Virus record (IMG/VR): IMGVR_UViG_3300031857_000034
Location: 1-64,000 of that record
Strand: one strand, 5' to 3'
DNA from: a virus
DNA: 64,000 nt
Below the pieces are notes generated by a model. It did not search any database and was not told the DNA's origin. It saw nothing but the letters and a program-made list of their open reading frames with translations. Below, piece after piece: positions 1 to 64,000 of the stretch. Within the stretch, counting starts at the first letter, position 1. The number at the start of each line of letters is the position of its first letter. A program made the position numbers and the translations under genes.

Positions 1-17
1 CCTTCCCAACACAGTAA
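1..17 (+). CDS. 3' end of an upstream gene, probably another LamG-repeat paralog (partial)
   Basis: TTC CCA ACA CAG TAA reads FPTQ*, matching the FPTL*/FPLL* ends of the next two paralogs. Confidence 0.45.
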
Positions 18-29
18 AAGGAAATAGAA

Positions 30-2066
30 TTGTTAATATCAGGTTGTCGAGTCCGAAATGTTGTAATGTCCGCAACATCTGTTGCCGAGAGCGACGATTA
101 TTTCAACTTGGTAACACTACTGCTGCCTGGTACCGGGACCAATGGAGCACAGAACAACACTTTCCTGGATTCCAGCACTAACAACTTCGCTGTCACACGC
201 AATGGCAGCGCCACCCAAGGTACATTCTCACCATTCAGCCAGACCGGGTGGTCAGGTTATTTTGACGGTAGTGGAGATTATCTGACTGTTGCTAATAATG
301 CAGCGTTAAATTTTGGAACGGGAAATATGACCATTGAGTGTTGGGTTTATTTAAACTCAACTGCTGGCACACAAACTATTGCAGCAAAATGGCAAAGCGG
401 TAACACTTCGTGGATATGGCAATTTACTTCGTCAACAATGACTTTTTACTTTTCTGGGACATCGTCATCGTTTTCATGGAGTCCTGTAGCAAACACTTGG
501 TATCATTTAGCACTATCAAGAAGTGGAACAGATGTAAAATTTTTTGTTAATGGTGTTCAAACAGGGGCAACATCAACCAATGCTGGAAACGCAGATTCAA
601 CAAGCATTGTTGCAATAGGGGCAAACAACGATGGGCCACAGCAATACTTAAATGGATATATAAGTAATTTTCGTGTAGTTAAGGGCACCGCGGTCTACAC
701 CGCCAACTTCACACCACCTACTGCACCACTCACTGCCGTATCCGGCACCTCGCTCTTGACCTGTCAAAGCAACCGCTTTGTTGACAACTCCTCCAATGCA
801 TTTGCCATAACGGTTACGGGCAATACCGCAGTGCAGGCATTTGCACCATTTGACCCTACCACTGCCTATGCTTCTGCTACCAACGGCGGTTCGGGATACT
901 TTACAGGAACCAGTTCCACTGGTTATCTTTCGCTGACGCAGGCGGCATCAAATGCTATTTTTCCCAGTGGTGGTACCGGTGGCTTTACTATAGAATTTTG
1001 GTTTTTTCCTGCTGCTACATCAAGCACATTTAATAGCGTCGTAGCCGGTGCTTGGACTGGCACAGTGGGACAAGTCTGGTGGGAAATAAATTGCGGCAGC
1101 ACTGGTTTCAATATTACATTAGGCAATAATGGTTTTGGTTCCAGTTCAGGCAATATACAAAGCAGTACTCCGTTTATAGCCAACCAATGGACGCACGTAG
1201 TCTTACAAAGAAGAAGTAATGGTACATCTTGGGACGTGTACCAAAATGGTGTCAATGTTTCTGCTAATCAAACCAGTCCTAACAATTTTAATCTGTATTC
1301 AGTGGCTCCTATTCGGATAGCCTACGGATATGGCAATACTGTTCTGTCAAGTTTAACTGCTTTCTATTTGGCCAACTTTAGAATTACAAACTCACAAGTT
1401 TATTCCAGTAACTTTACTCCGCCCACTGAACCTTTACCTCCTATCTCCGGCACTTCATTACTACTGAATTATATCAATGGCGGCATCATCGATGCTACCG
1501 CCAAGAATGCACTAGAGACTGTGGGCAACGCCAGTATCAGCACCACACAGAGCAAGTTCGGGGGATCATCCATGAGGTTCGATGGCTCTGGGGACTACTT
1601 AGCTGTTCCAAATTCTGTTGGACTAGACCAAGTTGGAGATTTTACACAAGAATGTTGGTATTACCGAGCTGGTGCTGGAGAAGGTAATCTAGATGTTATG
1701 TTTCTTAAAAACATAACAAATTACTTGTATATTGCTGTTAATCGAAATGATTCTAATAAAGTCACAATAAATCAGCACAACGTTGGCTCTCTCATTACAG
1801 GAACAACACAAACTGCTTTAAACACTTGGTATCACCTTGCGGTTTCCAGAAGCGGAAGTAACGTCAGATTGTTCGTTAATGGCGTTCAAGAAGGTTCAAC
1901 CGCTACATACTCGACAAACACTTCTAATTCTGCAATTTCATACATTGGCGGTTTTCCCGGCGCTCACGGTTTAAACGGTTATATCGACGACCTACGCATC
2001 ACCCGAGGTTTGGCAAGATACACTGCTAACTTCACGCCACCCACGCAGGCCTTTCCCACACTATAA
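30..2066 (+). CDS. Virion-associated protein with three LamG/concanavalin-A-like domains
   Basis: Three repeats of FDGSGDYL...FTIE(C/F)W...WYH(L/V)A...F.NG...GYI(SN/DD)(F/L)R...YTANFTPPT; TTG start after AAGGAAA. Confidence 0.85.
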   Translation: MLISGCRVRNVVMSATSVAESDDYFNLVTLLLPGTGTNGAQNNTFLDSSTNNFAVTRNGSATQGTFSPFSQTGWSGYFDGSGDYLTVANNAALNFGTGNMTIECWVYLNSTAGTQTIAAKWQSGNTSWIWQFTSSTMTFYFSGTSSSFSWSPVANTWYHLALSRSGTDVKFFVNGVQTGATSTNAGNADSTSIVAIGANNDGPQQYLNGYISNFRVVKGTAVYTANFTPPTAPLTAVSGTSLLTCQSNRFVDNSSNAFAITVTGNTAVQAFAPFDPTTAYASATNGGSGYFTGTSSTGYLSLTQAASNAIFPSGGTGGFTIEFWFFPAATSSTFNSVVAGAWTGTVGQVWWEINCGSTGFNITLGNNGFGSSSGNIQSSTPFIANQWTHVVLQRRSNGTSWDVYQNGVNVSANQTSPNNFNLYSVAPIRIAYGYGNTVLSSLTAFYLANFRITNSQVYSSNFTPPTEPLPPISGTSLLLNYINGGIIDATAKNALETVGNASISTTQSKFGGSSMRFDGSGDYLAVPNSVGLDQVGDFTQECWYYRAGAGEGNLDVMFLKNITNYLYIAVNRNDSNKVTINQHNVGSLITGTTQTALNTWYHLAVSRSGSNVRLFVNGVQEGSTATYSTNTSNSAISYIGGFPGAHGLNGYIDDLRITRGLARYTANFTPPTQAFPTL

Positions 2067-2078
2067 GAGAATATTGAA

Positions 2079-4142
2079 ATGTACATATCAGGTTGTCGAG
2101 TTCAAAATGCTGCTATGTCAGCAGTGTCTATTCCAGAAGGCGACGATTATTTCAACTTGGTAACACTACTGCTGCCAGGCACGGGCACCAACGGCGCTCA
2201 AAACAATACATTCTTAGACAGCAGCAGTAGCAGTGTCACAGTTACTCGCAATGGCACACCCACTCAAGGTACGTTCTCACCCTTTAGCCAAACAGGATGG
2301 TCAGGTTATTTTGATGGGAGTGGAGATTGCTTACGAACAACGGCATTAAATATAAGCAGTGGAAATTTTACAATAGAAGCGTGGGTAAATTTAACTACTA
2401 TGCCAACAACAGATAGTTGGCCAGGAAGTTATTCTAATTGGATGGTAATTGTTGGTGTTGGGTCAGCGAGTATGGCAGATGGGTGGCAATTTCGTATTGG
2501 ACAAACTATTTTAGCATTTGGTACAAACAATGATACTACAGCAGTAAGCGGAACTCATGGCATTACAGCTGGTTCTTGGAACCACTTGGCTTGTGTGAGA
2601 AATGGAAATGTGTATACGCTTTATGTAAATGGGTTTTCTGTAGCAACAGCAACATATACAGCCAACCAACCTGGAACAGGAGCTTTTACATGGGTGGGTA
2701 GTGAAACTAACCAAGGTGCTTATTTAAATGGTTATATTAGTAATTTAAGGATTTTAGCGGGAACATCTTTTTATACTACTAATTTTACACCTCCAACATC
2801 ACCACTTACTGCTATAACAAATACTTCTTTATTAACTTGCCAGTCTAACAGATTTATTGACAACAGCATCAACGCATTTGCTATCTCTGCTTTAGGTGAT
2901 GCATCCGTACAGGCATTTGCACCATTCAATCCTACTCAAACGTATTCTAACACTGTCGTCGGCGGCAGCGAATATATGGTTAGAACCGACTACCTCACAG
3001 TGCCAGCCAATGCTGCACTAAAAACATTTACAGGCGATTTTACCATTGAATCGTGGGTATATCCCTTGACCACCAGCGGCGCTGTTGGCGGTGGCGGTGC
3101 TGGATTCATTGATACCAGGACCAACGGCGCCACAGCGGCTCCTTGGGTATTTGGGTATGGTGGTTACGTAGCAGGATCTGGATTTACACTAAGTTATTTT
3201 GATGGATCCGATAGAGCCAGCTCACTGCGTATGCCTGTTAATCAATGGTCACACGTGGCCATGACCAGACAAGGTTCCACTCTTAGATTTTTTATCAATG
3301 GCGTGGTAGATCCAACTACGTATTCTGTAGGGGGTACCATCAACGGAGGAACCAATCCTCTGTTTATCACCAATAGCAAAGATTATGCTATAAATTCAGC
3401 ATGGGGCAGCGAAGGATACTGGGCAGATTTTAGGATAGTCAACGGAACTGCGGTCTATACATCTTCATTTACTCCCCCCACTGCTCCCTTGACTGCTATT
3501 ACCAATACCACATTGTTGTTAAACTTTACCAATGGCGGAATATTGGATGCTACCTCTAAAAACAATTTACAAACTGTGGGTGGTGCTGCCATCAGCACTG
3601 CGCAGAGCAAGTTCGGTGGGTCGTCCATGGCATTTGATGGTTCTGGTGATTATTTGCTATCTCCGTTTTCTCAAATTAACAGAATCAACACCACGGGAAA
3701 TTTTACGATTGAATTTTGGGCGTACTTTAATACTGTGGGGGCAGATCAGCGTTTGATTGGATGGGATAACAACACAACAGGTTTGGTAATTGCTATATAT
3801 ACCAACACCACTGGCAATTTAGCCTATTACCTAAGTTCAACTGGTACATCTTGGAATATTGCTACGGCTGTTTCAATTGGTGGTATTGTAGTAAATACTT
3901 GGTATCACATTGCCTTGGTAAGAAATGGCAGCACATTTACCCCTTATATAAACGGTGTTGCGGGCACTGCAACGACAAGTTCCGCAACACTTGCTTCATC
4001 AACACTTCCTTTCAGTATTGGCGCGGTCGGAAATGGACAAAGTCCGTTCAACGGCTATATCGACGACTTCCGCATCACCCGAGGTTTGGCAAGATACACT
4101 GCCAGCTTTACCCCGCCCACGCAGGCATTCCCACTATTATAA
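2079..4142 (+). CDS. Virion-associated protein with three LamG/concanavalin-A-like domains (paralog of 30..2066)
   Basis: Same three-domain architecture, with near-identical linkers (DDYFNLVTLLLPGTGTNGAQNNTFLDSS, SLLTCQSNRF, QSKFGGSSM, RITRGLARYTA). Confidence 0.85.
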   Translation: MYISGCRVQNAAMSAVSIPEGDDYFNLVTLLLPGTGTNGAQNNTFLDSSSSSVTVTRNGTPTQGTFSPFSQTGWSGYFDGSGDCLRTTALNISSGNFTIEAWVNLTTMPTTDSWPGSYSNWMVIVGVGSASMADGWQFRIGQTILAFGTNNDTTAVSGTHGITAGSWNHLACVRNGNVYTLYVNGFSVATATYTANQPGTGAFTWVGSETNQGAYLNGYISNLRILAGTSFYTTNFTPPTSPLTAITNTSLLTCQSNRFIDNSINAFAISALGDASVQAFAPFNPTQTYSNTVVGGSEYMVRTDYLTVPANAALKTFTGDFTIESWVYPLTTSGAVGGGGAGFIDTRTNGATAAPWVFGYGGYVAGSGFTLSYFDGSDRASSLRMPVNQWSHVAMTRQGSTLRFFINGVVDPTTYSVGGTINGGTNPLFITNSKDYAINSAWGSEGYWADFRIVNGTAVYTSSFTPPTAPLTAITNTTLLLNFTNGGILDATSKNNLQTVGGAAISTAQSKFGGSSMAFDGSGDYLLSPFSQINRINTTGNFTIEFWAYFNTVGADQRLIGWDNNTTGLVIAIYTNTTGNLAYYLSSTGTSWNIATAVSIGGIVVNTWYHIALVRNGSTFTPYINGVAGTATTSSATLASSTLPFSIGAVGNGQSPFNGYIDDFRITRGLARYTASFTPPTQAFPLL

Positions 4143-4145
4143 ATA
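4138..4145 (+). promoter_or_regulatory. T4-type late promoter
   Basis: Exact TATAAATA 15 nt upstream of the ATG at 4161, followed by AAGGAAA. Confidence 0.65.
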
Positions 4146-4160
4146 AAAGGAAACACTATC

Positions 4161-5654
4161 ATGATAATTTCAGGTTCATATGTACGCGGCATCAATCTCA
4201 CAGCGGTGTCATCTTCTGGTCCCGCTCCAACTCCACCCATACCAGAACCCACAGCGTTTTGGATCAACACATCTAAAAATGACACAGGGAACCAATGGGT
4301 TACTGCCTATAGATTAAGTCTAGGGCAGTCTGTAAAAGATGCCAATGGCAATGTGTACTCTATCGCCAGCTACTCCAATCTTTCCAATAGTTATCTTGGC
4401 TGGACCAGGATAGACAGCACAGGTAATTTAGTAGGCGGATTTCCTTTGTATGCTGCTCCCAACAACGCTTTGAATCCCAGCACATCCGGCAATAGCACTC
4501 AAGTTGGCGGTGGCATTGCCAGAGACACCAATGGAAATATATTCATCACTGCTAAGTTTGCCCAGGACGTTTCCCTGTTGAAATTGGATTCCAATGGCAA
4601 TATTCTCTATGCCAAGCGATATGTCAATGGCAATACCGATGTTCCTTTTACTTGTAAACTAGATTCTGCCGAAGCAAATATCTACATCTCATCTGATGCA
4701 CGAACATCCAACAACATTCAACAGTTTACCTTGTTCAAGATTTCTGCCAGCACGGGCGATTTCATCTGGCAAAAATCTGCCAATGTTCCGGGACAGACCA
4801 CAAACTCACAGGGCATAGCCCGTGGTATAGAAATTGATGCTGAAGGAAATATATTTGTCTGTGGACGGATACGTGTACCAGCCAGAGGCACTCTACAAAA
4901 TTTTTATCTAACAAAGATAACTCCCGAAGCCGATGTGATATGGCAAAAATACTATACGGCCAATACCTCTGTCAGTGTGTTCTCTGAAGAGGCTATACAA
5001 ATTACAATCAATCCCACAACAGGTAACATAGCGATGGGTGGTATCCGTAACAGCACCTTCCAAGGTCTACTGATTGATCAACATACTGGCAATATCATAT
5101 GGCAAACCTGCGAGACTGGCCCCGAGGGACTAGGGCTGCAGGGATTCAGCACGCCAAGAAAGCCTGCTTGGGACAATCAGGGGAATGTTTGGTTTCCCAC
5201 TTCTGGAGCATGCATTTTCAAACTCAACGGAGTCACTGGCAATATAGAGTTGGGAAGATATCTGCAATATCAATATTCCCAAGTACAGGATGCCAATAAC
5301 CAAGGCGCCGGCGATATGGGTTATTATGACGTACTGTTTAATAACGACTATTCGGGATTTACTGTCATGGGTGGCTCTGGAACTGCAGCGGCTGCCATCG
5401 TAGGAAATCTACTGATAGCTAGACTACCAGCCAACGGAGCAGGCACCGGCAATTACATGGCCGCTGCATCATTTGGCACACCCAACTCTGGCACACTGGG
5501 ATACGTGGTGGCCGCCAATACATTTGGTGCTGGAAATTTAATCTCATTTACTGGCAATCATGTGTGGTACAATCGTTCTCTAACCACACAAGATATTTCA
5601 AACATTGGTCGCCAGACTGGCAATCTAACATTTACAAAGAACATCATATCATAG
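4161..5654 (+). CDS. Putative beta-propeller virion protein
   Basis: Repeats of the form D..GN(I/V)(Y/F)...(L)xK(L/I)D..G..IW.K; Pro-rich linker near the N-terminus. Confidence 0.6.
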   Translation: MIISGSYVRGINLTAVSSSGPAPTPPIPEPTAFWINTSKNDTGNQWVTAYRLSLGQSVKDANGNVYSIASYSNLSNSYLGWTRIDSTGNLVGGFPLYAAPNNALNPSTSGNSTQVGGGIARDTNGNIFITAKFAQDVSLLKLDSNGNILYAKRYVNGNTDVPFTCKLDSAEANIYISSDARTSNNIQQFTLFKISASTGDFIWQKSANVPGQTTNSQGIARGIEIDAEGNIFVCGRIRVPARGTLQNFYLTKITPEADVIWQKYYTANTSVSVFSEEAIQITINPTTGNIAMGGIRNSTFQGLLIDQHTGNIIWQTCETGPEGLGLQGFSTPRKPAWDNQGNVWFPTSGACIFKLNGVTGNIELGRYLQYQYSQVQDANNQGAGDMGYYDVLFNNDYSGFTVMGGSGTAAAAIVGNLLIARLPANGAGTGNYMAAASFGTPNSGTLGYVVAANTFGAGNLISFTGNHVWYNRSLTTQDISNIGRQTGNLTFTKNIIS

Positions 5655-5658
5655 TCGT

Positions 5659-5687
5659 AAAAAAAGGACGGTAGTTGCCTACCGTCC
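5659..5687 (-). terminator. Rho-independent terminator
   Basis: GGACGGTAG/CTACCGTCC 9-bp stem followed by a T7 tract on the minus strand, downstream of the AAA gene. Confidence 0.8.
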
Positions 5688-5730
5688 CCAAAATGCCACT
5701 GACCCAGGAGCGTGAAGTCAGTGGGTACTG

Positions 5731-6771
5731 CTAAAAACTGTTCTTCATTACAGTATTCTCTGCCAAGGCACGCCAGTTGGTAGGTGACACCTTGACCAAG
5801 TCTGCTACCTTCAAACACATACGCAGGCTCAACTCGCGTAGTCGACTCTGGTTAGTGGCCATAAACGCAAAGATCTCTTCTGCGATGCCTGGCTCGAGAT
5901 TGTACTCGGCAAACAGGCCACCCTCGGCATCACGATGCACCTGCTGGATGCGCAACATCTTGTCACGCTCGGTGTTGATGGTCAGGTCCAGGAAGTGGCA
6001 CCGAGATTGCAGTGCTTCCAGGTGATCCTGCAGTTTCTTGCTCTTCAAGTTTTCAAACTTCAAGTTGGTGATAAAGATACAGGAACCTTTGAACTCAAAC
6101 TGGTCGGGCACACCCTCACGGCGCAACATTGACGAGTCTGAATTCCAGCAGATTCTACGACGCTTGCCCGAGTCGAGGGCGGCTTTGAGAATGTTCAAGG
6201 CAATGTCATCCATCAGCACAGAGTCACAGTCATCAAACACCAACACATTCTTGGGGTCCGAGTTCTTGAACAAGGCACAGTAAAGTCCAATGGGAGTCAT
6301 TGCGCCTTTGATGATTTCAAACTTGACTTTTTTGCCTGACAATTTGTCAAAGATGCCGGCCTTTTCCAACTGGTACTCAACGCCAAAACTCTTGCCCACT
6401 CCCGGAGGACCAGACACGATCATGGCACGCACATCGCCGGCGATACAGGCACGGGTCATTTCGTCCAGGATGCTGAATCGCGTGGCGATACGATCCATGG
6501 CTTCTTGATCAGTTTCCTGCGGTGCTATCTGCAGTTCGGCTTTTTTAAATTGTACAGTTTCGCTCACTTTATCTCCGTTGACTACTTGGATGTCTGAAAT
6601 TTTATTTACTTTGATTTTGATCTGCTCAGGGAAGCCGGGAAATTGGCCGCCGTTTTCTACCAACACATTGCCACCCTTGGCAGTGGTTTGAAAGTCCCGG
6701 ATCAAGGTAAACACCTGACCCGATACGTCGGTATTGCGATACTCACCTGCTATGATTCTAACTTGTGCCAT
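5731..6771 (-). CDS. AAA+/P-loop ATPase
   Basis: Walker A GPPGVGKS, Walker B VLVFDDCD, sensor-like FITN, arginine-finger-like ALQSRC; SD AGGAG. Confidence 0.85.
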   Translation of the reverse strand: MAQVRIIAGEYRNTDVSGQVFTLIRDFQTTAKGGNVLVENGGQFPGFPEQIKIKVNKISDIQVVNGDKVSETVQFKKAELQIAPQETDQEAMDRIATRFSILDEMTRACIAGDVRAMIVSGPPGVGKSFGVEYQLEKAGIFDKLSGKKVKFEIIKGAMTPIGLYCALFKNSDPKNVLVFDDCDSVLMDDIALNILKAALDSGKRRRICWNSDSSMLRREGVPDQFEFKGSCIFITNLKFENLKSKKLQDHLEALQSRCHFLDLTINTERDKMLRIQQVHRDAEGGLFAEYNLEPGIAEEIFAFMATNQSRLRELSLRMCLKVADLVKVSPTNWRALAENTVMKNSF

Positions 6772-6802
6772 ACTGCGCTCCTTGCTTTATTATATTAAAC
6801 TT

Positions 6803-6831
6803 ATTATAGCAAAATCTGATTTATTGGTCAA
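6803..6831 (-). promoter_or_regulatory. Sigma70-type early promoter
   Basis: TTGACC-N17-TATAAT upstream of the ATPase. Confidence 0.8.
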
Positions 6832-6899
6832 ATGCCAGGATCCATACTGTGGCATAAAAACAACACCATAAATCACTGTATTTTTACTGCGTTTCTAGT

Positions 6900-6928
6900 A
6901 TATTAGCACAGTGGCATTTAATGGTCAA
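6900..6928 (-). promoter_or_regulatory. Second sigma70-type promoter
   Basis: TTGACC-N17-TAATAT. Confidence 0.6.
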
Positions 6929-7703
6929 CCGCAGGCTGTTGTGTGGTGCGGCGCTCAATGTCTGCTTCTTCGCACTGCTCACCATACTGTATTTCGATTA
7001 TCTTGAGCGGGTTTGACTCGTTGTTGATCAGTTGATGCCATTCGTTGCGAGAGATATGCAGGTATTGGTGCCGATCAAACACTCCGTTGAGCTCAACATC
7101 TGTGGTGGTGCTGTCTATGGTATCCACTGTGGCCGTACCTTCGGCCACCAACCAAAATTCACTGCGGCCTTGATGTCGTTGCATACTGAGTGCGGCACCG
7201 GGATCCACTGTGAGTTCCTTGACCTTGACGCCTGCGGCTTGGTGCAGCACACGATAGTATCCCCAGGGTCTAGTGGTCTTGGGCGCTTTCCATTCTTCCA
7301 AGATCCAACTACTGGAATTGGCCTTGTTGTTGCCACCTATTTCAAACTGAAAATCAATGCCCGGCACACGCATCTCAGGAATGTTTTCTCGTGTGCGGTC
7401 TCCGCCGTTGCAGAATATGATGGTGTCGTTGGGATGACGACGTTTGATCTCTTCCAGAGCGGCACAGCAGCTGCCATCTGAGTCATCAAAGTATGCCAGC
7501 ACCTGATCCACGCATCGCAATGCACGCACCAAGGCCACACGCTCGGGTAAAGGCATGAATGCTCGACCTTTTTTGCGCTGTAACCACTCATCTGAGTTCA
7601 CAGCAACATACAGTCGATCGGCCAGCAGACGGGCTGCTTCAAAACTGGCCAAGTGACCCGAGTGTAGCGGGTCGTAGCCTCCGGAACATACTGCGATTTT
7701 CAT
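6918..7703 (-). CDS. Cytidylyltransferase (TagD/RfaE-like) fused to a cupin (type II mannose-6-phosphate isomerase C-terminal-like) domain
   Basis: SGGYDPLHSGH (HxGH motif), AVNSDEWL.RKKG, NGGDR; C-terminal RPWGYY...LSMQRH..RSEFW...WHQL.N...IIEIQYG. Start set at 7703 (ATGA overlap with uvsY). Confidence 0.85.
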   Translation of the reverse strand: MKIAVCSGGYDPLHSGHLASFEAARLLADRLYVAVNSDEWLQRKKGRAFMPLPERVALVRALRCVDQVLAYFDDSDGSCCAALEEIKRRHPNDTIIFCNGGDRTRENIPEMRVPGIDFQFEIGGNNKANSSSWILEEWKAPKTTRPWGYYRVLHQAAGVKVKELTVDPGAALSMQRHQGRSEFWLVAEGTATVDTIDSTTTDVELNGVFDRHQYLHISRNEWHQLINNESNPLKIIEIQYGEQCEEADIERRTTQQPAVDH

Positions 7704-8155
7704 AGCGTCACATCCTCCATACCGGCTGTTCTTAGTCTGGTGATGTGTCCCAGCATCCAACTCTTGCTGTCAAGTCCTTTCATGATTCCCAACCAACGAT
7801 TGCGCAACAGTGCTACTTCGTTGATGATAGTTTCATAATCGATCACTTCATCTTCACCATCTACATACTTTTCGGCGTCTCTACTACTTAATGCGCGAGC
7901 ATAGCCCTCGAGATATTTTTGAAAATGGCGTCTGCGTATCTTACGCAGTTGGATATTGAGATAGTTTAATACTGCTTCTACTTCCTGCAGTTGATTGAAT
8001 CTATGCTCGGTGATACCTGGTAGATCTTTCACATTACGCTCTACCAGGCCACCGATGCCGACTTCACGCTTGGCTTCCAAGAGTTCAGATTCGTAGTGTG
8101 CAATAAAATCGGGTATGGACCCTATGTCTGCTACTACTCTGCTGTACCAACTCAT
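7700..8155 (-). CDS. uvsY: Recombination mediator UvsY-like protein
   Basis: 151-aa helical protein with KYLEGYARALSSRDAEKYVDGE...GLDSK.W.L..I..LR.AG, located next to UvsX. Confidence 0.75.
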   Translation of the reverse strand: MSWYSRVVADIGSIPDFIAHYESELLEAKREVGIGGLVERNVKDLPGITEHRFNQLQEVEAVLNYLNIQLRKIRRRHFQKYLEGYARALSSRDAEKYVDGEDEVIDYETIINEVALLRNRWLGIMKGLDSKSWMLGHITRLRTAGMEDVTL

Positions 8156-8401
8156 TTACCAGCGCTCGTCTTCTTCCTCATACTCTTCCTCTTCTTCCTC
8201 TTCTTCAAGGTGCTCCTCAGCATACTGCTTGACAGCACGTTTGATATCTGAGTCTCCGCGGAAAGCATCACGGATGTCGTCAATCTCATAGTTGTTTTCA
8301 AACAGTGTTGCTACCACTGCTTCGGCAGCATCACGGCGATCCACGGGATTGATACTGGGTTTGACATTGTCCCAGATTTCGGCTATGATATCTAAGCTCA
8401 T
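8156..8401 (-). CDS. Hypothetical protein with acidic tail
   Basis: Coupled ORF between uvsX and uvsY; poly-Glu C-terminus. Confidence 0.7.
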   Translation of the reverse strand: MSLDIIAEIWDNVKPSINPVDRRDAAEAVVATLFENNYEIDDIRDAFRGDSDIKRAVKQYAEEHLEEEEEEEEYEEEDERW

Positions 8402-9546
8402 TCTGTTTCAGGTTCCTTTTTCTTGCGTTTGATCAACGGCTCAGGATCCACAGACACAGTATCTTGGATCAGTTCTGACACTGGTTCATTGACTGGCGCT
8501 TCTTGTACCGTTGACTTCTTACTTATAGACAAGGCAGAAAAATCTCGCATAACTTGATCCAAGCAACCTGCTTCGTTTGATTCCCAGGCCCTGCGGAACT
8601 GTTTGATAATTTCGCCATCTGTGGTAGTGTAAGCCAGCCTGTTGCCGTCCTTGACCAGCATCTGCTGTTTTTCAAACAAGTCTACCAGACCCGAATAAGG
8701 ATTCATACCTGTTTCATAAGGAATCTTGACCTGCACTGATTCAAAGGGTTTGGCATAGCGTGTTTTCATTACCTTACAGGCAGCACGGATACCCAACACT
8801 TCTGAAACTTTGTTGCCATCCTCATCCTCTTTGAGTTTGAGTTTTTTCATGGCTACCACGATACTTGACGCATAGATAAAGCCTTGACCACCCGAGATCT
8901 TGTCATCGGGGTCAAACATATCTTGGCTGGCATATGTATGGTTGGTGGCTACCAAGCCCACGTTGTGACTTCCAAACATATTCACGCAGTTACGCACCAG
9001 GGCTGTGAGTGCTTTGGGTTTGCGACCCAAGTCACCTTTTAAGTCACCGGCTTCAAACTGGTTCACGTCTGTGGGCGTGAGCAACATACCCAACGAGTCT
9101 ATCACAAACAAAACTTTGGGCTTGTCATCGCCGGGCAAGGTCTTGTAGTCTGCCATGAAACTGGTAATGGTCTTGGCCACGTCATCGATCATGGCCATGT
9201 TTAATTTCAGTAACTTTGATTCATCCGTGTCCACTCCCAGAGCCTTGAGCCAGTCCTCATCAAGGGCATTTTCTGTGTCTACCAACACCACAAAAATACC
9301 CTGTTGCTGTGCGTGGCGTACCAAGTTGCCTGAGCAGATATAACTCTTGCCTGCGCCCGATTCACCAGCAAACACAGTGACCTTGCCCAAGGGTATGCCT
9401 TTGTGGAAATCGCCAGATACCAAGTAGTTCAGCGCAAAGTTTCCTGTACTGATCCAGTCTGTGGGATCATTGAAACCAATGCTGAGCCCTTCAATGCTTT
9501 TGGTAATGTCCTTGCGGAACTTGCTGATGTCAAAGGGCTTGCCCAT
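8398..9546 (-). CDS. uvsX: RecA-like recombinase UvsX
   Basis: AGESGAGKS Walker A, VDTENA, FVIDSLG, ATNHTY, SGGQG; start moved to MGKPF. Confidence 0.93.
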   Translation of the reverse strand: MGKPFDISKFRKDITKSIEGLSIGFNDPTDWISTGNFALNYLVSGDFHKGIPLGKVTVFAGESGAGKSYICSGNLVRHAQQQGIFVVLVDTENALDEDWLKALGVDTDESKLLKLNMAMIDDVAKTITSFMADYKTLPGDDKPKVLFVIDSLGMLLTPTDVNQFEAGDLKGDLGRKPKALTALVRNCVNMFGSHNVGLVATNHTYASQDMFDPDDKISGGQGFIYASSIVVAMKKLKLKEDEDGNKVSEVLGIRAACKVMKTRYAKPFESVQVKIPYETGMNPYSGLVDLFEKQQMLVKDGNRLAYTTTDGEIIKQFRRAWESNEAGCLDQVMRDFSALSISKKSTVQEAPVNEPVSELIQDTVSVDPEPLIKRKKKEPETE

Positions 9547-9755
9547 TATTCGTCCCTCGTGATTTCTGTGGCTTCGTTGATCAGCGCGATCAACTGTTCT
9601 TGGGTGTTGCAAAGTATTTTTACACTGCGCCAATCTTCTTCAGAGTTGCGTCCGGAGATTTCAAACATAAAGCCGTTGTCATACATCTGTACAGTAAAAC
9701 TGTCAGATACTTTTGCCAATTTGTCAGAGATTTTAGATATAGATTTTTTTGCCAT
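9546..9755 (-). CDS. Hypothetical protein
   Basis: MAKKSISK start after AAGGA; TAATG coupling to uvsX. Confidence 0.7.
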   Translation of the reverse strand: MAKKSISKISDKLAKVSDSFTVQMYDNGFMFEISGRNSEEDWRSVKILCNTQEQLIALINEATEITRDE

Positions 9756-9780
9756 TTTGTTGGTCCTTGTTGGTAAAGGT

Positions 9781-9815
9781 GCAGGGGTACAGTACAAGTA
9801 TACTGTGACCCCTGC
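9781..9815. terminator. Intergenic stem-loop after gp32
   Basis: GCAGGGGTACAGTA...TACTGTGACCCCTGC inverted repeat. Confidence 0.5.
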
Positions 9816-9834
9816 TATCAGTCAAGAGTCGTGA

Positions 9835-10824
9835 TTACTGCTTTTGCTGACGTGCGCGGATCATAGCCAGGATGTCCTGGGCATTTGAACCAGATGCCTG
9901 CGCGGGTTTGGCCACTGGCGCCGAAGCAGCGTCTTCATCCTCGTCAAAAGATGATGCTGCCTTGGCCGGGGCCGGGGTAGAAGTGGCGCTTGCTTCTTCT
10001 GGGGCAGATGGCGCCGGGGAACCAGCCGGAGCCGCCATACCACCAGGGCGGAAGTAAGCACCCCAACGGTCGGGATCATAAGGTTTGCCATCAACGCTGG
10101 CCTCAAACATATCCTTCATTACCTTCAACTCTACATCGGTTGGCTTCTTCGGTAAGAAACTGGAGAGGTCAAACAAACCGAATTTCTCAATCGCTTCAAG
10201 TTCGGCCTGCGTCAGTGACGTTTCCTTACGTGCCCATTTACTGGTGCTGTAATCTGCATAACCACCTTTTGAGGTCTTGGAAACACGGAAATCCAGGCCA
10301 CGCTCATAGTCGGTTGGCAGTTCTTCAATCTCGGGATCCATCAAGCTCGCTTTGATAATGGTAAAGATCTGCGGGCTGATGATGAAACGCCGGATGGGGT
10401 TTTCTGGAAGTTTGTCTTCTGCAAGTTCTGACTCGCGTACAAAGCCTTGGAAGATGTAACTACGTTTCTTCCAGTACTTACGACCCATTTCTTCCAGGCT
10501 AGGGTCTTTGAACCATCCACGTACTTCTGCGAGGATTGGGCACGAGTCGCCCCACATCTCCACGCAAGGTACTTGGACCACTGTGGGTTTAGAATCCATT
10601 TCTCCTTTGACGCCAGCGAAAGGCAATTTGATCATTGCTCGTTCGATCCAAAAGAATGTGTTCTTGGAGTTTGCGTCTGGGAGGAATCTGAGGACTGCGG
10701 ATTTGCCTTCCTCTAAGTTCCAGTGTGCGAAAATTGAATTATCACCGCCACCGGATTGAGAACCTTGTGTACGATTCTCTTGCGCCTGCAGTTTGGCGCG
10801 AATTTCTGCCATTGATGTTGCCAT
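9835..10824 (-). CDS. Single-stranded DNA-binding protein (T4 gp32-like)
   Basis: AVLRFLP, VPCVEMWGDSCP, YWKKRSY, GYADYSTSKW motifs; acidic/Ala-Pro tail; start MATSMAEI after GAAAGGA. Confidence 0.9.
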   Translation of the reverse strand: MATSMAEIRAKLQAQENRTQGSQSGGGDNSIFAHWNLEEGKSAVLRFLPDANSKNTFFWIERAMIKLPFAGVKGEMDSKPTVVQVPCVEMWGDSCPILAEVRGWFKDPSLEEMGRKYWKKRSYIFQGFVRESELAEDKLPENPIRRFIISPQIFTIIKASLMDPEIEELPTDYERGLDFRVSKTSKGGYADYSTSKWARKETSLTQAELEAIEKFGLFDLSSFLPKKPTDVELKVMKDMFEASVDGKPYDPDRWGAYFRPGGMAAPAGSPAPSAPEEASATSTPAPAKAASSFDEDEDAASAPVAKPAQASGSNAQDILAMIRARQQKQ

Positions 10825-10890
10825 TGTAGGTTTGTCCTTTCGTTGCCTAAGTTGGTCTATGTTTATGCCTAGATACACAAGCATTCTGCA

Positions 10891-10919
10891 AGTGTAACAA
10901 TATTATTTAGTCAGGTCAA
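10891..10919 (-). promoter_or_regulatory. Sigma70-type promoter with a nested CTAAATA late promoter
   Basis: TTGACC-N17-TACACT; the spacer contains CTAAATA. Confidence 0.6.
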
Positions 10920-10956
10920 TGACAAAGTGTATTTTTTTGGTAGTTTTTTTGCCAGA

Positions 10957-11286
10957 TTAGGCAGAAGCCACTTTGCGTCTTTTGGCAGGAGATTTTTGAT
11001 GCTCTAGTACAGCCAGTTTGACTTCTTGTTCGTGTACTTCTTCGTGTACGGTGGATAGTTCTCTTTTGATTTCGGAAACGTCTTGTTCGATGTTGATGAC
11101 TTTTTCGTGTAGGATGCTGAGGATTTGGTTTTGTGCTTCGTGTTCTTTGGTCACGTAATCCATATTGGCATTGACCTGATTGAACCAGTGCTTGAGCTGC
11201 CACCAGATTCCACCAAGAGAAAAGAAAAATATCAACAACCACCAGTCGCGGATAATGGTATTCGCGAGAGTTACAAAATCTGTCAT
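10957..11286 (-). CDS. Single-TM coiled-coil membrane protein (possible holin/antiholin-like)
   Basis: Hydrophobic WWLLIFFFSLGGIWW segment, heptad coiled coil, basic C-terminus. Confidence 0.55.
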   Translation of the reverse strand: MTDFVTLANTIIRDWWLLIFFFSLGGIWWQLKHWFNQVNANMDYVTKEHEAQNQILSILHEKVINIEQDVSEIKRELSTVHEEVHEQEVKLAVLEHQKSPAKRRKVASA

Positions 11287-11367
11287 AACGGTTCACTTTC
11301 GATGCAGCATGATTATGACTCGATCATGCCAGCATGGGTTCGATTTTATTTATGTCAGTACTTGATT

Positions 11368-12759
11368 TTAAGGCTTGAAGCCAACAGAATTTGGCGGAAC
11401 TTGGCGTTGTGTCACGCCCGAAAGTTCTCGTTGTACCGCTGCAGGATCCGGTTGTGCGTCAGGTTCGCGAACCACACTCTTGATCTTGGGTGCGCCACCG
11501 CTGGCATCGATTTGTTGTGTGTTGGTTAACTTCTGCGATATCCTGGCCACTGATTGATGATCGGCGCCTTGGTTCTGCATCCATTGCAGTATGATGGGTC
11601 TTGCATCTGCTTCGGGATCAGATTCGGCAGCATCGCTCAACATATCAAACAGCACATCATCGCCCAGCAAGTCATACAGCTTGCCTGTGGCATTTTGTGC
11701 ATTGGCGCCCAGTTTCAAGGGCTGGCTCATGATTTCGATCAGTTGATCTTCGGCTTCTTTGTCTTTGGGCAAGGACCAAGTGCCTTCTAGCAAACTATCA
11801 GCCCAGGCTTCAAACTGGTCTGCTTCAGCCATGGTGCCCAGTATGGGTGCTACTTCTGCTACCATTTCTTGATTGGGTGCTTGGCAAAACAGTTCTTTGA
11901 TGGCCTGTACTGTGCTCTCAGTCACAGCAACATCAGAGGATGAATCAAAATTGCTCACGTGAGTCTGATAGCCTCTGCGACCTGCCAGGCTCTTCAGGCG
12001 TTTTCTCTGCTCTTGATAATGACGGCGTGCAGCTTCTACCAGTTCAATCTGTGGCGTGTTGGCCCAGTTGCCTGCAGATACTCTGCGCAGGAAATTGCCC
12101 ATGACCGCACACTCTTTCACCATCTTGGTGATATTCTGTCCCACTGGATCCCAAGGATTGCCACCTTCGGCGCAATGGCGTGCCATGGCGCGGCCTCCTA
12201 CCAAACTGGTAAAGGGCAGTTTGAATCTCTGTTCATCTTCGGTTTCTATAAAAAGTTCTTGTATGTGTCTAAATCTAGCATCACCTTCGTTGATGTCACG
12301 GTTGTGACGTATTCTCAGTTTGGTCTTCTGTGGACCAGTGGTGCGGCTGATGTGTTTGCTGCCCCAATAGCGTCCTTCTGCCAAGTTGGCAGACTCTGCA
12401 CGTTTCAAACGATATGGCAGTTGGCTGGCATCTGATATTTTAAAGTCCGGACTTTTGCGTCTTGCAAAGTTGCGTAATTCTTGCATGAAAGCAAACCAAG
12501 CATCTCTGGCGCCTGAATCGTTGTCCATGTGTTTGCCAATGGCATCTGTGACCAGCAATTCTATGCTGAGATCTGGACTTAAGATTATGACCACGGAACC
12601 ATAGTTGGTACCGTTGTGCTCAAAGTCAAAACTGAATATATCGCTGTCTTGTATGGCCGTGTCTTGATTGCCTGTGTTGTTGAGGCTTTTGACATCAAAA
12701 CCCTTGGCTGTGAGCAGGTTGTACAATTGTTGTGCTATGTTGTCTTTGGTTTGGGGCAT
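11368..12759 (-). CDS. Hypothetical late (probably virion) protein
   Basis: 463-aa ORF with TAAATA 4 nt upstream of ATG; directly downstream of the terminase. Confidence 0.75.
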   Translation of the reverse strand: MPQTKDNIAQQLYNLLTAKGFDVKSLNNTGNQDTAIQDSDIFSFDFEHNGTNYGSVVIILSPDLSIELLVTDAIGKHMDNDSGARDAWFAFMQELRNFARRKSPDFKISDASQLPYRLKRAESANLAEGRYWGSKHISRTTGPQKTKLRIRHNRDINEGDARFRHIQELFIETEDEQRFKLPFTSLVGGRAMARHCAEGGNPWDPVGQNITKMVKECAVMGNFLRRVSAGNWANTPQIELVEAARRHYQEQRKRLKSLAGRRGYQTHVSNFDSSSDVAVTESTVQAIKELFCQAPNQEMVAEVAPILGTMAEADQFEAWADSLLEGTWSLPKDKEAEDQLIEIMSQPLKLGANAQNATGKLYDLLGDDVLFDMLSDAAESDPEADARPIILQWMQNQGADHQSVARISQKLTNTQQIDASGGAPKIKSVVREPDAQPDPAAVQRELSGVTQRQVPPNSVGFKP

Positions 12760-12775
12760 ATTGTATTTATTAAAA

Positions 12776-14320
12776 TCACATGATGGCTATAAAGGGCATG
12801 GGCTGTATAATTTCGTCATGATCGCGCCAGTGCTGGCTTATTTCTGCGTCAAAACTCTGTATAACGTCCATGGCCCTTACACACAGTATAGTTGACATAA
12901 CCAAGTCATCTGTGTCGCCGGGTTTGGCCTTGTAACTGTTGCCCGAAGCCACAAACACTTTTAGTTCAGATATCAAGGGGCGGCTGTGTAGTTTCATGCG
13001 CCGAGATTCCAGCAAGTGTTTGAGTTTGGCGCAGGCTGTGATTTTGGTGCTGTGCGTGGTATTGAACCCGCGGCGTTTTTTTCCAGGTTCGTGCATGAAA
13101 CTGCCGGGTATGTTCTCTTCGCCAAAATCTCTAAGGCTGATCAAGGCCGCCTCACCAATGGTGTTGTTTTCCACTGTGTAGTAAATGTTCTGCGGTTCCT
13201 TGGTGATGCCTTCGATGTATCTGCAGATTTCTGCTATGATCTTGACCTGATCGGGTATGACGGTTTTGTTGTGTCGCCATTCTGCTACCTGGCTGGTGGT
13301 ATTGGCTTCGAACACCTGTATGGCAGCAGCATCGCCGCCGGTGCCTAGGCTGGGATCCAGGCCCACCACATATGTCTTGCCTTTTATAGGCTGTTGATAC
13401 CAGCGAACCTGTCCGTGTTTGAACACAGGCTCTTGTCCTTCCAGTTCAAACAGTGTGTTGGCATTGATCAGTGTTTCGTCGGCAATGACAAATTCACACA
13501 AGATTTCTCGCCTGAATCGATCTTCGCCCAGTTGGCTGCGCATCTGTTCTTCGTACTCATCGCCGCGCTCGGGGTGCTCTCGCCAGTTTGCCTGATATGC
13601 CTTGAATCCGTTGATGCCAAGGTCGGTCTGGTTGCCAAACTCGTCAACTGTTTTGTTAGCGCCCTTCCACAGCAGGGCAAACTGATCTTCATCAGAGTTG
13701 GGTGTGCTGGTTATAATGGCTTTACCACCTGTGCTCAGAGTGGGGGATATGGATGTCCAAAATTCCTGCGCGATACTGGGTCTCACGAATGCAAACTCGT
13801 CTGCGTACAGCAATGAGATTGACATACCTCGGCCTGTGTTTTCTGTTGTGGTCTGTGCTACTATCCTGCTGCCGTTGTCAAAATCTATGCTGCCTTTGTT
13901 GTAACTGGTAGCGCCTGCTCGTATATGATTGGGACAGGCTTCGTAAGCAAATCGTATGCGCTGCATGATCTCCTGTGCGCCTAGATACTTGTGTGCCGCG
14001 ATCAATATGGTGGAGTCCGGAACAAACATGGCATACCATAATAGATAACCTGCGGCCGAAGTGGATTTACCAGTCTGGCGAGGCATGAGGCTGATACTGA
14101 ATCTATAATTGTGATAGTTGTGGATCAGGCGTTTTTGATAGTCCCAGGGATGATACTGTATCTTGCCTTTTACCGGATGCTGTATGTAAAAAAAGTTATC
14201 CATAAAGTAAAGATAACCATCTACGGGATCCATACAAGTGGCCAGTTCGGCCTGTTGCTCTATAGACCAGTGGCTGCGAACATACGGGCTCTTGATTATC
14301 TCTACTGTGTTTTTACTCAT
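12776..14320 (-). CDS. terL: Terminase large subunit (T4 gp17-like)
   Basis: YQK, PRQTGKST Walker A, LYADEFAF Walker B, ITSTPN, nuclease GLDPSLG and DDLVMS motifs. Confidence 0.95.
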   Translation of the reverse strand: MSKNTVEIIKSPYVRSHWSIEQQAELATCMDPVDGYLYFMDNFFYIQHPVKGKIQYHPWDYQKRLIHNYHNYRFSISLMPRQTGKSTSAAGYLLWYAMFVPDSTILIAAHKYLGAQEIMQRIRFAYEACPNHIRAGATSYNKGSIDFDNGSRIVAQTTTENTGRGMSISLLYADEFAFVRPSIAQEFWTSISPTLSTGGKAIITSTPNSDEDQFALLWKGANKTVDEFGNQTDLGINGFKAYQANWREHPERGDEYEEQMRSQLGEDRFRREILCEFVIADETLINANTLFELEGQEPVFKHGQVRWYQQPIKGKTYVVGLDPSLGTGGDAAAIQVFEANTTSQVAEWRHNKTVIPDQVKIIAEICRYIEGITKEPQNIYYTVENNTIGEAALISLRDFGEENIPGSFMHEPGKKRRGFNTTHSTKITACAKLKHLLESRRMKLHSRPLISELKVFVASGNSYKAKPGDTDDLVMSTILCVRAMDVIQSFDAEISQHWRDHDEIIQPMPFIAIM

Positions 14321-14345
14321 GTAGGTATTTACTACCAAAGATCTA

Positions 14346-15233
14346 TCACTGCAAATAGATCTTTGACAGTTGTTCAATGGTGCTATCAGTGGTAGCGTCG
14401 TCGTGCTTGATACCTATGCCGCCTTTGGCCTGCCATTTGGCTATCTTTTCTCCGTGATCATCGACCAACACATTGGGTCTGCCACCTTTCATGGCATACC
14501 GGTGTTTGTCTGATGTAAAGATAGCATCTTGGCTGACACCGGGGGTGTGCCGGTCTAGCCAGCGGCGCTTGCCTGCTGTGCTGGCTTCGTGTCTCATGCG
14601 CAATGGTGCCGACAAGATTGTGTAAGGTATTTTGTGTTGTTGTAGCCAGGACAAGAGTTTTGCACCACCGCGTAGCATGGGCAAGGTGGCAAAAAATTCT
14701 TCTACGAACTCGTCGCCTTTGTCAACCAGTTTCATGATGTTGGCCGTTTGTGCAGCCACATCGCCCATGTCTCGATAATTTTTGAATCCAAACATCTTGG
14801 CCCACTGCAGGAAGAAGTCAGCCTGCACACCGTCCATGTCTAGATACAGATGTGGCTTGGATTGTTGTTGCGATTCGGATTCCCCAACATTGTATGTGGG
14901 ATCGGTTTTTTGACGCCGCATAGCCTTGGGTTGGCTGGGATCTACAGGATCTATATCGGTAGTGGTCAATCCTGTGCGTTCTAAATCTTTTATATACTCG
15001 TGCTCGGCTTCTTCACTGCCAAAGTTAATGATCGCGCTGGGTGGTCCTTTACCAAAGTCATGCCGGCCAAGGCCTTTGAGATTGCTGATATGCTGGCCTA
15101 GTTTGTACCAATCGTACACATCACTGACATCCACACGCACTGTGCCTGCAGGCATGGTAGGTTTGAATTCAGGACCTGGCGGCGTGGCATTGGGATCGTA
15201 GTCTTCTCTACGGACGAATTCTTTGGCTCTCAT
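14346..15233 (-). CDS. Putative internal head protein: leader, small paralog domain and HAD 5'(3')-nucleotidase-like domain
   Basis: Starts MRAKEFVRRE; C-terminal LYLDMDGVQADF, ILSAP, GKRRWL, VLVDD, W..KGG.GI.H. Confidence 0.8.
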   Translation of the reverse strand: MRAKEFVRREDYDPNATPPGPEFKPTMPAGTVRVDVSDVYDWYKLGQHISNLKGLGRHDFGKGPPSAIINFGSEEAEHEYIKDLERTGLTTTDIDPVDPSQPKAMRRQKTDPTYNVGESESQQQSKPHLYLDMDGVQADFFLQWAKMFGFKNYRDMGDVAAQTANIMKLVDKGDEFVEEFFATLPMLRGGAKLLSWLQQHKIPYTILSAPLRMRHEASTAGKRRWLDRHTPGVSQDAIFTSDKHRYAMKGGRPNVLVDDHGEKIAKWQAKGGIGIKHDDATTDSTIEQLSKIYLQ

Positions 15234-15418
15234 TTGACTTCCTGTACATTGCCTACCAAGGCAGTATGACCAAACTGATCCTTGACCAAGCGACGAGCAA
15301 GATTGGCATTGGGCGCAGTGATGGTGGTGTCTATCATCTGCGTATGGCCCACTTGTTTGATTTTAACACGCACCCGAAACAGTTTCATGTTTTTTGGCAA
15401 GAACTCACTGGCTTTCAT
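15230..15418 (-). CDS. Small hypothetical protein with capsid-targeting-like start
   Basis: MKASEFLPKN start; ATGA coupling to the next gene. Confidence 0.65.
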   Translation of the reverse strand: MKASEFLPKNMKLFRVRVKIKQVGHTQMIDTTITAPNANLARRLVKDQFGHTALVGNVQEVK

Positions 15419-15674
15419 CGTAATGCCTTTCGCCGGTGAGTGTGGGTTTGGCAAACCAAAGTTTGAACCACTCTTTGGTACCTGGCTTGATATCACGCTC
15501 GCGTTCAACGCGTCTTAGGTCTGCTGCTAGATCTGGTTTGACTGCCGAGCAATCATTACTGGACGCTGGCTGATCCAGGCCCGCAAGACGCTTGATGTCA
15601 GCCAGGCTGGTATCAACCGGGGTAAGTTCTACTTTTTTTTGAAGTTTTGCAGCAGAGTATGGATCAAACATCAT
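15405..15674 (-). CDS. Hypothetical protein
   Basis: ORF directly after CTAAATA; contains IKRLAGL (also the scaffold C-terminal motif LKRLAGL) and IKPGTKEWFKLWF. Confidence 0.65.
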   Translation of the reverse strand: MMFDPYSAAKLQKKVELTPVDTSLADIKRLAGLDQPASSNDCSAVKPDLAADLRRVERERDIKPGTKEWFKLWFAKPTLTGERHYDESQ

Positions 15675-15692
15675 CCAGTATTTAGCACTGGA

Positions 15693-16340
15693 TTATTTGA
15701 TATCCATCGGGCGTTTTTTACGCAGTAGGAAGGCAAAATGCTGATCTTGGATTTTTTCGTCTGAGTCTTTTTTGTTATATTCTAAGGTCATGACCTGATT
15801 CAGTTCTACATCAAATCCTGATTTATAAAACAATGCTGCCCACATTTCTAGTGTAAGAATACTATAAACTCCCTTGGCCATTTCATGATTAGCAGGCTGC
15901 TGTGGGCAAGGAACTTCAATGTACAGTGGTGCTTTTAATTTTAAAATACGATTGTATTCCATAAGAGTAAAGAATGGAAATACACTGTGTTGGATACACT
16001 GTCTGGCAAAGATAAAATCTACAGCTTCGTCTTTGTTTGGCAAGAAGCTCATATCCCTGCGATCAAAATTTAAATTTCTTTCTTGTAGACTACGCACGGT
16101 ATTGAGATTGTAATCTAAACAGCATATATTGGTATATCCATGTTTTAGCATTTCAATTTGGAAATAACCGTATCCCGAACCCACATCTTTGATATCTGCA
16201 TCTTTGGCAATATTCAAAGGTAGCACTATATTTTCGATGATTTGAGTTGTAATTTTTTCATCACGTTCGTTAGGCAGATGTTCGTCTAACTGAGTATAAA
16301 TGAATTCGTTATAAAATTTAAGTTTGATGGGTTCTAGCAT
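15693..16340 (-). CDS. Class I SAM-dependent methyltransferase
   Basis: DVGSGYG motif I, DMSFLP..DEAVDFIFARQCIQH, E.NRILK. Confidence 0.8.
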   Translation of the reverse strand: MLEPIKLKFYNEFIYTQLDEHLPNERDEKITTQIIENIVLPLNIAKDADIKDVGSGYGYFQIEMLKHGYTNICCLDYNLNTVRSLQERNLNFDRRDMSFLPNKDEAVDFIFARQCIQHSVFPFFTLMEYNRILKLKAPLYIEVPCPQQPANHEMAKGVYSILTLEMWAALFYKSGFDVELNQVMTLEYNKKDSDEKIQDQHFAFLLRKKRPMDIK

Positions 16341-16391
16341 AGTTCTATTAGTTATGCGCTAGATTGATGTGTTTTAGTTTTTTTGGAGGAC

Positions 16392-17102
16392 TTATGTTGA
16401 TACTTGAGCAAACCATGTGCTGTAGATATGGTCGGCCGTAGACTGATGCTGTGCCAGATATGGATCAATGCCGTTGAGTATGTCTTGTCCGCTTTGTACC
16501 GACGAGTATCTGATGCGTGCCGCAGCCCAGGTGGGATCTTCATCTGCTGCCCAGGCCTGTGCTTTTGCCACATCCATTTCAATATGGAACTGCATGGCCA
16601 GATGAGGTCCAAAGCACCAGGCCTGATTAGGACAAGATGCACTGGTGGCCAAACGTGTGGCTCCGGTGGGCACAGCAAAGGCTTCATAGTGCCATTGCAT
16701 GATCATGGCGGTGGGATTGGGTCCAAACCAATGATTGACCAGTGGATCAGACTCGTATTCAATAGGCTGCCAACCAATTTCGGGTTGTGGACTGGCAGTA
16801 ATGTTGGCACCCAGTGCTCGGCTCATCAGTTGTCCACCTAGACAATGACCTATCACTGGACGATCTTTAAGCACTGCCTGCAATATCAATATTTCTGCCT
16901 GACGATTTGACAACAAGGGATCGTTGGCGCTCATACCGCCGCCCATGATAGCCATGGCCGAGTAAGGTTCTATACTGGCCGGAAAGGCCTGATTGGATCC
17001 GGCATTGTATGTTTCATAGGGAATATTGTGTTGTTTTAACCAAGTAACGAGATATGCTGGCCACTCGGGAGTTTGATGTTGGAGTATTAGTACAGGTTTC
17101 AT
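16392..17102 (-). CDS. Type 1 glutamine amidotransferase (class I GATase, GMP-synthase-like)
   Basis: GGGMSAND, GHCLGGQL nucleophile elbow, QWHYE, QFHIE (Cys-His-Glu triad). Confidence 0.9.
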   Translation of the reverse strand: MKPVLILQHQTPEWPAYLVTWLKQHNIPYETYNAGSNQAFPASIEPYSAMAIMGGGMSANDPLLSNRQAEILILQAVLKDRPVIGHCLGGQLMSRALGANITASPQPEIGWQPIEYESDPLVNHWFGPNPTAMIMQWHYEAFAVPTGATRLATSASCPNQAWCFGPHLAMQFHIEMDVAKAQAWAADEDPTWAAARIRYSSVQSGQDILNGIDPYLAQHQSTADHIYSTWFAQVST

Positions 17103-17115
17103 AGACAATGAAAGA

Positions 17116-17514
17116 TCACTGTCCATATCCACGGAATGCCTTGACGGGACTTACTTTATGTACGTGCTCAGCTTCGGTACTGCGATTGTCTGTGAGTTTT
17201 TTAACTTCGCCGGCACCCACTGACTTGGCTGCTGCATTGATAATTCTTAGATCTTCGTCAGTATAGGTTGCCAACAATGGATCTCCAGCAAAGGCACCTG
17301 CTGGTGGTGTGGGAAAGTCTGGAGCGCCTGCCATTGCTATACCAAAACGCCATTGCGTATAAGGACTGCCACCTTGTTTGGTCTGACTGATATCAGGCAT
17401 GGAGATAGCGCCTTTGATAGCAGACTTGTGCGACTTGGGCAGTTTATCTGCGTCGGCTGGTACATCGGCTGCGCTGCCGAACTTGGCTTCAATAACAAAT
17501 TCTCGTGCTCTCAT
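17116..17514 (-). CDS. Putative internal head protein, paralog A
   Basis: Starts MRAREFVIEA; ends SPVKAFRGYGQ; similar to 18392 and 19737. Confidence 0.75.
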   Translation of the reverse strand: MRAREFVIEAKFGSAADVPADADKLPKSHKSAIKGAISMPDISQTKQGGSPYTQWRFGIAMAGAPDFPTPPAGAFAGDPLLATYTDEDLRIINAAAKSVGAGEVKKLTDNRSTEAEHVHKVSPVKAFRGYGQ

Positions 17515-18389
17515 TATAGATCTTTCATATTCATATGACCAAAGGGCGGATCAACGTGTGTGTTTTGCCACAGCGCACGATTGCTCAATATCTCAACCCA
17601 GACATTGGTGTCGGGACGATTGAGCCGCCAAAAATCAAATTCCATGTGACTACTGATAGGGCGGCAATACAAAGTCCGCTCCTTGGGCACACACAGTTGT
17701 TGGCTTGTAGTCCTCATCTTCTTTCGTTGTGTGCTGGTTCTCATGATATTTAGTTGGGCATCATTTATGTATACTTGGCACATTCCGTCTACTAGATCTT
17801 CGGGTTTTTTGGCAGATTTGACCACTTGTTCGGCCAGCAGTAATCTGGTTTCGCTGCTGAGTCTGCTGATAGTTTCGCTGGTGTTTGAAGGTTTCCATTG
17901 ATACCCTGCGTCGGGCATCCATAGTCCGTGATTGCTTCTGGCCACTGTGTTCTTCTTGGCAATTTTTTTCACGGTAGATCTAAAAGGCCCTTTGCCGTCA
18001 TCGTCAGTGGCTTCTATCAGATATAAATCATCCGCATTGAACACTATGGTGCAGCCACCTAGTTGTCGTTTGACCAACAACTTCACAGCATCCAAGGGAT
18101 CCTGATACAACAAAGCCTGTGCTATGATCCTGCCATCGGGACTGGTATGTTCTGTGCCGGCTTCCACTTCGCTTTCGTCGTCGTAGACATCAAGACTGGT
18201 GTTTAGTATACTAAGCCCGGCACTGTTGATACCTTCTTTATAGCCAGTGACACGATCGTGCATCATCATGCGATCCACACCTTGCTGTTCGCTTTCGATG
18301 AAATCTAATACAGGAGTGTAGTTGCGATCCCGATTCTTGGCGCCGGCCCATCCTATGCCAGGAAAGTATTTTGCAACTATGATGCACAT
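17514..18389 (-). CDS. N-terminal-nucleophile (Ntn) hydrolase, NRDE/TANGO2 or C45-like
   Basis: Cys at position 2 (MCIIV), KNRDR, EGINSAGL.I.N, ARSNH. Confidence 0.65.
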   Translation of the reverse strand: MCIIVAKYFPGIGWAGAKNRDRNYTPVLDFIESEQQGVDRMMMHDRVTGYKEGINSAGLSILNTSLDVYDDESEVEAGTEHTSPDGRIIAQALLYQDPLDAVKLLVKRQLGGCTIVFNADDLYLIEATDDDGKGPFRSTVKKIAKKNTVARSNHGLWMPDAGYQWKPSNTSETISRLSSETRLLLAEQVVKSAKKPEDLVDGMCQVYINDAQLNIMRTSTQRKKMRTTSQQLCVPKERTLYCRPISSHMEFDFWRLNRPDTNVWVEILSNRALWQNTHVDPPFGHMNMKDL

Positions 18390-18391
18390 GG

Positions 18392-18772
18392 TTACTGCCC
18401 GTAACCCCGGAATGACTTTACTGGGCTGGTGCGATTGACGTAATCTGCTTCTAGACTGCCTTTTTCTATATATTCTTCGGGTTTCATGTCTAGCTTTTTC
18501 ATTATAGCGATGAGCTTTTCGCGATCGTATTCGGTGTATGCGCTGAACAGCGGCAAGTTACCAAAGAAACCGATGTCATCTACTTTATCAAGTTCTTTTG
18601 GGTCCATACCGGCCAATGAACACACGCGATAGAAGTCGTAGTATCTACCCCAATATACATCGCCCGAACCGCCGGGACCTACCAATCCTGGATGTGCCAT
18701 TTCAAACTCGTGGCGGGCGGCAGAACGCCGATTGTTCCTTTTGCCTTCGGTAATGAATTCGTGTGCTCTCAT
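18392..18772 (-). CDS. Putative internal head protein, paralog B
   Basis: Starts MRAHEFITEG; ends SPVKSFRGYGQ. Confidence 0.75.
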   Translation of the reverse strand: MRAHEFITEGKRNNRRSAARHEFEMAHPGLVGPGGSGDVYWGRYYDFYRVCSLAGMDPKELDKVDDIGFFGNLPLFSAYTEYDREKLIAIMKKLDMKPEEYIEKGSLEADYVNRTSPVKSFRGYGQ

Positions 18773-19740
18773 ACTGTAACTTTTATCCTTGGCATCATCT
18801 CGCCCTCCGGAGCAAGTATGTATGGTTGATCTGATTTGATGTTAGGCAATAATTCTTCAATCGAAGTAAAATATTGTGCTGTTCGTCTTGGCACGCTCAT
18901 TATCAATAGACCATTGAATCCAGAATATGCCTGATAGTTGGCATATCCAACAGTGATAACAGCCTGTTTGATGTCTTGTGCTGAACCATTCATTAGGGCC
19001 CGAGCATACATACTATTGTCTACTTTGTTAAAAGTGGCCTGAGCAATAAGATCACATAATTTTTTCATCTGAGCTGGTTTTAGCCCAATTTTTTGTTTGA
19101 GATATTCACGTATCTGTAACCAAGCATTTACATTGACTCGCTGTGGTATATCAAATCCGCTGACATCCATGAGTGCTTCTCTTATGGCATTAAGGCTCAT
19201 ATTGGCTTTGCGCGGATTGATCCAACGTCCACCACTCTTCTGTTCAGTCTTGAGTTCTACAAAACCAACATCTTTTACCTCTAAATCTCCGCCGCCGGAT
19301 TCTTGCCCGGTAAATCGTATGTCTGGACTCATGATGCTGAATGCTAATTCTCCGGGACCAACACCTTGTTTAATAATTGGAACTAGATTGTTAAAAACAC
19401 GTTGCGGGAAACCGGGAGTTACAAATTGATCATAACCAACTTTGCTTTTACTAAACAAATTCTTGATATCAATAAAACCTTTGGAGTAATTGTCAGCAAA
19501 AGATAATTTTTCATCTACTGTGCCCTCAGTATTCAACACTACTTGTGTAAGTATATCCAAGAATTTTTTTGCATCAACATCCTGTTTCATTGCTGTGTTT
19601 ATTCTTCCAACAACATCGCTAGATTTGAGAGCATTGTAAACTTTGTTAAGCAGAGATTCATCATTGGTTTGATTTATCAAATCAGTGACAACTGCTTTGA
19701 GTTTTTGTGCATCTTCTACAATAATTTCGTGTGCTTTCAT
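18769..19740 (-). CDS. Putative internal head protein with a possible PD-(D/E)xK nuclease-like domain
   Basis: Starts MKAHEIIVED; GPGELA...GGDL.V....VELK motif; visibly AT-richer than neighbours. Confidence 0.55.
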   Translation of the reverse strand: MKAHEIIVEDAQKLKAVVTDLINQTNDESLLNKVYNALKSSDVVGRINTAMKQDVDAKKFLDILTQVVLNTEGTVDEKLSFADNYSKGFIDIKNLFSKSKVGYDQFVTPGFPQRVFNNLVPIIKQGVGPGELAFSIMSPDIRFTGQESGGGDLEVKDVGFVELKTEQKSGGRWINPRKANMSLNAIREALMDVSGFDIPQRVNVNAWLQIREYLKQKIGLKPAQMKKLCDLIAQATFNKVDNSMYARALMNGSAQDIKQAVITVGYANYQAYSGFNGLLIMSVPRRTAQYFTSIEELLPNIKSDQPYILAPEGEMMPRIKVTV

Positions 19741-20120
19741 TTCAACACACCTTTGACTGCTCTCACTGGACTTTTCTTTCCTGTGGTGGATGATTCTTCA
19801 CTTGCTGCTGTTGATAATTGCGTTGCGCCGCCCACGTTCATCATGGCCAAGGCTTTTTTCATCAACGCTACTTCGCTTTCATCGTAGGCAACAACAATCA
19901 TACCATCACCCCAGGGAGACTCTTTATGGAATGTATCGCTGCCTTCTTTTTCCAGTGCTTCTTTAGCGCCAGCACCTGCTAGTGCTACGCCATAGCGATA
20001 CTGCACGTATGAATTTTGATTAGGCAATCCCGGAATGATAAATGTGGATGGTAATGCGTCTGCTACGCCTGGTTGCAGACTGCCGTGAGCTTGCTCACTG
20101 ATAAACTCACGGGCACGCAT
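19737..20120 (-). CDS. Putative internal head protein, paralog C
   Basis: Starts MRAREFISEQ; YVQYRYGVALAGA; ends SPVRAVKG. Confidence 0.75.
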   Translation of the reverse strand: MRAREFISEQAHGSLQPGVADALPSTFIIPGLPNQNSYVQYRYGVALAGAGAKEALEKEGSDTFHKESPWGDGMIVVAYDESEVALMKKALAMMNVGGATQLSTAASEESSTTGKKSPVRAVKGVLK

Positions 20121-20121
20121 T

Positions 20122-20454
20122 TTAGATTATGGTTTGTCCACCAATGACACCGGCCAATGCTGAACTGGCTGTGCCTAACTCTGTGGCTGTGTATCCACTG
20201 CCTACGACGGTAACTTTGTTTTGAGCGCCGCAGTAGACATCGCGTGTGGTAGCAGCAGGAATCTGCATAGGAGTAGTATAAAGGTTTCCGGCGGGTGTGG
20301 TGTTGCCAATAACCACATTGGCATTGCCATAGATGCTGCCATCCACCAGAGCCACTTGATACACTTGATAAGTTACCGCGGTATTGGTGCTGATGCGTAG
20401 TTTATCGGTATAAACTGTTGCGTTGCTGAGACTGGTATAGACGTTGACTGCCAT
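20122..20454 (-). CDS. Hypothetical beta-rich (likely structural) protein
   Basis: SD AAGGA; Thr/Val/Gly-rich 110 aa. Confidence 0.7.
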   Translation of the reverse strand: MAVNVYTSLSNATVYTDKLRISTNTAVTYQVYQVALVDGSIYGNANVVIGNTTPAGNLYTTPMQIPAATTRDVYCGAQNKVTVVGSGYTATELGTASSALAGVIGGQTII

Positions 20455-20469
20455 TTTATTTTCCTTTGA

Positions 20470-21231
20470 TTACCAAGCGCGGCACGACCAATAACGTGCC
20501 TTCCAGCGCGGTCCTGGATTGTCACAGTTGTGTCTTGCACGGAAACTTTTACGACGCTTGGGATTTGACTTTTTGATCTTCATGTTGGGATCGCCAAAGT
20601 TGACCTTGACCACGTTGCCTTTAGGTCCACGAACATACACCTTGGATTTTTTTACATCACCCTGCATGGGCTTGCCCAGTTTGACTTTGCGACCACGATA
20701 CTCTGCTTCTTCTAAATCTGCACTGGTCATGGTACCTTCTTGATCGGCTGTGAGATCTTCCTTTTGGATCTGCGCCTGGGATAGGCCTTTACGTGCAAGA
20801 TGTCTTGCTTTATGTTTAATTACATTACCAAATTGATCTTTGTTTGTGATTTTTTCGTCGGGTGTGAAAGGAATGTCTTTGTCTGCTCGGCGATCGATTT
20901 CTGCTTGCTGAGCGTCAATTTCTTTTTGCAGACGATCAGCTTCGTCGCCGTACTCGCGAGCAGCGTCTCCTAAAGAACGACCTGACAGTGACTTGAATCT
21001 CGAATCAATTTTGCCTAATGCAGATTTTGCATCAGCAACATATCCATAGCCTTCCAACAATGCCACGCCACGATCGTCTAATTCTATAACAATACCGTCG
21101 TCAACACATTCAGTGATATAGCCAGAAATCAGCATTTCATCTCTAGCGATTTCAATTTCAAATACATCACCCACTGCTGGCTTGGTAAGATAATCTTCGG
21201 CTTCGGTGAGATAATCTTTTAGGCTGCGCAT
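20470..21231 (-). CDS. Putative internal head protein with a basic C-terminal domain
   Basis: Starts MRSLKDYLTEAE; C-terminal KVNFGDPNM...RRKSFRARHNC...ARYWSC domain after DLEE. Confidence 0.75.
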   Translation of the reverse strand: MRSLKDYLTEAEDYLTKPAVGDVFEIEIARDEMLISGYITECVDDGIVIELDDRGVALLEGYGYVADAKSALGKIDSRFKSLSGRSLGDAAREYGDEADRLQKEIDAQQAEIDRRADKDIPFTPDEKITNKDQFGNVIKHKARHLARKGLSQAQIQKEDLTADQEGTMTSADLEEAEYRGRKVKLGKPMQGDVKKSKVYVRGPKGNVVKVNFGDPNMKIKKSNPKRRKSFRARHNCDNPGPRWKARYWSCRAW

Positions 21232-23963
21232 TATCCTGCTTGTCCTTTAAGCGTGGTAATATCGTTGTCTCCTTTGTAGCCTTTGGCATACTGAAGTTTC
21301 ATACCATTGAGACCGCCACTGAGACGATTGACCAACTCATCAACATCGCCGTATTCTGTAGCGTCTGCTGTATTACCTGAATTTTCTTCTGTTACTGCTT
21401 CTTCTGCACAGGTACTGGGATCGTATTTTTGATACATCTCGCGGCCCATACCAGCCATCTTAAGCAGTTCAACTAAACTATGTGCATCATCCTGCGTGGC
21501 TGTGACTGTAACTGTGTCGTCGCCTGCGCTGCTTTGATTGGTGCTGACTGTAATGTCTTCGGCAACCATTTGCTGGAACTGACTTTCATAAGATTCGTAG
21601 ACACCTTTGCCATAGTAGCCGGACTTGGATGTTTCTGACTCATCGACCTTTTCTTCTTTGTCGTCTTTGTCCTCGTCTTTTTCTTTGCTATCTTTTTTGT
21701 CGTCGTACTCGATGTCTTTCTTGACTTCTTCGCCATCTTCTTCTGCGTCGTCGTCGCGCTTTTCAGCATCAGTTTTGTCGTGATCACGTTTGTCGTCGTA
21801 CTCCACATCTTTGGCTACTTTTTCAGCAGCCTTTTCTGCTTTGTCGTCTTTTTCGGCATCACTTTCTTCCTTGACTGGCATACCAGCCAATGCTTTCATG
21901 CGCTCCAACACAGCAATGGTTTCGTCGATTTCTTTGGTGCTGAAATCCTGACCAAAAGCCTTGAATGTATCTTTGCCAGATTTTTCGGCTTGTGCATCCT
22001 GCTGTTTAAGATATTCGCCTTTGCTGACTTCGTCGAGATCGGTTTCTTTGACTGAACCGCGAGACACATGAGCCACAGCTCGGTTTACGAAATCATCTAT
22101 GCTGTCTTCGTCGCTTCCGAAAGGTTGTTGCTGTTTCAACCATTTGTTCAATATAGGATCTTTGGCACGAGACTCTTGGGGGTCGAAGGCCTGCATGTTG
22201 GGATCATACTGCAGATGTATCTCAGTGCCATTGAACATGATCTGTGAAGTCATCTCATCGTCGCCCAGCACATAGGTGTATCGGTTGCCTTTGTCGGTGA
22301 CAAAGGTCTCGGTAGAAGCTTCTTTCACAGGCAATTCAAGTGCCATGTCTTTGGCTCGTTGTAGCACACGCTGACCAGGATCTTTGATGTCTTTTTTATA
22401 ATCCTGTGTCATGGTTTTGGTCAATGTGGGATCGCCTGGTTGCTGCCAAGGTAAATCTTTGCCTGACAGGATACCTTCGTCCATGTCTGCATTTTTCTTC
22501 TTCCACGCTGTGGCATAAGCGATGGATTTTTCTTGTGGCGTTAGTTTGCCATCTTTGGCATAGCCTTGTTTGATATGCTTGACCATGCGCTCATACTTGT
22601 CACCCGGAGGTGCTTTTTCTGTCATAGGAGCAGCAAAGGCAGCAACTTCAACACCTTCGACCAGGGCCTGACATTTAACAGCATTGCCATTGAACGCAAC
22701 ACCAGGATAAGCTGCACGGATTTCACGCTTCCACGAAGGATACGATTCCGCTATCATCATGTTGGCTGCTTCGATTCCTTCTTTGACTGTGCGACTAAAT
22801 TTTTCGCCGCCTTTCATGCCCCAGGTTGTGCCTTTGTGTTTGGGAAGTTTGTATTGACTGGCCTTGGGAGCTTTGCCGCCCCAGGGTAAACTTGCAGAAG
22901 TTTTTTCAGATTCTTTTTTCTTGGGACGACCGCGGCCACGTGGCTCATCTGATTGTTCATCTTCGTCATCGTCTTTGTCATTTTCCCAGTCTATCTCTTT
23001 GGCCTTGTGTTTGATACCAGTGGCTGTTTTAGTCACGGTGCCACCTTTGTGAGTCTTTTCTTGTTCGCCAAGTGTGACTCCTGCTGCGTTACGACCGTCA
23101 TCGCCGGTGTCGGGCATATTGACATTGGCCTCACCTAGGGGAGGATCATAGGCTCCCATTTCATCATTGCTCTGTGGATCGGTGACCATGCCTGCTTCAT
23201 CCATCTTGTCATAGCGTGTGCGAATCTTGGCCATGGTCTCTTTGCTAGCGTGGTCACGTCCGGCTTTTTGCAAAGCTTTCATGCCTTCCTCGCCATATTT
23301 TTTCTTGCCGAGATATGCTTGTAGTGCAGATTCATCCATGGTATCTTCGCCCACAGATTCTTTGGCACGTAGTTTGGCCAACACAGCACCTGCTACTCTT
23401 TCACCGGCTTCTTTGCTGCCATAGCGCTCACCGGCTGACTTTGCAATTTTACTAAAATTCTTGCCAGGCTTGCCAATGTCTTTTCCAGCACTGGCCTTCT
23501 TGGCGCTGTAACCAACTTCAGCCACAGGTGTTAGATTCAATCCACCCGAATAGTTTTCATTCAGGATAGACTTTGTGCGGTTTATGCTTTCCACAAGGCT
23601 ATCTGCTTGATTGGCCATGGTGCCCGAGGGTGTGATCATGGTGATACCAGCGTGCTTGAGTATGCCTCTGAGTTCAGGCGATTCTTTAACTTCTTTTTTG
23701 TCTGCTGCGGCTTTCTTCATGGATTCTTTTTTGTCGCCGTCTTTGTCAAGATCCAAGAAGTCCGGCTTGTCGCCTTCCATGACTTCGCCTTCGGGGCACT
23801 CGCAGTGGCTTTCATACATACCGCATTCGTTGCAGGTTTCACCATGCACACCTTCGCTCACAGTCTTGAAACCATATGCCTGAGTGTTGTTGGCCGCATC
23901 ACGATAGTGAGGATCTTTTTCAGCAATGGCTTTGAGTTTGTCTAATACGTTGTAAATGTTCAT
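21231..23963 (-). CDS. Large modular charged protein, putative protease-processed head polyprotein
   Basis: 910 aa, D/E/K-rich; short modules separated by (L/V/M/I)-x-E-(S/A/G) motifs; contains DxDxDG and GRGRP motifs. Confidence 0.75.
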   Translation of the reverse strand: MNIYNVLDKLKAIAEKDPHYRDAANNTQAYGFKTVSEGVHGETCNECGMYESHCECPEGEVMEGDKPDFLDLDKDGDKKESMKKAAADKKEVKESPELRGILKHAGITMITPSGTMANQADSLVESINRTKSILNENYSGGLNLTPVAEVGYSAKKASAGKDIGKPGKNFSKIAKSAGERYGSKEAGERVAGAVLAKLRAKESVGEDTMDESALQAYLGKKKYGEEGMKALQKAGRDHASKETMAKIRTRYDKMDEAGMVTDPQSNDEMGAYDPPLGEANVNMPDTGDDGRNAAGVTLGEQEKTHKGGTVTKTATGIKHKAKEIDWENDKDDDEDEQSDEPRGRGRPKKKESEKTSASLPWGGKAPKASQYKLPKHKGTTWGMKGGEKFSRTVKEGIEAANMMIAESYPSWKREIRAAYPGVAFNGNAVKCQALVEGVEVAAFAAPMTEKAPPGDKYERMVKHIKQGYAKDGKLTPQEKSIAYATAWKKKNADMDEGILSGKDLPWQQPGDPTLTKTMTQDYKKDIKDPGQRVLQRAKDMALELPVKEASTETFVTDKGNRYTYVLGDDEMTSQIMFNGTEIHLQYDPNMQAFDPQESRAKDPILNKWLKQQQPFGSDEDSIDDFVNRAVAHVSRGSVKETDLDEVSKGEYLKQQDAQAEKSGKDTFKAFGQDFSTKEIDETIAVLERMKALAGMPVKEESDAEKDDKAEKAAEKVAKDVEYDDKRDHDKTDAEKRDDDAEEDGEEVKKDIEYDDKKDSKEKDEDKDDKEEKVDESETSKSGYYGKGVYESYESQFQQMVAEDITVSTNQSSAGDDTVTVTATQDDAHSLVELLKMAGMGREMYQKYDPSTCAEEAVTEENSGNTADATEYGDVDELVNRLSGGLNGMKLQYAKGYKGDNDITTLKGQAG

Positions 23964-23965
23964 GA

Positions 23966-24598
23966 TTATTTTCCTACGTTGATGGTCATATCGCCGGCAC
24001 GCATTTTGGCAGGGCGGCTTACTCGACTGAAAGGACTGGTATTGTCCTGTGGCAAGTCATTGGTGGTTTTTGCTTTGGGTGTTTTACCACCGGCTACTTC
24101 AAACTTTGCACCGTCTTTGGCTGCTTCTGCTGCCATGGCAGCATCTCTAGTGGCATAGCGTTTGCTGAGTTCTTTTTGCTCGGCACTGGGTGCGCCTAGA
24201 TCTGTGGTCATTAACAAAGAATCTTTTTCGCTGGTTTTTTCTGTATCCAACTGTCCTTCGGCATCCTTTTCAATGCTGTCGTCCCACTTGCGATCCACTA
24301 CCACGATGTTGGCAGTTGGCACACCGCACAAGTGAACCTGCTGCTGGATCTCATCTAGGCTGGCCGGATACTTGAATGTAAAATCAATAATGTTGATTTC
24401 GATGTTTTTCAAGCCAGGAAAATCCGAAGGTGTGGCCAGGATAGGCGTTTTTTTGGCCGTGCTCATTGACACCACATCGTACTTGTCTAGGCGTTGCTTG
24501 ATATCTGCCTGGCATTTGGCATCCAGTTCACCGGCAATTTTTATGCGGTAACTGAACTCCCTGGCATCTTCTATTAGGTATTCTTTAAAACTTTTCAT
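23966..24598 (-). CDS. Putative internal head protein
   Basis: Starts MKSFKEYLIED; CTAAATA upstream at about 24621-24627. Confidence 0.75.
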   Translation of the reverse strand: MKSFKEYLIEDAREFSYRIKIAGELDAKCQADIKQRLDKYDVVSMSTAKKTPILATPSDFPGLKNIEINIIDFTFKYPASLDEIQQQVHLCGVPTANIVVVDRKWDDSIEKDAEGQLDTEKTSEKDSLLMTTDLGAPSAEQKELSKRYATRDAAMAAEAAKDGAKFEVAGGKTPKAKTTNDLPQDNTSPFSRVSRPAKMRAGDMTINVGK

Positions 24599-24632
24599 AG
24601 GTCATTCCTAGTTTATGATTTATTTAGCGTTT

Positions 24633-25136
24633 TTAATGTTTTACTTCGCCTTCTTTTAGCCTACGCATGAGTTCGTTGCGATCTAAAATCACGCCTTCTG
24701 CTGTGGGTATAGCAGCCTGTCCGCTGACTGAGTCTTCTGATTGACGCAGTTGATCGCCTTTGAGTTTGGCGTGTTTGAGTTGCAGGTCGATTTGACGCAG
24801 TTTTTTGTTTACTTTGGCTGTTTTGGCAGTGATAGCGTGGCCCAACATGGTACCAGCCACAGCAAATATCTCACTTGCATATCTGCTGTCCACTTGCATG
24901 CCTAGATTCATCAAATCTTCGTAGCTTTCTTTGGCCAAGCCCACCAACTCGTCAATTTCAGTGTCGGCTGCTTCCAGGCCCTTGACAGCAGGCAGGGCCG
25001 ACTCTATGCGTTCCAAGTTGGCCAACGCTGTGGCAGTAACGGGCACATCTTCTGATTCGATCTGTACAGCAGGAGTTTCCACCACGGTTTCTTCGTCCTG
25101 CGGTAATTCAAACAATTCTTCTAATTTTTTGGTCAC
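24633..25136 (-). CDS. Probable terminase small subunit (T4 gp16-like)
   Basis: 167 aa with a helical hairpin (AKESYEDLMNLGMQVDSRYASEIFAVAGTML) and C-terminal DRNELM; coupled to gp4. The assignment is inferred. Confidence 0.5.
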   Translation of the reverse strand: MTKKLEELFELPQDEETVVETPAVQIESEDVPVTATALANLERIESALPAVKGLEAADTEIDELVGLAKESYEDLMNLGMQVDSRYASEIFAVAGTMLGHAITAKTAKVNKKLRQIDLQLKHAKLKGDQLRQSEDSVSGQAAIPTAEGVILDRNELMRRLKEGEVKH

Positions 25137-25567
25137 CTACGACCTCCTTGATAAAATATGTCTTCTTCTGTGACTACCCTAAAAGTCAAACCCTGTCTGC
25201 GGCACCACTTGGTAGCAGCGTCCCACTTGGCATAGTTGATGGCCACAGTCAAGCGTTCTCTATTGCTGGCCTTGCTTTCAATGATGCTTTGCTTCTTGGG
25301 CTTGATTTCCACTACCTCAGTGCAGATTTGATTTTTCTTGTTCAGATACTGCACCAGAAAATCAGGCACATATATGGTCTGCTTGCCTGTCACGGGGTTT
25401 TGATAAGGAATGCGTATGCTTTCGCTGGCCCATTTGATGATGTTTTTGTTGTTGTCGCAGAAGTTCATAAAACTCAACTCCCAGCCCGAACGATATCTGG
25501 GACGACCTAGGCCTACGTACTTGTCGGGATTTTGGGGTACAAATTCCCCTTGAGCAAACTTGGACAT
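25133..25567 (-). CDS. Head completion nuclease (T4 gp4-like, TnsA-type)
   Basis: F.PQNPDKY.G, YRSGWE, W.SE, Y.PDF, EIKP, N.AKW.AA, F.V.TE. Confidence 0.9.
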   Translation of the reverse strand: MSKFAQGEFVPQNPDKYVGLGRPRYRSGWELSFMNFCDNNKNIIKWASESIRIPYQNPVTGKQTIYVPDFLVQYLNKKNQICTEVVEIKPKKQSIIESKASNRERLTVAINYAKWDAATKWCRRQGLTFRVVTEEDIFYQGGRR

Positions 25568-25568
25568 T

Positions 25569-25958
25569 TCAATCTAGTATGGTCCTGGTCACGTAGTAGT
25601 TACTGCTGAACTTGCGCACAGTACCCAACAGTGTGCTGGTGCTTTGGATTTGATTCAACCAATAGGCCATTAGCGTGTCAATGGTTATGCCCTGGCTGTT
25701 GTTGATCTGCTGTAACAGATCTTGAACAGTGATGTTTTCACCGTTGCTTTGGAAATTTGCTGCAATCCTAAAAAGATTGTCTGTAAATGCGGCAGCGGCT
25801 TGTTTGTTGTTGGTATTTTTTTCAAAATAACCCAAAGTATAATCATAGGTATCTTGATCTACACCATAACCATAGATGCCGTCGTAGGCAGCATTAAACT
25901 GCTGATACACAGCACTGGTTCGATCTTTCACATTGTCTGGGTTGTTTACGCTAGGCAT
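25569..25958 (-). CDS. Hypothetical late protein
   Basis: TAAATA 5 nt upstream of ATG; lies in the tail/head cluster. Confidence 0.7.
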   Translation of the reverse strand: MPSVNNPDNVKDRTSAVYQQFNAAYDGIYGYGVDQDTYDYTLGYFEKNTNNKQAAAAFTDNLFRIAANFQSNGENITVQDLLQQINNSQGITIDTLMAYWLNQIQSTSTLLGTVRKFSSNYYVTRTILD

Positions 25959-25995
25959 ATGAATATTTACCTTGTGTATTTTACCAAACTAAGGA

Positions 25996-27174
25996 TTAGT
26001 TGCCGCCACTGATTCTAGGTGTGTTGGTCTGCGGAACAGTATTGGTATTGTTGCCTTTGGGCGGTGTGGGAAAGAAAGAGCTTAGGGTTTTGTTGATGGC
26101 TGGTACTTGATTTCTTATCACTGTTTCGACCCCTTGACTCAAGACCTGGGTGCCAACCTGTGTGACTTCTTGCTTGGCAATAGATTTTAAACTTTTATCT
26201 TTGAATGTCTGATATGTGCGCACACCTTGCAGAACAGCACCAATGGGGTTGCCTGCTGCCAGGTCATTCAGTATGCCTTGTCCTGCATCAATCAATCCGC
26301 CTTTGCCTAATATGGTAGCATTGCCACCGGGTCTGGTAATGGCGCTGGAAACTTGATCATAGTCAGCAGTTTGCCCAAATGCTGGAGGTGCGCCGGCTTT
26401 GGTAGCACCGTTTAATGCGCCCGAATAGTACTTGACCAATTCATACTTGATGGTCATGGTATTCTGCATGGTTTCGCCGCCGGCGGCATAATCGTAAGTA
26501 TCGTGTGCAAAATCCGTGATCACAGGATTTATCAATGTGTAGGCACTGTAGTTGTGCTGATTGAATCCAAAGATAGTGATGTCATTGAAGAAGTTGGTTG
26601 ACGCACCAGGTTGTTTCTGTAGTGGTGATCCTCGTCCTTCGCCTACCAAACCAAAGTCTCCAATCTGGCGCTCGCCTGCATAGATGTCGTTTGAGTTGTA
26701 ACTAAATCCTGCAAATGTTGGATCTGATCCGGCGCTGCCGTTGCTGGCGGGAATTCCGTTGTAACTGTATTGGCTGTCTTTGATATAATACTGATAATAG
26801 GCATACCACATCTGACGAACTAGATCACTGTTGTCATCGTGAAAAGTTATTTGAACAGGATTGTAATTGATCTTGGTATTGGCATAGCGTTTGCGATTGT
26901 ACTGATTGAGTTCTTCTACTTGAAATTGATAACTGGGCAATTGCACGCTCTTGACTGTTTTGCTGATAGTGGTATTGGCTTCTCCCAGCAGTTGCGTGAT
27001 TCCTGGAATTTGGCCGTTGATGTTGAACACACAATGGAATAGAAACTTGACCTTGGGCGCATAAGCAAATGCGTTAGGTACAAATGTTTTTGATGCGTGT
27101 TGATAGTCCTTGAGCTGAGGACCGGTGATCCCGCTCAAGAACCCTTTTATGAAGTCATTACCGAAGGCCATCAA
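25996..27174 (-). CDS. Tail tube-fold baseplate protein (gp54/gp48-like)
   Basis: VKSVQLPS...NQYNRKR...I.Y.PV.ITFHDD...TMTIKYE tube-like fold; follows the tube gene. Confidence 0.7.
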   Translation of the reverse strand: MMAFGNDFIKGFLSGITGPQLKDYQHASKTFVPNAFAYAPKVKFLFHCVFNINGQIPGITQLLGEANTTISKTVKSVQLPSYQFQVEELNQYNRKRYANTKINYNPVQITFHDDNSDLVRQMWYAYYQYYIKDSQYSYNGIPASNGSAGSDPTFAGFSYNSNDIYAGERQIGDFGLVGEGRGSPLQKQPGASTNFFNDITIFGFNQHNYSAYTLINPVITDFAHDTYDYAAGGETMQNTMTIKYELVKYYSGALNGATKAGAPPAFGQTADYDQVSSAITRPGGNATILGKGGLIDAGQGILNDLAAGNPIGAVLQGVRTYQTFKDKSLKSIAKQEVTQVGTQVLSQGVETVIRNQVPAINKTLSSFFPTPPKGNNTNTVPQTNTPRISGGN

Positions 27175-27185
27175 GCCCTCCTAGA

Positions 27186-27845
27186 TTAGCCGCCAGTTTG
27201 ACCTGCGCCAGTTATAGAACCAAGAGCTCTACTGACTGCTCCGCCCAACTGTTGACCAACGCCGCCGCCTGATGTGGGATCAACGCCTTGCAGTGCATTA
27301 TCAAATCTAATGCTTAGAGAAATTGTTACTGGCTCACTGGAACCATAGTTCAAATCGTTGTAGTTGGCACTGGCTAGATAGCAGCCCAGCAAGTTCCAGG
27401 TTTCCAATACCACTGGCTCAAGAGCACCGTTGCCGCCATCCAGTATTTCACACTGCATGGAAAACTTGTAGTTTACACCAGCTGTGGCACTGGCCTGCTC
27501 ATAAAAATCCAATTGTTTCTGCAGTTGCTCGCCTACTAATCTTGTAACCGAACCCGAAGCATCATCGCGAACGTTCAATGTGGTGGCTTCCCATGAATGT
27601 TTTCCTGGCAGATAAACTGTGGAATTGTAAATAGGAATAGTCATTTCTTCAAATGACACACTGGGTCTAGCAAAGTCAATGACCTGCTTGGTCAACTCTG
27701 TGGTTGCTGTTGTAACACCAAAGCCGTAGAGTAGTACACGGAATCGGTACTTGAGCTTGGGCATCAACAGGCCTTGATTACCCTGACCTTCGATAGGTAC
27801 TGTTAGGTTCTGCAAGCTCTGTACGGTCTGTGATGAAAGTGGCAT
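27186..27845 (-). CDS. Tail tube protein (T4 gp19-like)
   Basis: YRFRV, RPSVSF, GK.SW...TLNVRDD, W.L.GC, ISLSIRFD; directly after the sheath. Confidence 0.88.
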   Translation of the reverse strand: MPLSSQTVQSLQNLTVPIEGQGNQGLLMPKLKYRFRVLLYGFGVTTATTELTKQVIDFARPSVSFEEMTIPIYNSTVYLPGKHSWEATTLNVRDDASGSVTRLVGEQLQKQLDFYEQASATAGVNYKFSMQCEILDGGNGALEPVVLETWNLLGCYLASANYNDLNYGSSEPVTISLSIRFDNALQGVDPTSGGGVGQQLGGAVSRALGSITGAGQTGG

Positions 27846-27890
27846 TTCGATTTCTCCTGTTACTGTTATTTAGCCCTGGGTCTGGAAGCT

Positions 27891-27914
27891 AAAATAAGGG
27901 TCGCCCCTTATTTT
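27891..27914. terminator. Stem-loop between sheath and tube genes
   Basis: AAAATAAGGG-TCGC-CCCTTATTTT perfect 10-bp inverted repeat; a CTAAATA promoter follows on the minus strand at about 27867-27873. Confidence 0.6.
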
Positions 27915-30900
27915 ATGCTCCTGCCGAGATCTCCCCTGTGTTCTTGACACGGATCGGTATGTAGATAAATTCAACTGTTTTAACTGGTTCAACAGCAACA
28001 TCAACATACAGTTCATTGCGATCCACACGCTCAGGTGTGTTGTTTGATTCATCGCACACTGCCAAGTAATCATAGAGACCACGTTTGGCTACCAAATCAT
28101 TCAACAGCGTCGTCACTGTGGCCAAGACCTGGCTGCGTGTAAACGCATCATTGGGCTCAAACAAGTATGGTTGTACTGCTGTGGCCAACTGTGTACGCAG
28201 ATAAACAATCAAGCGTGCCACGTTCACACGATTCAATGCAGATCCCACATTGTAACGTGTCTTCTGACCATAAGCAGTGATGCCTGTGCCAGGAATAAAC
28301 GTGATAGGATTGATGGCGTTTTCATACAAGATGTCACGCAGGTCGCGGCCCATATTGGTTTGTGTAAACTCGCCAGTCTGACCGTTGATGTAACCAATGC
28401 GTGCAGCATTGTCTATCACACCACGACGTGTACCTGCCGGAGCAAACCATGGATAGCTGGCTTCGTCTGAACGAACATACGTGCGCAGCATCATGTGGCT
28501 GGGCGGTTGTACCACTGTGGCACCATTGGTGTTGTTGGTCTGACACGAAGGATAGTATGTGGCCACATAAGGATCACCTGTGGTTACATAATCTTCAGGC
28601 AACACCTGCGCACCAGCCAAATCGTTGGTGGCATAGGCCTGCAACGGCTGACTCAATGCAGGCAGTCTCATTGGTGTGTCACCAATGATGAATGCTGTGT
28701 TGCTGCGGTCGTTGTTGAGTACTACCAAGTTCTGGATCAACTCTGGATACTGCGGGCAGGCCAACAAGTTGAATATACGTGCATCTTCGCGTGCCTCAGA
28801 ACTGACATCAATAGCAGCACGTAGAGCCTGTACAATCAATGCACGCTGTGCTTTGCGGCCAGCATACATAGCGCCGTTGTCACGCAGACCAGATGCTGTG
28901 ACCCAGGTATACGAATACGTGGGCAAAGTATCATCGGGATATTTCTGTGCTGTAAAGTAGTTGGTGGTAAAGGCCTTAACATTAAAGCCCGAACGACGCA
29001 TATTCCAAAGCAAAATACCTTCAGGATATAGATCAGGATCGGGAGCATCCAAGTCCAAGTAATCACTGGTCAATAAACTTTTGATAGTAGGAATGGGATC
29101 ATTAACAGGATCAACTGAACCCGAAGTAGCCCAGCGTGCATCTGCAAACAAAATACCATTCTGGCCAGTCTGATCAGCATTGTCTATCAACACCCACTGA
29201 TAATCACCGGGTGCTATTTCTTGCCAGCGTTTTACGATAGGATAGTTATCAAGATCGCTGGTGTCAATCCACAACTGACCCACTTGACTTGTCAGTTGAA
29301 TTTCGCTGCCGTTGACTGTGATAGTAGTAGGCTCTGTAGGACTTATAATAGGACCATCTGTGTTTAATCCTGTACTGAGATTATAGCCACGGATATCAGC
29401 AGTGACATTATAATAACCTTTCCATTGACCGCCATCTTTGATCATGATGTCCACTTGATCGGCAGCCGAGTAGTACCAATATGTGCCGTTGTCAGGCAAG
29501 CGATCAGGTGCTGTGGGCTGATAGTAAACTTCTGTTCCCAGTTCCCAAGTGCTGCCATCGACCCAGTTACTGAGTTCAACAACACTACCGTTACCGCCCA
29601 AGCCTGTGCTGCCAAAATAAGTATTGGTCTTTGCATTGACTGTGACTGTGGTTGCGACACCGTCGTTGGGCACAAAACCTGCAAGACTTACAATAGTACT
29701 GCTGCTGCTTCCGTTTTGCAACAGGATACTGCCGCCGTATGCATGAGACAGTATAATGTATCCTTGAGCATTGACTTCAGCAGTTACTCCATCAAGGTTA
29801 GCACTCAGCACTGCTGTGACAAAATCTGCAGCACTATAAGTCCCCCCAACTGTGCGCTGCACCGGAGTAGCATATGCGCTGGATCCTTTGACACTAGCAC
29901 TGATATAGAAAGTTTTATCTGTAGAACTAGTAAAGGTAGGATTTGCTGTGACACCTTGTGCATTGGTAGGACCCGAAGCATAACGCTGGAATAATTGCAT
30001 ACCAATCAAACCGTTGGTTACAGTGTTGGTTGTGGTGTTGACAGCAAACACATTGGTGTCTGTCATGGGATGGATTTGTGCATAGGTAGCGCCGGCAGCA
30101 ATATTTTTGCCGCCGCCCGATGGATCTAATGCATTGTTAACAGCCGCATCACTGATGTACAATGGACAGGCCTGCTGTACAAATTGCAGTAGTGTTGTGC
30201 TCCATTTGCTGACTGTCAGCAGTGTTCCATTGTTGACTGCTGTGGTCTTGTTCCAAATAGATCCTGAAGGACGCTGTGTAGTTAGTGTACTGGTCCAGCG
30301 TGGAGGATTGGTATGCGGTCCTGCTTGTGTGACAGGTACATTGTACGTACCAGCGTTGATACCAAGCAAACTCAACATACTGGAATCGCCGCCTAAAACT
30401 ATAGTACCATAAGCACCACCCGAAGGCTGTGCTGTGTATCCGCCGTAGATATTAAGTCTATTATTGACCACGCCTGCGGTGATGCCTGTGATGCTGGCAG
30501 CATTTATTGATGTCGCCAAAGTAGATAAAGTAGCGCCTTGTGGATTAGTTGTCCAAAGAGCATTGGGATTGCCTACTACCACGCCTCCATCGGCGCCTAC
30601 AATAACAGCAGTGCTGGCATTGTACCCACCGGCTATGGCAGCAATACTGGTCAAACCAGATGCTGTGCCTGCAGTCCAGGTACTACCGTCGGTAGATACA
30701 TAAACTTCTCCAGATGCAGCAATAGCCACAAACTGTCCGTTGGTATATGTGACATCTACTAGATTTTTAGTTGATGCAATTGCACTGGCAGTCACAGCGG
30801 TCCATGCAGATACGTTGCTGGCTGCATCCGAAGCATTGCGTAACACAGTACCGCCGGCACCAACTACGATTGTAGTGCCACCGTTGTAAGCCACAGCATT

Positions 30901-32220
30901 GAGTGTGTTGGTGGTAAGACTTGCATTTGACACATTAGACAGTGTTGACCATGCATCTCCTGTATACAACATACGACCACTGGCTCCCACTGCAAACTGA
31001 GCACTAGCGTTGGCCAAAGAGGCAACGCCCAAAAGTTGTGTGCTGACGTTGGCGTTAGCACCGGCTGCTGTAAAGCCTGCCAACAAGTTAGCCGTGGTAT
31101 AGATAGTGCCCGAATCTCCAACTGCTGTAAATGAATTGCTGGTATAGGTCACGTCACGGAACGCACCGCTGAATGTGCCATTGCCTACCTGTGTCCAAAC
31201 TGCAGTATTGGCTCCGCCTACTAAGACATTACCGTTGTCGCCTACAGCCACATAATCGGTTCCGTCGGTGGCCACGGCACGCAAGTTACCCGAGAAGCCA
31301 GCAGTATTGGCCACTGACCATGTTCCGGATACGTTGGCAGCAGGAGCGTAATAAATTTCATTGGTTGAGGAATTGACTGTAGCGCCAACAGCAACATAAG
31401 TGTTGCCACCACCGCCATAAGCTACATCTAACAAGTCTGTGTCAATACCGCTGTTGATAGTGGTACCGTTGAGTGTGAGATAACCCTGTACGCCTGTGGT
31501 AACTGCTGCAGATTGTACTGTGGGCCATACATTTTGCCAAGATGAAGATCCAACTTGGACCCACTGATTATAATTATTATCTGTGCTAGGAATAGTGTTA
31601 CCTGCTTTGTAGTACAGAGGCAAATCTGTGTTGGTTGCAACGATGGCATAATCACCGATCATGCCCACACTTTGAAGAGGTGCCACATTGGGACCTGTGG
31701 TTTGATCAGGATCTGTAATCACTGTAGGCGTTTTAAGTATCAAGTTGCCTGAGCCGCCGCCACCTGTGCTGTTCCACTCAAATACACCAAATGTGCTGGC
31801 ATCTGTATCTAGCCAATATGTATTGGGAGCAGGATCGCCCAAGGGACGACTTAGACTAGCAGCCAGTGCTGCCAAGTCAATGTTGGCACGCATCATAAAT
31901 GCGCGGTTGCTGACGCCTAACACTGAGTAAGCTGCCAACAAACCATATTCGTTGAGTTCGTAACCGTTGATGGGTGTACCAGCGGTGGTTGTGTAGAAGA
32001 ATGGATTACCAAATGTGGTAGCCATATCACGCTGGCTGGTAATTAAATATACCTTGCCTGCGTTGACTGCCAACGTTCCTGCTGCTACGCCTGTACCTGT
32101 GCCAGAAATTTTGTTCTGGGCTGATGCAAAAAGTATGAAAGGTACAGTACCTGCTGCTGCGGGTAAGTATTGACTTTCGTCTATGACTGTTACTTCTACG
32201 CCTGGTGAAATTAATGCCAT
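27913..32220 (-). CDS. Contractile tail sheath protein (T4 gp18-like) with large insertions
   Basis: N-terminal SPGVEVTVIDES and FGNP; C-terminal PWFAPAG.RRG, LYENAINPI, GQKT, RVNVARL, FEPND, VCDESNNTP, EFIYIP. Confidence 0.93.
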   Translation of the reverse strand: MALISPGVEVTVIDESQYLPAAAGTVPFILFASAQNKISGTGTGVAAGTLAVNAGKVYLITSQRDMATTFGNPFFYTTTAGTPINGYELNEYGLLAAYSVLGVSNRAFMMRANIDLAALAASLSRPLGDPAPNTYWLDTDASTFGVFEWNSTGGGGSGNLILKTPTVITDPDQTTGPNVAPLQSVGMIGDYAIVATNTDLPLYYKAGNTIPSTDNNYNQWVQVGSSSWQNVWPTVQSAAVTTGVQGYLTLNGTTINSGIDTDLLDVAYGGGGNTYVAVGATVNSSTNEIYYAPAANVSGTWSVANTAGFSGNLRAVATDGTDYVAVGDNGNVLVGGANTAVWTQVGNGTFSGAFRDVTYTSNSFTAVGDSGTIYTTANLLAGFTAAGANANVSTQLLGVASLANASAQFAVGASGRMLYTGDAWSTLSNVSNASLTTNTLNAVAYNGGTTIVVGAGGTVLRNASDAASNVSAWTAVTASAIASTKNLVDVTYTNGQFVAIAASGEVYVSTDGSTWTAGTASGLTSIAAIAGGYNASTAVIVGADGGVVVGNPNALWTTNPQGATLSTLATSINAASITGITAGVVNNRLNIYGGYTAQPSGGAYGTIVLGGDSSMLSLLGINAGTYNVPVTQAGPHTNPPRWTSTLTTQRPSGSIWNKTTAVNNGTLLTVSKWSTTLLQFVQQACPLYISDAAVNNALDPSGGGKNIAAGATYAQIHPMTDTNVFAVNTTTNTVTNGLIGMQLFQRYASGPTNAQGVTANPTFTSSTDKTFYISASVKGSSAYATPVQRTVGGTYSAADFVTAVLSANLDGVTAEVNAQGYIILSHAYGGSILLQNGSSSSTIVSLAGFVPNDGVATTVTVNAKTNTYFGSTGLGGNGSVVELSNWVDGSTWELGTEVYYQPTAPDRLPDNGTYWYYSAADQVDIMIKDGGQWKGYYNVTADIRGYNLSTGLNTDGPIISPTEPTTITVNGSEIQLTSQVGQLWIDTSDLDNYPIVKRWQEIAPGDYQWVLIDNADQTGQNGILFADARWATSGSVDPVNDPIPTIKSLLTSDYLDLDAPDPDLYPEGILLWNMRRSGFNVKAFTTNYFTAQKYPDDTLPTYSYTWVTASGLRDNGAMYAGRKAQRALIVQALRAAIDVSSEAREDARIFNLLACPQYPELIQNLVVLNNDRSNTAFIIGDTPMRLPALSQPLQAYATNDLAGAQVLPEDYVTTGDPYVATYYPSCQTNNTNGATVVQPPSHMMLRTYVRSDEASYPWFAPAGTRRGVIDNAARIGYINGQTGEFTQTNMGRDLRDILYENAINPITFIPGTGITAYGQKTRYNVGSALNRVNVARLIVYLRTQLATAVQPYLFEPNDAFTRSQVLATVTTLLNDLVAKRGLYDYLAVCDESNNTPERVDRNELYVDVAVEPVKTVEFIYIPIRVKNTGEISAGA

Positions 32221-32249
32221 GGTTTAGTTCCTTTATATCCAGTTGTAGA

Positions 32250-32257
32250 TATTTATA
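32250..32257 (-). promoter_or_regulatory. T4-type late promoter for the sheath
   Basis: Exact TATAAATA, with SD AAAGGA downstream. Confidence 0.75.
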
Positions 32258-32320
32258 AAGAACTGCGAAATCTGGCTGGTTATGGCAACCTACTAAGTAG
32301 GTTTTGCTGTAAATATGTGT

Positions 32321-32659
32321 ATGAGACCCTTGTGCAAAGCCTGCGAACGCCGTCCCAGAGCCATTGCTTACTATCGCAATGACAAGTGTGTGTATCGCAG
32401 CAGATGCACCGAGTGTGAACGGCGCCATAAAAAACTACCTGTACAAACTCCACGCTGGTCTGCGCAGGGCTACAAGTTGAAAAAAATCTGTGACCTATGC
32501 GGGTTTCGTGCCAAAATAGCACGACAACTCATGGTGTATCATTTGGATGGGAATTTGAACAACAGCCAATTGCATAATCTACGCACAGTGTGTCATAACT
32601 GTGCGGTAGAACTAAGCTGGGACAAGAGTGTCTGGCGCCGTGGTGACCACGTTGAGTAA
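32321..32659 (+). CDS. Small Zn-finger/HNH-like protein
   Basis: Four CxxC pairs and HLDGNLNN....NL.TVC.NC; TAAATA 5 nt before the ATG at 32321. Confidence 0.7.
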   Translation: MRPLCKACERRPRAIAYYRNDKCVYRSRCTECERRHKKLPVQTPRWSAQGYKLKKICDLCGFRAKIARQLMVYHLDGNLNNSQLHNLRTVCHNCAVELSWDKSVWRRGDHVE

Positions 32660-33286
32660 CGCATCAATCTGGCTGTACAACTCATCCAGGGAGTTGTTGT
32701 TGTCAATCACATGATCAAAATCGCTGCCAATCCAGGATGTTTCGCTGGGGTGGATTTTGTAATCTTCCATTTTGGACTTGCTCAGCGCCCAGCCAATGAA
32801 TCTAGGGCCGGCATTGACTGCTTCAGCGTGTCTGTACCATTCGGGATCAGGGCCGCGTTTCACACGTATGACCAAACCGTTCTGTTGCTTGATGGCCGCA
32901 ATTTCATTGGGAAATCTGCAGTCACTGATAACGATGTCGTCCTGGGATTTAGACAGTTTGTGCTCTACAGCAGCAATCCAGATGTCATCGTGGAAGGCCC
33001 GGCGACATACTTCTGTGCCCCAATACTGTAGTATCCAGCGCGGTGTCAGATGCGGTATGCCCAGTCTTTCTGCCCACCAGGGATCCACACATTCGCGCCA
33101 TTCTCTGCTGCTTTTGCTACGACCTTCCAGCATTTCCCTGTCCCAGCCAAACACAGCGGCCACTGCGTCTTTGAGGCTGTTGGCAAAGGATTCTCTGCGG
33201 AACTGATGTATGTTCACTAGATAGTCAGCGATGGTGTCTTTGCCTGAGCCGATAAGACCACAGACGCCAATGATTCTTTTGGACAT
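32612..33286 (-). CDS. Deoxynucleoside monophosphate kinase (T4 gp1-like)
   Basis: GLIGSGKDT P-loop, FA..LKD, TPR.ILQ..GTE, ISDCRF.NE, H.SE. Confidence 0.92.
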   Translation of the reverse strand: MSKRIIGVCGLIGSGKDTIADYLVNIHQFRRESFANSLKDAVAAVFGWDREMLEGRSKSSREWRECVDPWWAERLGIPHLTPRWILQYWGTEVCRRAFHDDIWIAAVEHKLSKSQDDIVISDCRFPNEIAAIKQQNGLVIRVKRGPDPEWYRHAEAVNAGPRFIGWALSKSKMEDYKIHPSETSWIGSDFDHVIDNNNSLDELYSQIDALLNVVTTAPDTLVPA

Positions 33287-33477
33287 TATCGCCCCCTGCC
33301 GCTGGTTCTGCGTACTTTGGAGCCACCAAAACCCCGGGAGTTTTTAGGTCCCTTCGGCGGAGGCGGTGCCTTGGGCTTTGGTGACAAGACTGGCGTTGCT
33401 GCTTGATCTGTAGCAACGTTGGCATTGGCTGATATACCAATGCGTTCAAATAATTTAGGAATTTTTTTCTCTACCAC
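33286..33477 (-). CDS. Small basic hypothetical protein
   Basis: GTG start after GGGAGG; TAATG coupling to the kinase; Pro/Arg/Gly-rich. Confidence 0.55.
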   Translation of the reverse strand: MVEKKIPKLFERIGISANANVATDQAATPVLSPKPKAPPPPKGPKNSRGFGGSKVRRTSGRGR

Positions 33478-33555
33478 TGTTGCCTCCCTGCGTAATGTAT
33501 TTTATAACATCTTTAGAGAGAGTGCAAATTTTTAGGCAAGAATATTTGACGCAGT

Positions 33556-34314
33556 TTAACCTTGTACCCAGTAGTAAGGTTGGCTGCCATCCACGTACTT
33601 CTGTAGATCATCAATCAACTTGGCCATGTCTTCTTTGGCTTCGGCCTTGAGTTGTGCGCCATTCAGCGTGGTGCCACCGCCCGGACCGGCGATGGAATTG
33701 AATTTTTCACGAGCCTCGCCAATGATCTGTTTGCACACAGCATAGGTATAGTCCCGTATCCAAGGCAGGATGCGATAGTCGGTCAAGAGTTGTATTTCGG
33801 GACGCATCTGATCGCACCACAGCAGGATCACTTCGCCTTCACCCTTGGGATAGTTGATGATGTGCAGCACCTTGGTCACCGGATTGTAGGTGTAGTTGAT
33901 GAATCCACCAAACATTCTAGCAGCCTGCTCTACATATTGGGTGTAAAAGTCGTATGTGGCCAAACCACCCGAATAGTTGAAATTCAGCAGGTATGTGTTC
34001 ATGATGGCACTGCTGAAGGGATCAAAACTCTGGCTGAAAGGACCTTGGGCAAAACCAATGGTACGTCGGAAGATCTGACGCACATTGTAGATCTCCTGCG
34101 GCAATGTGTAGTGTGTTAGATCACTCTGCAGAGTGATAAAATTGTAGGCTTCTTCGTAGGCATTTTGAGCCCGTTGTCTATAGGTCAATACTGCCTGTTC
34201 ATAGGCCACTTCATAGTCTGGAGCATTGAGTTCTACGTCAACCAAGTTGCCGCCCAAGCGGGTGTTCACATAGTCAAATACTTTGGATTTAAGATTGGTC
34301 AGTGTATCACTCAT
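33556..34314 (-). CDS. Neck protein (T4 gp13-like)
   Basis: RLGG..VDVEL, W.RDY..A..K...G..R.KF..I.GPGG...LNG. Confidence 0.88.
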   Translation of the reverse strand: MSDTLTNLKSKVFDYVNTRLGGNLVDVELNAPDYEVAYEQAVLTYRQRAQNAYEEAYNFITLQSDLTHYTLPQEIYNVRQIFRRTIGFAQGPFSQSFDPFSSAIMNTYLLNFNYSGGLATYDFYTQYVEQAARMFGGFINYTYNPVTKVLHIINYPKGEGEVILLWCDQMRPEIQLLTDYRILPWIRDYTYAVCKQIIGEAREKFNSIAGPGGGTTLNGAQLKAEAKEDMAKLIDDLQKYVDGSQPYYWVQG

Positions 34315-34315
34315 A

Positions 34316-34348
34316 AGAAAAGCCCTGTGCTGTATTTAGCACAGGGCT
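34316..34348 (-). terminator. Terminator hairpin with an embedded late promoter
   Basis: AGCCCTGTGCT/AGCACAGGGCT 11-bp stem plus TTTT; CTAAATA spans the loop. Confidence 0.7.
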
Positions 34349-34367
34349 GGCTGCTGTGAGTGTTAGT

Positions 34368-35534
34368 TTACCAAACTTTAAGGATTATGAGATTTTCGTT
34401 GAAACGCCCGTTGAGTTTGATTTCGGTGGCCTTGATGTCTTTGAAATACTTGCGAGCCCCGGGCTTGCCGCCGGCAAACAGGGCTTTCAGTTGATCTGCT
34501 GGTTTGCGCAGAGTTTTGCTCACACTGAGATTGGCATCAAAACCAATGATGGTGTTGTTTTTCACAGTCATGGACCCCACGTGTGAGTCAGCCACATAGT
34601 GCTGTAGTTTGCGCTTGGTGGTATCGTAGGTGTAGAACTCTGTGCAGTCTGCCAGTTTGGTAGCGGACTCTGAAGTGAGTTTTAATTCTGGGAACGACTG
34701 CAGATATTTTAGTTTGCGCACAATCTGATCGGGCGTTTGCTTTTTCTTGGCCCTGGGTTTGCGTTCTACTTTTTTGATCTGCACATAACTGTCGCAATCG
34801 GCTACCACCAACTCACAGAACTTCAGCATCTGCTTGAGTTCATTTTTGCCCCAACGACTGTAGCCTTCGACCAACTGAGCATCCTTGCCTTCCAGGGCTT
34901 CTGTAAGTTCTGCCACTTTGCTGGCAAAAGGATCGCGCACTTGACTGATATGTGTGGGCTGAACATTCATACCGCGTATGATGGTCATGGGCTTGTGGTT
35001 GTTCAAATTCAGTTTTACTTCTCCCGCTGTGCAGAAATCATCATACATGGCTTCTAATTCGCCAGCGGCTTCTATGGCCTTGTCACGCAGTCTGTCCTGG
35101 ATATTGGGCTTGATCACATCATCATCTTTGACTTCTTTCTTTACTTGTTCTTTCAATGCCTTGAGTCTAGTGATTTCTGCGCTGACGTGCAGTTCTTCGT
35201 GCTCACTGAGTTGTAGGCCCACTGTGGTCATGCGAGCCAGCCAGCCTGTCACGTGCTTGAATTCGTAGTCGCTGACACCTTTGATGCGTTTGGCTTCTGT
35301 GCCGCGCCCATTGCGTTCTAGATAATCCAGCAGGAATTCTTTGCTGTCTTTGCGTTGGAAATTGTAGTTGTACCAATTGATGGCGTGAAGCACCGCAGAT
35401 GAACGTTTGTCTGCTTCGGGCTGTGTGCGCCAGTCTGGCTCAGGTCCTACGTTTTTGAGATCACCGTCCCGTGGTTTCAGGAGTTTAATGGCTGTGGTTT
35501 TTGCTGTGCTGGTTCTGACCATGGATTGCCTCAC
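34368..35534 (-). CDS. Conserved-looking hypothetical protein
   Basis: 388-aa ORF ending SKTLRKP...NGRFNEN..ILK; downstream of a sigma70 promoter. Confidence 0.75.
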   Translation of the reverse strand: MRQSMVRTSTAKTTAIKLLKPRDGDLKNVGPEPDWRTQPEADKRSSAVLHAINWYNYNFQRKDSKEFLLDYLERNGRGTEAKRIKGVSDYEFKHVTGWLARMTTVGLQLSEHEELHVSAEITRLKALKEQVKKEVKDDDVIKPNIQDRLRDKAIEAAGELEAMYDDFCTAGEVKLNLNNHKPMTIIRGMNVQPTHISQVRDPFASKVAELTEALEGKDAQLVEGYSRWGKNELKQMLKFCELVVADCDSYVQIKKVERKPRAKKKQTPDQIVRKLKYLQSFPELKLTSESATKLADCTEFYTYDTTKRKLQHYVADSHVGSMTVKNNTIIGFDANLSVSKTLRKPADQLKALFAGGKPGARKYFKDIKATEIKLNGRFNENLIILKVW

Positions 35535-35800
35535 TTTTTGCTTAATTTAGCCAAGAATATATGCTTTTCTAATTCTAACAGGTTTGTGTTTATTTGGTCA
35601 ACCAATTCTTGATGTTTTGGTAAAACTCTATGTAGCCTGCGCTGTTCCACTTCGATGTTGCTGAGTTCGGCGATCAAATGATCTATGGCTCTAATGATGC
35701 GATGCCCATCTGCGCCTTGCTCTAATCCGCGTAGATACTGGCGTAGCAGGGGTTCTACGCTGTTCCAATCTTCTGCTTTTTGAATTACCAATTGTGTCAT
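35531..35800 (-). CDS. Hypothetical protein
   Basis: 89-aa helical ORF, ATGA-type coupling to the next gene. Confidence 0.65.
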   Translation of the reverse strand: MTQLVIQKAEDWNSVEPLLRQYLRGLEQGADGHRIIRAIDHLIAELSNIEVEQRRLHRVLPKHQELVDQINTNLLELEKHIFLAKLSKK

Positions 35801-35806
35801 AGCACC

Positions 35807-35835
35807 ATATTACACTAAAAAGAATATTTGGTCAA
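35807..35835 (-). promoter_or_regulatory. Sigma70-type promoter
   Basis: TTGACC-N17-TAATAT, only 6 nt from the ATG at 35800. Confidence 0.7.
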
Positions 35836-35856
35836 ATTGTAGGCTACCAAAAAACC

Positions 35857-35864
35857 GCTAAATA
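35857..35864 (+). promoter_or_regulatory. Late promoter
   Basis: GCTAAATA 6 nt before the ATG at 35871. Confidence 0.65.
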
Positions 35865-35870
35865 CGTATT

Positions 35871-37190
35871 ATGCCCAAACTTAGTCTTTACCGCGAGAAT
35901 TTCACCAACGATTACAAATGGTTTGACCGCAGGATTTCGGAACAATTCACGGTGGGCTGTGCCACGGTATTGATACACAAGTATGTGGGGCCTATCAATC
36001 AAGGCACCTCTAACGATGCCACGCAACCTGATTATCTAAATCAAAGCGTTAACAACATCCAAGACCTGCTGTATCTAGAAAATCGAGATCGCAAGTATGA
36101 TACCACGGTGTATAGACTGCGTATGCATCATACCATGCAGAACATAGACTTTGATCTAACACAGTTTGGTCTATTTCTAAACAACGACACATTGTTCTGC
36201 ACAGTACACAAAACCGACTGTGTGAATACCATTGGCCGACTGCTGATGTCAGGCGATGTGATCGAAATGCCTTATCTACGTGAGTTCTTTCCGCTAAACT
36301 ACGATGAAGTACAGACCAGTCTCAAGAGATATTATGTGGTGCAAGACACAGCCAATGCTGCTGAAGGATTCAGTCCCACTTGGTATCCACACCTGTGGCG
36401 TGTGAAGTGCGAGCCCTTGGTAGACAGCCAAGAGTTTGCGCAGATATTGACTCAGCCCGAAAATCAGACCAACTACTTTGGACCCTGGGGCAAGACCATC
36501 GCTTACTTTGAAGGCGACCGTGTTACATTTGGCGACAAGAATTACATTGCCAAACAGGATGTGCCTACTGGTGTGGCACCTACCGGCAAAGATGACGATC
36601 CATATTGGGGCCTAGATCCCAACCAGACCTTCCGAGACATGATGTCTACTTACCAGAAGAACATAGACATCAACAATGCTATCCTGGCGCAGGCCGAAGC
36701 AGAAGTTCCGCTGTCAGGCTACGACACTGTACCATTTTATATCGTGCCCACCACCGTGGACGGCGAGCCCTTGGGATCTACCTACACCGCAGATCAGACC
36801 TTGGTAAACAGTTCACAAACAGACATACCATCATCTTCTGAAAGTATCACGCCCAGAAACAATGCTTGGACCATGGGTTATCTCACTGGTGACGGTTTGC
36901 CGCCCAATGGTGCTCCTGTCACACCTGGCGTGGTATTCCCACGCGATCCCAGAGAGGGTGATTTCTGCCTGCGTCTAGATTATATGCCCAATAGACTGTT
37001 CCGTTTTGATGGCGCACACTGGGTCAAGTTTGAAGATCGTGTGAGAACCAATATCACGCCCAGCAACACCAATGACACTGAGCACTATGCATTTTACAAC
37101 AACCCTGGTGATATCTCCACCACGGATCGCGGTGAGATTCCGCGCAAACAATCATTATCTAAAGCACTGCGGCCTAAGGACGATAACTAA
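35871..37190 (+). CDS. Neck/head-closure protein (T4 gp14-like), extended
   Basis: DLL.LENRDRKYD, L.QFGLF, GDVIE.P; precedes the gp15-like gene. Confidence 0.7.
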   Translation: MPKLSLYRENFTNDYKWFDRRISEQFTVGCATVLIHKYVGPINQGTSNDATQPDYLNQSVNNIQDLLYLENRDRKYDTTVYRLRMHHTMQNIDFDLTQFGLFLNNDTLFCTVHKTDCVNTIGRLLMSGDVIEMPYLREFFPLNYDEVQTSLKRYYVVQDTANAAEGFSPTWYPHLWRVKCEPLVDSQEFAQILTQPENQTNYFGPWGKTIAYFEGDRVTFGDKNYIAKQDVPTGVAPTGKDDDPYWGLDPNQTFRDMMSTYQKNIDINNAILAQAEAEVPLSGYDTVPFYIVPTTVDGEPLGSTYTADQTLVNSSQTDIPSSSESITPRNNAWTMGYLTGDGLPPNGAPVTPGVVFPRDPREGDFCLRLDYMPNRLFRFDGAHWVKFEDRVRTNITPSNTNDTEHYAFYNNPGDISTTDRGEIPRKQSLSKALRPKDDN

Positions 37191-37195
37191 TAGTC

Positions 37196-38611
37196 ATGGC
37201 CAACAATCTCGTACCTTACTTTTACGACGGACAAATCCGCAGATTCATGCTGCAGATCGCTCGCGCATTCAGCAACTTCCAATGTGAGTACGGCAAAGAT
37301 CAAGAAGGCAATCCCATATTGGTCAGGATACCTTGTATGTACGGCAATGCCTCTAGACAGGCTGCTGACATCATAGCCAAGAACACACAAAACAACTTGC
37401 CAGCAGCGCCGCAGATTACCTTTTATATCTCTGCTGTGAAGTATGCAAGAGATCGTGTGCAGGATCCCACCTTCACTGGCAAAATCGCTGTGCGCCAAAG
37501 AACCTACGACGAAGTGACCAATACATATGAACGCACACAAGGTAATGCGTTTATTGTAGAGCGCATGATGCCAGTACCATATGACATCACGGTGAACGTG
37601 GATTTCTGGACCAGCAACGAACAACAAAAACAAAGCATCTTCGAACAGATTGGTACACTGTTCAATCCTGCTATAGAAATACAAAGCACTGACAACTATA
37701 TCGATTGGACCAGCTTGACAACTTTAGAGCAGACTGATCTACAGTGGAGCAGCCGCACAGTGCCCGTGGGGCAAGGCAATCCCATAGACATCATGACCTT
37801 TACACTTAAACTACCGGTATGGATATCACCGCCAGTGAAAGTCACCAAGTATGGTGTGATCCACAAGATCATTACCAACATCTTTGATGAATCAGGCGAT
37901 GCCAACAATGCTCTCACAGGCGACGACATACTGGCTGGCACCCGCGCTGTGATAACTCCCATGGGCTATCAGATCCTGCTGTTGGAAGGACAGATACAAT
38001 GCCTGCGCAGTAATGTGCCGCATCAACCGCCCAACGTTGAACTCAATGATCCTGTCGAAGATGAAACCAGCACACTGCTGTGGCACAATGTCATTGACTT
38101 GTATGGCGCACTGCGCAATGGCATCAGCCAGATACGCATACAGAATCATGATCTAGAAACTGAAATAGTTGGCACAGTGGCTTATCATCCATCGGATGAT
38201 CGTGTGCTGTTATTCTCTGCCGACGCAGATACATTACCTCCCAATACCTTACAGCCTATCTCTGCTGTGATCAATCCACAGCGTTCAGGTCCGGGATCAG
38301 GATTACCATTGGCATCTCCAGGACAGCGTTATTTGTTGACTGACAACATAGGCAGCAAGAACAACACAGATCCAGCACCGGCCTGGACTGAAAACGGTGT
38401 GGCATTGATTGCCGCTGCCGACGACATCATTGAGTATGATGGTCAGCGTTGGTTTATCTCCTTTGATGCCAGTGAAGTGCAGCCTGGCCAGCAGATAGAA
38501 TTTGTGACCAATCTCAAGACCAAAGTGCAGTACAAGTTTGACATTGAGCTAGGCTGGATCAAAAGTTACGAAGGTTTCTATCGCGGTGGCGATTGGAGCA
38601 TTGTGCTTTGA
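37196..38611 (+). CDS. Tail sheath stabiliser/terminator (T4 gp15-like), extended
   Basis: YFYDGQIRR...F...F, .P..YG, PVPYDI, EQI...FNP, TFTL..WISPP. Confidence 0.82.
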   Translation: MANNLVPYFYDGQIRRFMLQIARAFSNFQCEYGKDQEGNPILVRIPCMYGNASRQAADIIAKNTQNNLPAAPQITFYISAVKYARDRVQDPTFTGKIAVRQRTYDEVTNTYERTQGNAFIVERMMPVPYDITVNVDFWTSNEQQKQSIFEQIGTLFNPAIEIQSTDNYIDWTSLTTLEQTDLQWSSRTVPVGQGNPIDIMTFTLKLPVWISPPVKVTKYGVIHKIITNIFDESGDANNALTGDDILAGTRAVITPMGYQILLLEGQIQCLRSNVPHQPPNVELNDPVEDETSTLLWHNVIDLYGALRNGISQIRIQNHDLETEIVGTVAYHPSDDRVLLFSADADTLPPNTLQPISAVINPQRSGPGSGLPLASPGQRYLLTDNIGSKNNTDPAPAWTENGVALIAAADDIIEYDGQRWFISFDASEVQPGQQIEFVTNLKTKVQYKFDIELGWIKSYEGFYRGGDWSIVL

Positions 38612-39027
38612 AATCTGTTGATGCTGTAGGCATCATGTTTTACAGTGCTGCCACACATAGATATCTTTACCTACTGCGCAATGATCCCAAGCACCCAGGC
38701 TCTTGGGGACTACCTGGTGGTAAGATAGAATCAGGTGAATCCATACTGGCCGCAGTGGAGCGAGAATGTCGGGAAGAACTAGGCATGGTTCCTGCGTATC
38801 AAAAACTTATTCCCATTGAAAAGTTTACCAGCAATGACAATAACTTTAACTATCATACTTTCTTTTGTGCCGTGGCAGAAGAATTTGTGCCTACACTAAA
38901 TCACGAACACATTGGCTATGCCTGGGTGGCCGCAGGTACAGTGCCCAAACCTCTGCATCCAGGATTATACGCTACATTCAAGATTGAAGAAATACGAGAC
39001 AAACTGGCAGTGATTGAACGAGGTTAA
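38608..39027 (+). CDS. NUDIX hydrolase
   Basis: Nudix box GGKIESGESILAAVERECREELG; TTG start overlapping the gp15 stop. Confidence 0.9.
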   Translation: MKSVDAVGIMFYSAATHRYLYLLRNDPKHPGSWGLPGGKIESGESILAAVERECREELGMVPAYQKLIPIEKFTSNDNNFNYHTFFCAVAEEFVPTLNHEHIGYAWVAAGTVPKPLHPGLYATFKIEEIRDKLAVIERG

Positions 39028-39731
39028 AGGCCGTATGTGGCTTTGGTCACATTAAAATTTTGCAGGATCTCTGATGAATTCAACACGCGATCGTAGATGA
39101 AAACTTGGCCTATATCTCCTACAAAAGCATAACTGCCGCCTAGATAGCGGCTTAAACCAATCCAAAGTTCTTGATCATTTAGAATGGAGCCTGTCAATGT
39201 ATCCGACACTGAGTTTACTTGACTGCCATTCACATAAAGCGTGAGCGTTGAATCATCTCTTGTGAACATGGCCAAATACCACGAATTGTTGTTGTAGTTT
39301 GTGAGTGGGCTAGTGATCGTGGTGCTGGACGAGGGCGATTGTGCTATGTCTCCCGCGATCTGGCCACCATTCAAATAAAGACGATAATTCCAAGGAGACC
39401 CGGCGCTTTGTTCCTTGCTCAAAATCATTTGATTGCCTGCTGCACTGGTTCTAAACCAAGCACCAACAGAAAAGTTTTCAAATTTTAGAATTTGGTTAGT
39501 ATCAACATACTGCGAATTGAAGGAAAAGTATGTGGAATTCCATGGTGGAGATCCAACCAAGTCAGTGGTGTAGGCATTGACGCTGAGATCATACCAGTAA
39601 AGTCCCGATCCTGGATAACTTGACGAACTGGCTGCATTGAGATACATTTGCAGATTTGAAGTAATAATACTCAAGCCAGGTGATGCAGCAGGCTGGACAT
39701 TGTTCATGATCATCATCTGTGCACCACTCAT
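39024..39731 (-). CDS. LamG/concanavalin-A-like domain protein
   Basis: L..YL.A...SSYPGSG..WYDLS, FSVGAWF, LYVNG, IYDRVL...EILQNF. Confidence 0.85.
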   Translation of the reverse strand: MSGAQMMIMNNVQPAASPGLSIITSNLQMYLNAASSSSYPGSGLYWYDLSVNAYTTDLVGSPPWNSTYFSFNSQYVDTNQILKFENFSVGAWFRTSAAGNQMILSKEQSAGSPWNYRLYLNGGQIAGDIAQSPSSSTTITSPLTNYNNNSWYLAMFTRDDSTLTLYVNGSQVNSVSDTLTGSILNDQELWIGLSRYLGGSYAFVGDIGQVFIYDRVLNSSEILQNFNVTKATYGL

Positions 39732-39768
39732 ACACCGAACCTGCCTTTCAGCGCTTCTGAAATAGACA

Positions 39769-42438
39769 TTAGGTCACTCCGGTGCCGTTGATCATCCAAA
39801 CATTCGCTGCCACATTCAGCAGGCTGGCCATGCCATAGGTAGAAATAGTTCTGTTGCCAGCAGTGCTGTTACCTGCTAGATATAAACTCACGCCCGAGCC
39901 CTGTGCAATAGTGATAGTGCCCGTGCCGCGATTGACCACTGTGATAGCCGTACCTACTTGGAAAACCTGACTGGAATTGTTAGCAATGGTCAGAACATAG
40001 TTGGTGCTTTCTGTTGAATAAAAATGCTTGCCGGCATCTGCAGCTGCTATGGTTGCATTGCCTGTGAAACTGACCTGTGGAATATCTCTGTAGCCTATAG
40101 CAAAGCCTGCTATATTACCAGACACGTTGCCTGCGGTGATAATGTTTCCACCTGTGATGTTGCCAGTTACACTGATAGCATTACCATAGGTGATTTCTTT
40201 TGATGTGATATTATAGAACACGACTTCAGCCACATTGGCCACATCATTGCGTATGGGTGCCACTGTGAATGTATTGGCAGTGGTTTGATTAAGTATGCCA
40301 CCAGTGGCATTGATGATGATCGAATTGTTGCCCTGATTGGTGTCGCCGGCTGCTCGACCCAGGGCTACCGCATATTCGCCTTGTGTGATTCGACCAGCTC
40401 CGTCACCTACGGCCACTGCTGAGACGCCTTGTGTGTCGGTACCAGCCATTTCACCAATGGCCACTGCTGAACCACCTTGGGTGTTGTTACCAGCTTGGTA
40501 GCCTATGGCCACTGCATAGATGTCTTGATTTTCCCCTCCAGCCCGGTAACCAATAGCCACTGAATCGCCGCCTTGATCAGTCTCGCCGGCCTCTAAGCCA
40601 ATGGCTATAGCACCACTGCTCTGCCCTGAAAACCCTGCTTCTTGACCAATGGCCACTGCGTAGGCACCTTGTGCGTTGCCGGCTTCTCGACCAATGGCCA
40701 CTGCTCCAATGCCTTGTGAGGTTATGGCAGCTTGAAAGCCCAGGGCCACTGCATAGTTGCCTTGTGATGTTTCACCAGCTTGTTGTCCAATGGCCACTGC
40801 ATCACCTGCGGTGTCTCGTATCATAGCACCGTTGGTGAGTGTGATCTTGCCAGTGTTGACGTTGCCGCCTGTGATGTTACCGGTGGCACTGACATTACCT
40901 GCTGTGATGTTGCCTGTGTATGTGGGCAGATATGCAGCAACATTGACATTGCTATAAGCAGCAGGTAATCCTGTAAGTTGTGATCCGTTGCCAATAAAAT
41001 AGTTGGCAGTGATGTTGCCCGTGGTAGTGATTGCGGCATTTGACCCGTTGGATAGCACTGTCTGTCCACCAATGGTCAATCCGTTGGCACTGGTAACTGC
41101 CAGTGGCACATTGCCGAGATAAATGGTATTGTTACTGACATAAAGATCATTCCATTGATTTGTTACATTACCCAGACTACGGCTACCGTTGGCCACTGGA
41201 ATGATGTCGCCAGGAACTAGAAAAATACCTTCGCCCGAAAATTTCCAAAAGTAATTTTGGCTGTTGCCATCAAAAGTTATAATTCTAGCAAAGTTATTGG
41301 AACCGTCATTAGCAGTTAGTTCAAACTGTGCTAGTCTTTCATCTTCTGATTCGGCGACTATTTGAATATAGGTACTCTCTGGACCATTGTAGCCTAGATT
41401 TATCGTGGCTTCTGCTATGGTGTTGTTGGCCACTTGCAAAGACATTTCACCTGTGCCTTCAGCATAGATAGTGGACACCGGGGGACAATGCATGGCGCCG
41501 CTATTGATGAAAAACCAAGTTTCAGATCCGCTGGTGATCTCAACGTTACCGTTATCGAAGATCACAATGTTGGATGTGCCATTGGATATTCTGTCTATGC
41601 CCGACAGTTGCCTACCGTTGCCTAAAATATAAGATCCTGAAATGTTAGCATTGGTAGTGACATTGCCTGTCAATAATGCTAGATTGCCACTGTAAGTGGG
41701 AAGATAGTTGGCCACGTTAGCGTTACTATATCCATCCACCACAGATATATTACTCAATAGTCCGCCATCTCCAACAAAGTAATTGGCTGTGATGTAACCT
41801 GTGGCTGTGAGATTGCCTGAGTAGTCAAAAACCCAATCACCACTGTTGGTGTCGATCTTGACATTGCCTCTGTTGGCAAAATTAAAAATATTTAAACTGA
41901 ACGAGTTGGCGGCTGCGTCATCGGGTATGGTAATACCCGCTAGGCCAGAAGCACCGTTGGGCCTGATAGCGATAGCTGTTTCGGATGCGCCGTTGGCCAA
42001 CTCAATGGTGGCACCATCAAAGTAGATATTGCCTATGCGATCGCTGGCTTCAGGCACTGGTTCAAATACTATGGCCGTTACACCAATCACAACGGGATTG
42101 GGCGTGGTCAATGTCCAAGTGGTCTGTGCATAATCTGCACCTTCGGTGACGGCCACAGTCAATCCTGAGTTCACTGCGGAACTCAATCCAGAATTGATAT
42201 TGACCCAGTCTGGTGCAGGCACCAACAATGTCTGCGCAGCATTGACCTGATATATGCCGTTTTCGGTGGCATTGGTCTGTGCTGTCAACAACACACGATC
42301 ATAGGGATCTAACACCACTGCGTCAATGACCAGTGCGCCAGGGCTGGCTAGATTGATGTTTGAGTCAGATAAAGCACGAACCGCCTGTTTCCAGTCGATG
42401 TCGTATACTTGGTATGCGCGGGGTTTTGTTGCTGGCAT
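39769..42438 (-). CDS. Tail fibre-like protein with YadA-head-like repeats
   Basis: N-terminal DRVLL..Q....NGIY module; Asn/Gly-rich repeats; about ten AVAIG..AG...QG repeats. Confidence 0.75.
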   Translation of the reverse strand: MPATKPRAYQVYDIDWKQAVRALSDSNINLASPGALVIDAVVLDPYDRVLLTAQTNATENGIYQVNAAQTLLVPAPDWVNINSGLSSAVNSGLTVAVTEGADYAQTTWTLTTPNPVVIGVTAIVFEPVPEASDRIGNIYFDGATIELANGASETAIAIRPNGASGLAGITIPDDAAANSFSLNIFNFANRGNVKIDTNSGDWVFDYSGNLTATGYITANYFVGDGGLLSNISVVDGYSNANVANYLPTYSGNLALLTGNVTTNANISGSYILGNGRQLSGIDRISNGTSNIVIFDNGNVEITSGSETWFFINSGAMHCPPVSTIYAEGTGEMSLQVANNTIAEATINLGYNGPESTYIQIVAESEDERLAQFELTANDGSNNFARIITFDGNSQNYFWKFSGEGIFLVPGDIIPVANGSRSLGNVTNQWNDLYVSNNTIYLGNVPLAVTSANGLTIGGQTVLSNGSNAAITTTGNITANYFIGNGSQLTGLPAAYSNVNVAAYLPTYTGNITAGNVSATGNITGGNVNTGKITLTNGAMIRDTAGDAVAIGQQAGETSQGNYAVALGFQAAITSQGIGAVAIGREAGNAQGAYAVAIGQEAGFSGQSSGAIAIGLEAGETDQGGDSVAIGYRAGGENQDIYAVAIGYQAGNNTQGGSAVAIGEMAGTDTQGVSAVAVGDGAGRITQGEYAVALGRAAGDTNQGNNSIIINATGGILNQTTANTFTVAPIRNDVANVAEVVFYNITSKEITYGNAISVTGNITGGNIITAGNVSGNIAGFAIGYRDIPQVSFTGNATIAAADAGKHFYSTESTNYVLTIANNSSQVFQVGTAITVVNRGTGTITIAQGSGVSLYLAGNSTAGNRTISTYGMASLLNVAANVWMINGTGVT

Positions 42439-42493
42439 AAGCTGTTTCCAATTTACAACTATTTAGCGGAAACAGCGGTTGGTACCAGGTGTG

Positions 42494-43237
42494 CTACTTA
42501 AATGACGGTCCTGTGATCCAGGCCACAAGGCTGTATCTAGTGCCCTTGGTCACGGGCGTTACCCTGTGTAGCACATAGCTGGGAAACACTGCAATAAATC
42601 CCTGGTCTTTAGATGGCTTGGTTGGTTCTTCACCAAAGTACAGTTCCAATTCGCCACCCTTGTAGTCCTTGGGGTCGGATAACTGCAGTGTAAAGCTTAG
42701 TTTGCGTGTCCAGGTATTGAGTCCACGGTCCACGTGCTGATTATATTTGCCACCAGGAGCATCATAGCGTGTAAACTGAAATCCTTCGATAAAGCCAAAC
42801 AGATCAAACTTGAAAAATCTAGAATTCAAATCAACGATAATGTCTGTGACGCGCCTAAACATCCAATCGCTGTCATCGTTGGGCATGATCCAAGCAGTTT
42901 TGCTGTCTCGGATTTTGGTATCCACTTGATTACCGCGGATACGTGCATCTTCTACCAAGCGACTATTGCCTATCTCAACTATTTTTTGACAGTCTTCGGG
43001 TGAAAATGCGCCTTGGAAATATGCCCAATCTTCCACGTGATCAAGCTGGAAGGGCCATACAGTAGAAGGCTGTTGTATTTTTAATACACTTGGTGAAGAC
43101 TCTGTCTTGGATGTGTTATCCGCAGTTTTTTCTGTGGACACTGCCAGTGTTTTTTTAACTCGCGGAGTTTTTACTGTTTTGATTTCTTTAGACGGCATAG
43201 TGCCGTTTTGTTCGGCTTGAGCAAGTTTCTTAGGCAT
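42494..43237 (-). CDS. 2OG-Fe(II) oxygenase (prolyl-4-hydroxylase-like)
   Basis: HVD, RKLS..LQLS, Y.GGEL, FPSY.LHRV.PV..G.RYSLV.W. Confidence 0.92.
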   Translation of the reverse strand: MPKKLAQAEQNGTMPSKEIKTVKTPRVKKTLAVSTEKTADNTSKTESSPSVLKIQQPSTVWPFQLDHVEDWAYFQGAFSPEDCQKIVEIGNSRLVEDARIRGNQVDTKIRDSKTAWIMPNDDSDWMFRRVTDIIVDLNSRFFKFDLFGFIEGFQFTRYDAPGGKYNQHVDRGLNTWTRKLSFTLQLSDPKDYKGGELELYFGEEPTKPSKDQGFIAVFPSYVLHRVTPVTKGTRYSLVAWITGPSFK

Positions 43238-43287
43238 ACTTTTAATTAGTATCCAGTATGCCTAAGATATTTTTTTTTTGGCTGCTG

Positions 43288-43635
43288 TTATTCAGGAATC
43301 TGATCCCAAGATGTAGTGCCTTCGTTCCATTCGTAACGATTGCCATCTGTGGGATAAGCCACTGGTGCATTCCAAAGACAAGTATCCTCATCCAAGACCC
43401 AACTGTTGTGGGGTTTGGGCGGAATAAAAGCATCGCGGCCTGCATCATAACTGTAGCCAATACCTGCATAATTTTTACGCAAGGGGCGACCTTCGGGGTG
43501 TTGCCCAGCGTGTGTGTTGTAACTGGTTTGTACCCAGTCTGCGGCATTGCCCACTGCGCCAGAATTGATAAAATCCTGTTCGGCTACAATAACTTGGGTA
43601 ACAATACCGCCTTCAATTTTAGCGAAATGTGACAT
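43288..43635 (-). CDS. Hypothetical phage protein (tail-fibre-associated)
   Basis: MSHFAKI...WVQTSYN...RKNYAGIGY.YD...DAFI.PKP..SW.L; SD GGAGGAG; TATAAATA at 43671-43678. Confidence 0.75.
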   Translation of the reverse strand: MSHFAKIEGGIVTQVIVAEQDFINSGAVGNAADWVQTSYNTHAGQHPEGRPLRKNYAGIGYSYDAGRDAFIPPKPHNSWVLDEDTCLWNAPVAYPTDGNRYEWNEGTTSWDQIPE

Positions 43636-43687
43636 TAATTTCTCCTCCGTGAGTTATTTATTAAGATTTCTATTTATAATTGAAAAT

Positions 43688-44521
43688 TTATGTTATCACT
43701 ACTTCATCAAGCAGCAGCGTAGATCCTAACACTGTACCGCCCGTGGCGTCGTAGGATCCGCAGACAAAACAAAAATAGTAGTAGCCTGCTTGCCCAGAAC
43801 CTATCACAGTGCTGGACTGCACCCAACCAGAATCCGTTCCTGCAGCCGAAGCAGTTTGATTTAAAAGAGTAATATACTGTCCTGTGGAGGTAAAAGCGTA
43901 TGCTCTTACACAGTAAGCGTCGCTAGTTGAAGGGTTTCCTGTATCGTAGGCTCGCCAGTAAAACGATAGAGTTTGACCCACATTGGCTATCACGGGATTG
44001 GTGCTGTAGATATAAGGCCCGTATAGAATGTTATAACCAAATGCAGCATCCATGTCAGCTGTGCTTTGCATGACAGCACCGTACAATAATCCCCCTGGCG
44101 GTCCAGCCGGGACTCCTGGAGAACTGTACAATGATACACTGCTGGTGTATGTGGGTCCAGATTGAAAGAGATTACAGGTATCCCCGGGACTGCTGTAAGG
44201 ATCAGGATCAGGATCAGGCGGTGCAGCCACACCATTGATCACGGTAGGAGTATTACCTGAACTGTTGAATCTAAATCGGCTATTGACAAAATTCCAACCA
44301 GTGGTAGTGCCGGTTTCAAATCCTGGATTGGTAAATTCTGGCGTAGGCACATTGCCCGACAATGCCTTGCCATAAAAACTGCCATATCCTATTGGACCAG
44401 TAAACACATTGGCTAGATACCTGGCCGACGAACTGCCAAGCGCAAAAGTAGTGGTAGCAGTATTGCCTAACTCCACGTTGATCATTCCTGCGCCAATGGC
44501 ACCGGACACAGGCAGCGTCAT
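43688..44521 (-). CDS. Tail-fibre-associated protein, possible carbohydrate-binding domain
   Basis: N-terminal LP.SG.I....IN.ELG module; NPGFETG...GW...LLDEV jelly-roll-like domain. Confidence 0.65.
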   Translation of the reverse strand: MTLPVSGAIGAGMINVELGNTATTTFALGSSSARYLANVFTGPIGYGSFYGKALSGNVPTPEFTNPGFETGTTTGWNFVNSRFRFNSSGNTPTVINGVAAPPDPDPDPYSSPGDTCNLFQSGPTYTSSVSLYSSPGVPAGPPGGLLYGAVMQSTADMDAAFGYNILYGPYIYSTNPVIANVGQTLSFYWRAYDTGNPSTSDAYCVRAYAFTSTGQYITLLNQTASAAGTDSGWVQSSTVIGSGQAGYYYFCFVCGSYDATGGTVLGSTLLLDEVVIT

Positions 44522-44838
44522 ACAGGATCCCCGTAGGCATATCTCAGATATAATCTTCCAGGCTGTCCAGGAAACGGATCACCAAAGATTTCACTAGACA
44601 CTGCCAAGGCAGCAGAATTTTGATTGGCAAAAACATTGGCCACTACAGCACGGCTGGATCGGCAGTTATTGTTGCCATATTCAAAATTGGGTGCCAGTCC
44701 CCCAGGATTGCCGTAACTGGCAAATACTAAAATGTTGAAAATTTTACCTGCGGGTGCTGCTAACGTAAGCACATCGCCGTCATCTGCTTGAGCACATACA
44801 GTATTACCTGCTGCGTCTTGTGTTACTATCACTGTCAT
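44518..44838 (-). CDS. SUEL-type (galactose/rhamnose-binding) lectin-like protein
   Basis: L..P.G..I.FASYG.P.G...S...V.......S....S..FGDP.PG....L...Y pattern. Confidence 0.65.
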   Translation of the reverse strand: MTVIVTQDAAGNTVCAQADDGDVLTLAAPAGKIFNILVFASYGNPGGLAPNFEYGNNNCRSSRAVVANVFANQNSAALAVSSEIFGDPFPGQPGRLYLRYAYGDPV

Positions 44839-47354
44839 AGTTTGCGTTTGATATCATTGATTTCTTGACGTAACTCTTTGATGGCAGCAATAATCAATGG
44901 AGCAAATCTTTCATACTTGACTGTGAGATATCCGTCACCTATGGGTGCATCGGCTATGATCTCAGGCACTACATTGGCCACTTCTTGTGCCGACACACCA
45001 AGATCGCGATGTCGGGTATAACCATAGGTATTGACTGCTATGTCATTGGGCTCAAAGTAGAATGTGGTCAACTGATCAACTTTGTCCAGTGCGTTTTCTA
45101 TATTGCCCAATCTTGTTTTGAGCCTATCGTCTGAGAAGTATGCAATGATATTGCCTGTGGCCACAATCTCGCCATTGGTACCCGAAGGTGCAGTACCAAC
45201 ACCCAGTTGATTGACTTGTATATTGCCGTTTACTGTTGTGCTGTAAGTGACTTCCTTGGTACTGTTGTTGTATTGTAATATGCCTGCGTTGCCCGATGTG
45301 TTTCTAATAGGTGCTACCACAAACGAATTGGCCGTGGTGTTATTTAGATTGGCCCCTGTGCCGTTCAACACTATGGAATTGTTGGCTTGATTCACACGAC
45401 CTGCGCGGAAACCAATGGCTATGGAATTGGTTCCTTGGCTGTTGCCGCCGGCTTCTGCACCAATGGCTATGGCACCGGCCAGTTGTGTATTTTGTCCAGC
45501 ACCTATGCCAATGGCCACTGTGTAATAGTCTTGGGCAACATTGCCTGCGTTCACTCCAATGGCCACCGCAGTCTGGCTTTGTGTGGCCCCACCTGCTCCA
45601 GTGCCCAGAGCTATGTAATTGTTAGCCACTCCTGTCCAAGCTGTGTTCTGATAGGTGCCATCACCAAATGTTATTCGATCTGTCACTGCAATATTACCAC
45701 CAGAAATGTTGGATGTGAATATGCCGGATAAACCAAACACATTGGCCACAGCCACAATATTGCCAGAAGCAGTGATATTGCCATTGGCAGTGCCACTGGT
45801 AGAGATAGATCTAAATCCTGAAAGAGTGGCCGCAGGACTAGCACTTGTTGCCACGATGCTGTTTTCTACTATGAAATTTGCTGCACGAACATTGCCGGTG
45901 GTTGTGATGTTGCCTGCTGAGATGTTGCCTGTGTATGTAGGCAAGTAGTAGTCTACATTGGCATTGGAATAGCCGTTGGCAAAACCAAGATATTCTCCGT
46001 TGGCCACAACAAACTGGCCATCATAGGTGTTGCCTTGTAAATCTTCCAAGTATAATTTGTCAATACCTGCCATGATCAACACACCGCTATTGGCCAGTTC
46101 TGTGTTGCCAATAGTGGCTGTCTGCAGCCGGATGTTGCCTGCCACAGTCAGGGTATTGGTGTCAGTTGAATTTGCTCCTTGATAGATGTTAAGGCTTAGA
46201 TTGCTGATTCTAATGTTGGGTGCTGCAATATTTGAAGTGTCATAGACAAAATCATCTACACCGTACAAGGCGGTGCCATTGGAATTGTACTGGAAAGACC
46301 CTGGGGAATTTCCCGGGGTTGCCGATATGTTTTGGAACTCCACACCGTTGGCACCGTCGCTGATCAATGCTTGACCAATGTTGCCTCCAGGTATGCGCAG
46401 ATTGGCCACACTGGAAAACACAGCCAGGCCAGTGACATTAGATGTGACCGTCGTTAGGGCACCGCTGATGGAGACATTGCCAGCAGAAATATTACCGGTG
46501 TAGGAAACCAAGTAATTGGCCACATTGGCATTTGAATAACTGCTGGTAACGATGCCTGACAGGAATGCTCCATTGCCCAGCACATAACTGGCAGAGATAT
46601 TGGCTGTGGTAGTGACATTGCCAGCAAGACTATCCAAATTGCCCGAATACACAGGCAAGTAATTGGCCACATTAGCATTACTATATGCCGACGATAGTCC
46701 TGTGATAAAAGCACCGTTGCCTAAAATATAAGCAGCAGAAATATTAGCAGTGGTCGTGACATTGCCTGTCAATGACACTAGATTACCGGTATATGTTGGT
46801 AGATAACTTGGTAGATAAGCTGCCACATTGGCATTGCCGTACAGCACATTTGCACCAGCAAGATTGAGATATGACACTGCTCGGATGTTGCCAGCTGTGA
46901 TGTTGCCGTTGGTTGCGATATTGGCCGAGCCAATGTTGGCTGATGTGATATTGGCAAAAGTTGCTGTCACGCGATTTGACGAAACATTATTTGCTATAAG
47001 ATTACCTTTTCCTGCACCAGTTATGGTAATGTTGCCTGTCATTGCAACTGCATTATTTGCTTCATCAACAGTAAACTCATCAGATACTGCTGCGTTACCG
47101 CCTGGGGCTTTGTATAAAATTCCGTAATCGGTTCCGCTGGGCAAAACAACATTGCCTGTGATGTTGGCATAGATATTGCCGCCCAGTCCTACGATATTAC
47201 CATAAACTACTAAATTTGCAGACTGAAAAACAGTGTCTTTGTTGCCGCGGCGAACTGTGACAAGTGAATTTGACGTGGAGTCAAAATATTGCCAATTTTC
47301 ACTGGCGCCGGTCCAGAAATTAAAATTACCGGTAACTCTTTTAGATGAAGGCAT
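44835..47354 (-). CDS. Tail fibre with a C-terminal intramolecular chaperone (peptidase S74) domain
   Basis: SDDRLK...I.NAL.KV..L, GVSAQEV..V.PE, V.YE...PL.I.AIKEL; YSNANVA.YLP repeats; YadA-like repeats. Confidence 0.85.
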   Translation of the reverse strand: MPSSKRVTGNFNFWTGASENWQYFDSTSNSLVTVRRGNKDTVFQSANLVVYGNIVGLGGNIYANITGNVVLPSGTDYGILYKAPGGNAAVSDEFTVDEANNAVAMTGNITITGAGKGNLIANNVSSNRVTATFANITSANIGSANIATNGNITAGNIRAVSYLNLAGANVLYGNANVAAYLPSYLPTYTGNLVSLTGNVTTTANISAAYILGNGAFITGLSSAYSNANVANYLPVYSGNLDSLAGNVTTTANISASYVLGNGAFLSGIVTSSYSNANVANYLVSYTGNISAGNVSISGALTTVTSNVTGLAVFSSVANLRIPGGNIGQALISDGANGVEFQNISATPGNSPGSFQYNSNGTALYGVDDFVYDTSNIAAPNIRISNLSLNIYQGANSTDTNTLTVAGNIRLQTATIGNTELANSGVLIMAGIDKLYLEDLQGNTYDGQFVVANGEYLGFANGYSNANVDYYLPTYTGNISAGNITTTGNVRAANFIVENSIVATSASPAATLSGFRSISTSGTANGNITASGNIVAVANVFGLSGIFTSNISGGNIAVTDRITFGDGTYQNTAWTGVANNYIALGTGAGGATQSQTAVAIGVNAGNVAQDYYTVAIGIGAGQNTQLAGAIAIGAEAGGNSQGTNSIAIGFRAGRVNQANNSIVLNGTGANLNNTTANSFVVAPIRNTSGNAGILQYNNSTKEVTYSTTVNGNIQVNQLGVGTAPSGTNGEIVATGNIIAYFSDDRLKTRLGNIENALDKVDQLTTFYFEPNDIAVNTYGYTRHRDLGVSAQEVANVVPEIIADAPIGDGYLTVKYERFAPLIIAAIKELRQEINDIKRKL

Positions 47355-47400
47355 ATCTGCTTGTGATCCTAGTTTGTATTATTTAGTAGTTTGGAAATGT

Positions 47401-47438
47401 AAAAAAATCCCCGTATCTTGCGATGTCGGGGATTCTTT
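47401..47438 (-). terminator. Rho-independent terminator
   Basis: AATCCCCG...CGGGGATT stem with a T tract on the minus strand. Confidence 0.7.
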
Positions 47439-47455
47439 GCAGTAGAACCAGTGCT

Positions 47456-47947
47456 TTAGGCGCTGGGAATCTGGACGATGTCAAATCTACCGCTGGTGCC
47501 CGAACCGTCGGGCTGTACTGTAGCGTTGGCGCTGGCAAATGTCAGATAGTGACCAACGTTGCTGAAATCCACACCATAGTTGTTTTGGATATACTGCATG
47601 GTAACATTGGCAGCACTGGCATCTGTGGCAACAATGGCCATTTGATTTTCTGTCAATGCAGCAACATCATCAGTATTGACCAACACACAGATATTGGCAT
47701 AGGCCTGTGTGGTATCTGTGGTCAGTGTGACCAGGAACTTGCGCTTGCCTTTTTGGCGGATGATGTATGCTTCACCTGCGCCTGCACCTGGTACGTTGGC
47801 CAGTACATTAGCAGCGAGATAAAATGTATCACTGACCGATGTATTACCACCAACAACACCAACGTTGGGCGTGGATGTAGGATAACCGATGTCGATCTGC
47901 ACGGATTGAGCAGTGTTGTATTTTGCGATTTTGAGTGGGCGTCCCAT
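47456..47947 (-). CDS. Hypothetical structural protein
   Basis: Starts MGRPLKI, contains YIIRQKG.RKFLV; strong SD AAGGAG; late promoter upstream. Confidence 0.75.
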   Translation of the reverse strand: MGRPLKIAKYNTAQSVQIDIGYPTSTPNVGVVGGNTSVSDTFYLAANVLANVPGAGAGEAYIIRQKGKRKFLVTLTTDTTQAYANICVLVNTDDVAALTENQMAIVATDASAANVTMQYIQNNYGVDFSNVGHYLTFASANATVQPDGSGTSGRFDIVQIPSA

Positions 47948-48045
47948 TTATTTCTCCTTGTTTAGATTGGGCTGACGTTCTAGGTCATACGCAGGGACCT
48001 GCATAAGTCTTGAGCGACTAGATATTTAGCGTTCTGGAGTAGAAA

Positions 48046-48324
48046 TCAAGGAGTGACCACAGTCATTTGCTGGGTCACAGGATCATAGTACAGTGGATAG
48101 GATCCTGCAGGAACCACATTGCCTGCGGACACAGCAATGCCACTGGCAACCAAGGTCAACTGGCCAAGGCTGTTGCCTATGTAAAGATTGGTAGTACCTT
48201 GTGCTACTACCAGTTCTCCAGGTCTGGCATTGCCATTGTAGTCCACGATAGACACCTGCGCATTGTCTTTCATGACAGCTCGGGTGATGCCAGTTATATC
48301 AGTATAAGGAGGAGGATTAGACAT
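48046..48324 (-). CDS. Hypothetical protein
   Basis: Start MSNPPPY; ARPGELVV....N.LYIGN..G.L resembles fibre N-terminal motifs. Confidence 0.6.
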   Translation of the reverse strand: MSNPPPYTDITGITRAVMKDNAQVSIVDYNGNARPGELVVAQGTTNLYIGNSLGQLTLVASGIAVSAGNVVPAGSYPLYYDPVTQQMTVVTP

Positions 48325-48335
48325 TTGATTAAAAC

Positions 48336-48467
48336 TTAAACAGCAGTGTTCATGGCTTCTCGAAGTTGCTGTCTTGCATCGCGCCAACTTGTAGCAGTGA
48401 TAACAAAATCTCTGTATTCTATGTTGCCGTTGATTCTAACTTGTGCGCGAAAGTTATAGGTCTTCAT
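48336..48467 (-). CDS. Small hypothetical protein (43 aa, below the ORF-track cutoff)
   Basis: MKTYNFRAQVRINGNIEYRDFVITATSWRDARQQLREAMNTAV; SD AAGGA and TAAATA upstream. Confidence 0.6.
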   Translation of the reverse strand: MKTYNFRAQVRINGNIEYRDFVITATSWRDARQQLREAMNTAV

Positions 48468-48507
48468 TGCAATTCCTTGGTATGAACTAATATTTATTAC
48501 CAATACA

Positions 48508-48534
48508 ACAAAAAGCCCCTTGCGGGGCTCTTTT
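48508..48534. terminator. Bidirectional terminator
   Basis: AGCCCC-TTGC-GGGGCT flanked by A and T tracts. Confidence 0.75.
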
Positions 48535-48754
48535 ACTGCTGGCTTACAAACCGGTTGAGTTTTTCGGCTTCTGCTATCACTGTGTCTGTGCTAGGAAAAT
48601 CCGGCAGTGCAGGAAAGTGGGCAGACTTGTCGCTTTCAAATCGGCTGTGGAATTCCTGGATCAGTGCATCGCGGCGCTGGAAGATGGGTGTTACCAGCAC
48701 TTCGTTGGCCAGTTTGAGTAGTTCGAGACGGATCTCGTAAGGTGTTTTGCTCAT
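48533..48754 (-). CDS. Hypothetical protein
   Basis: MSKTPYEIRLELLKLA...AEKLNRFVS; SD AAAGGAG. Confidence 0.75.
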   Translation of the reverse strand: MSKTPYEIRLELLKLANEVLVTPIFQRRDALIQEFHSRFESDKSAHFPALPDFPSTDTVIAEAEKLNRFVSQQ

Positions 48755-48824
48755 GATAGACTCCTTTCTGTGTGATGTGTATGTGCTACACGAGCAACAA
48801 TACTTAGCGGTAGATTTTCTAGTC

Positions 48825-48856
48825 AAAAAAAAAAGGCACATTTCTGTGCCTTCTTT
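48825..48856 (-). terminator. Terminator after the major capsid gene
   Basis: AAGGCACA-TTTC-TGTGCCTT followed by a long T run on the minus strand. Confidence 0.8.
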
Positions 48857-48900
48857 GTTTCCCATCCCGGGGAAGTATTGCAAGGATGTACAGCGAAGAA

Positions 48901-50094
48901 TTAACTGAACGACAGATTTTGGACGGCTATCTCGCCGACATAATCGCCCGCATTGCCAAAAGACGATGCAGTATTTGTCAATTCTATGTAGCCATATCTC
49001 GTCATAAACGAAACGACTGGCTCGAATGTGCTGGGATCCAGAACAACACCGCTTGACATCAAAGGAATGTATGGGCAGTAGAATGCTGGAGCATCAGCTT
49101 CGCTGGCGCCTTTGTAGCCAACCAGAACTGGTGTCGAGTCGTTAGCATAGCTATCAACATAAACACGCATAGCACTGTTGAGTGTACCAACAAACTTGGT
49201 GTTTGTGGGTGCTTCAAATGTGCCTTCTGTTGTGCGAGCAAAAGCAGAAGTTGTTGCGCTCTGGAGCACTGTCAAGGAAGCGGGCGAAACTACAGCGTAG
49301 TTACCTGCACCACGACGTGTGCGCTGAGCGATCAGGTTAGCAACACGATTGATCAGAACTGCCAGTGCGGCGTGCTCATCACCAACGTAGGTTGCTGTAC
49401 CACTAACGGTAGCCTGGTTGTATGTGAACTCTGTTGCAGCCAATGAACGCAGGCTCAGCAGGATCTCTTGGTCGATCTCAGTTGTGATCTCTTGTGCGAG
49501 AGCAGCCATGATTTCGGCCTCAACATCGATACCGTGCATTGCTTGTGCGTCTTGTGCAGCTTCAAATGTCCAACGAGCCTGGAGCTTACGTGTTTTAGCT
49601 TCAACGGCCTGCTTCAGGATTTGAACGGAAATCTTACGACCGCCGTCGCCTTCTAAAGCTGCTGTGTTGGAACCAGTGTAAGTGCTCTGAGTTGCGCTTG
49701 TGCTTGCACCAGCAGAGTATGCTGTTGCAATCAAGAACGGGCTCAGTGCTTCCTGGCCAGCTGTAACGCTGGTTGCTGCTGCTGATGTGTCTGTCATGCT
49801 TTGTGCATAACGAACACGCAGAGTGTGGATCTGACCAACGGGGCCAGTCATGGGCTGTACACCAACGAGTTCGTTGGCAATAACAGTTGGCATAACACGG
49901 CGGATCACTGGAAGGATCACACGATTCAGTGTAGCGATATTACCGCTAACTGTGGTACCTGCAGATGACTCTTTCAGGTACTTGCGAGTGTTTTCTAAAA
50001 CTACACCCATTGTGCTGCGACGGGAACCATTGAGTCCTTCTAGTAGGGCTTCTTTGGTCTCGTCCCAACGGCTTTCTAACAGTTCTTGTGACAT
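48901..50094 (-). CDS. Major capsid protein (T4 gp23-like)
   Basis: RRVMP..IA.ELVGVQPMTGP, A.TRKL.ARWT.E.AQD..A.HG.D.E, EID.EI, YCPYIPL, TRYG. Confidence 0.97.
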   Translation of the reverse strand: MSQELLESRWDETKEALLEGLNGSRRSTMGVVLENTRKYLKESSAGTTVSGNIATLNRVILPVIRRVMPTVIANELVGVQPMTGPVGQIHTLRVRYAQSMTDTSAAATSVTAGQEALSPFLIATAYSAGASTSATQSTYTGSNTAALEGDGGRKISVQILKQAVEAKTRKLQARWTFEAAQDAQAMHGIDVEAEIMAALAQEITTEIDQEILLSLRSLAATEFTYNQATVSGTATYVGDEHAALAVLINRVANLIAQRTRRGAGNYAVVSPASLTVLQSATTSAFARTTEGTFEAPTNTKFVGTLNSAMRVYVDSYANDSTPVLVGYKGASEADAPAFYCPYIPLMSSGVVLDPSTFEPVVSFMTRYGYIELTNTASSFGNAGDYVGEIAVQNLSFS

Positions 50095-50121
50095 GATTCT
50101 CTCCTGTTTCTTGTCGTAAGA

Positions 50122-51222
50122 TTAAAGCCCTGCCAGTCTCTTGAGCTCAATGACGTTTGATGCGTCATCAGACTTGGGTTTGACGGCAGATTTATCACCA
50201 GTGACTTCTTTGTGTACGCTTTCGGTAATGGTCTGTTTTGCAACAGCCACTTTCCGAGCGGCGTTCTCAAGAACTGCTGGTAGATACTTTTCAAAAGCAG
50301 TGCGAAGACGAGGTGTTTGCACGCTTTCTAGTAAGTTACGCATGATTTCTGCTTTTTCCTCGTTTAAAGGAGAGAGCAATTCATCCATAGTGCGGCTACG
50401 CTCTGTGGACTCCTTGATCATACGAACTTCACGTTCCTTGTTCTCAACCAATACTTTGGCAGTACGAGTTGATTCAATGGCTTCGGCCAATTTCTGTTCT
50501 TTGTCAGCAATCACAGCCCGGAGCTTGCGTACTTCGGCATTCTCATTGAGATGAGTGCCTGCAAACTCTGTGACATATGCTTCAAAGATACGACGACCAA
50601 AATTGTTCTCTCGAGCAATTTTAACGTCTTCTTTGAGCTGAGTAAGTTCAGAACGTAGATGTTCAGCAACACGCTGACCTAACTTGGCAGCAGATTCTTT
50701 TACAAACTGCTGTTTCAATGCTGTGAGTTGCTTCTTGGCTTCAGACACAAGTTTGACTTTGGTGTTAACCACGTCACGCTTGTCCTGGGCAAATTCAGTA
50801 ATCTCACGAGCCAAAGCTTCAATTACAAATCGTTCTAAACGATCCACGCTCTCGGTATGAGTGCGACGATCCGAACGTAGTTCCTTGATTTCCTCAGCAA
50901 GTTTACCAACCATGAAGTTGTTAAACTTCTCGGCTGATTCTTTCATCTTGACTTGGAAACGCACACGGTCTTCATTGAGACCACGGCGCTCTTCTTGGAA
51001 CTCTTGCATTTCTGCTTTGAGGCCTTCGGTTACCATGCGATCTAGGGCTTCGACCATAACTGACTTGTCATGCTCATAGCGTTGTGCAAATTCCTCACGG
51101 AGTTCTGCACGCACCTGCTCACGAGCTTCATTTAGTTTGGCCTCAAATGCTTCTGTGATGGCTTCACCAGTTGACTCGTTGATCAGTTGGCTATCTAGCA
51201 ATGGTTTGATTGCGTCTAGCAT
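50122..51222 (-). CDS. Prohead core scaffold protein (T4 gp22-like)
   Basis: Long coiled coil between the protease and MCP genes, with many xxE sites. Confidence 0.85.
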   Translation of the reverse strand: MLDAIKPLLDSQLINESTGEAITEAFEAKLNEAREQVRAELREEFAQRYEHDKSVMVEALDRMVTEGLKAEMQEFQEERRGLNEDRVRFQVKMKESAEKFNNFMVGKLAEEIKELRSDRRTHTESVDRLERFVIEALAREITEFAQDKRDVVNTKVKLVSEAKKQLTALKQQFVKESAAKLGQRVAEHLRSELTQLKEDVKIARENNFGRRIFEAYVTEFAGTHLNENAEVRKLRAVIADKEQKLAEAIESTRTAKVLVENKEREVRMIKESTERSRTMDELLSPLNEEKAEIMRNLLESVQTPRLRTAFEKYLPAVLENAARKVAVAKQTITESVHKEVTGDKSAVKPKSDDASNVIELKRLAGL

Positions 51223-51231
51223 TACGATCTC

Positions 51232-51882
51232 CTAAATCTTCAGATCCTTGATGAACTTGACAATCTCGTTCTTCAAGTGTTTCTGTGCAAGTGTGTCACC
51301 GCCCACAGCATTCTTGCTCATATCAAACATTCTATGTCCGTATCTCATGTTCATGAGGCTTTCATACACTGTTCGAGGATAAGCGTTTGGTGCTGATGGC
51401 TGTGCCACGATGTCGACAGTGACTATTTCAAAGTCACTGACACGTCCGGTCGCGTCATCAACATTACCTGATCCGCGACTCGAAACTCCTAATTTCACAC
51501 CCGACTGCAGCATTGTATCAACTAACTTGCCCATGGGTGTGGGTAACAACTTCAGTTTACCTATGCCGTTGGGGCCATCCATCCACATTTTCTGGATCAT
51601 ATGGCTCACACGGTCTAGATTAATTTTTAAATCTTCTGGATGATCTACTTCACCGCACACAGAGAATCCACCGTTGATCTGCTCATTGAGCTGATCCACT
51701 GCTGATCTAATCTGTTGCACTGGGTAAACTCGTCCATTGGCGTTTTTAACGTCACCCTGGATAAAGATGCCTTCCATGAAAGTGGAGGGCTCTTTACCTG
51801 GAGCTTCTTCTCGGCTCTCAACCACGATCTTGGCAGCATCGTAACTGAGAACTTCTTGTAAGTGACGGTTCCCTTTAAACAT
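51232..51882 (-). CDS. Prohead protease (T4 gp21-like)
   Basis: GIFIQ...KN.NGRVY, GE.DHP, VSH, TPMG, GVSSRG.G, D.V..PSAP.A. Confidence 0.95.
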   Translation of the reverse strand: MFKGNRHLQEVLSYDAAKIVVESREEAPGKEPSTFMEGIFIQGDVKNANGRVYPVQQIRSAVDQLNEQINGGFSVCGEVDHPEDLKINLDRVSHMIQKMWMDGPNGIGKLKLLPTPMGKLVDTMLQSGVKLGVSSRGSGNVDDATGRVSDFEIVTVDIVAQPSAPNAYPRTVYESLMNMRYGHRMFDMSKNAVGGDTLAQKHLKNEIVKFIKDLKI

Positions 51883-51887
51883 CTAGA

Positions 51888-52766
51888 TTAGCTCTTGATT
51901 GCTTTTAAAGGACTCTTGGTGTTAACACCCGAAGCCTGGCTCAGCGTGGGCTTGGTAGCAGGTTTCATGGGAGCCATGTTTTTACCAGCAGTGTTCTGCA
52001 GGCCAGACTCAATGTCAGGTGCTTTTTGTGTTGTTGGTGCTTTGGTACCATCGGGGTTTTCAGCAGTAAACTTGCTGGAAGCAGGTTTGGCCACCGAACC
52101 AGTTACACTGGCGCCGGCATTGTTAGCGTTTGGGCTTTTGGAGTCAACACGCAGTTTGTCACCGCCTGTTGTGCCTTGACCTGCCAAACGATCACCACGG
52201 TCAACAGCAACTTTTTGCAGTTGAACGTTTTCTGCTAGGCTTTCCTCAACTTCTTCTTCTTCGGCTTCTACTTCTGAACCCATGGTCATTTCATCGTCTT
52301 CTTCGCCGTCGACCATACCATCGTCGCCGCCAATGACTTCTTCAAATTTGGCCAGTAGTTCGTCTAGTTTGCTGTCAATGCTGGCGATATCACCTTCGAG
52401 ATCGCCGCCTGCGCCCATTTCGTCGGCAAAATCATCGCCGCCAACCATTTCTTCTTCGGCACCCATGTCCATGACTTCTTCGTCATCTTCCATGGCTGTT
52501 TCATCGGCATCAACATTGGCACTGATATCGTTCATCAGTTGATCTGCTGCATCGCCGCCCATGGTTTCCATTTCCATGGACTCTTCCATTTCTTCATCTG
52601 CAGATTCTTCCAAATCCTCATCGGATTCTTCTTTGAGTTCTGCTGCCATGAGGTCTTCATAGATACCACGGCTTTTTTCCACTACGATTTCGTGAAAAAG
52701 GTCACGAGCCTTTTGTTCTTCGTCGTTAATGACGTACTCAATGAGTTTTTCAAACTTGCTTGACAT
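51888..52766 (-). CDS. Acidic prohead core protein (gp67/gp68-like)
   Basis: Very D/E/M-rich, with LKEE, LEES, MEES, LAEN sites; lies between portal and protease. Confidence 0.7.
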   Translation of the reverse strand: MSSKFEKLIEYVINDEEQKARDLFHEIVVEKSRGIYEDLMAAELKEESDEDLEESADEEMEESMEMETMGGDAADQLMNDISANVDADETAMEDDEEVMDMGAEEEMVGGDDFADEMGAGGDLEGDIASIDSKLDELLAKFEEVIGGDDGMVDGEEDDEMTMGSEVEAEEEEVEESLAENVQLQKVAVDRGDRLAGQGTTGGDKLRVDSKSPNANNAGASVTGSVAKPASSKFTAENPDGTKAPTTQKAPDIESGLQNTAGKNMAPMKPATKPTLSQASGVNTKSPLKAIKS

Positions 52767-52821
52767 TTTTTGGTTCCTTTTCTAGAATAAGGTTTGTGTA
52801 GAGTTATTTACTGCACATATT

Positions 52822-52850
52822 AAAAAACCAGCCACTTATGGCTGGTTTTC
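52822..52850. terminator. Terminator
   Basis: AAAACCAGCCA-CTTA-TGGCTGGTTTT. Confidence 0.75.
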
Positions 52851-52886
52851 TGGTAGAAATATTTATGTATTATGACTTGGGCTGTA

Positions 52887-53108
52887 TCATAAGCCCGGCA
52901 CCGCAGGAGGCGGTGCATACTGTTTGCGGATGTACTTTAATTTCTCATCGTACTCAAACTTGCGCACTTCTTGCATACGGCGTATTTTATTGATCTGAGT
53001 CAAGGTAAGTTTGGTTTTACGCAGTTGGCGCAGTTTAGGACGGCTGTTGTCGTCCTGTAAGTCCTGATAGCCTTCGGGCTCTTTGTCAAATAATTCAAGA
53101 AAATTCAT
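52887..53108 (-). CDS. Small head-module protein
   Basis: RK.KLTL.QINK.R.M...R..E; TAAATA 5 nt upstream. Confidence 0.7.
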   Translation of the reverse strand: MNFLELFDKEPEGYQDLQDDNSRPKLRQLRKTKLTLTQINKIRRMQEVRKFEYDEKLKYIRKQYAPPPAVPGL

Positions 53109-53129
53109 AATGATATTTACTTGATTTTG

Positions 53130-54866
53130 TCAAACTGCTGGTGGTGCACCAGGCGCAGTGATAGTGCTGGCTGCAGGCGGTGCTGCTGCTCCGGGTGCTC
53201 CAAGATCATCTGCACCCAGGTCTCCAGCACCCGCGCCTTCGGGTGGCAGTCCTGCAAGATCTGCTTCAAATCCTCCAGGACTGATGCCCACTGAACGCAG
53301 TTCTGAACCTTGGCTGCCTTGTGCTGCAGGCTCGTCGCGCTCTTCGCGCCACATTTCTTCGTTTTCCAACACTTCTTCTTCGGTCAGACCCAGATAACGT
53401 TTCAGCAAGAAACGCTTGCTCATATAAGGCAGTGGTTCCAAAGTGGTAAAAGTGCTGACCCTGCTGGTATCCAACTCTGCTTCACGGTAAGCAGCAAAGT
53501 TCTGCGGTGGATTGAATTCCAGATCAAACAAACTGGAATCAATGTTGAATCCACGCCAGCGCATGAACATCTTGAACTCATCATCCAACTTGTGCAGTAT
53601 CAACTGCTGTAGACGTTTGCAGTATTCGTTGAAACGGAATTCTTGTATGAGTGCTGTGCCCACACGCCCATCGCTGAGTGGTGTGGTAGAGTCATCGGGA
53701 CCAGTGGGCAAGTAAGATGAAGGCACACGCAGTCCACGCATCATCATGTTGTTGAAATACTTGAGATCGTCGATCTCGCCCACGGCCTGGCCACCTTGCA
53801 GCATTTCTACCCGAGATCCGCGACCTTCTGCTGTCTGTGGAAAAAAGTAATCTTCGTTGATGCTGAGTGGATTGTAGGTGGCATCCAAGATGTTCATGCT
53901 TCCACCGGTCAAGGTAGGAATACGTCGCTGATGTATTTCGTTTTTCACACGCTCAACAAACTGCATGGCCAAGTGCGAAGGCATGTTGCCCACGTCGATG
54001 TAAAACACACGCCGCTCTGGCGCACGCTGTACACGATATATCAGGATGGAATCTTCTAGCAGTTCTTTCTGCTTGTAGACCTTGAAAATGCTTTCCAGTA
54101 TGCTTTGTCCAAATGGCCAGTAGAAATCCAAACCTTCTGACAGACTCAAATGCACCACGTGTTCAGCAGCGATAGCCGACTCGTTTTGGCTGAGACTGAA
54201 ACGTGATCCTTGATTGAACGGATTTGAAGGCACTGTATAGCCCGGCTGACCGCCCCAGGAGCCCTGCTGCGGCTGATTGGCATAGGCAGCGTCTGTGGCA
54301 ATGGCTGAGATAGTTAGATTCTGGAAGTTGGGGTTGATGTCACGCACAATGTACTGCTCAGGGCGCTTGCCTTCTGATTCGTTAACGATTACACGGCTGA
54401 CCTTGGTCATGTCCACATAGTACAGTTCAAAAGTCTGTGGATCACGGATAAACACCTGATCGCCGTACTTGATCACATTGCGGAACATCTTGAACATACG
54501 CTGATCAAACTTGTTGAGTTTGACCCAGGCCTGCAGCTGTTCTTTGATGATTTTTACTTCATGATCTGTGGCTTTTTCCTTGTACTTGACATTGAAACTG
54601 GTGCCGTTTTGCAGGTTTTTTTGCGTGGAAAATTCAGAGATAATGTCCAAACAGGCATTGATCTGTGCATCAGTGTCCATGGCTTCATACTGATTATAGC
54701 GTTCAATACGGTTGGGATGGCCCGAATACACTTCAGGCAAGCGTGACGCATAGTTACGGAAACCAAAATCTGCGCCATAGTTGCGGCTCTGCGCTGTGCT
54801 GCCTGATATGGGGCTCATGGAGCCGTCGCCGGGGTTGGCTACTTTAAAGTGTTTTTTCCAAGACAT
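53130..54866 (-). CDS. Portal protein (T4 gp20-like)
   Basis: EDSILIYRVQRAPERRVFYIDVGNMP, EDYFFP...GRG..VE.L.GG, DL.YF, L.VP.S. Confidence 0.96.
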   Translation of the reverse strand: MSWKKHFKVANPGDGSMSPISGSTAQSRNYGADFGFRNYASRLPEVYSGHPNRIERYNQYEAMDTDAQINACLDIISEFSTQKNLQNGTSFNVKYKEKATDHEVKIIKEQLQAWVKLNKFDQRMFKMFRNVIKYGDQVFIRDPQTFELYYVDMTKVSRVIVNESEGKRPEQYIVRDINPNFQNLTISAIATDAAYANQPQQGSWGGQPGYTVPSNPFNQGSRFSLSQNESAIAAEHVVHLSLSEGLDFYWPFGQSILESIFKVYKQKELLEDSILIYRVQRAPERRVFYIDVGNMPSHLAMQFVERVKNEIHQRRIPTLTGGSMNILDATYNPLSINEDYFFPQTAEGRGSRVEMLQGGQAVGEIDDLKYFNNMMMRGLRVPSSYLPTGPDDSTTPLSDGRVGTALIQEFRFNEYCKRLQQLILHKLDDEFKMFMRWRGFNIDSSLFDLEFNPPQNFAAYREAELDTSRVSTFTTLEPLPYMSKRFLLKRYLGLTEEEVLENEEMWREERDEPAAQGSQGSELRSVGISPGGFEADLAGLPPEGAGAGDLGADDLGAPGAAAPPAASTITAPGAPPAV

Positions 54867-54901
54867 AGGTGTGTGGGATCCTTGCTATTACTTAGCGGGT
54901 T

Positions 54902-57286
54902 TTACATCTGCTGCTGGAGTATTTTGGAGTTGATGTCGTTGTTGGTGTTCATTTTATCGCTGATGTTCTGCAGTTTATCTATCATGATCTGCATCTGATC
55001 TGCGCTGGCAAAACGATTTAGAGCTTGTAGCATGGCTTCGGATTTCTGCAGTTGTTGTTCTAAAAATTGACTTTGCTGTGTCATTGATTCGTTGATCTTG
55101 GGCAGCGTATCTGAGAACATGGCATCCGAGTTCATGCCCATTGGTGCAGAATCACGGAAACTCACAGGTATGCTGCGATTGTTGGCGAGAGGCACTATGG
55201 CTTCTAGTCCGTGCAACAGTGCTGTATAACCTGATTCGGGACCGTCGGCAATGCCGCCATCTTTGTATCCTTTTTTGTAGAAATGCACAGGATCATTAGG
55301 AATGTCGTTGGCAAAACCGTATTTTTCGTGCAGGCCCATGGCCTTGATCTTGCGTGCCTGAGCAGTATCAATGTCCACGGCCTTGCCTTTTTCGTGTAAA
55401 CTTGTTCCTGGTGCAGCCACGGGCCTGCCTGCGTTTTTAGATTCATTGGCCTTGAGGCGTTCTTGATCTTCGCGTGTTCTAAATGCCGAAGTTAATTTGA
55501 CTTTTTCTTTGGTCTCCTTGTGGTACTCGGTGGCCATTTTTAAAAAATCTTCTTTGGTTTTGGGATCTAACCCTTCAAAAGCCTGCCGTGATCCACTTTT
55601 ATCACCAAAATCAATCACATCGTCGGGATTGGTCTTGAAGGCATCTACATAGGAATGATCTATCAGACCAAGGGCACCTGCTATACCGCCAACTATGCCA
55701 CCAATGACACCACCTGCAACTGTGCCCACACCTGGTACCACTGATCCAATGACAGCTCCTCCTGCCCCCAGAGCAGCAGCTCCTGCAGCCGCACCGCCGA
55801 GTCCACTGGGCGATCTTTCTTGTGCCCGCAGGGCCTCGGCTCTCTGGCCAGTGAGTTTGTTGATAGTCTCAGTCATGGTCTTCAACGCACTGGTAGCAGG
55901 CACTATGCCTGCTTCCACGAAACTCTGTAGACTGTTACGAACTTGTTCGGCAGCGATACGTCTTTTGTTTTCGGCTTCAGTGGCAGCATCTAATCCTTTG
56001 GTCATGGCATCGGCGGACTTGGCACCTTGTTCTTGGCGATTTTTAAGATCGCCGGCTGCTGCAAGATCTAGCAGTTCCGGTAATGAACCAAAAGTTTCTT
56101 CCATTATCTCGGGTGTTTGCTGAGCCACTCGACCCATAGTTGCCTGTAGTTTTTGTCCGCCTTGGGCTATCAATGTCGTCATACCCAAGACTGTTTGTTT
56201 GCCGGTCTTGATGTCGGCCACTTGTTTGTTGAGATCCACGCCTGCAGCTGCTGCTGCCAACTGTAATTTTTTATAATCTTCGCTGCCAAATTGTCCTGTC
56301 AGTGCTGCTTTGACACCATCGGCTGTTTTGCTTGCACCTCGAGCTTGTAGCACACCCACTTCTTCTAGCATCTGCTCGCCGCGTGCTGCCATTTCTTTAC
56401 CACCAGCAGACATCTGTTGTACCAAAGACCTCATGGCAGTTTCAGCAAGATTTCGCTTGCGATTCTTGTCTAACTCATCGGTACTGACACCAAATGCCTT
56501 GCTGAGTGCATCAGTGGCTTTGGTCATGCGTTCAAACTCTGCTATGGAAACATTGGTCTTGTTGCCCAACTGAGTCTGCAGATTGATGTAAACTGCTTGT
56601 CTTTTGTTCAGTTCGTCTTGGCTGCCTGTCAATCTACGCAGGCCCACAAAGGTACTGTTGGCATTTTTTCGTAGATTGTCTGAAAATTCACCAAATGCGA
56701 TAGCGCCTTTTTCTGCGGTACCGCCAAAGTCACCCAGAGTCTGAGCATTGCTACTGAGCAAGGCAACTGCTTTGTCTACTTCATTGAGACCATAGTTGAG
56801 TTCTACCATGCGACCTGCCAGGCCGCTCATGCCCGATTCGGTGGCCAGTCCTGTGTCACGTAATTTGTACAAACTGGTATACAGTGAGTCAGTGGTCTCT
56901 GCTACTTTTTCAAAGTATTTGCCGCCCAGTTTCAGCAGCTGGCCTCCAACAAATGTCAGACCCTTGATGATTATGCCGCCGGGCATGAGCATAGACAAGC
57001 CGCTGACTAGATCACCAATTTCCCCAGCAAATGACGACAAGGCCTTGGCCGAAGCTTTGGCACTGGTATCACCGGCCAGCAAGGATGAGCCAAGTTGCGT
57101 AGCAGCGCCAGCAGCAGCGCCAGCAGCCACACTCCATTTTTTAGCGTTGAGGATCTGTGCTTGTTGTACTTTTTGCAGTTGTTCTAACTGCTGTGCGGTG
57201 CCAGCAGTAACTGCGCCGTATTTTTGAATTTCTTCTTGGGCACGTTTGGTTGCTTCGGCAAATTCTCTTAGATATTGTTGATCCAT
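54902..57286 (-). CDS. Tape-measure-like/baseplate hub protein with an M15 (VanY-like) peptidase domain
   Basis: Long Ala-rich helical body, Gly-rich TM-like segments, and SAFRT.EDQ..L...AAPGTSLHEKGKAVDI...DPVHF. Confidence 0.75.
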   Translation of the reverse strand: MDQQYLREFAEATKRAQEEIQKYGAVTAGTAQQLEQLQKVQQAQILNAKKWSVAAGAAAGAATQLGSSLLAGDTSAKASAKALSSFAGEIGDLVSGLSMLMPGGIIIKGLTFVGGQLLKLGGKYFEKVAETTDSLYTSLYKLRDTGLATESGMSGLAGRMVELNYGLNEVDKAVALLSSNAQTLGDFGGTAEKGAIAFGEFSDNLRKNANSTFVGLRRLTGSQDELNKRQAVYINLQTQLGNKTNVSIAEFERMTKATDALSKAFGVSTDELDKNRKRNLAETAMRSLVQQMSAGGKEMAARGEQMLEEVGVLQARGASKTADGVKAALTGQFGSEDYKKLQLAAAAAGVDLNKQVADIKTGKQTVLGMTTLIAQGGQKLQATMGRVAQQTPEIMEETFGSLPELLDLAAAGDLKNRQEQGAKSADAMTKGLDAATEAENKRRIAAEQVRNSLQSFVEAGIVPATSALKTMTETINKLTGQRAEALRAQERSPSGLGGAAAGAAALGAGGAVIGSVVPGVGTVAGGVIGGIVGGIAGALGLIDHSYVDAFKTNPDDVIDFGDKSGSRQAFEGLDPKTKEDFLKMATEYHKETKEKVKLTSAFRTREDQERLKANESKNAGRPVAAPGTSLHEKGKAVDIDTAQARKIKAMGLHEKYGFANDIPNDPVHFYKKGYKDGGIADGPESGYTALLHGLEAIVPLANNRSIPVSFRDSAPMGMNSDAMFSDTLPKINESMTQQSQFLEQQLQKSEAMLQALNRFASADQMQIMIDKLQNISDKMNTNNDINSKILQQQM

Positions 57287-57332
57287 TGTTTAACCGCAAT
57301 AAGTAGTGTTACCTTATTTATTGGACAGAAAA

Positions 57333-58172
57333 ATGACATCTTTTAACCCTTTGACTCGCTATTTTAGGCAGCCCACGATATTTTTGCGACTACCTTCAAA
57401 CGGACTACACTATGGACCCAATGATCTTGACATGCCTGAAAACGGAGAACTTCCAGTGTATCCCATGACTGTGCGGGATGAGATACTGAACAAGACTCCT
57501 GATGCGCTGTTCAACGGCTCCAGTGTGATCAGTCTCATACAGAGTTGCATACCCAATGTGAAAAATGCCTGGGCAGTGCCCAGTATCGATCTTGACGCTA
57601 TGTTGATAGCCATCAAGATTGCCACCTACGGCAAGGACATAGATGTCACTGGATCCTGCACGCACTGTCAAGAAACATCAGAGTATGTGATAGATCTAAA
57701 CCATCAGCTGGCCATGATAGGCCGCAGCGAGTATCAAAAATCCACAGTGATTGGCAACTTTGAAATCATGTTCAGACCTTTGACCTATAAAGAAATCAAC
57801 GAAACCAATCAAGATCACTTCAACGAGCAAAAACTAGCAGAAATCATGCCCACAGCAGATCTTACCAATGCTGATCGACTGCAACAGATCAATGATCTCA
57901 TTTTGAAAGTAACCGAAGGAACCATCAAAGCACTGAGTCGCAGCATTGGTAGCATACGCACCGATGATGTCATAGTAGATGATGAATCACAGATCTTGGA
58001 ATTTTTAACCAACTGTAGCAGTCAGATTTTCAATGCTATCAAAGATGCTGCCATTGCCAAACGCAGTGCCAGCAATCTCAAACCGCTGAAGTTGACCTGT
58101 AGTCACTGTAGCAAGGACTACGAACAACCCCTGGTGTTGGATCTATCAAATTTTTTCGGGCGCAGCTCCTAG
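57333..58172 (+). CDS. Baseplate hub assembly protein (T4 gp26-like)
   Basis: LPS.G..Y, PMT.RDE, D.D..LIAI.IATYG, two CxxC (C.HC) motifs, ends DLSNFFG. Confidence 0.85.
   Translation: MTSFNPLTRYFRQPTIFLRLPSNGLHYGPNDLDMPENGELPVYPMTVRDEILNKTPDALFNGSSVISLIQSCIPNVKNAWAVPSIDLDAMLIAIKIATYGKDIDVTGSCTHCQETSEYVIDLNHQLAMIGRSEYQKSTVIGNFEIMFRPLTYKEINETNQDHFNEQKLAEIMPTADLTNADRLQQINDLILKVTEGTIKALSRSIGSIRTDDVIVDDESQILEFLTNCSSQIFNAIKDAAIAKRSASNLKPLKLTCSHCSKDYEQPLVLDLSNFFGRSS
58148..58157 (+). other. Candidate -1 ribosomal frameshift site
   Basis: Overlapping in-frame X XXY YYZ heptamers A AAT TTT and T TTT TTC; the -1 frame is open to 58387. Confidence 0.65.
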
Positions 58173-58198
58173 TACTAGATCAAGAATCGATTGAACAG

Positions 58199-58387
58199 TT
58201 GGTGTCAAAAATGGATCGAGACATCAACGGTATTAGGAGCGAAATGTGGGAAATATCATGGCTTAGCCGTGGTGGTATATCTTACGAAGATGCATTCTAT
58301 CTCAGTCCCACCGATCGCAAATTGTTCAATGACATGACCAAACAGCACATGGAAACCACCAAGAAGTCTGGATTGCCATTCTTTTAA
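58199..58387 (+). CDS. Small baseplate/tail assembly chaperone (gp51-like), probably expressed as a frameshift extension of gp26
   Basis: W..RGG.SY.D...L...DR motif; open in the -1 frame back through the slippery site. Confidence 0.6.
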   Translation: MVSKMDRDINGIRSEMWEISWLSRGGISYEDAFYLSPTDRKLFNDMTKQHMETTKKSGLPFF

Positions 58388-58444
58388 TTTTGGTCACAGT
58401 CAAGTCAGGGTATGTCATTTCTCAAGCACGAGTCTCACACTGTT

Positions 58445-58924
58445 TATAGATCACTGCGTGATCTTCAGATTTCGCTTGCGCTCATCTGAACTTAGTTCAT
58501 CCTAAAGTTTACTGTCAAAACCTTTGTTACTTTAAACTGATTTCCCAGAGCCTTGAGCCGTAGTTCACCCTGGGCGGGTGAACTATCGCTTGCCATGGTC
58601 AGAGTTTTCCCGTCACCTGGAAGAGCCGTCAGATTAAGAAGATTGTAGTCTGGTACACTACACGGAGGCGGTTGACCGGTACCCCCTACTTCAGCGTTCA
58701 TTTCAACGGTACTGACCCTGGACCCATCTGACGAATCCCGGATCAGCGCAGGTTGTTTCTTTTTCACAGTGCCTGCATCTTTTGTGCTACATTTTTCGCT
58801 CTAGGAGCATGGATATGTGCTAACTCATCGATTGCGGTGACTCTCCACACCCAGGGCCCAGAGGGTCCATCTTGGAGACTGGCATTCCAGCAGCCAGCGC
58901 AGGTCGTATTGTAGGGTTCTGTAG
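58445..58924 (-). ncRNA. Candidate large structured non-coding RNA (strand inferred)
   Basis: About ten stems and an 8-bp loop-distal complementarity in the only long intergenic gap of the window. Confidence 0.5.
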
Positions 58925-59434
58925 TTAGGCAGCGCAATACTGCCGGACTAGATCAGCGTTTGTTTCCCAGAACTGATCGTAATCCATGATATACCAATGA
59001 TCGTGTTTGATGGAGCCGTAGTTGAATTGTCTAGATAGGAGATGGTCTCTGTGAGCCTGAGTTGCGATGTATTTGCCTTTGCGATTGAATTTCATGATCA
59101 ATATGTTGTAGTCACCGGGATCGGCAACGTCCATCAGTTGATCAAGCCACGTTTCTAAAACAGCAACCTGCCCTTGGAACAGTTGATGGAATGGAAAGTC
59201 TGCATACGACTTGCATTCACAATTGAATCGCGGAAAACTCTGCCCGGGTATGATGTCGCCTTTGAAAGCGCGGATCTGACCTTCGTGTAGTGTTTGTTTG
59301 CGATGTGTGTTCTTGCCACCAATGTATGCGCCTGAATTGGGCACACGGGTAAAAGTTTCTCCATAGAGTTCAGTTAGGTGCAAGGCTACTGCTCGTTCCC
59401 AACTGCTTCCTTTGGATTTACTTTTTGATGGCAT
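58925..59434 (-). CDS. Holliday junction resolvase-like PD-(D/E)xK nuclease
   Basis: SKSKG..WER..A..L, R.P.SGA, GDI, ECK, W..Q. Confidence 0.8.
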   Translation of the reverse strand: MPSKSKSKGSSWERAVALHLTELYGETFTRVPNSGAYIGGKNTHRKQTLHEGQIRAFKGDIIPGQSFPRFNCECKSYADFPFHQLFQGQVAVLETWLDQLMDVADPGDYNILIMKFNRKGKYIATQAHRDHLLSRQFNYGSIKHDHWYIMDYDQFWETNADLVRQYCAA

Positions 59435-59472
59435 AGGCAGATAGTTAGCTGAGTCTAGAGTCTGTTCAAAAT

Positions 59473-61236
59473 TTAATTGGTCACATCAGTGGCATAGGAA
59501 GTAAAGCCACCTTCTTTGACCACTTTCAATATGTTTTCCACACGTCCGGCCAGTTCGTCTTTGTGCGACACCAACCAAACACTTTTGTTGCGCTCTCTGG
59601 TCATTTTCTTCAGCAGGGCCAGAGCATTTTCCACACCCGATGAATCCATACCAGAATCTATCAGTTCGTCAATGAACAACACATTCACCGGCGAGTATAA
59701 ACTTTCCCACACATCACGAAACGCCCAGGACAGACTCAGTATCAAGCGATTGCGCTCACCGCGCGAAAGATTGTCAAAGTCCAGGTCCCGGCCCAGTTCT
59801 GTGATCTGTACAGTTAGATCGTTTTGGAATACCACTGTGTGCGGCAGGCCTATGCGATCTAGATAGTGTGTGAGCCTGCTGTTGAGATATGAGAGATTCT
59901 GATCAATGATCTTTTTGCGCACAAACGAATCTTTGCTGGTCAGCAGTTTCAGCAAGAAGTCCTGATGATCCTGCAATCGTTTCAGTTGATTGACCATATC
60001 ATAGTCGATTTCAACCAAGGCCTGTTGCTGCATTTCTTCAATCTGTTCTGCATAAGGATCTGTCTCGGCCTGTTTGTTTTTCAAGTTCAGTTCGGCACTG
60101 GCCAGTCTACTGCGATGCTCGTGCGCATCTGCTTCTTGATCATAATACACCTTGGGCTGTGTGCCCAGCGGACCCACTGCTGTGACTGCCAGGGATAACT
60201 CTGCAAGATCTTGATTGATCTTTTGTAAGTTTGCTTGTGACTGTGATAGATCTTGCTGTTTGCTGGTCAGCATCTTGCCGTGATCAGCATCGTGTAGATC
60301 CTGACCGCAGGCGTGGCAGCGATGATCCTGTAGGCTGGCTATCTCTTTGGTGATCTTGTCTATCAGCCGAGACTCGCGACCAGCGTCGGTTTGCCCACGA
60401 GCAATGGCAGCACCAAGATCTTTGAGATCTTTGGCACGCTGATTGTAGGCCAATAAGTCACGATGCGCCTGCAGTTCTGCTTCTATGTCTAGATGGCCAA
60501 GTTCATCCACTTGACGTTGTAGTGCAGTGATATCTTCGTCGCGTTTGTTGATCCAAAGAGTTTGCCTGCGTTTCAAACTTTCTATCTGCTCTTCCATGCG
60601 GCGATTGGCTTCGATCATGGCTTTGATACGATGCTCTTCTTGGCTCATGGCGTCTTTGGTTTCACGCATTTCTTCCTTGAGCAGATCTGCTTTTTCGCTC
60701 AACAAAGTGATACCTAACAACTGTTCAATGATGGCACGCTGGTCATTGGCTTTGAGGCTTAGAAAAGGTTCTGTGTAGGTGTTTAGTGCCAAGATGTGTT
60801 TGAACATATCGTGGGTCATGCCCAGGGTGCGTTCTATAGCCAACTGTGTTTCTCTTGAGTCACCTTGGCTGTTGTCATCTTCGGTTTGCTGTACTTCGTC
60901 GTCAATGCTGAATTTAAGTACATTGGGTTTGCGTCCACGCTCAATGCGATATCGCTGATTGTTCACATTGAAATCCAAACTCACAATCATGTTCTTGGCA
61001 TTGGTCTTGTTTATGAGATTGTCTTTACGTATGTTGGTCAGGGCCTGCCCATATAGCGCATAACTCAAAGCATTGATGATAGTGGTCTTGCCTGTGCCGT
61101 TGCGCGAACCATCTCCACCAAGGTCTAGATTTTCGCCCAAGACCAAGGTTAGATCCTGGCGATCAAAGTCGATACCTTGTGTGGTATTGCCCACACTCAT
61201 GAAGTTTTTTACAGTGAGTTTGTTGATGCGTATCAT
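59473..61236 (-). CDS. Recombination ATPase subunit (T4 gp46/SbcC-like)
   Basis: KNFMSVG, NGTGKTT, CHAC zinc hook, LSRGE signature, LFIDE, VSH. Confidence 0.95.
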   Translation of the reverse strand: MIRINKLTVKNFMSVGNTTQGIDFDRQDLTLVLGENLDLGGDGSRNGTGKTTIINALSYALYGQALTNIRKDNLINKTNAKNMIVSLDFNVNNQRYRIERGRKPNVLKFSIDDEVQQTEDDNSQGDSRETQLAIERTLGMTHDMFKHILALNTYTEPFLSLKANDQRAIIEQLLGITLLSEKADLLKEEMRETKDAMSQEEHRIKAMIEANRRMEEQIESLKRRQTLWINKRDEDITALQRQVDELGHLDIEAELQAHRDLLAYNQRAKDLKDLGAAIARGQTDAGRESRLIDKITKEIASLQDHRCHACGQDLHDADHGKMLTSKQQDLSQSQANLQKINQDLAELSLAVTAVGPLGTQPKVYYDQEADAHEHRSRLASAELNLKNKQAETDPYAEQIEEMQQQALVEIDYDMVNQLKRLQDHQDFLLKLLTSKDSFVRKKIIDQNLSYLNSRLTHYLDRIGLPHTVVFQNDLTVQITELGRDLDFDNLSRGERNRLILSLSWAFRDVWESLYSPVNVLFIDELIDSGMDSSGVENALALLKKMTRERNKSVWLVSHKDELAGRVENILKVVKEGGFTSYATDVTN

Positions 61237-62249
61237 AGTCTATGCCATATTTCCAACAGCAGCTTGTTGTCATAATGATCGCTGCCAATGTCTGTGATCT
61301 GCTGTGTGACGATCTGATCCACTGATTCAAACTTCACATTGCCTGGTGCTAGATCTGTTTCAACGCCTTGCATCTTGTTGGGTATCAGACTGACTTCTCT
61401 AAGTTTGTATTTTTCGTGGAACGTTTCTTTGATAAAGTTGGCTTCTTCGTAGGATATGTCTATGTCCAACTGCAGCCTAGCGTGCATACCTGAGCGGAAA
61501 ACCTGATCCGCAGAATCAATCGCAGTGCTGAGATTCATCACACGATAAGTGGGCTGGTCGGGCCAGGCATGATACACAGGCTGTTGCCCCCACTCCAAGA
61601 TCATGAGTCCGCGAGCATCGTCGCCGGCATCTGCGTAGTTGTGCGGAAAACAGTTGCCTATGTAGGTCACATTCTTTTTGGTCTGCCGCATATGAAAGTG
61701 TCCGGAAAACACGTGGCCTGCACTGGCCAGATCATCTGCGGACAGTTCACCGTGGCTGGGCATTTCTACCATGGCATTCATCAAGAATGTGGGCAGTTCA
61801 AAATGCCCAAACACATACTGCTTGTCTAGGAAACGAAGCTTTTTATGATCCTCGCCAACGAGCCAAGGACAGATAGCAACATCACCGCCACTAAACCAAT
61901 CGTTGACAATATTAACTCGCGGTAAGTGTCTAGCCCAAGCCACGCTTTGAATATCACGACGATCGCGATAGTACAGGTCATGATTCCCAGGAATAAAATA
62001 AACAGCATCAAAGTTGTCATTGAGATGTTCTAAGGCTCGTAAACTATAATTTAGTGTTACGATGTTGATGTTGGCACGATTGTTGTGCCAGTCTCCCAAG
62101 AACATGGCCACTTCACAGCCTTGTTTTTTTGCCTCGGCAGTGGCCCAGATTACGAAATTCAAACAGTCTTCATTGTGCAGTTGGCTGTTGGACTTGAGTC
62201 CAAAGTGGATGTCCGTAAAGACAGCAGCCTTCTTGAAAAGTTTATCCAT
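61233..62249 (-). CDS. Recombination nuclease subunit (T4 gp47/SbcD-like)
   Basis: DIHFG, GD, GNHD, GHFE, SGHFH metallophosphoesterase motifs. Confidence 0.95.
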   Translation of the reverse strand: MDKLFKKAAVFTDIHFGLKSNSQLHNEDCLNFVIWATAEAKKQGCEVAMFLGDWHNNRANINIVTLNYSLRALEHLNDNFDAVYFIPGNHDLYYRDRRDIQSVAWARHLPRVNIVNDWFSGGDVAICPWLVGEDHKKLRFLDKQYVFGHFELPTFLMNAMVEMPSHGELSADDLASAGHVFSGHFHMRQTKKNVTYIGNCFPHNYADAGDDARGLMILEWGQQPVYHAWPDQPTYRVMNLSTAIDSADQVFRSGMHARLQLDIDISYEEANFIKETFHEKYKLREVSLIPNKMQGVETDLAPGNVKFESVDQIVTQQITDIGSDHYDNKLLLEIWHRL

Positions 62250-62267
62250 AGAGTGCTAGTGTAGCAG

Positions 62268-63137
62268 TTATTCTTCGTACTTCACAGTCTGATTGGACAT
62301 TTGTCTTGTCCAACTGGGATTGAGTCCATTGATTTCTAATATGTCATCTCTGATGTTTTGATTTTTCTTTTCTTCGTTGAGCACACGAGTAAAGGAATTG
62401 GTTATGGCCGCGGTATAGTAAGCAAAAGGATTGTCTGATTTTGATTCATCAAACTTCAATCCAATCTGGCTCAATTGCAGCAGTGCGGTGCCGCGCATTT
62501 CTTCGTTGTAGGTATAACCACGCCAGTTTGATCGGGTGGCATAGCGCTCGCACAGTTTGATAAACATATGTGCCAGTTTGTTGGTCATCTTGCCGTGTTC
62601 TTTGCAAAACACTCCGGTGTCAAGATCTCCGGACCAGTGGCTGCGGCCCACGATGTAAGGATCTTTGTCTTCCGTGAGCCGGAAGTGTTCAAACGGCGGA
62701 AAGTTCAATCTGATATGTGTCTGTGCCACGGGTTCTTCTTCGGGCACGATGTCCACTATTTCGGCCAAGGGATCTTCTTCAGGCAGTTCTTCCCAGCCAA
62801 ACAGTTCTTCCACGGATTTCTTCTTGGCCTGTGCCTTGGGCACTTTTTTAGGCGCCATGGGAATATGCTCCCAGGTCATGATGCGAAACACCAAATCCGT
62901 GTGCGGAATCTTTTTTTCGTTGACTTCTGCGCCAGTTTCCTTGGTCAGTCTGGCTGCACGATTTCTGCGTGCTTCGGCTATGGTATTGCGATTGATCTTG
63001 GCAACACTGGCCAAGATGATGTCATACTGATGATCCTGTGTTCTGTCAGCGTAATAGCAGTAGGTGTTTTTGCTTAGGTGTATTTCTTTCAGTAAATCGC
63101 GGTTGTTTAGGTAGTTTCTGGGTGCGGCCAATGCCAT
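62268..63137 (-). CDS. Late-transcription sigma factor (T4 gp55-like)
   Basis: NYLNN.DLL.EI, NW.GYTY..EM, FD..KS.NPFAY.T....NSF.R....EKK; adjacent to gp47. Confidence 0.85.
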   Translation of the reverse strand: MALAAPRNYLNNRDLLKEIHLSKNTYCYYADRTQDHQYDIILASVAKINRNTIAEARRNRAARLTKETGAEVNEKKIPHTDLVFRIMTWEHIPMAPKKVPKAQAKKKSVEELFGWEELPEEDPLAEIVDIVPEEEPVAQTHIRLNFPPFEHFRLTEDKDPYIVGRSHWSGDLDTGVFCKEHGKMTNKLAHMFIKLCERYATRSNWRGYTYNEEMRGTALLQLSQIGLKFDESKSDNPFAYYTAAITNSFTRVLNEEKKNQNIRDDILEINGLNPSWTRQMSNQTVKYEE

Positions 63138-63162
63138 GGTGAATCCTTGTTAGAATGTATTT

Positions 63163-63190
63163 ATTTTACAACAAATTGCCGTTGTGTCAA
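63163..63190 (-). promoter_or_regulatory. Sigma70-type promoter for the gp55-47-46 operon
   Basis: TTGACA-N16-TAAAAT, overlapped by a TAAATA. Confidence 0.55.
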
Positions 63191-63252
63191 CCGCGGATCA
63201 CTCCAAAATCGCCGTTTTTACGGGTGCTAAATATAGATAACAGGATAAAGCA

Positions 63253-64000
63253 ATGGCATTGACACCACAACAGATAGCCGCAGAACTCAACAGACTGACA
63301 TCTCAGGGTCTTACCTTAGAACAGGCAGAACAACAAGTTCCCGGAGCCACTGCGCTGCTTGAAAGCACAGAGTTGATACTAAACGATGTGCCGGGCAGCC
63401 CCACGCGTGGCCAAGTAGAAGTTTATACTACTGGCAGTAAAAAAGCGGGTGTAGATTATAATGTTTATACTCCAACTGCTGAGGAACAAGCAGAAAACGC
63501 TCGATTCTTTGAAGATCCTCCGCCCACCAATATTACCAATCAACCGGTGGTTTCATCTCCCCCGCTCAAAACAACAACCACCACTACCACCTTTACCGAG
63601 GAACAAGTGTCCACATCCGGAGGCGGGGTGACCACTTTCAAAGTGGCGGATTTTGTGTATAAGGATACACCTGCCAGCCGGGCTCTGCAGACTCAGGCCG
63701 ATTCAGTCGGTTTGGAAAAAGAAGCTTATGCACAGAGCCTGCGCGATCAAGGCAAAAGCGGAAGAGAGATTCTGAGAGATCCCACCTATCGAGAACTCAG
63801 CGCCAAGCAAACAGCATTGAACAATCGAGCATTTGAAGCCAAGTCTGGCGAAGGCGGGGAGGTTACCACCACATATGAACCTGGCGTTAGTGAAACTATC
63901 AACAGCACTACAGTGACATCCTCTGTTACCAATTCGCAAGTGCCCCAGACAGCACAGACCAGAATAACCACAGAAGCCGAAGCCACACGCCAACAGGTGG
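63253..64000 (+). CDS. Late protein, partial (runs off the window)
   Basis: GCTAAATA at about 63226, AGGA SD, ATG at 63253, frame appears open to the window end; Thr-rich. Confidence 0.65.
   Translation, partial: MALTPQQIAAELNRLTSQGLTLEQAEQQVPGATALLESTELILNDVPGSPTRGQVEVYTTGSKKAGVDYNVYTPTAEEQAENARFFEDPPPTNITNQPVVSSPPLKTTTTTTTFTEEQVSTSGGGVTTFKVADFVYKDTPASRALQTQADSVGLEKEAYAQSLRDQGKSGREILRDPTYRELSAKQTALNNRAFEAKSGEGGEVTTTYEPGVSETINSTTVTSSVTNSQVPQTAQTRITTEAEATRQQV

What the first reader, a model, noticed from the sequence alone, without database searches (positions are those of the whole stretch)
21231..23963. 910-aa apparent polyprotein punctuated by prohead-protease-like sites
Seen: more than 20 (L/V/I/M)-x-E motifs, usually followed by S/A/G/D/E, divide the protein into short modules (VSEG, VMEG, VKES, LVES, LNEN, VGED, MDES, MDEA, LGEA, LGEQ, VKEG, IAES, MTEK, MDEG, VKEA, VKET, LDEV, IDET, VKEE, VDES, VYES, VAED). 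Modules include a DLDKDGDKKE (DxDxDG Ca-binding-like) loop, basic helical units, an AT-hook-like PRGRGRPKK (about 22915-22945) and a duplicated DAEK..D.AE...E.V.KD.EYDDK unit. Known: T4 gp21 cleaves after Glu in (I/L)-x-E. Inference: one gene is cut inside the prohead into a library of small peptides, a virus-polyprotein-like strategy with exchangeable modules.
Basis: partly seen in the sequence, partly recalled or inferred. Interest (0 to 1): 0.8.

Follow-up and report, generated by a model that had tools for sequence, protein, structure and literature searches.

The report
Cassette-built phage head protein with protease sites
A 910-residue phage protein is built from short interchangeable cassettes, many of them bounded by the cutting motif of the phage's own head-maturation protease, so it is probably chopped into many small pieces inside the capsid, although no cutting has been shown yet.

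Summary
Hydrophobic-x-Glu occurs 30 times against 14.8 expected. With S/A/G next it occurs 15 times against 3.6, while the Asp version is depleted. Among 100 ORFs of this genome, only the scaffold-position protein beside the gp21-type protease scores higher. In T4 the same statistic picks out gp21, gp22, inh and gp68, but not the tape measure.

The family is huge (2144 representatives) and sits at a fixed late-gene position. Its cassettes are gained, lost, swapped and reordered. Cassette junctions lie at the motif about twice as often as chance (7 of 10 hand-curated, 33 of 80 automatic). The motif is kept at the peptide level, not the DNA level. Flanking genes carry T4 internal-protein-type leaders.

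Cleavage is inferred, not shown. The strict T4 motif (L/I-x-E) is not enriched, positional conservation is weak, and many junctions miss the sites.

Verdict: new variant of a known kind, a multiply cut head-core or cargo protein. An earlier first-stage note on this same stretch had flagged the leader island.

The parts
21231..23963 (-). 910-aa modular ORF (P0001). It has 30 h-x-E sites that would give 31 fragments (median 22 aa, largest 95 aa).
23919..23963 (-). N-terminal 15-residue amphipathic leader MNIYNVLDKLKAIAE ending in h-x-E; candidate capsid-targeting leader.
   Evidence: Of 25 distinct leaders of the synteny-defined equivalents, 11 end in h-x-E exactly at residue 15 and 18 within residues 9-26; controls 75 of 201.
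23796..23834 (-). Cys knuckle CNECGMYESHCEC (residues 44-56). It is the segment most widely matched in related loci and contains the site MYE|S, which is probably protected.
   Evidence: many loci match residues 42-60; similar CxxC..CxC motifs in P0047, P0188, P0227, P0261
23682..23774 (-). 'DLD' cassette (residues 64-94, DxDxDG-like loop). It is swapped for an EGNEFSG...VKE cassette in close homologs and moves freely within the family.
   Evidence: before/after YSAKK 28/24; before/after SALQ 19/26
23346..23516 (-). 'YSAKK' basic cassette (residues 150-206, net +7), starting right after VAE|.
   Evidence: junction distance 0; found in 87 of 149 representatives
23196..23330 (-). 'SALQ' basic cassette (residues 212-256, net +4), ending in MDE|A.
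   Evidence: found in 68 of 149 representatives
22917..22943 (-). PRGRGRPKK AT-hook-like stretch (residues 341-349).
   Evidence: AT_hook E 0.32, 11.4 bits vs cut-off 17.4: not significant
22656..22745 (-). 'SWK' module (residues 407-436), shared with PA5oct EST35_0203.
   Evidence: 42% identity over 31 aa, E 4e-5
22476..22616 (-). DUF6321-like cassette (residues 450-496) between MTE| and MDE|. It is absent in P0020 and stands alone behind a T4-type leader in cyanophages.
22044..22319 (-). 92-aa cassette (residues 549-640) between VKE| and VKE|, absent from 21 of 37 close homologs.
21639..21866 (-). Acidic repeat region (residues 700-775, net -19) with the duplicated ...EYDDK unit.
21234..21638 (-). 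Family-wide conserved C-terminal region (residues 776-910). Two of its 12 invariant columns are site glutamates (sites 802 and 859).
   Evidence: low-confidence helix-strand-strand-helix core
51232..51882 (-). gp21-family prohead protease, the presumed processing enzyme.
   Evidence: phrog_207 E 3e-57; T4 gp21 structure 5JBL E 1e-13, with His in GEVDHP and Ser in SSRGSG present
50122..51222 (-). 366-aa scaffold-position protein with the same motif signature (29 vs 13.2; with S/A/G 14 vs 2.4).
48901..50094 (-). Major capsid protein. Its first 43 residues hold LLE|S, LLE|G, VLE|N and LKE|S.
23966..24598 (-). 210-aa upstream neighbour with leader MKSFKEYLIE|D. It is a conserved synteny anchor, and its PA5oct homolog is annotated as a virion protein.
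20470..21231 (-). 253-aa downstream neighbour with leader MRSLKDYLTE|A; its start overlaps the ORF's stop by 1 nt.

Best explanation
The ORF belongs to a very large, hypervariable family of late proteins in T4-core, PA5oct-like phages. Shown: the family gene holds a fixed position, directly after the gp4-like head-completion gene, a 167-aa gene and a 210-aa protein with a T4-type leader. Each member has an N-terminal amphipathic leader ending in hydrophobic-x-Glu and, in many members, a Cys knuckle. A variable chain of short cassettes follows (11-95 aa here; basic, acidic, DxDxDG-like, DUF6321-like). A conserved C-terminal region ends the protein. Cassettes are gained, lost, replaced, duplicated and reordered between otherwise near-identical phages. 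Cassette junctions and the protein as a whole are enriched for V/L/M/I-x-E followed by S/G/A. Inferred: the leader takes the precursor into the prohead core. The phage's gp21-type protease (51232-51882) then cuts it after many of these glutamates, as T4 gp21 does to gp22, gp67 and gp68. This would release up to about 30 peptides and mini-domains. The basic pieces probably stay with the DNA, and may be injected. The acidic pieces probably leave the head or act as internal peptides. The cleavage motif also serves as a neutral joint, so cassettes can be exchanged without harming their neighbours.
For: (1) Motif enrichment is Glu-specific: 30 vs 14.8, 15 vs 3.6 with S/A/G, Asp version depleted. 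This matches the T4 finding that Asp at position 10 of the IPIII leader blocks processing (PMC9026906, passages). (2) Of 100 ORFs in this genome, the top two by z are the scaffold-position protein next to the protease (z 5.0) and this ORF (z 4.3). The capsid propeptide carries 4 sites in 43 residues. (3) Positive control: among 40 T4 late-region proteins the same statistic ranks gp21, gp22, inh and gp68 first. The tape measure gp29 (10 vs 11.0) and the proteins trimmed only near their termini (Alt, gp24) show nothing. (4) The signature is family-wide. In 145 representatives h-x-E-[SAG] is 1103 vs 388.5 (2.84x) and h-x-D-[SAG] is 0.53x. In 33 ORFs chosen by synteny alone it is 328 vs 95.4 (3.44x), with h-x-D at 0.96x. 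(5) Junctions coincide with sites. 7 of 10 hand-curated junctions lie within 3 aa (background 0.226, P 0.0018). 33 of 80 automatic junction clusters do (null 0.196, P 7e-6; h-x-D 4, h-x-K 11). HSP ends fall on the site Glu at 8.9% vs 2.6%, a 3.4x excess, compared with 0.8-1.8x for other P3 classes. (6) Cassette flanks share only 2-6 identical nucleotides and use different codons, so the motif is kept at the peptide level. (7) Modules permute: 68 architectures among 149 representatives, and DLD/YSAKK occur in both orders 28/24. (8) Two of 12 invariant columns in the C-terminal alignment are site glutamates. (9) P1' prefers S/G/A and Pro is depleted, as in the scaffold-position protein. (10) Context supports head cargo. 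The neighbours begin MKSFKEYLIE, MRSLKDYLTE, MRAREFISE and so on, against T4 IPII/IPIII MKTYQEFIAE. The cyanophage stand-alone DUF6321 proteins begin MKTFKQLRE and bracket the module with h-x-E. The PA5oct positional equivalent EST35_0203 shares one module and carries the record note 'structural protein, ESI-MS/MS'. (11) The gp21-family protease has its His and Ser in place.
Against: No direct evidence of cleavage or of virion location exists for this protein. The strict T4 motif [LI]-x-E is not enriched (10 vs 7.1). The specificity assumed here (Val and Met accepted at P3) is inferred only from this phage's own scaffold-position and capsid sequences. Positional conservation of sites inside aligned blocks is weak: P1 Glu is kept in 42% vs 31% for other Glu, and P3 class in 50% vs 50%. 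Some sites are almost never conserved (876: 5%; 687: 14%). 3 of 10 curated junctions (6, 6 and 10 aa off) and 47 of 80 automatic junction clusters are not within 3 aa of a site. BLAST ends favour Glu in general (0.190 vs 0.093). h-x-K (1.30x) and E-x-h (1.43x) are also mildly enriched in the family, so plain shuffles miss some sequence structure. MYE|S lies inside the Cys knuckle. This ORF's own leader differs from the T4-type leader of its neighbours. Homology to the PA5oct virion protein rests on one 31-aa module. Both structure models are low confidence (pLDDT 41.8 and 52.5).
Confidence: 0.58

Rival explanations
1. Disposable core filler. The protein is an accessory scaffold or core component, like T4 gp22/gp68. 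Its only roles are to occupy the prohead and to be degraded to fragments small enough to leave. The cassettes would have no function of their own, and their turnover would reflect weak constraint. This differs from the best explanation only in the fate and use of the pieces.
For: The motif signature equals that of the scaffold-position protein and of T4 gp22/gp68. Architecture is extremely variable. Predicted order is low. The largest predicted fragment is 95 aa.
Against: Individual cassettes are well conserved across representatives that are no more than 50% identical overall (YSAKK in 87 and DLD in 89 of 149). They also exist as stand-alone genes behind a T4-type leader in cyanophages. That argues for a function of the pieces themselves. 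A canonical scaffold-position gene already exists.
Confidence: 0.2
2. Largely uncut modular virion protein. The h-x-E-(S/G/A) motif is a linker or helix-end feature tolerated at cassette joints. At most the leader is removed, and the mature protein stays essentially full length in the head or neck.
For: Positional conservation of sites is weak. In the low-confidence model several sites fall at predicted helix C-termini (residues 15, 94, 136, 256, 406, 802). The strict T4 motif is not enriched. In SPN3US many head proteins are uncut (PMC10052503, passages).
Against: A linker or capping explanation does not predict the Glu-over-Asp discrimination. It does not explain why the only ORF of this genome with a stronger signal is the scaffold-position protein. 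It does not explain why the same statistic isolates the multiply cut proteins of T4. Glu is not a usual helix C-terminal preference (general knowledge, not tested here).
Confidence: 0.14
3. Tape-measure or other tail-internal protein: a long variable gene downstream of sheath and tube, as in many myoviruses.
For: Gene order is sheath, tube..., this ORF. The related protein P0225 gives a weak TMP_4 Pfam hit over one cassette (E 0.0099, below cut-off).
Against: Pfam and PHROG scans of the ORF give no tape-measure family. Phages whose flanking proteins are 93-99% identical carry versions of 776 to 1027 aa, which does not fit a length ruler. T4's tape measure shows no motif enrichment. A 794-aa protein with tape-measure and lysozyme hits lies next to the baseplate-hub gene at 54902-58172. 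The model shows no long continuous helix (low confidence).
Confidence: 0.04
4. Non-virion protein (for example a DNA-binding or regulatory protein with an AT-hook) whose motif excess is a compositional or periodicity artefact.
For: The late sigma factor, which is not a head protein, reaches z 2.6 with the same statistic. Mild h-x-K and E-x-h excesses also occur.
Against: The gene has a fixed position inside a late structural block, between genes with T4-type leaders. It is tightly coupled to them (2-nt gap, 1-nt overlap). The signal is much stronger than the sigma factor's (z 4.3-6.5) and is reproduced in T4's known substrates. The AT-hook match is not significant.
Confidence: 0.04

Closest known systems
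T4 prohead core proteins gp22, gp67 and gp68 (and inh), cut by gp21 into short fragments
   Same: The phage encodes a gp21-family protease. The ORF has a multi-site hydrophobic-x-Glu signature of the same statistical strength (T4 gp22 [LVIM]-x-E-[SAG] 10 vs 2.5; this ORF 15 vs 3.6). It is a late gene, and Glu is required rather than Asp.
   Different: Family scans detect no homology. The ORF is 3-10 times longer. It lies outside the portal-protease-scaffold-capsid block. It is built of conserved, mobile cassettes. P3 is mostly Val rather than Leu/Ile.
T4 internal proteins IPI/IPII/IPIII and the polymorphic internal-protein genes of T-even phages, each with a 10-residue capsid-targeting sequence removed by gp21
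   Same: The logic of diverse cargo joined to a conserved leader and cut after Glu. Reviews call the leader a possible evolutionary means of getting varied proteins into capsids (PMC9026906, PMC3012670, passages). The ORF's neighbours, and the cyanophage stand-alone DUF6321 proteins, carry leaders that look like the T4 ones.
   Different: In T4 each cargo is a separate gene with one cut. Here many cargo-like units are strung in one ORF with internal sites. The ORF's own 15-residue leader is of a different type.
Polyvalent proteins of phages and conjugative elements (Iyer, Burroughs, Anand, de Souza and Aravind 2017, PMC5512222)
   Same: Large, combinatorially variable multi-module proteins. 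About a third of them are phage-encoded and predicted to be packaged in the head and delivered with the DNA; some are proteolytically processed (passages).
   Different: Polyvalent proteins combine recognisable enzymatic and binding domains and often carry their own peptidase domain. Here Pfam finds no such domain, the modules are 11-95 aa, and processing would be done in trans by the prohead protease at short sites between modules.
Multiply cleaved propeptides of giant-phage head proteins (SPN3US gp53/gp54; phiKZ and 201phi2-1 inner-body proteins)
   Same: Several protease motifs within one head protein, and propeptides cut into smaller pieces (PMC10052503, passages).
   Different: Those proteases use A/S/G-x-E (PMC5694885). 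The cuts there remove an N-terminal propeptide from one mature protein. No cassette exchange at the sites has been described in the passages read.
Pseudomonas phage PA5oct EST35_0203 (498 aa)
   Same: Same genomic position after the homolog of the 210-aa protein. One shared module (E 4e-5). Similar N-terminal leader, Cys motif and C-terminal ...KFKG tail by eye. The record notes it as a structural protein found by ESI-MS/MS.
   Different: Weaker motif enrichment (12 vs 8.4; with S/A/G 5 vs 1.8). Most cassettes are unrelated. Its processing state is not described in the paper's main text (term search only; supplements closed).

Membership tests
Substrates of a gp21-family prohead protease, multiply cut core class (T4 gp22/gp67/gp68) | The phage encodes a gp21-family serine protease | tested here: met
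   phrog_207 E 3e-57; PDB 5JBL T4 gp21 E 1e-13, with His (GEVDHP) and Ser (SSRGSG) present
Substrates of a gp21-family prohead protease, multiply cut core class (T4 gp22/gp67/gp68) | Many (L/I)-x-E sites, in excess over composition | tested here: inconclusive
   Strict [LI]-x-E is 10 vs 7.1 (P 0.16). The relaxed [LVIM]-x-E is 30 vs 14.8, and 15 vs 3.6 with S/A/G. This phage's scaffold-position protein also uses V and M. T4 gp22 is enriched for both the strict and the relaxed forms.
Substrates of a gp21-family prohead protease, multiply cut core class (T4 gp22/gp67/gp68) | Demonstrated cleavage and presence in the prohead core | not testable with these tools
   Needs proteomics or biochemistry
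Substrates of a gp21-family prohead protease, multiply cut core class (T4 gp22/gp67/gp68) | Sequence homology to gp22/gp67/gp68 families | tested here: not met
   Pfam and PHROG scans give no scaffold or core family
T4-type internal proteins (IP) with a capsid-targeting sequence | N-terminal ~10-residue leader of the MKTYQEFIAE type ending in h-x-E | tested here: not met
   The ORF starts MNIYNVLDKLKAIAE, a different 15-residue leader, although it ends in IAE. Its neighbours at 23966-24598, 20470-21231, 19737-20120, 18769-19740, 18392-18772 and 17116-17514 do meet this feature.
T4-type internal proteins (IP) with a capsid-targeting sequence | Single small cargo protein released by one cut | tested here: not met
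   910 aa with 30 candidate sites
Polyvalent proteins (Iyer et al. 2017) | Two to 15 recognisable conflict-related domains in one polypeptide | tested here: not met
   Pfam gives only sub-threshold AT_hook and PA26 matches. Related members show only DUF3008.
Polyvalent proteins (Iyer et al. 2017) | Encoded among late or virion genes and combinatorially variable | tested here: met
Tail tape-measure proteins | Tape-measure family match and length tied to tail length | tested here: not met
   No tape-measure hit. Length varies from 776 to 1027 aa among near-identical phages. Another candidate lies next to the hub genes.

The most novel reading that the evidence does not exclude
The gene is a protease-processed cassette array. 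It would be a single late ORF that works like a gene-cassette store at the protein level. Each short module would be an independent packaged, and possibly injected, mini-protein (DNA-coating, ion-binding or anti-defence). The prohead-protease site would serve both as the release signal and as a universal joint that lets phages shuffle, duplicate and trade cassettes. In effect, the T-even internal-protein repertoire would be fused into one evolvable polyprotein, and this would be widespread in uncultured T4-core phages.
Probability: 0.25. Interest if true: 0.85.

Novelty: new variant of a known kind. Interest (0 to 1): 0.66.

Why it matters
If the cuts are real, this would be the first described case, as far as my searches show, of a tailed phage delivering many small head-internal products from one cassette-built precursor. 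It would link three known ideas: scaffold degradation by gp21, capsid-targeting leaders on internal proteins, and polyvalent packaged proteins. The family is very large: 2144 clusters at 50% identity matched in the exhaustive search. Its two named module families, DUF6321 and DUF3008, appear in no paper of the searched library. It also gives a directly testable prediction in a cultured model (PA5oct). The shuffle statistic used here could find multiply cut head proteins in any phage with a gp21-type protease. The cassettes are natural candidates for small DNA-binding or anti-defence peptides.

Tried and rejected
A nucleotide search against cultured phages found nothing. Protein-level matches there are only module-sized: cyanophage DUF6321 proteins and huge uncultured phages.

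Pfam and PHROG scans of the ORF gave no functional family. Pfam on seven relatives gave only DUF3008 and two sub-threshold hits.

A recombination-repeat explanation for the junctions was tested at the DNA level and rejected. Shared runs are only 2-6 nt and the codons differ.

Positional conservation of sites inside BLAST blocks gave only a weak signal, and I do not lean on it.

A coiled-coil heptad explanation for the scaffold-position protein was considered. The measured spacings do not fit it: [LVIM]E 8 vs 13.1 and [LVIM]...E 4 vs 13.0.

The full-length single-sequence fold (pLDDT 41.8) and the C-terminal fold with a 14-row alignment (pLDDT 52.5) were too poor to search, so I ran no fold search. 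The ESM Atlas returned only unnamed viral clusters below 0.9.

The PA5oct paper's main text holds nothing on processing or on this gene (term search).

The claim 'not in print' rests only. Repoila et al. 1994 on the polymorphic T-even internal-protein locus is recalled, not read.

I did not use the look-up of sequencing runs, read laying, the genome search, the RNA tools, or the metagenome and genome contig scans.

The leader count in my notebook entry 3 (12 leaders ending at residue 15) was a miscount. The listing gives 11.

Full report
**1. Observation.**
The window holds an uninterrupted 910-codon ORF at 21231-23963 on the minus strand. Composition-preserving shuffles give 14.8 (sd 3.4), and none of 5000 reached 30.

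The excess is specific:
- [LVIM]-x-E-[SAG] is 15 vs 3.6 (z 6.5).
- [LVIM]-x-D is depleted, 7 vs 14.4.
- [LVIM]-x-K is neutral, 19 vs 17.7.
- Other spacings are not enriched.

The strict T4 form [LI]-x-E is not enriched (10 vs 7.1, P 0.16). Val at P3 carries most of the signal (15 vs 4.6). The DxDxDG-like loop, the PRGRGRPKK stretch (22917-22943; Pfam AT_hook only E 0.32) and the duplicated acidic ...EYDDK unit are all present.

**2. Context.**
The genome held for this window is one contig of 127,758 bases. It has a T4-type core:
- portal (53130-54866)
- gp21-family protease (51232-51882)
- a 366-aa gene in the scaffold position (50122-51222)
- gp23-type capsid protein (48901-50094)
- sheath, tube and a gp4-like head-completion protein

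The capsid protein is 65% identical to those of PA5oct-like jumbo phages. The protease aligns to the solved T4 gp21 (5JBL, E 1e-13) and has His in GEVDHP and Ser in SSRGSG. The identity of these as the catalytic pair is recalled, not tested.

A TATAAATA box lies about 30 nt upstream of the sheath gene. From there the genes run head to tail to the ORF, which starts 2 nt after the upstream stop and overlaps the next start by 1 nt. Late co-expression is inferred from this.

**3. Is the motif a protease signature?**
Three internal comparisons say yes.

First, among 100 ORFs of at least 100 aa in this genome (of 116 called), the two highest z-scores are the scaffold-position protein (29 vs 13.4, z 5.0) and this ORF (z 4.3). 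Third is an unknown 463-aa ORF (z 3.3). The late sigma factor reaches z 2.6, which sets the noise level.

Second, the scaffold-position protein shows the same fine structure ([SAG] at P1' 14 vs 2.4; Asp and Lys versions flat). The capsid protein has LLE|S, LLE|G, VLE|N and LKE|S within its first 43 residues.

Third, a positive control. The same script was run on 40 T4 late-region proteins. It ranks gp21, gp22 (16 vs 5.7 strict; 10 vs 2.5 with S/A/G), inh and gp68 at the top. Alt and gp24, which gp21 trims only near their termini, show nothing, and neither does the tape measure gp29 (10 vs 11.0). [quoted passage not shown] According to passages of PMC9026906, Asp at position 10 of the IPIII leader blocks processing. 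That matches the Glu-over-Asp discrimination seen here.

**4. The family.**
A word-indexed search found 1543 proteins at E<=1e-3 among 8000 scored candidates. The exhaustive search of 50%-identity representatives found 2144, of which 911 are below 1e-10.

In 145 new representatives the signature holds:
- h-x-E: 2520 vs 1500.9 (1.68x)
- h-x-E-[SAG]: 1103 vs 388.5 (2.84x)
- h-x-D-[SAG]: 0.53x
- h-x-K (1.30x) and E-x-h (1.43x) are mildly raised, so plain shuffles miss some structure.

From 46 related viral loci, a conserved gene order emerges even where the flanking proteins are only 25-60% identical: sheath, tube, tube-like, 129-aa, gp4-like, 167-aa, 210-aa, then the family gene.

I took the ORF just downstream of the 210-aa homolog without regard to similarity. 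This gave 33 distinct ORFs. Two loci gave none, six ORFs are close relatives of the window protein, and nine run off their contig. Complete ones are mostly 600-1650 aa. Together they have h-x-E 636 vs 391.5, h-x-E-[SAG] 328 vs 95.4 (3.44x) and h-x-D 317 vs 331.1.

Their N-termini form a leader class (MDFKSLLQSMDAISE, MNFKDMLEKLSLLSE, MNIYNVLDKLKAIAE). Of 25 distinct leaders, 11 end in h-x-E exactly at residue 15 and 18 within residues 9-26. Among control ORFs of the same loci, 75 of 201 do.

**5. Exchangeable modules.**
The 37 closest homologs have flanking genes 93-99% identical in the loci with DNA. They differ from the window protein by 24 distinct structural variants. Read by eye:
- The 105-aa block after VAE| is replaced by a 63-aa block ending VDE|.
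- A 212-aa block is inserted between VAE| and MAE| (P0035).
- The DUF6321 block between MTE| and MDE| is deleted (P0020).
- A 36-38-aa block is inserted once or twice between MDE| and MDE| (P0003, P0025).
- The 92-aa block between VKE| and VKE| is absent in 21 homologs.
- A block is inserted between two DMEE| sites (P0018).

I collapsed these by hand to 10 junctions in window-protein coordinates. Seven lie within 3 residues of a site (background 0.226, P 0.0018), four within 1 (P 0.012) and one exactly (P 0.29). The misses are at residues 57 and 100 (6 aa off) and 290 (10 aa off).

An automatic all-against-all search over 266 proteins, using flanks at least 85% identical, gave 80 junction clusters. 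Of these, 33 lie within 3 residues (null 0.196, P 7e-6) and 8 exactly (null 0.031, P 0.003). The h-x-D and h-x-K controls gave 4 and 11. The automatic calls include ends caused by local divergence, so 41% is a diluted figure. Even so, 47 clusters are not at sites.

Among 149 diverse sequences, 449 of 5054 distinct BLAST block ends (8.9%) fall on the Glu of h-x-E, against a 2.6% background (3.4x). Other P3 classes give 0.8-1.8x, and there is a general bias towards ending on Glu (0.190 vs 0.093).

Modules also change order. Small members such as P0158 run leader, SALQ, YSAKK, DLD. Across 149 representatives:
- DLD lies before/after YSAKK 28/24 times.
- DLD lies before/after SALQ 19/26 times.
- The C-terminal region always follows YSAKK, SALQ and DUF6321 (45/0, 36/0, 21/0).
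- There are 68 architectures for nine tracked modules.

**6. Peptide-level, not DNA-level, signal.**
The nucleotide sequences flanking cassettes share runs of only 2-6 bases, and the motif is written with different codons. So the joints are not recombination repeats.

Within aligned blocks, site glutamates are only modestly more conserved than other glutamates (42% vs 31%). P3 hydrophobics are no more conserved than others (50% vs 50%), and some sites are almost never kept. Site density rather than exact position seems to be maintained.

There are exceptions. In a 14-member alignment of the C-terminal region (30-38% identity), 12 columns are invariant, and two of them are the glutamates of sites 802 and 859.

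P1' prefers S (2.7x) and G (1.8x) and avoids P (0.3x). The scaffold-position protein prefers S (4.2x) and A (2.3x) and has no P.

**7. Head-cargo context.**
Six ORFs in 17.1-24.6 kb begin MRAREFVIE, MRAHEFITE, MKAHEIIVE, MRAREFISE, MRSLKDYLTE and MKSFKEYLIE. A seventh (14346-15233) has a degenerate version. The 292-aa ORF between protease and portal begins MSSKFEKLIE. T4 IPII and IPIII begin MKTYQEFIAE and IPI begins MKTFKEF...ITE. The two genes that flank the 910-aa ORF are among the leader-bearing ones.

This confirms the earlier first-stage note e1-6143640 on the same stretch.

The DUF6321 cassette occurs as part of 179-aa proteins in the T4-like cyanophages S-WAM2 and S-H9-1. These begin MKTFKQLRE and bracket the cassette with LIKE| (or LQE|) and MKE|.

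In PA5oct the same gene order is present. The gene after the 210-aa homolog, EST35_0203 (498 aa), carries the record note 'structural protein, ESI-MS/MS' and shares the SWK module (42% over 31 aa, E 4e-5). By eye it also shares a similar leader, Cys motif and ...KFKG tail. Its own motif excess is modest (12 vs 8.4).

**8. Mechanism proposed.**
Shown:
- a leader ending in h-x-E
- cassette architecture
- a Glu-specific site excess shared with the scaffold-position protein and the capsid propeptide
- a gp21-family protease in the same genome
- a late structural context with T4-type leaders

Inferred: targeting to the prohead core and cleavage after many of the 30 glutamates. This would give up to 31 fragments (median 22 aa, largest 95 aa). 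They include basic pieces (+7, +6, +4, +4) and a very acidic one (-19). Not every site can be used, because MYE|S lies inside the CNECGMYESHCEC knuckle. Whether the fragments are retained cargo or expelled debris is open.

**9. Rivals.**
- The tape-measure reading is unlikely. The ORF gives no tape-measure family hit, its length varies from 776 to 1027 aa among near-identical phages, another candidate lies beside the hub genes, and T4 gp29 shows no motif excess.
- An uncut modular protein with a linker motif remains possible. It does not explain the Glu/Asp discrimination or the match with known gp21 substrates.
- A pure compositional artefact is unlikely given the controls.

**10. Comparison and novelty.**
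The closest known systems are:
- T4 core proteins degraded by gp21
- T-even internal proteins with capsid-targeting leaders
- polyvalent proteins (PMC5512222, passages)
- the multiply cut propeptides of SPN3US (PMC10052503, passages)

None of the passages I read describes a single ORF made of mobile cassettes joined by prohead-protease sites. Searches for DUF6321 or DUF3008 found no paper. The other literature searches turned up none on such a family. I rate it a new variant of a known kind, with the cleavage step still to be shown.

**11. Limits.**
- Paper supplements were closed, so PA5oct peptide coverage could not be seen.
- Both structure models were of low confidence, and I ran no fold search.

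Noticed in passing
window 14346-20120: An island in which ~130-aa paralogs with T4-type leaders (17116-17514, 18392-18772, 19737-20120) alternate with larger genes. These are an NT5C-like nucleotidase with a degenerate leader (14346-15233), a methyltransferase (15693-16340), a class-I GATase (16392-17132), a 291-aa protein starting MC (17514-18389) and a 323-aa leader-bearing protein with a weak TerB hit (18769-19740). This looks like packaged enzyme cargo.
   Followed up: partly
window 11368-12759: A 463-aa ORF of unknown function (no Pfam hit) has the third-highest h-x-E enrichment in the genome (13 vs 6.0, z 3.3). It may be another protease substrate.
   Followed up: no
window 51888-52766 and 52887-53108: A 292-aa ORF (leader MSSKFEKLIE) and a 73-aa ORF lie between protease and portal, where T4 has gp68 and gp67. 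The 292-aa ORF has no PHROG hit.
   Followed up: no
window 20470-21231; L011 11620-11868; L015 9602-9841: The 253-aa downstream neighbour has a C-terminal ~80-aa basic domain (phrog_7595). This domain is 75-84% identical in distant loci where the rest of the protein is not conserved. It is another mobile module behind a T4-type leader.
   Followed up: no
family-wide (P0047, P0188, P0227, P0261; window 23796-23834): A small CxxC-x(3-6)-CxC Cys knuckle recurs in different places in family members and is usually followed within a few residues by h-x-E. It is probably a metal-binding mini-module.
   Followed up: no
window 32250-32257 (-): An exact T4 late-promoter word, TATAAATA, lies about 30 nt upstream of the sheath gene start. 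There are only 3 copies in the window, which is not enriched (17 of 100 shuffles reach 3).
   Followed up: partly
L048 (PA5oct) 9633-15742: Four consecutive ~500-aa genes (EST35_0203-0206) follow the 210-aa homolog, and three carry the ESI-MS/MS note. EST35_0206 has h-x-E 17 vs 9.3 (z 3.0). EST35_0204 does not look like the others by eye, and I ran no family scan on it.
   Followed up: partly
genome G000 C1 76544-94645 (outside the window): A single 6033-aa ORF on the plus strand (listing).
   Followed up: no
window 54902-57286: A 794-aa protein next to the portal and hub genes combines lysozyme-like (582-674) and tape-measure-like (494-556) PHROG hits. It may be the tail-length or hub lysozyme protein.
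   Followed up: no

Follow-up and report, generated by a model that had tools for sequence, protein, structure and literature searches.

A probable gene for a structured non-coding RNA of about 460 nt in a freshwater T4-like giant phage, and its twin-box relatives

The window analysed here (64,000 nt, positions 1 to 64,000 of the IMG/VR virus record IMGVR_UViG_3300031857_000034) very probably carries a gene for a structured non-coding RNA of about 460 nt at 58446-58907 on the minus strand, a member of a large family in uncultured freshwater T4-like giant phages. The ends of the RNA, 58446 and 58907, are inferred from conservation. The gap that it occupies is bounded by a PDDEXK nuclease gene and by convergent baseplate genes: the RNA lies behind gp46 on the same strand, with a small gene between them, and faces the gp51-like and gp26 baseplate genes. 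This setting recurs in the family: of 91 loci, 71 have gp46 upstream on the RNA's strand, and 69 and 68 have orf62 and gp26, respectively, downstream and oppositely oriented. From the letters of this gap, an earlier note had proposed a large, structured, pseudoknotted RNA encoded by the minus strand, and this proposal is supported by compensatory changes in relatives; its description as the only gap of about 0.5 kb was inexact, as 15234-15692 is also empty in the list of ORFs of at least 100 aa. No tRNA or tmRNA was detected in the window, and blastn of the gap gave no match in a phage isolate collection. The twin-box RNA family is common, holds a fixed place in giant T4-like phages and is mostly uncatalogued.

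The conserved fold runs from a 5' extension with a long-range helix through the core and the 3' half to two terminal hairpins. The features of the locus are as follows:

58925-59434, minus strand: PDDEXK_15 endonuclease gene (Pfam PF24608, 89.7 bits; the "resolvase" of the earlier note), upstream neighbour, outside the RNA
58446-58907, minus strand: whole structured RNA, about 460 nt, from the R1 and R2 matches and a 5' extension alignable to type I relatives
58795-58907, minus strand: 5' extension, with a hairpin (58877-58898), the long-range helix and an insertion
58879-58883 with 58893-58897, minus strand: 5' hairpin, conserved and covarying in relatives
58873-58876 (UCCA) with 58850-58853 (UGGG), minus strand: long-range helix, placed by homology to type I relatives; alternative partner 58842-58847
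58795-58840, minus strand: window-specific insertion, after the long-range helix of the 5' extension
58747-58777, minus strand: Stem A (58772-58777 with 58747-58752; apical 58766-58768 with 58754-58756), with a conserved A-rich loop
58712-58746, minus strand: variable hairpin, G-U-rich, its apical loop engaged in the loop pseudoknot
58726-58734, minus strand: 5' strand of the loop pseudoknot, UCGUCAGAU, pairing with 58627-58635
58703-58707 (GUUGA) with 58671-58675 (UCAAC), minus strand: H-type pseudoknot PK1, its 3' strand in the PK2 loop
58638-58692, minus strand: three-way junction, closed by Px and containing PK2 and Ph (helices 6 and 8 of alignment A3)
58689-58692 (GAAG) with 58638-58641 (CUUC), minus strand: Px, which closes the three-way junction
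58664-58686, minus strand: PK2 hairpin (GGGGG 58682-58686 with CCUCC 58664-58668), its loop bearing the 3' strand of PK1
58657-58662 with 58644-58649, minus strand: Ph hairpin, inside the three-way junction
58627-58635, minus strand: loop pseudoknot, 3' strand (AUCUGACGG), closely following Px
58594-58601, minus strand: box 1, UGACCAUG, after CUC (58602-58604), from alignment A6
58561-58585, minus strand: hairpin H, a perfect 10-bp stem between the boxes
58539-58546, minus strand: box 2, GGGAAAUC, after UCU (58547-58549), from alignment A6
58465-58489, minus strand: GA hairpin, with a covarying stem, tandem G-A/A-G, a 2-bp GC stem and a GCAA loop
58449-58463, minus strand: terminal hairpin (GAUCAC GCA GUGAUC), the last conserved element

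The extended Polynucleobacter-1, or twin-box, phage RNA family is defined by two covariance models, R1 for the core and R2 for the 3' hairpins, and its pool was gathered with one sequence pattern that yielded at least 120 IMG/VR stretches. Among the matches listed, R1 recognised 92 of 97 non-redundant IMG/VR loci, while R2 recognised 85 of 92. The window is matched by R1 at 58613-58794 (minus strand, 135.3 bits, E 2.8e-29) and by R2 at 58432-58492 (minus strand, 43.5 bits, E 1.9e-8). Stem A, the variable hairpin and the three-way junction of the core are present in it, with all helices fully paired except for one pair, and the R2 match comprises the 3' module of the family, that is, the GA hairpin and the terminal hairpin. 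In bacterial genomes, mostly G+C-rich ones, the same pattern occurs in at least 120 stretches, and R1 recognised none of the 80 bacterial loci carrying it among the matches listed, a scan that says nothing on the absence of the RNA from cells.

With the covariance models of Rfam 15 no match was obtained in the whole window at gathering level, and the E-value mode applied to 58300-59000 gave just five chance-level matches (11-17 bits), so that no Rfam family matches the window. The model RF01718 stays below its gathering score (37 bits) in the window, gives nothing up to an E-value of 10 in 58300-59000, and does not match the type I relatives L002, L014, L042 and L101. Four of eight relatives (L166, L085, L009 and L127) carry RF01718 (88-116 bits) on the strand of the R1 core and immediately 5' to it, so that in this subtype the motif is regarded as the opening third of one and the same RNA; the window is homologous to these carriers in the adjoining parts, the common R1 core and R2 3' module. 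Since this orphan motif already covers the 5' third in many relatives, the RNA is less novel than the earlier note assumed. RF01718 corresponds to Polynucleobacter-1, which, in the available portion of the source, is described from Burkholderiales and from fresh water and estuary, and as probably cis-regulatory (Weinberg et al., 2010, PMC2864571). The two share the condition of an orphan motif of freshwater origin and differ in size, as the Rfam model spans 141 nt vs about 460 nt here and the core, the boxes and the 3' hairpins are absent from Rfam 15; moreover, as far as that portion goes, Polynucleobacter-1 is marked as probably cis-regulatory, whereas the RNA here is not followed by a gene on its own strand. 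The family is therefore catalogued in its first third alone, as a 141-nt orphan motif.

The support for the structure rests on covariation, not on energy: taken singly, the sequence has a fold energy that is only modestly unusual (z = -2.34 for the minus strand and +0.45 for the plus strand). In the 5' domain (alignment A3) 89.8% of the cells are paired vs 61.2% after shuffling and at most 48.8% after sliding, and in the 3' hairpins (alignment A5) 94.1% vs 64.6% after shuffling, values that were obtained with alignments fitted to the structures of the models, which favours pairing. Both sides change in 35 of the 38 pairs of the 5' domain and in all 15 pairs of the 3' hairpins, and the score of the 5' domain was reached by none of 500 shuffles, a count that is not a probability as the members of the family are related. 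An unfitted MAFFT alignment of the 5' extension gave 73.5% of paired cells vs 61%. Two other routes were abandoned. RNAalifold on the raw MAFFT alignment recovered only 5 pairs because the stems were misaligned, and the structure was then written by hand and covariance models were used; a pairwise column scan for complementary covariation was too noisy because the sequences are related, and only its identity diagonal was informative.

The strand could also be assigned from the pairs. Reading the minus strand, the 5' domain contains 355 G-U cells vs 68 A-C cells, in agreement with the G-U argument of the earlier note. In the 3' hairpins G-U pairs are nearly absent (7 G-U vs 18 A-C cells), and because of this these hairpins would, taken alone, be compatible with a DNA hairpin as well. 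Based on the comparison with relatives, the nine helices of the earlier note, all of which are in the sequence, could be matched with elements of the fold: 58448-54/58458-64 is the terminal hairpin, 58464-70/58484-90 the GA hairpin, 58561-70/58576-85 hairpin H, 58644-49/58657-62 Ph, 58712-22/58736-46 the variable hairpin, 58748-52/58772-76 Stem A and 58879-83/58893-97 the 5' hairpin, all of them conserved and covarying, and the two others were modified as indicated below.

In the core, Stem A (A3 helices 1 and 2) is paired in 90.4% and 98% of the cells, respectively, with both sides changing in 9/9 pairs, and the same holds for 10/10 pairs of the variable hairpin (A3 helices 3 and 4). PK2 (A3 helix 7) is 91.3% paired and complete in the window (5/5 pairs). 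It corresponds to the outer part (58664-68/58682-86) of the helix that had been drawn as 58664-71/58676-86, the inner CGG/CCG of which is replaced in the family by PK1. This H-type pseudoknot (A3 helix 5) covaries although it is outside the model's own structure: both sides change in 5/6 pairs, pairs 1-5 are paired in 90-92 of the 92 rows, and 5/6 pairs are formed in the window. Three crossing (pseudoknot) pairings in the RNA covary.

The loop pseudoknot, proposed in the earlier note as 58726-33 with 58627-34, extends in the window to 9 contiguous pairs, with the partner about 100 nt downstream of the loop. It was judged by run-length tests with two controls, as A3 is out of register in those unpaired columns. 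Among 92 members, 72 have a longest run of at least 7 pairs; the duplexes are of 65 distinct kinds, and the mean run is 7.2 vs 4.7 for shuffled loops, evidencing a pairing that is conserved in position and varying in sequence. A pairing of the segment after Px with the segment after box 2 was dropped, since the former pairs with the loop of the variable hairpin.

The long-range helix of the 5' extension is 96.9% paired, with both sides changing in 4/4 pairs (alignment A7). The helix 58842-47/58873-78 of the earlier note shares its 5' strand with it; the homology to type I relatives gives 58850-53 as the partner instead, and a CUCC/GGAG version resembling the pairing of the earlier note is present in another subtype.

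In the 3' half, hairpin H is paired in 79% of the cells vs 68.4% after shuffling (MAFFT alignment A6), with 6/10 pairs changing on both sides, and, like the GA hairpin, it carries a GNRA loop. The GA hairpin (A5 helices 1 and 2) shows changes on both sides in 8/8 pairs and the terminal hairpin (A5 helix 3) in 7/7, the latter being 99.2% paired. The relatives' GA hairpin contains UGAUGAG...CGAAA, reminiscent of a hammerhead ribozyme; this assignment was rejected, as the flanks form a single covarying hairpin and no Rfam match was obtained.

Of 91 relatives, 83 carry the same word in both of the single-stranded 7-nt boxes that flank hairpin H, and 15 different words occur; this property is frequent and was excluded from the definition of the family. 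Per position, the identity amounts to 0.95-1.0 inside one phage and to 0.49-1.0 between phages, and the observed sum was reached by none of 1000 shuffles. This constraint (the same within a phage, different between phages) goes beyond ordinary RNA folding and points to a partner, which could be looked for. The window breaks the identity rule, as its boxes, UGACCAUG vs GGGAAAUC, agree in 3/8 positions; L181 and L032 are likewise without box identity, indicating that the fold can be kept without it. The boxes are 49-58 nt apart, a spacing that varies and is not kept to multiples of three. A column search detected no third segment covarying with the boxes in the RNA or in the 160 nt upstream. In five phage records, 16-60% complete and with small counts, the box complement followed by three purines was a few times commoner than the reversed control and was not clearly enriched; the same five records contained no inverted-repeat target of the boxes in either orientation.

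Contigs identical to the stretch were found in RNA libraries of two studies, in line with the transcript check suggested by the earlier note: a 185-nt contig in library X15 covers 58598-58782 with no differences, and a 174-nt contig from the second study covers 58508-58679 with 0 other letters and 1 gap. Such contigs carry no information on strand, ends or level, and DNA can be present in these libraries; neither X15 nor X17 contained contigs on the baseplate genes, and the parts of the window without contig cover provide no evidence. The contigs on the RNA in X17 and X20 carry differences and come from relatives.

Regarding function, it can be tentatively proposed that the RNA is a trans-acting scaffold that presents its boxes to a repeated or dimeric partner. 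The RNA would act in trans as a rigid scaffold, with one box displayed in a hairpin loop and the other in a junction strand, and the partner of the boxes would occur twice or be a dimer, being most simply reached by base pairing. A twofold partner would explain why each phage keeps its boxes alike even though the word differs from one phage to the next. The window copy would either read two words or have lost that part of the function. The small nuclease gene upstream would more likely be a mobile, replaceable neighbour of the homing-endonuclease type, with the conserved RNA gene as its landing place, than the working partner of the RNA. A more specific version, in which the RNA is a programmable reader, is improbable: the boxes would pair with two copies of one word in phage or host nucleic acid, or with the arms of a repeated target, recruiting or blocking an enzyme, e.g., the adjacent nuclease, while lineages would retune both boxes and the window would have split to two words. 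With its different 5' third, its two boxes that do not match each other and a PDDEXK gene in place of the GIY-YIG one, the window copy is useful for separating essential features from dispensable ones.

Among the alternatives, the best placed, even though unlikely, is that the RNA is a cis-acting 3' UTR element of the upstream nuclease/gp46 operon, that is, a processing or stability module or the source of a 3'-UTR-derived RNA. The conserved part begins about 20 nt past the PDDEXK stop codon on the same strand, and an ORF of at least 50 aa on that strand ends 63-258 nt before the R1 core in 88 of the 88 loci with enough upstream DNA. The frequent presence of gp46 upstream points in the same direction, and a scan of the window for promoters and terminators detected no sigma-70-type promoter or intrinsic terminator flanking the RNA; the 3' end of the nuclease or gp46 transcript may be its source. 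However, known stabilisers need far less than some 460 nt and three long-range pairings, and the RNA stays while the family of the upstream gene varies (GIY-YIG, PDDEXK and others). In addition, a TAGGCA-like word, which could be a phage promoter, recurs upstream of many type I copies. This alternative concerns the making of the RNA and is compatible with a function in trans.

That the RNA serves as a specificity or regulatory subunit of the neighbouring nuclease, with the boxes as guides, is very doubtful. Such a role would suit boxes that are short, single-stranded and fast-changing, and a small nuclease gene is located directly upstream in 69 of 88 loci; among the 88 distinct upstream ORFs, 50 are of the SegE-type GIY-YIG and 19 of the PDDEXK_15 type. 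Nevertheless, these are two unrelated nuclease folds at one position, neither is present in the remaining 19 loci, and each kind occurs with both RNA subtypes. An identical guide pair is also unsuited to cutting both strands of one site, the incomplete phage records (16-60%) showed no inverted-repeat target, and the boxes of the window differ.

A DNA-level element, either a replication origin (the alternative raised by the earlier note) or a single-stranded DNA signal with the hairpins and direct repeats as iterons, is highly improbable. The site is at a convergent gene junction, direct repeats are present and the 3' hairpins pair alike on both strands; against this stand the G-U over A-C asymmetry of the 5' domain, the GNRA loops of hairpin H and the GA hairpin, the covariation of three crossing pairings, the presence of the stretch's contigs in RNA libraries and the curation of part of the family as an RNA motif in Rfam. 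Finally, a small protein, encoded by the 91-aa ORF at 58492-58767 (minus strand) or by another short ORF, can practically be dismissed: the ORF is open in the window, with a GTG start inside the conserved stretch, but among 29 relatives keeping the start word its frame is open for at least 60 codons in 1 (the window itself) and for fewer than 30 in 26, the median longest ORF is 39 aa, the ORFs have no Pfam match, tblastn of the 91-aa ORF against the phage isolate collection gave no match, and base pairs are conserved while the loops take insertions and deletions of any length. A conserved coding signature, the presence of which the earlier note had named as a way to refute the RNA, is absent in relatives, and the RNA finding corrects this spurious ORF.

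In T4-like phages, group I introns occur together with homing endonuclease genes that are either free-standing or embedded. The likeness to the RNA described here is that of a pseudoknotted RNA of several hundred nt with GNRA loops beside a GIY-YIG (Seg-type) gene. A group I intron was rejected, since the flanking ORFs are complete and convergent, no gene is interrupted and the Rfam intron models gave no match; furthermore, the nuclease gene is in front of the RNA and not inside it.

Large intricate RNAs without a known job are rare, and rRNA, RNase P, group I and II introns, GOLLD, ROOL and OLE each brought new biology. GOLLD and ROOL are, in the accessible text of the source, large ornate RNAs borne by phages or prophages, without known function and found by comparative genomics (PMC12286853), and to that extent they resemble the RNA of the window in being large, elaborately folded and carried by phages. 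They are in Rfam yet give no match here, and the RNA of the window is shorter and has a different genomic context.

A logical parallel is provided by the template RNAs of the defence reverse transcriptases DRT2 (PMC11100668) and DRT10 (10.64898/2026.06.29.735271), enzymes that make tandem repeats according to the parts of these sources at hand. Where a product copied from one repeat re-anneals on the other, the short direct repeats have to remain the same, which would give identity covariation like that of the twin boxes, a likeness of logic only. The same logic of a short direct repeat in the template is found in telomerase RNA. Here, by contrast, the spacing is variable and a stable GNRA-capped hairpin stands between the boxes, and no reverse transcriptase (RVT_1) was detected in the record of the window, which is 33% complete.

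A description of the full-length RNA was not found in the literature. A set of 8495 candidate structures of 29-151 nt each has been reported from IMG/VR (PMC10690425), and, judging from the available portion of that report, pieces of the twin-box RNA family may be among them. A weak R1 match, without the pseudoknot part, was observed in phage PA5oct, where it lies outside the four ncRNAs given for this phage in the accessible part of its publication (PMC7318152).

The source record (IMG/VR, 127.8 kb, with the window as its first half) has an estimated completeness of 33%, indicative of a giant phage; the gene content of the window is T4-like and the nearest isolates by gp46 are Pseudomonas phage PA5oct and its kin (~50% identity). 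The RNA described here lies in a gap of 537 nt between two convergent gene ends, flanked by:

59473-62249, minus strand: gp46 and gp47 recombination nuclease subunits
58925-59434, minus strand: PDDEXK_15 endonuclease, 169 aa (Pfam, 89.7 bits)
58199-58387, plus strand, facing the gp46/gp47/PDDEXK_15 side: 62-aa ORF
57306-58172, plus strand, facing the same side: gp26-type baseplate gene

The gp26-like ORF and the 62-aa ORF are adjacent in 68-69 of 91 relatives' loci. An earlier note on this DNA described the gap as the only one of ~0.5 kb in the window; according to the window ORF list, a second one at 15234-15692 (~460 nt) is free of ORFs of at least 100 aa.

All nine helices listed in that note are present in the window sequence. 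When the single sequence was folded and compared with shuffles, the minus strand showed a slight advantage (z -2.34) and the plus strand none (z +0.45); fold energy by itself is little proof. No Rfam family was matched in the window, and DNA similar to the gap was not found in the phage isolate collection. Relatives were collected by a search with the PDDEXK protein, which yielded 80 IMG/VR loci (53-73% identity); nhmmer detected a conserved core of ~127 nt in 26 of these, downstream of the nuclease gene and on the same strand, and compensatory changes were visible at once in the first alignment. From the best-conserved part a degenerate pattern was derived, which retrieved at least 120 further IMG/VR stretches. 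The covariance model of the core (R1; 178 positions, 32 pairs), built from a 25-sequence seed and a hand-written structure, matches the window at 58613-58794 on the minus strand with 135.3 bits, as well as 29 of the 80 nuclease-anchored loci; among the matches listed, it recognizes 92 of 97 non-redundant viral loci and 0 of 80 bacterial or archaeal chance matches of the same pattern. A second model (R2), of the two 3'-terminal hairpins, recognizes 85 of the 92 loci and gives a match of 43.5 bits in the window at 58432-58492.

In the 92-row alignment, which was fitted to the structure of R1, 89.8% of the cells hold standard pairs, against 61.2% in shuffles and at most 48.8% when the 3' partner is slid by 1-3 columns. 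Both-sided changes occur in 35 of 38 pairs, and the covariation score (0.616 vs 0.178 in shuffles) is reached by 0 of 500 shuffles, counts that are not probabilities since the family members are related. The core helix PK1, absent from the R1 model, still has double changes in five of six pairs. In the R2 hairpins, 94.1% of the cells are paired (vs 64.6%) and both-sided changes affect 15/15 pairs. Plain MAFFT alignments, fitted to no structure, gave 79% vs 68.4% for hairpin H and, in 24 type I members, 73.5% vs 61% for the 5' extension; type I members are those that, like the window, lack a match to the Rfam motif RF01718. In these 24, the long-range helix of the extension is 96.9% paired and covaries in four of four pairs. 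The slid controls together with the many pair types leave little doubt about a conserved structure. The gap contains a genuine non-coding RNA that is large and has multiple pseudoknots. The phage family to which it belongs is widespread and only partly catalogued, and within it the window copy is divergent. Judging by its elements, the RNA fills the gap at ~58446-58907, with ends inferred from conservation only:

58877-98, minus: 5' hairpin
58873-76 with 58850-53, minus: long-range helix
between the long-range helix and Stem A, minus: window-specific insertion
58772-77 with 58747-52, minus: Stem A
58712-46, minus: variable hairpin
58703-07 with 58671-75, minus: PK1
58689-92 with 58638-41, minus: Px
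58682-86 with 58664-68, minus: PK2
58657-62 with 58644-49, minus: Ph
58726-34 (variable-hairpin loop) with 58627-35, minus: loop pseudoknot
58594-601, minus: box 1
58561-85, minus: hairpin H
58539-46, minus: box 2
58465-89, minus: GA hairpin
58449-63, minus: terminal hairpin

For the long-range helix, the partner originally proposed, 58842-47, is an alternative to 58850-53, with a CUCC/GGAG form seen in another subtype. At 58388-58445, the ~60 nt that separate the final conserved hairpin of the RNA from the stop codon of the facing 62-aa ORF carry one further small hairpin (CUCGUGCUUGAG region), which is not conserved across the family alignment and could be the end of either transcript.

In 72 of 92 members, at least 7 contiguous pairs are possible between the variable-hairpin loop and the segment immediately following Px; 65 different duplexes are found among the 84 members with at least 6 pairs. 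The mean run is 7.6, compared to 5.7 when each loop is tested against the segment of a different member; with a narrower loop/segment window it is 7.2 vs 4.7 for shuffled loops, and 40 of the 92 members individually show p ≤ 0.05. As the duplex sequence changes among members while the pairing persists, the pseudoknot suggested from the window alone is upheld.

The excess of G-U over A-C cells in the 5' domain (355 vs 68) identifies the minus strand as the RNA strand, as had been claimed; the 3' hairpins are nearly devoid of G-U pairs (7 G-U vs 18 A-C cells). Regarding a protein-coding role, the 91-aa ORF of the window has as its start a GTG within the loop of Stem A. Of 29 relatives keeping this word, 26 have a frame open for fewer than 30 codons and only the window has one of at least 60; across 91 elements, the median length of the longest RNA-strand ORF is 39 aa. 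Covariation, strand bias and the non-coding frame thus bear out the main interpretation of the earlier note, a large structured RNA with a pseudoknot on the minus strand.

Rfam scanning of eight relatives detected Polynucleobacter-1 (RF01718) in four of them (88-116 bits), directly 5' of the R1 core, so that the first third of these type II members corresponds to a motif catalogued in 2010 (PMC2864571). In type I members, including the window, the 5' third is different and gave no match to the RF01718 model in Rfam scans; no Rfam family covers the remainder of the RNA. A paper on the full-length RNA was not found in the literature searches. Pieces of it may be included among the 8495 candidate structures, each 29-151 nt long, that a published catalogue lists for IMG/VR (PMC10690425). 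The contig of one relative (L166, 14865-14940) contains a freshwater-2 RNA (RF02980, 56.2 bits).

The R2 module also terminates a comparable gap in 15 of 30 R1-negative loci, and their alignment revealed the type I 5' extension joined to a different core; the family is modular. This third subtype (L052, L054, L059, L062-L064, L069, L070, L072, L075, L077-L079, L037 and L043; ~4508-5040 in most) has the 5' extension and R2 module (24-58 bits) as in type I, and its other core of ~300 nt is matched by neither R1 nor Rfam. In PA5oct a weak R1 match of 20.8-22.7 bits (L202 9677-9876; MK797984.1, ~76326-76525), containing both Stem A and the variable hairpin but lacking the pseudoknot part, falls where four tiny ORFs are annotated; the site is not among the four published PA5oct ncRNAs in the consulted part of that report (PMC7318152).

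A same-strand ORF of at least 50 aa ends 63-258 nt before the core in 88 of 88 loci with room for one: a SegE-type GIY-YIG endonuclease in 50, PDDEXK_15 in 19 and neither in 19. Both kinds of nuclease occur with both RNA subtypes, and the presence of two unrelated folds in one slot suggests mobile endonuclease genes settled beside a conserved target rather than a dedicated partner of the RNA. In several type I loci (L002 4513-5544, L089 5471-6475, L095 8336-9340, L036 4507-5532 and similar) the ORF directly upstream measures 335-374 aa and has a Pfam match to neither nuclease family.

Six RNA runs match part of the stretch, and contigs of four were compared with the window. One run contains a 185-nt contig (58598-58782) with zero differences, and none of its contigs covers the baseplate genes next to the gap. 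In a run belonging to a second study, a 174-nt contig (58508-58679) matches with a single gap and no substitutions. Other short contigs combine the conserved pseudoknot stretch with unlike flanks resembling other family members. These exact contigs, which give no strand, ends or level and may reflect DNA contamination, are supporting evidence of expression, not proof. Neither a sigma-70-like promoter nor an intrinsic terminator was found in the RNA flanks in the window; the RNA may derive from the transcript of the nuclease gene. A TAGGCA-like word, absent upstream of the RNA in the window, recurs in the upstream DNA of many type I copies at a distance of 10-25 nt from the conserved 5' start (L101, L102, L107, L138, L036, L081, L161, L193, L042 and L049; repeated in L101 and L049), and may be a phage-specific promoter.

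Boxes 1 and 2 are short single-stranded words on either side of hairpin H, the first before it, inside or adjoining the loop of a small variable hairpin, and the second in the strand after it. Within a phage, the 7 nt following an invariant CUC are the same word as the 7 nt following an invariant UCU. Identical boxes were found in 74 of 79 parsed and 9 of 11 re-parsed rows; as the 79, apart from the window, had been chosen for at least 6/8 matches, the fair count is 83 of 91, with 15 different words. In four further members the boxes mismatch at one or two positions, and the rule is broken by the window and two relatives (L181 and L032). The boxes show a per-position identity of 0.95-1.0 within one phage, compared to 0.49-1.0 between phages. 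Such covariation of a direct repeat is expected if a product made on one box must re-anneal on the other, an idea opposed by the freely varying box spacing and by the lack of a detectable reverse transcriptase in the window's record (33% complete). It is also expected if both boxes read the same partner, and a trans partner that occurs twice or is dimeric is thus weakly favoured. Mutual information revealed no third segment varying along with the boxes, and an inverted-repeat target was not found in five incomplete phage records. The window copy keeps every helix and carries unlike boxes (3/8 positions alike), which is its most distinctive trait.
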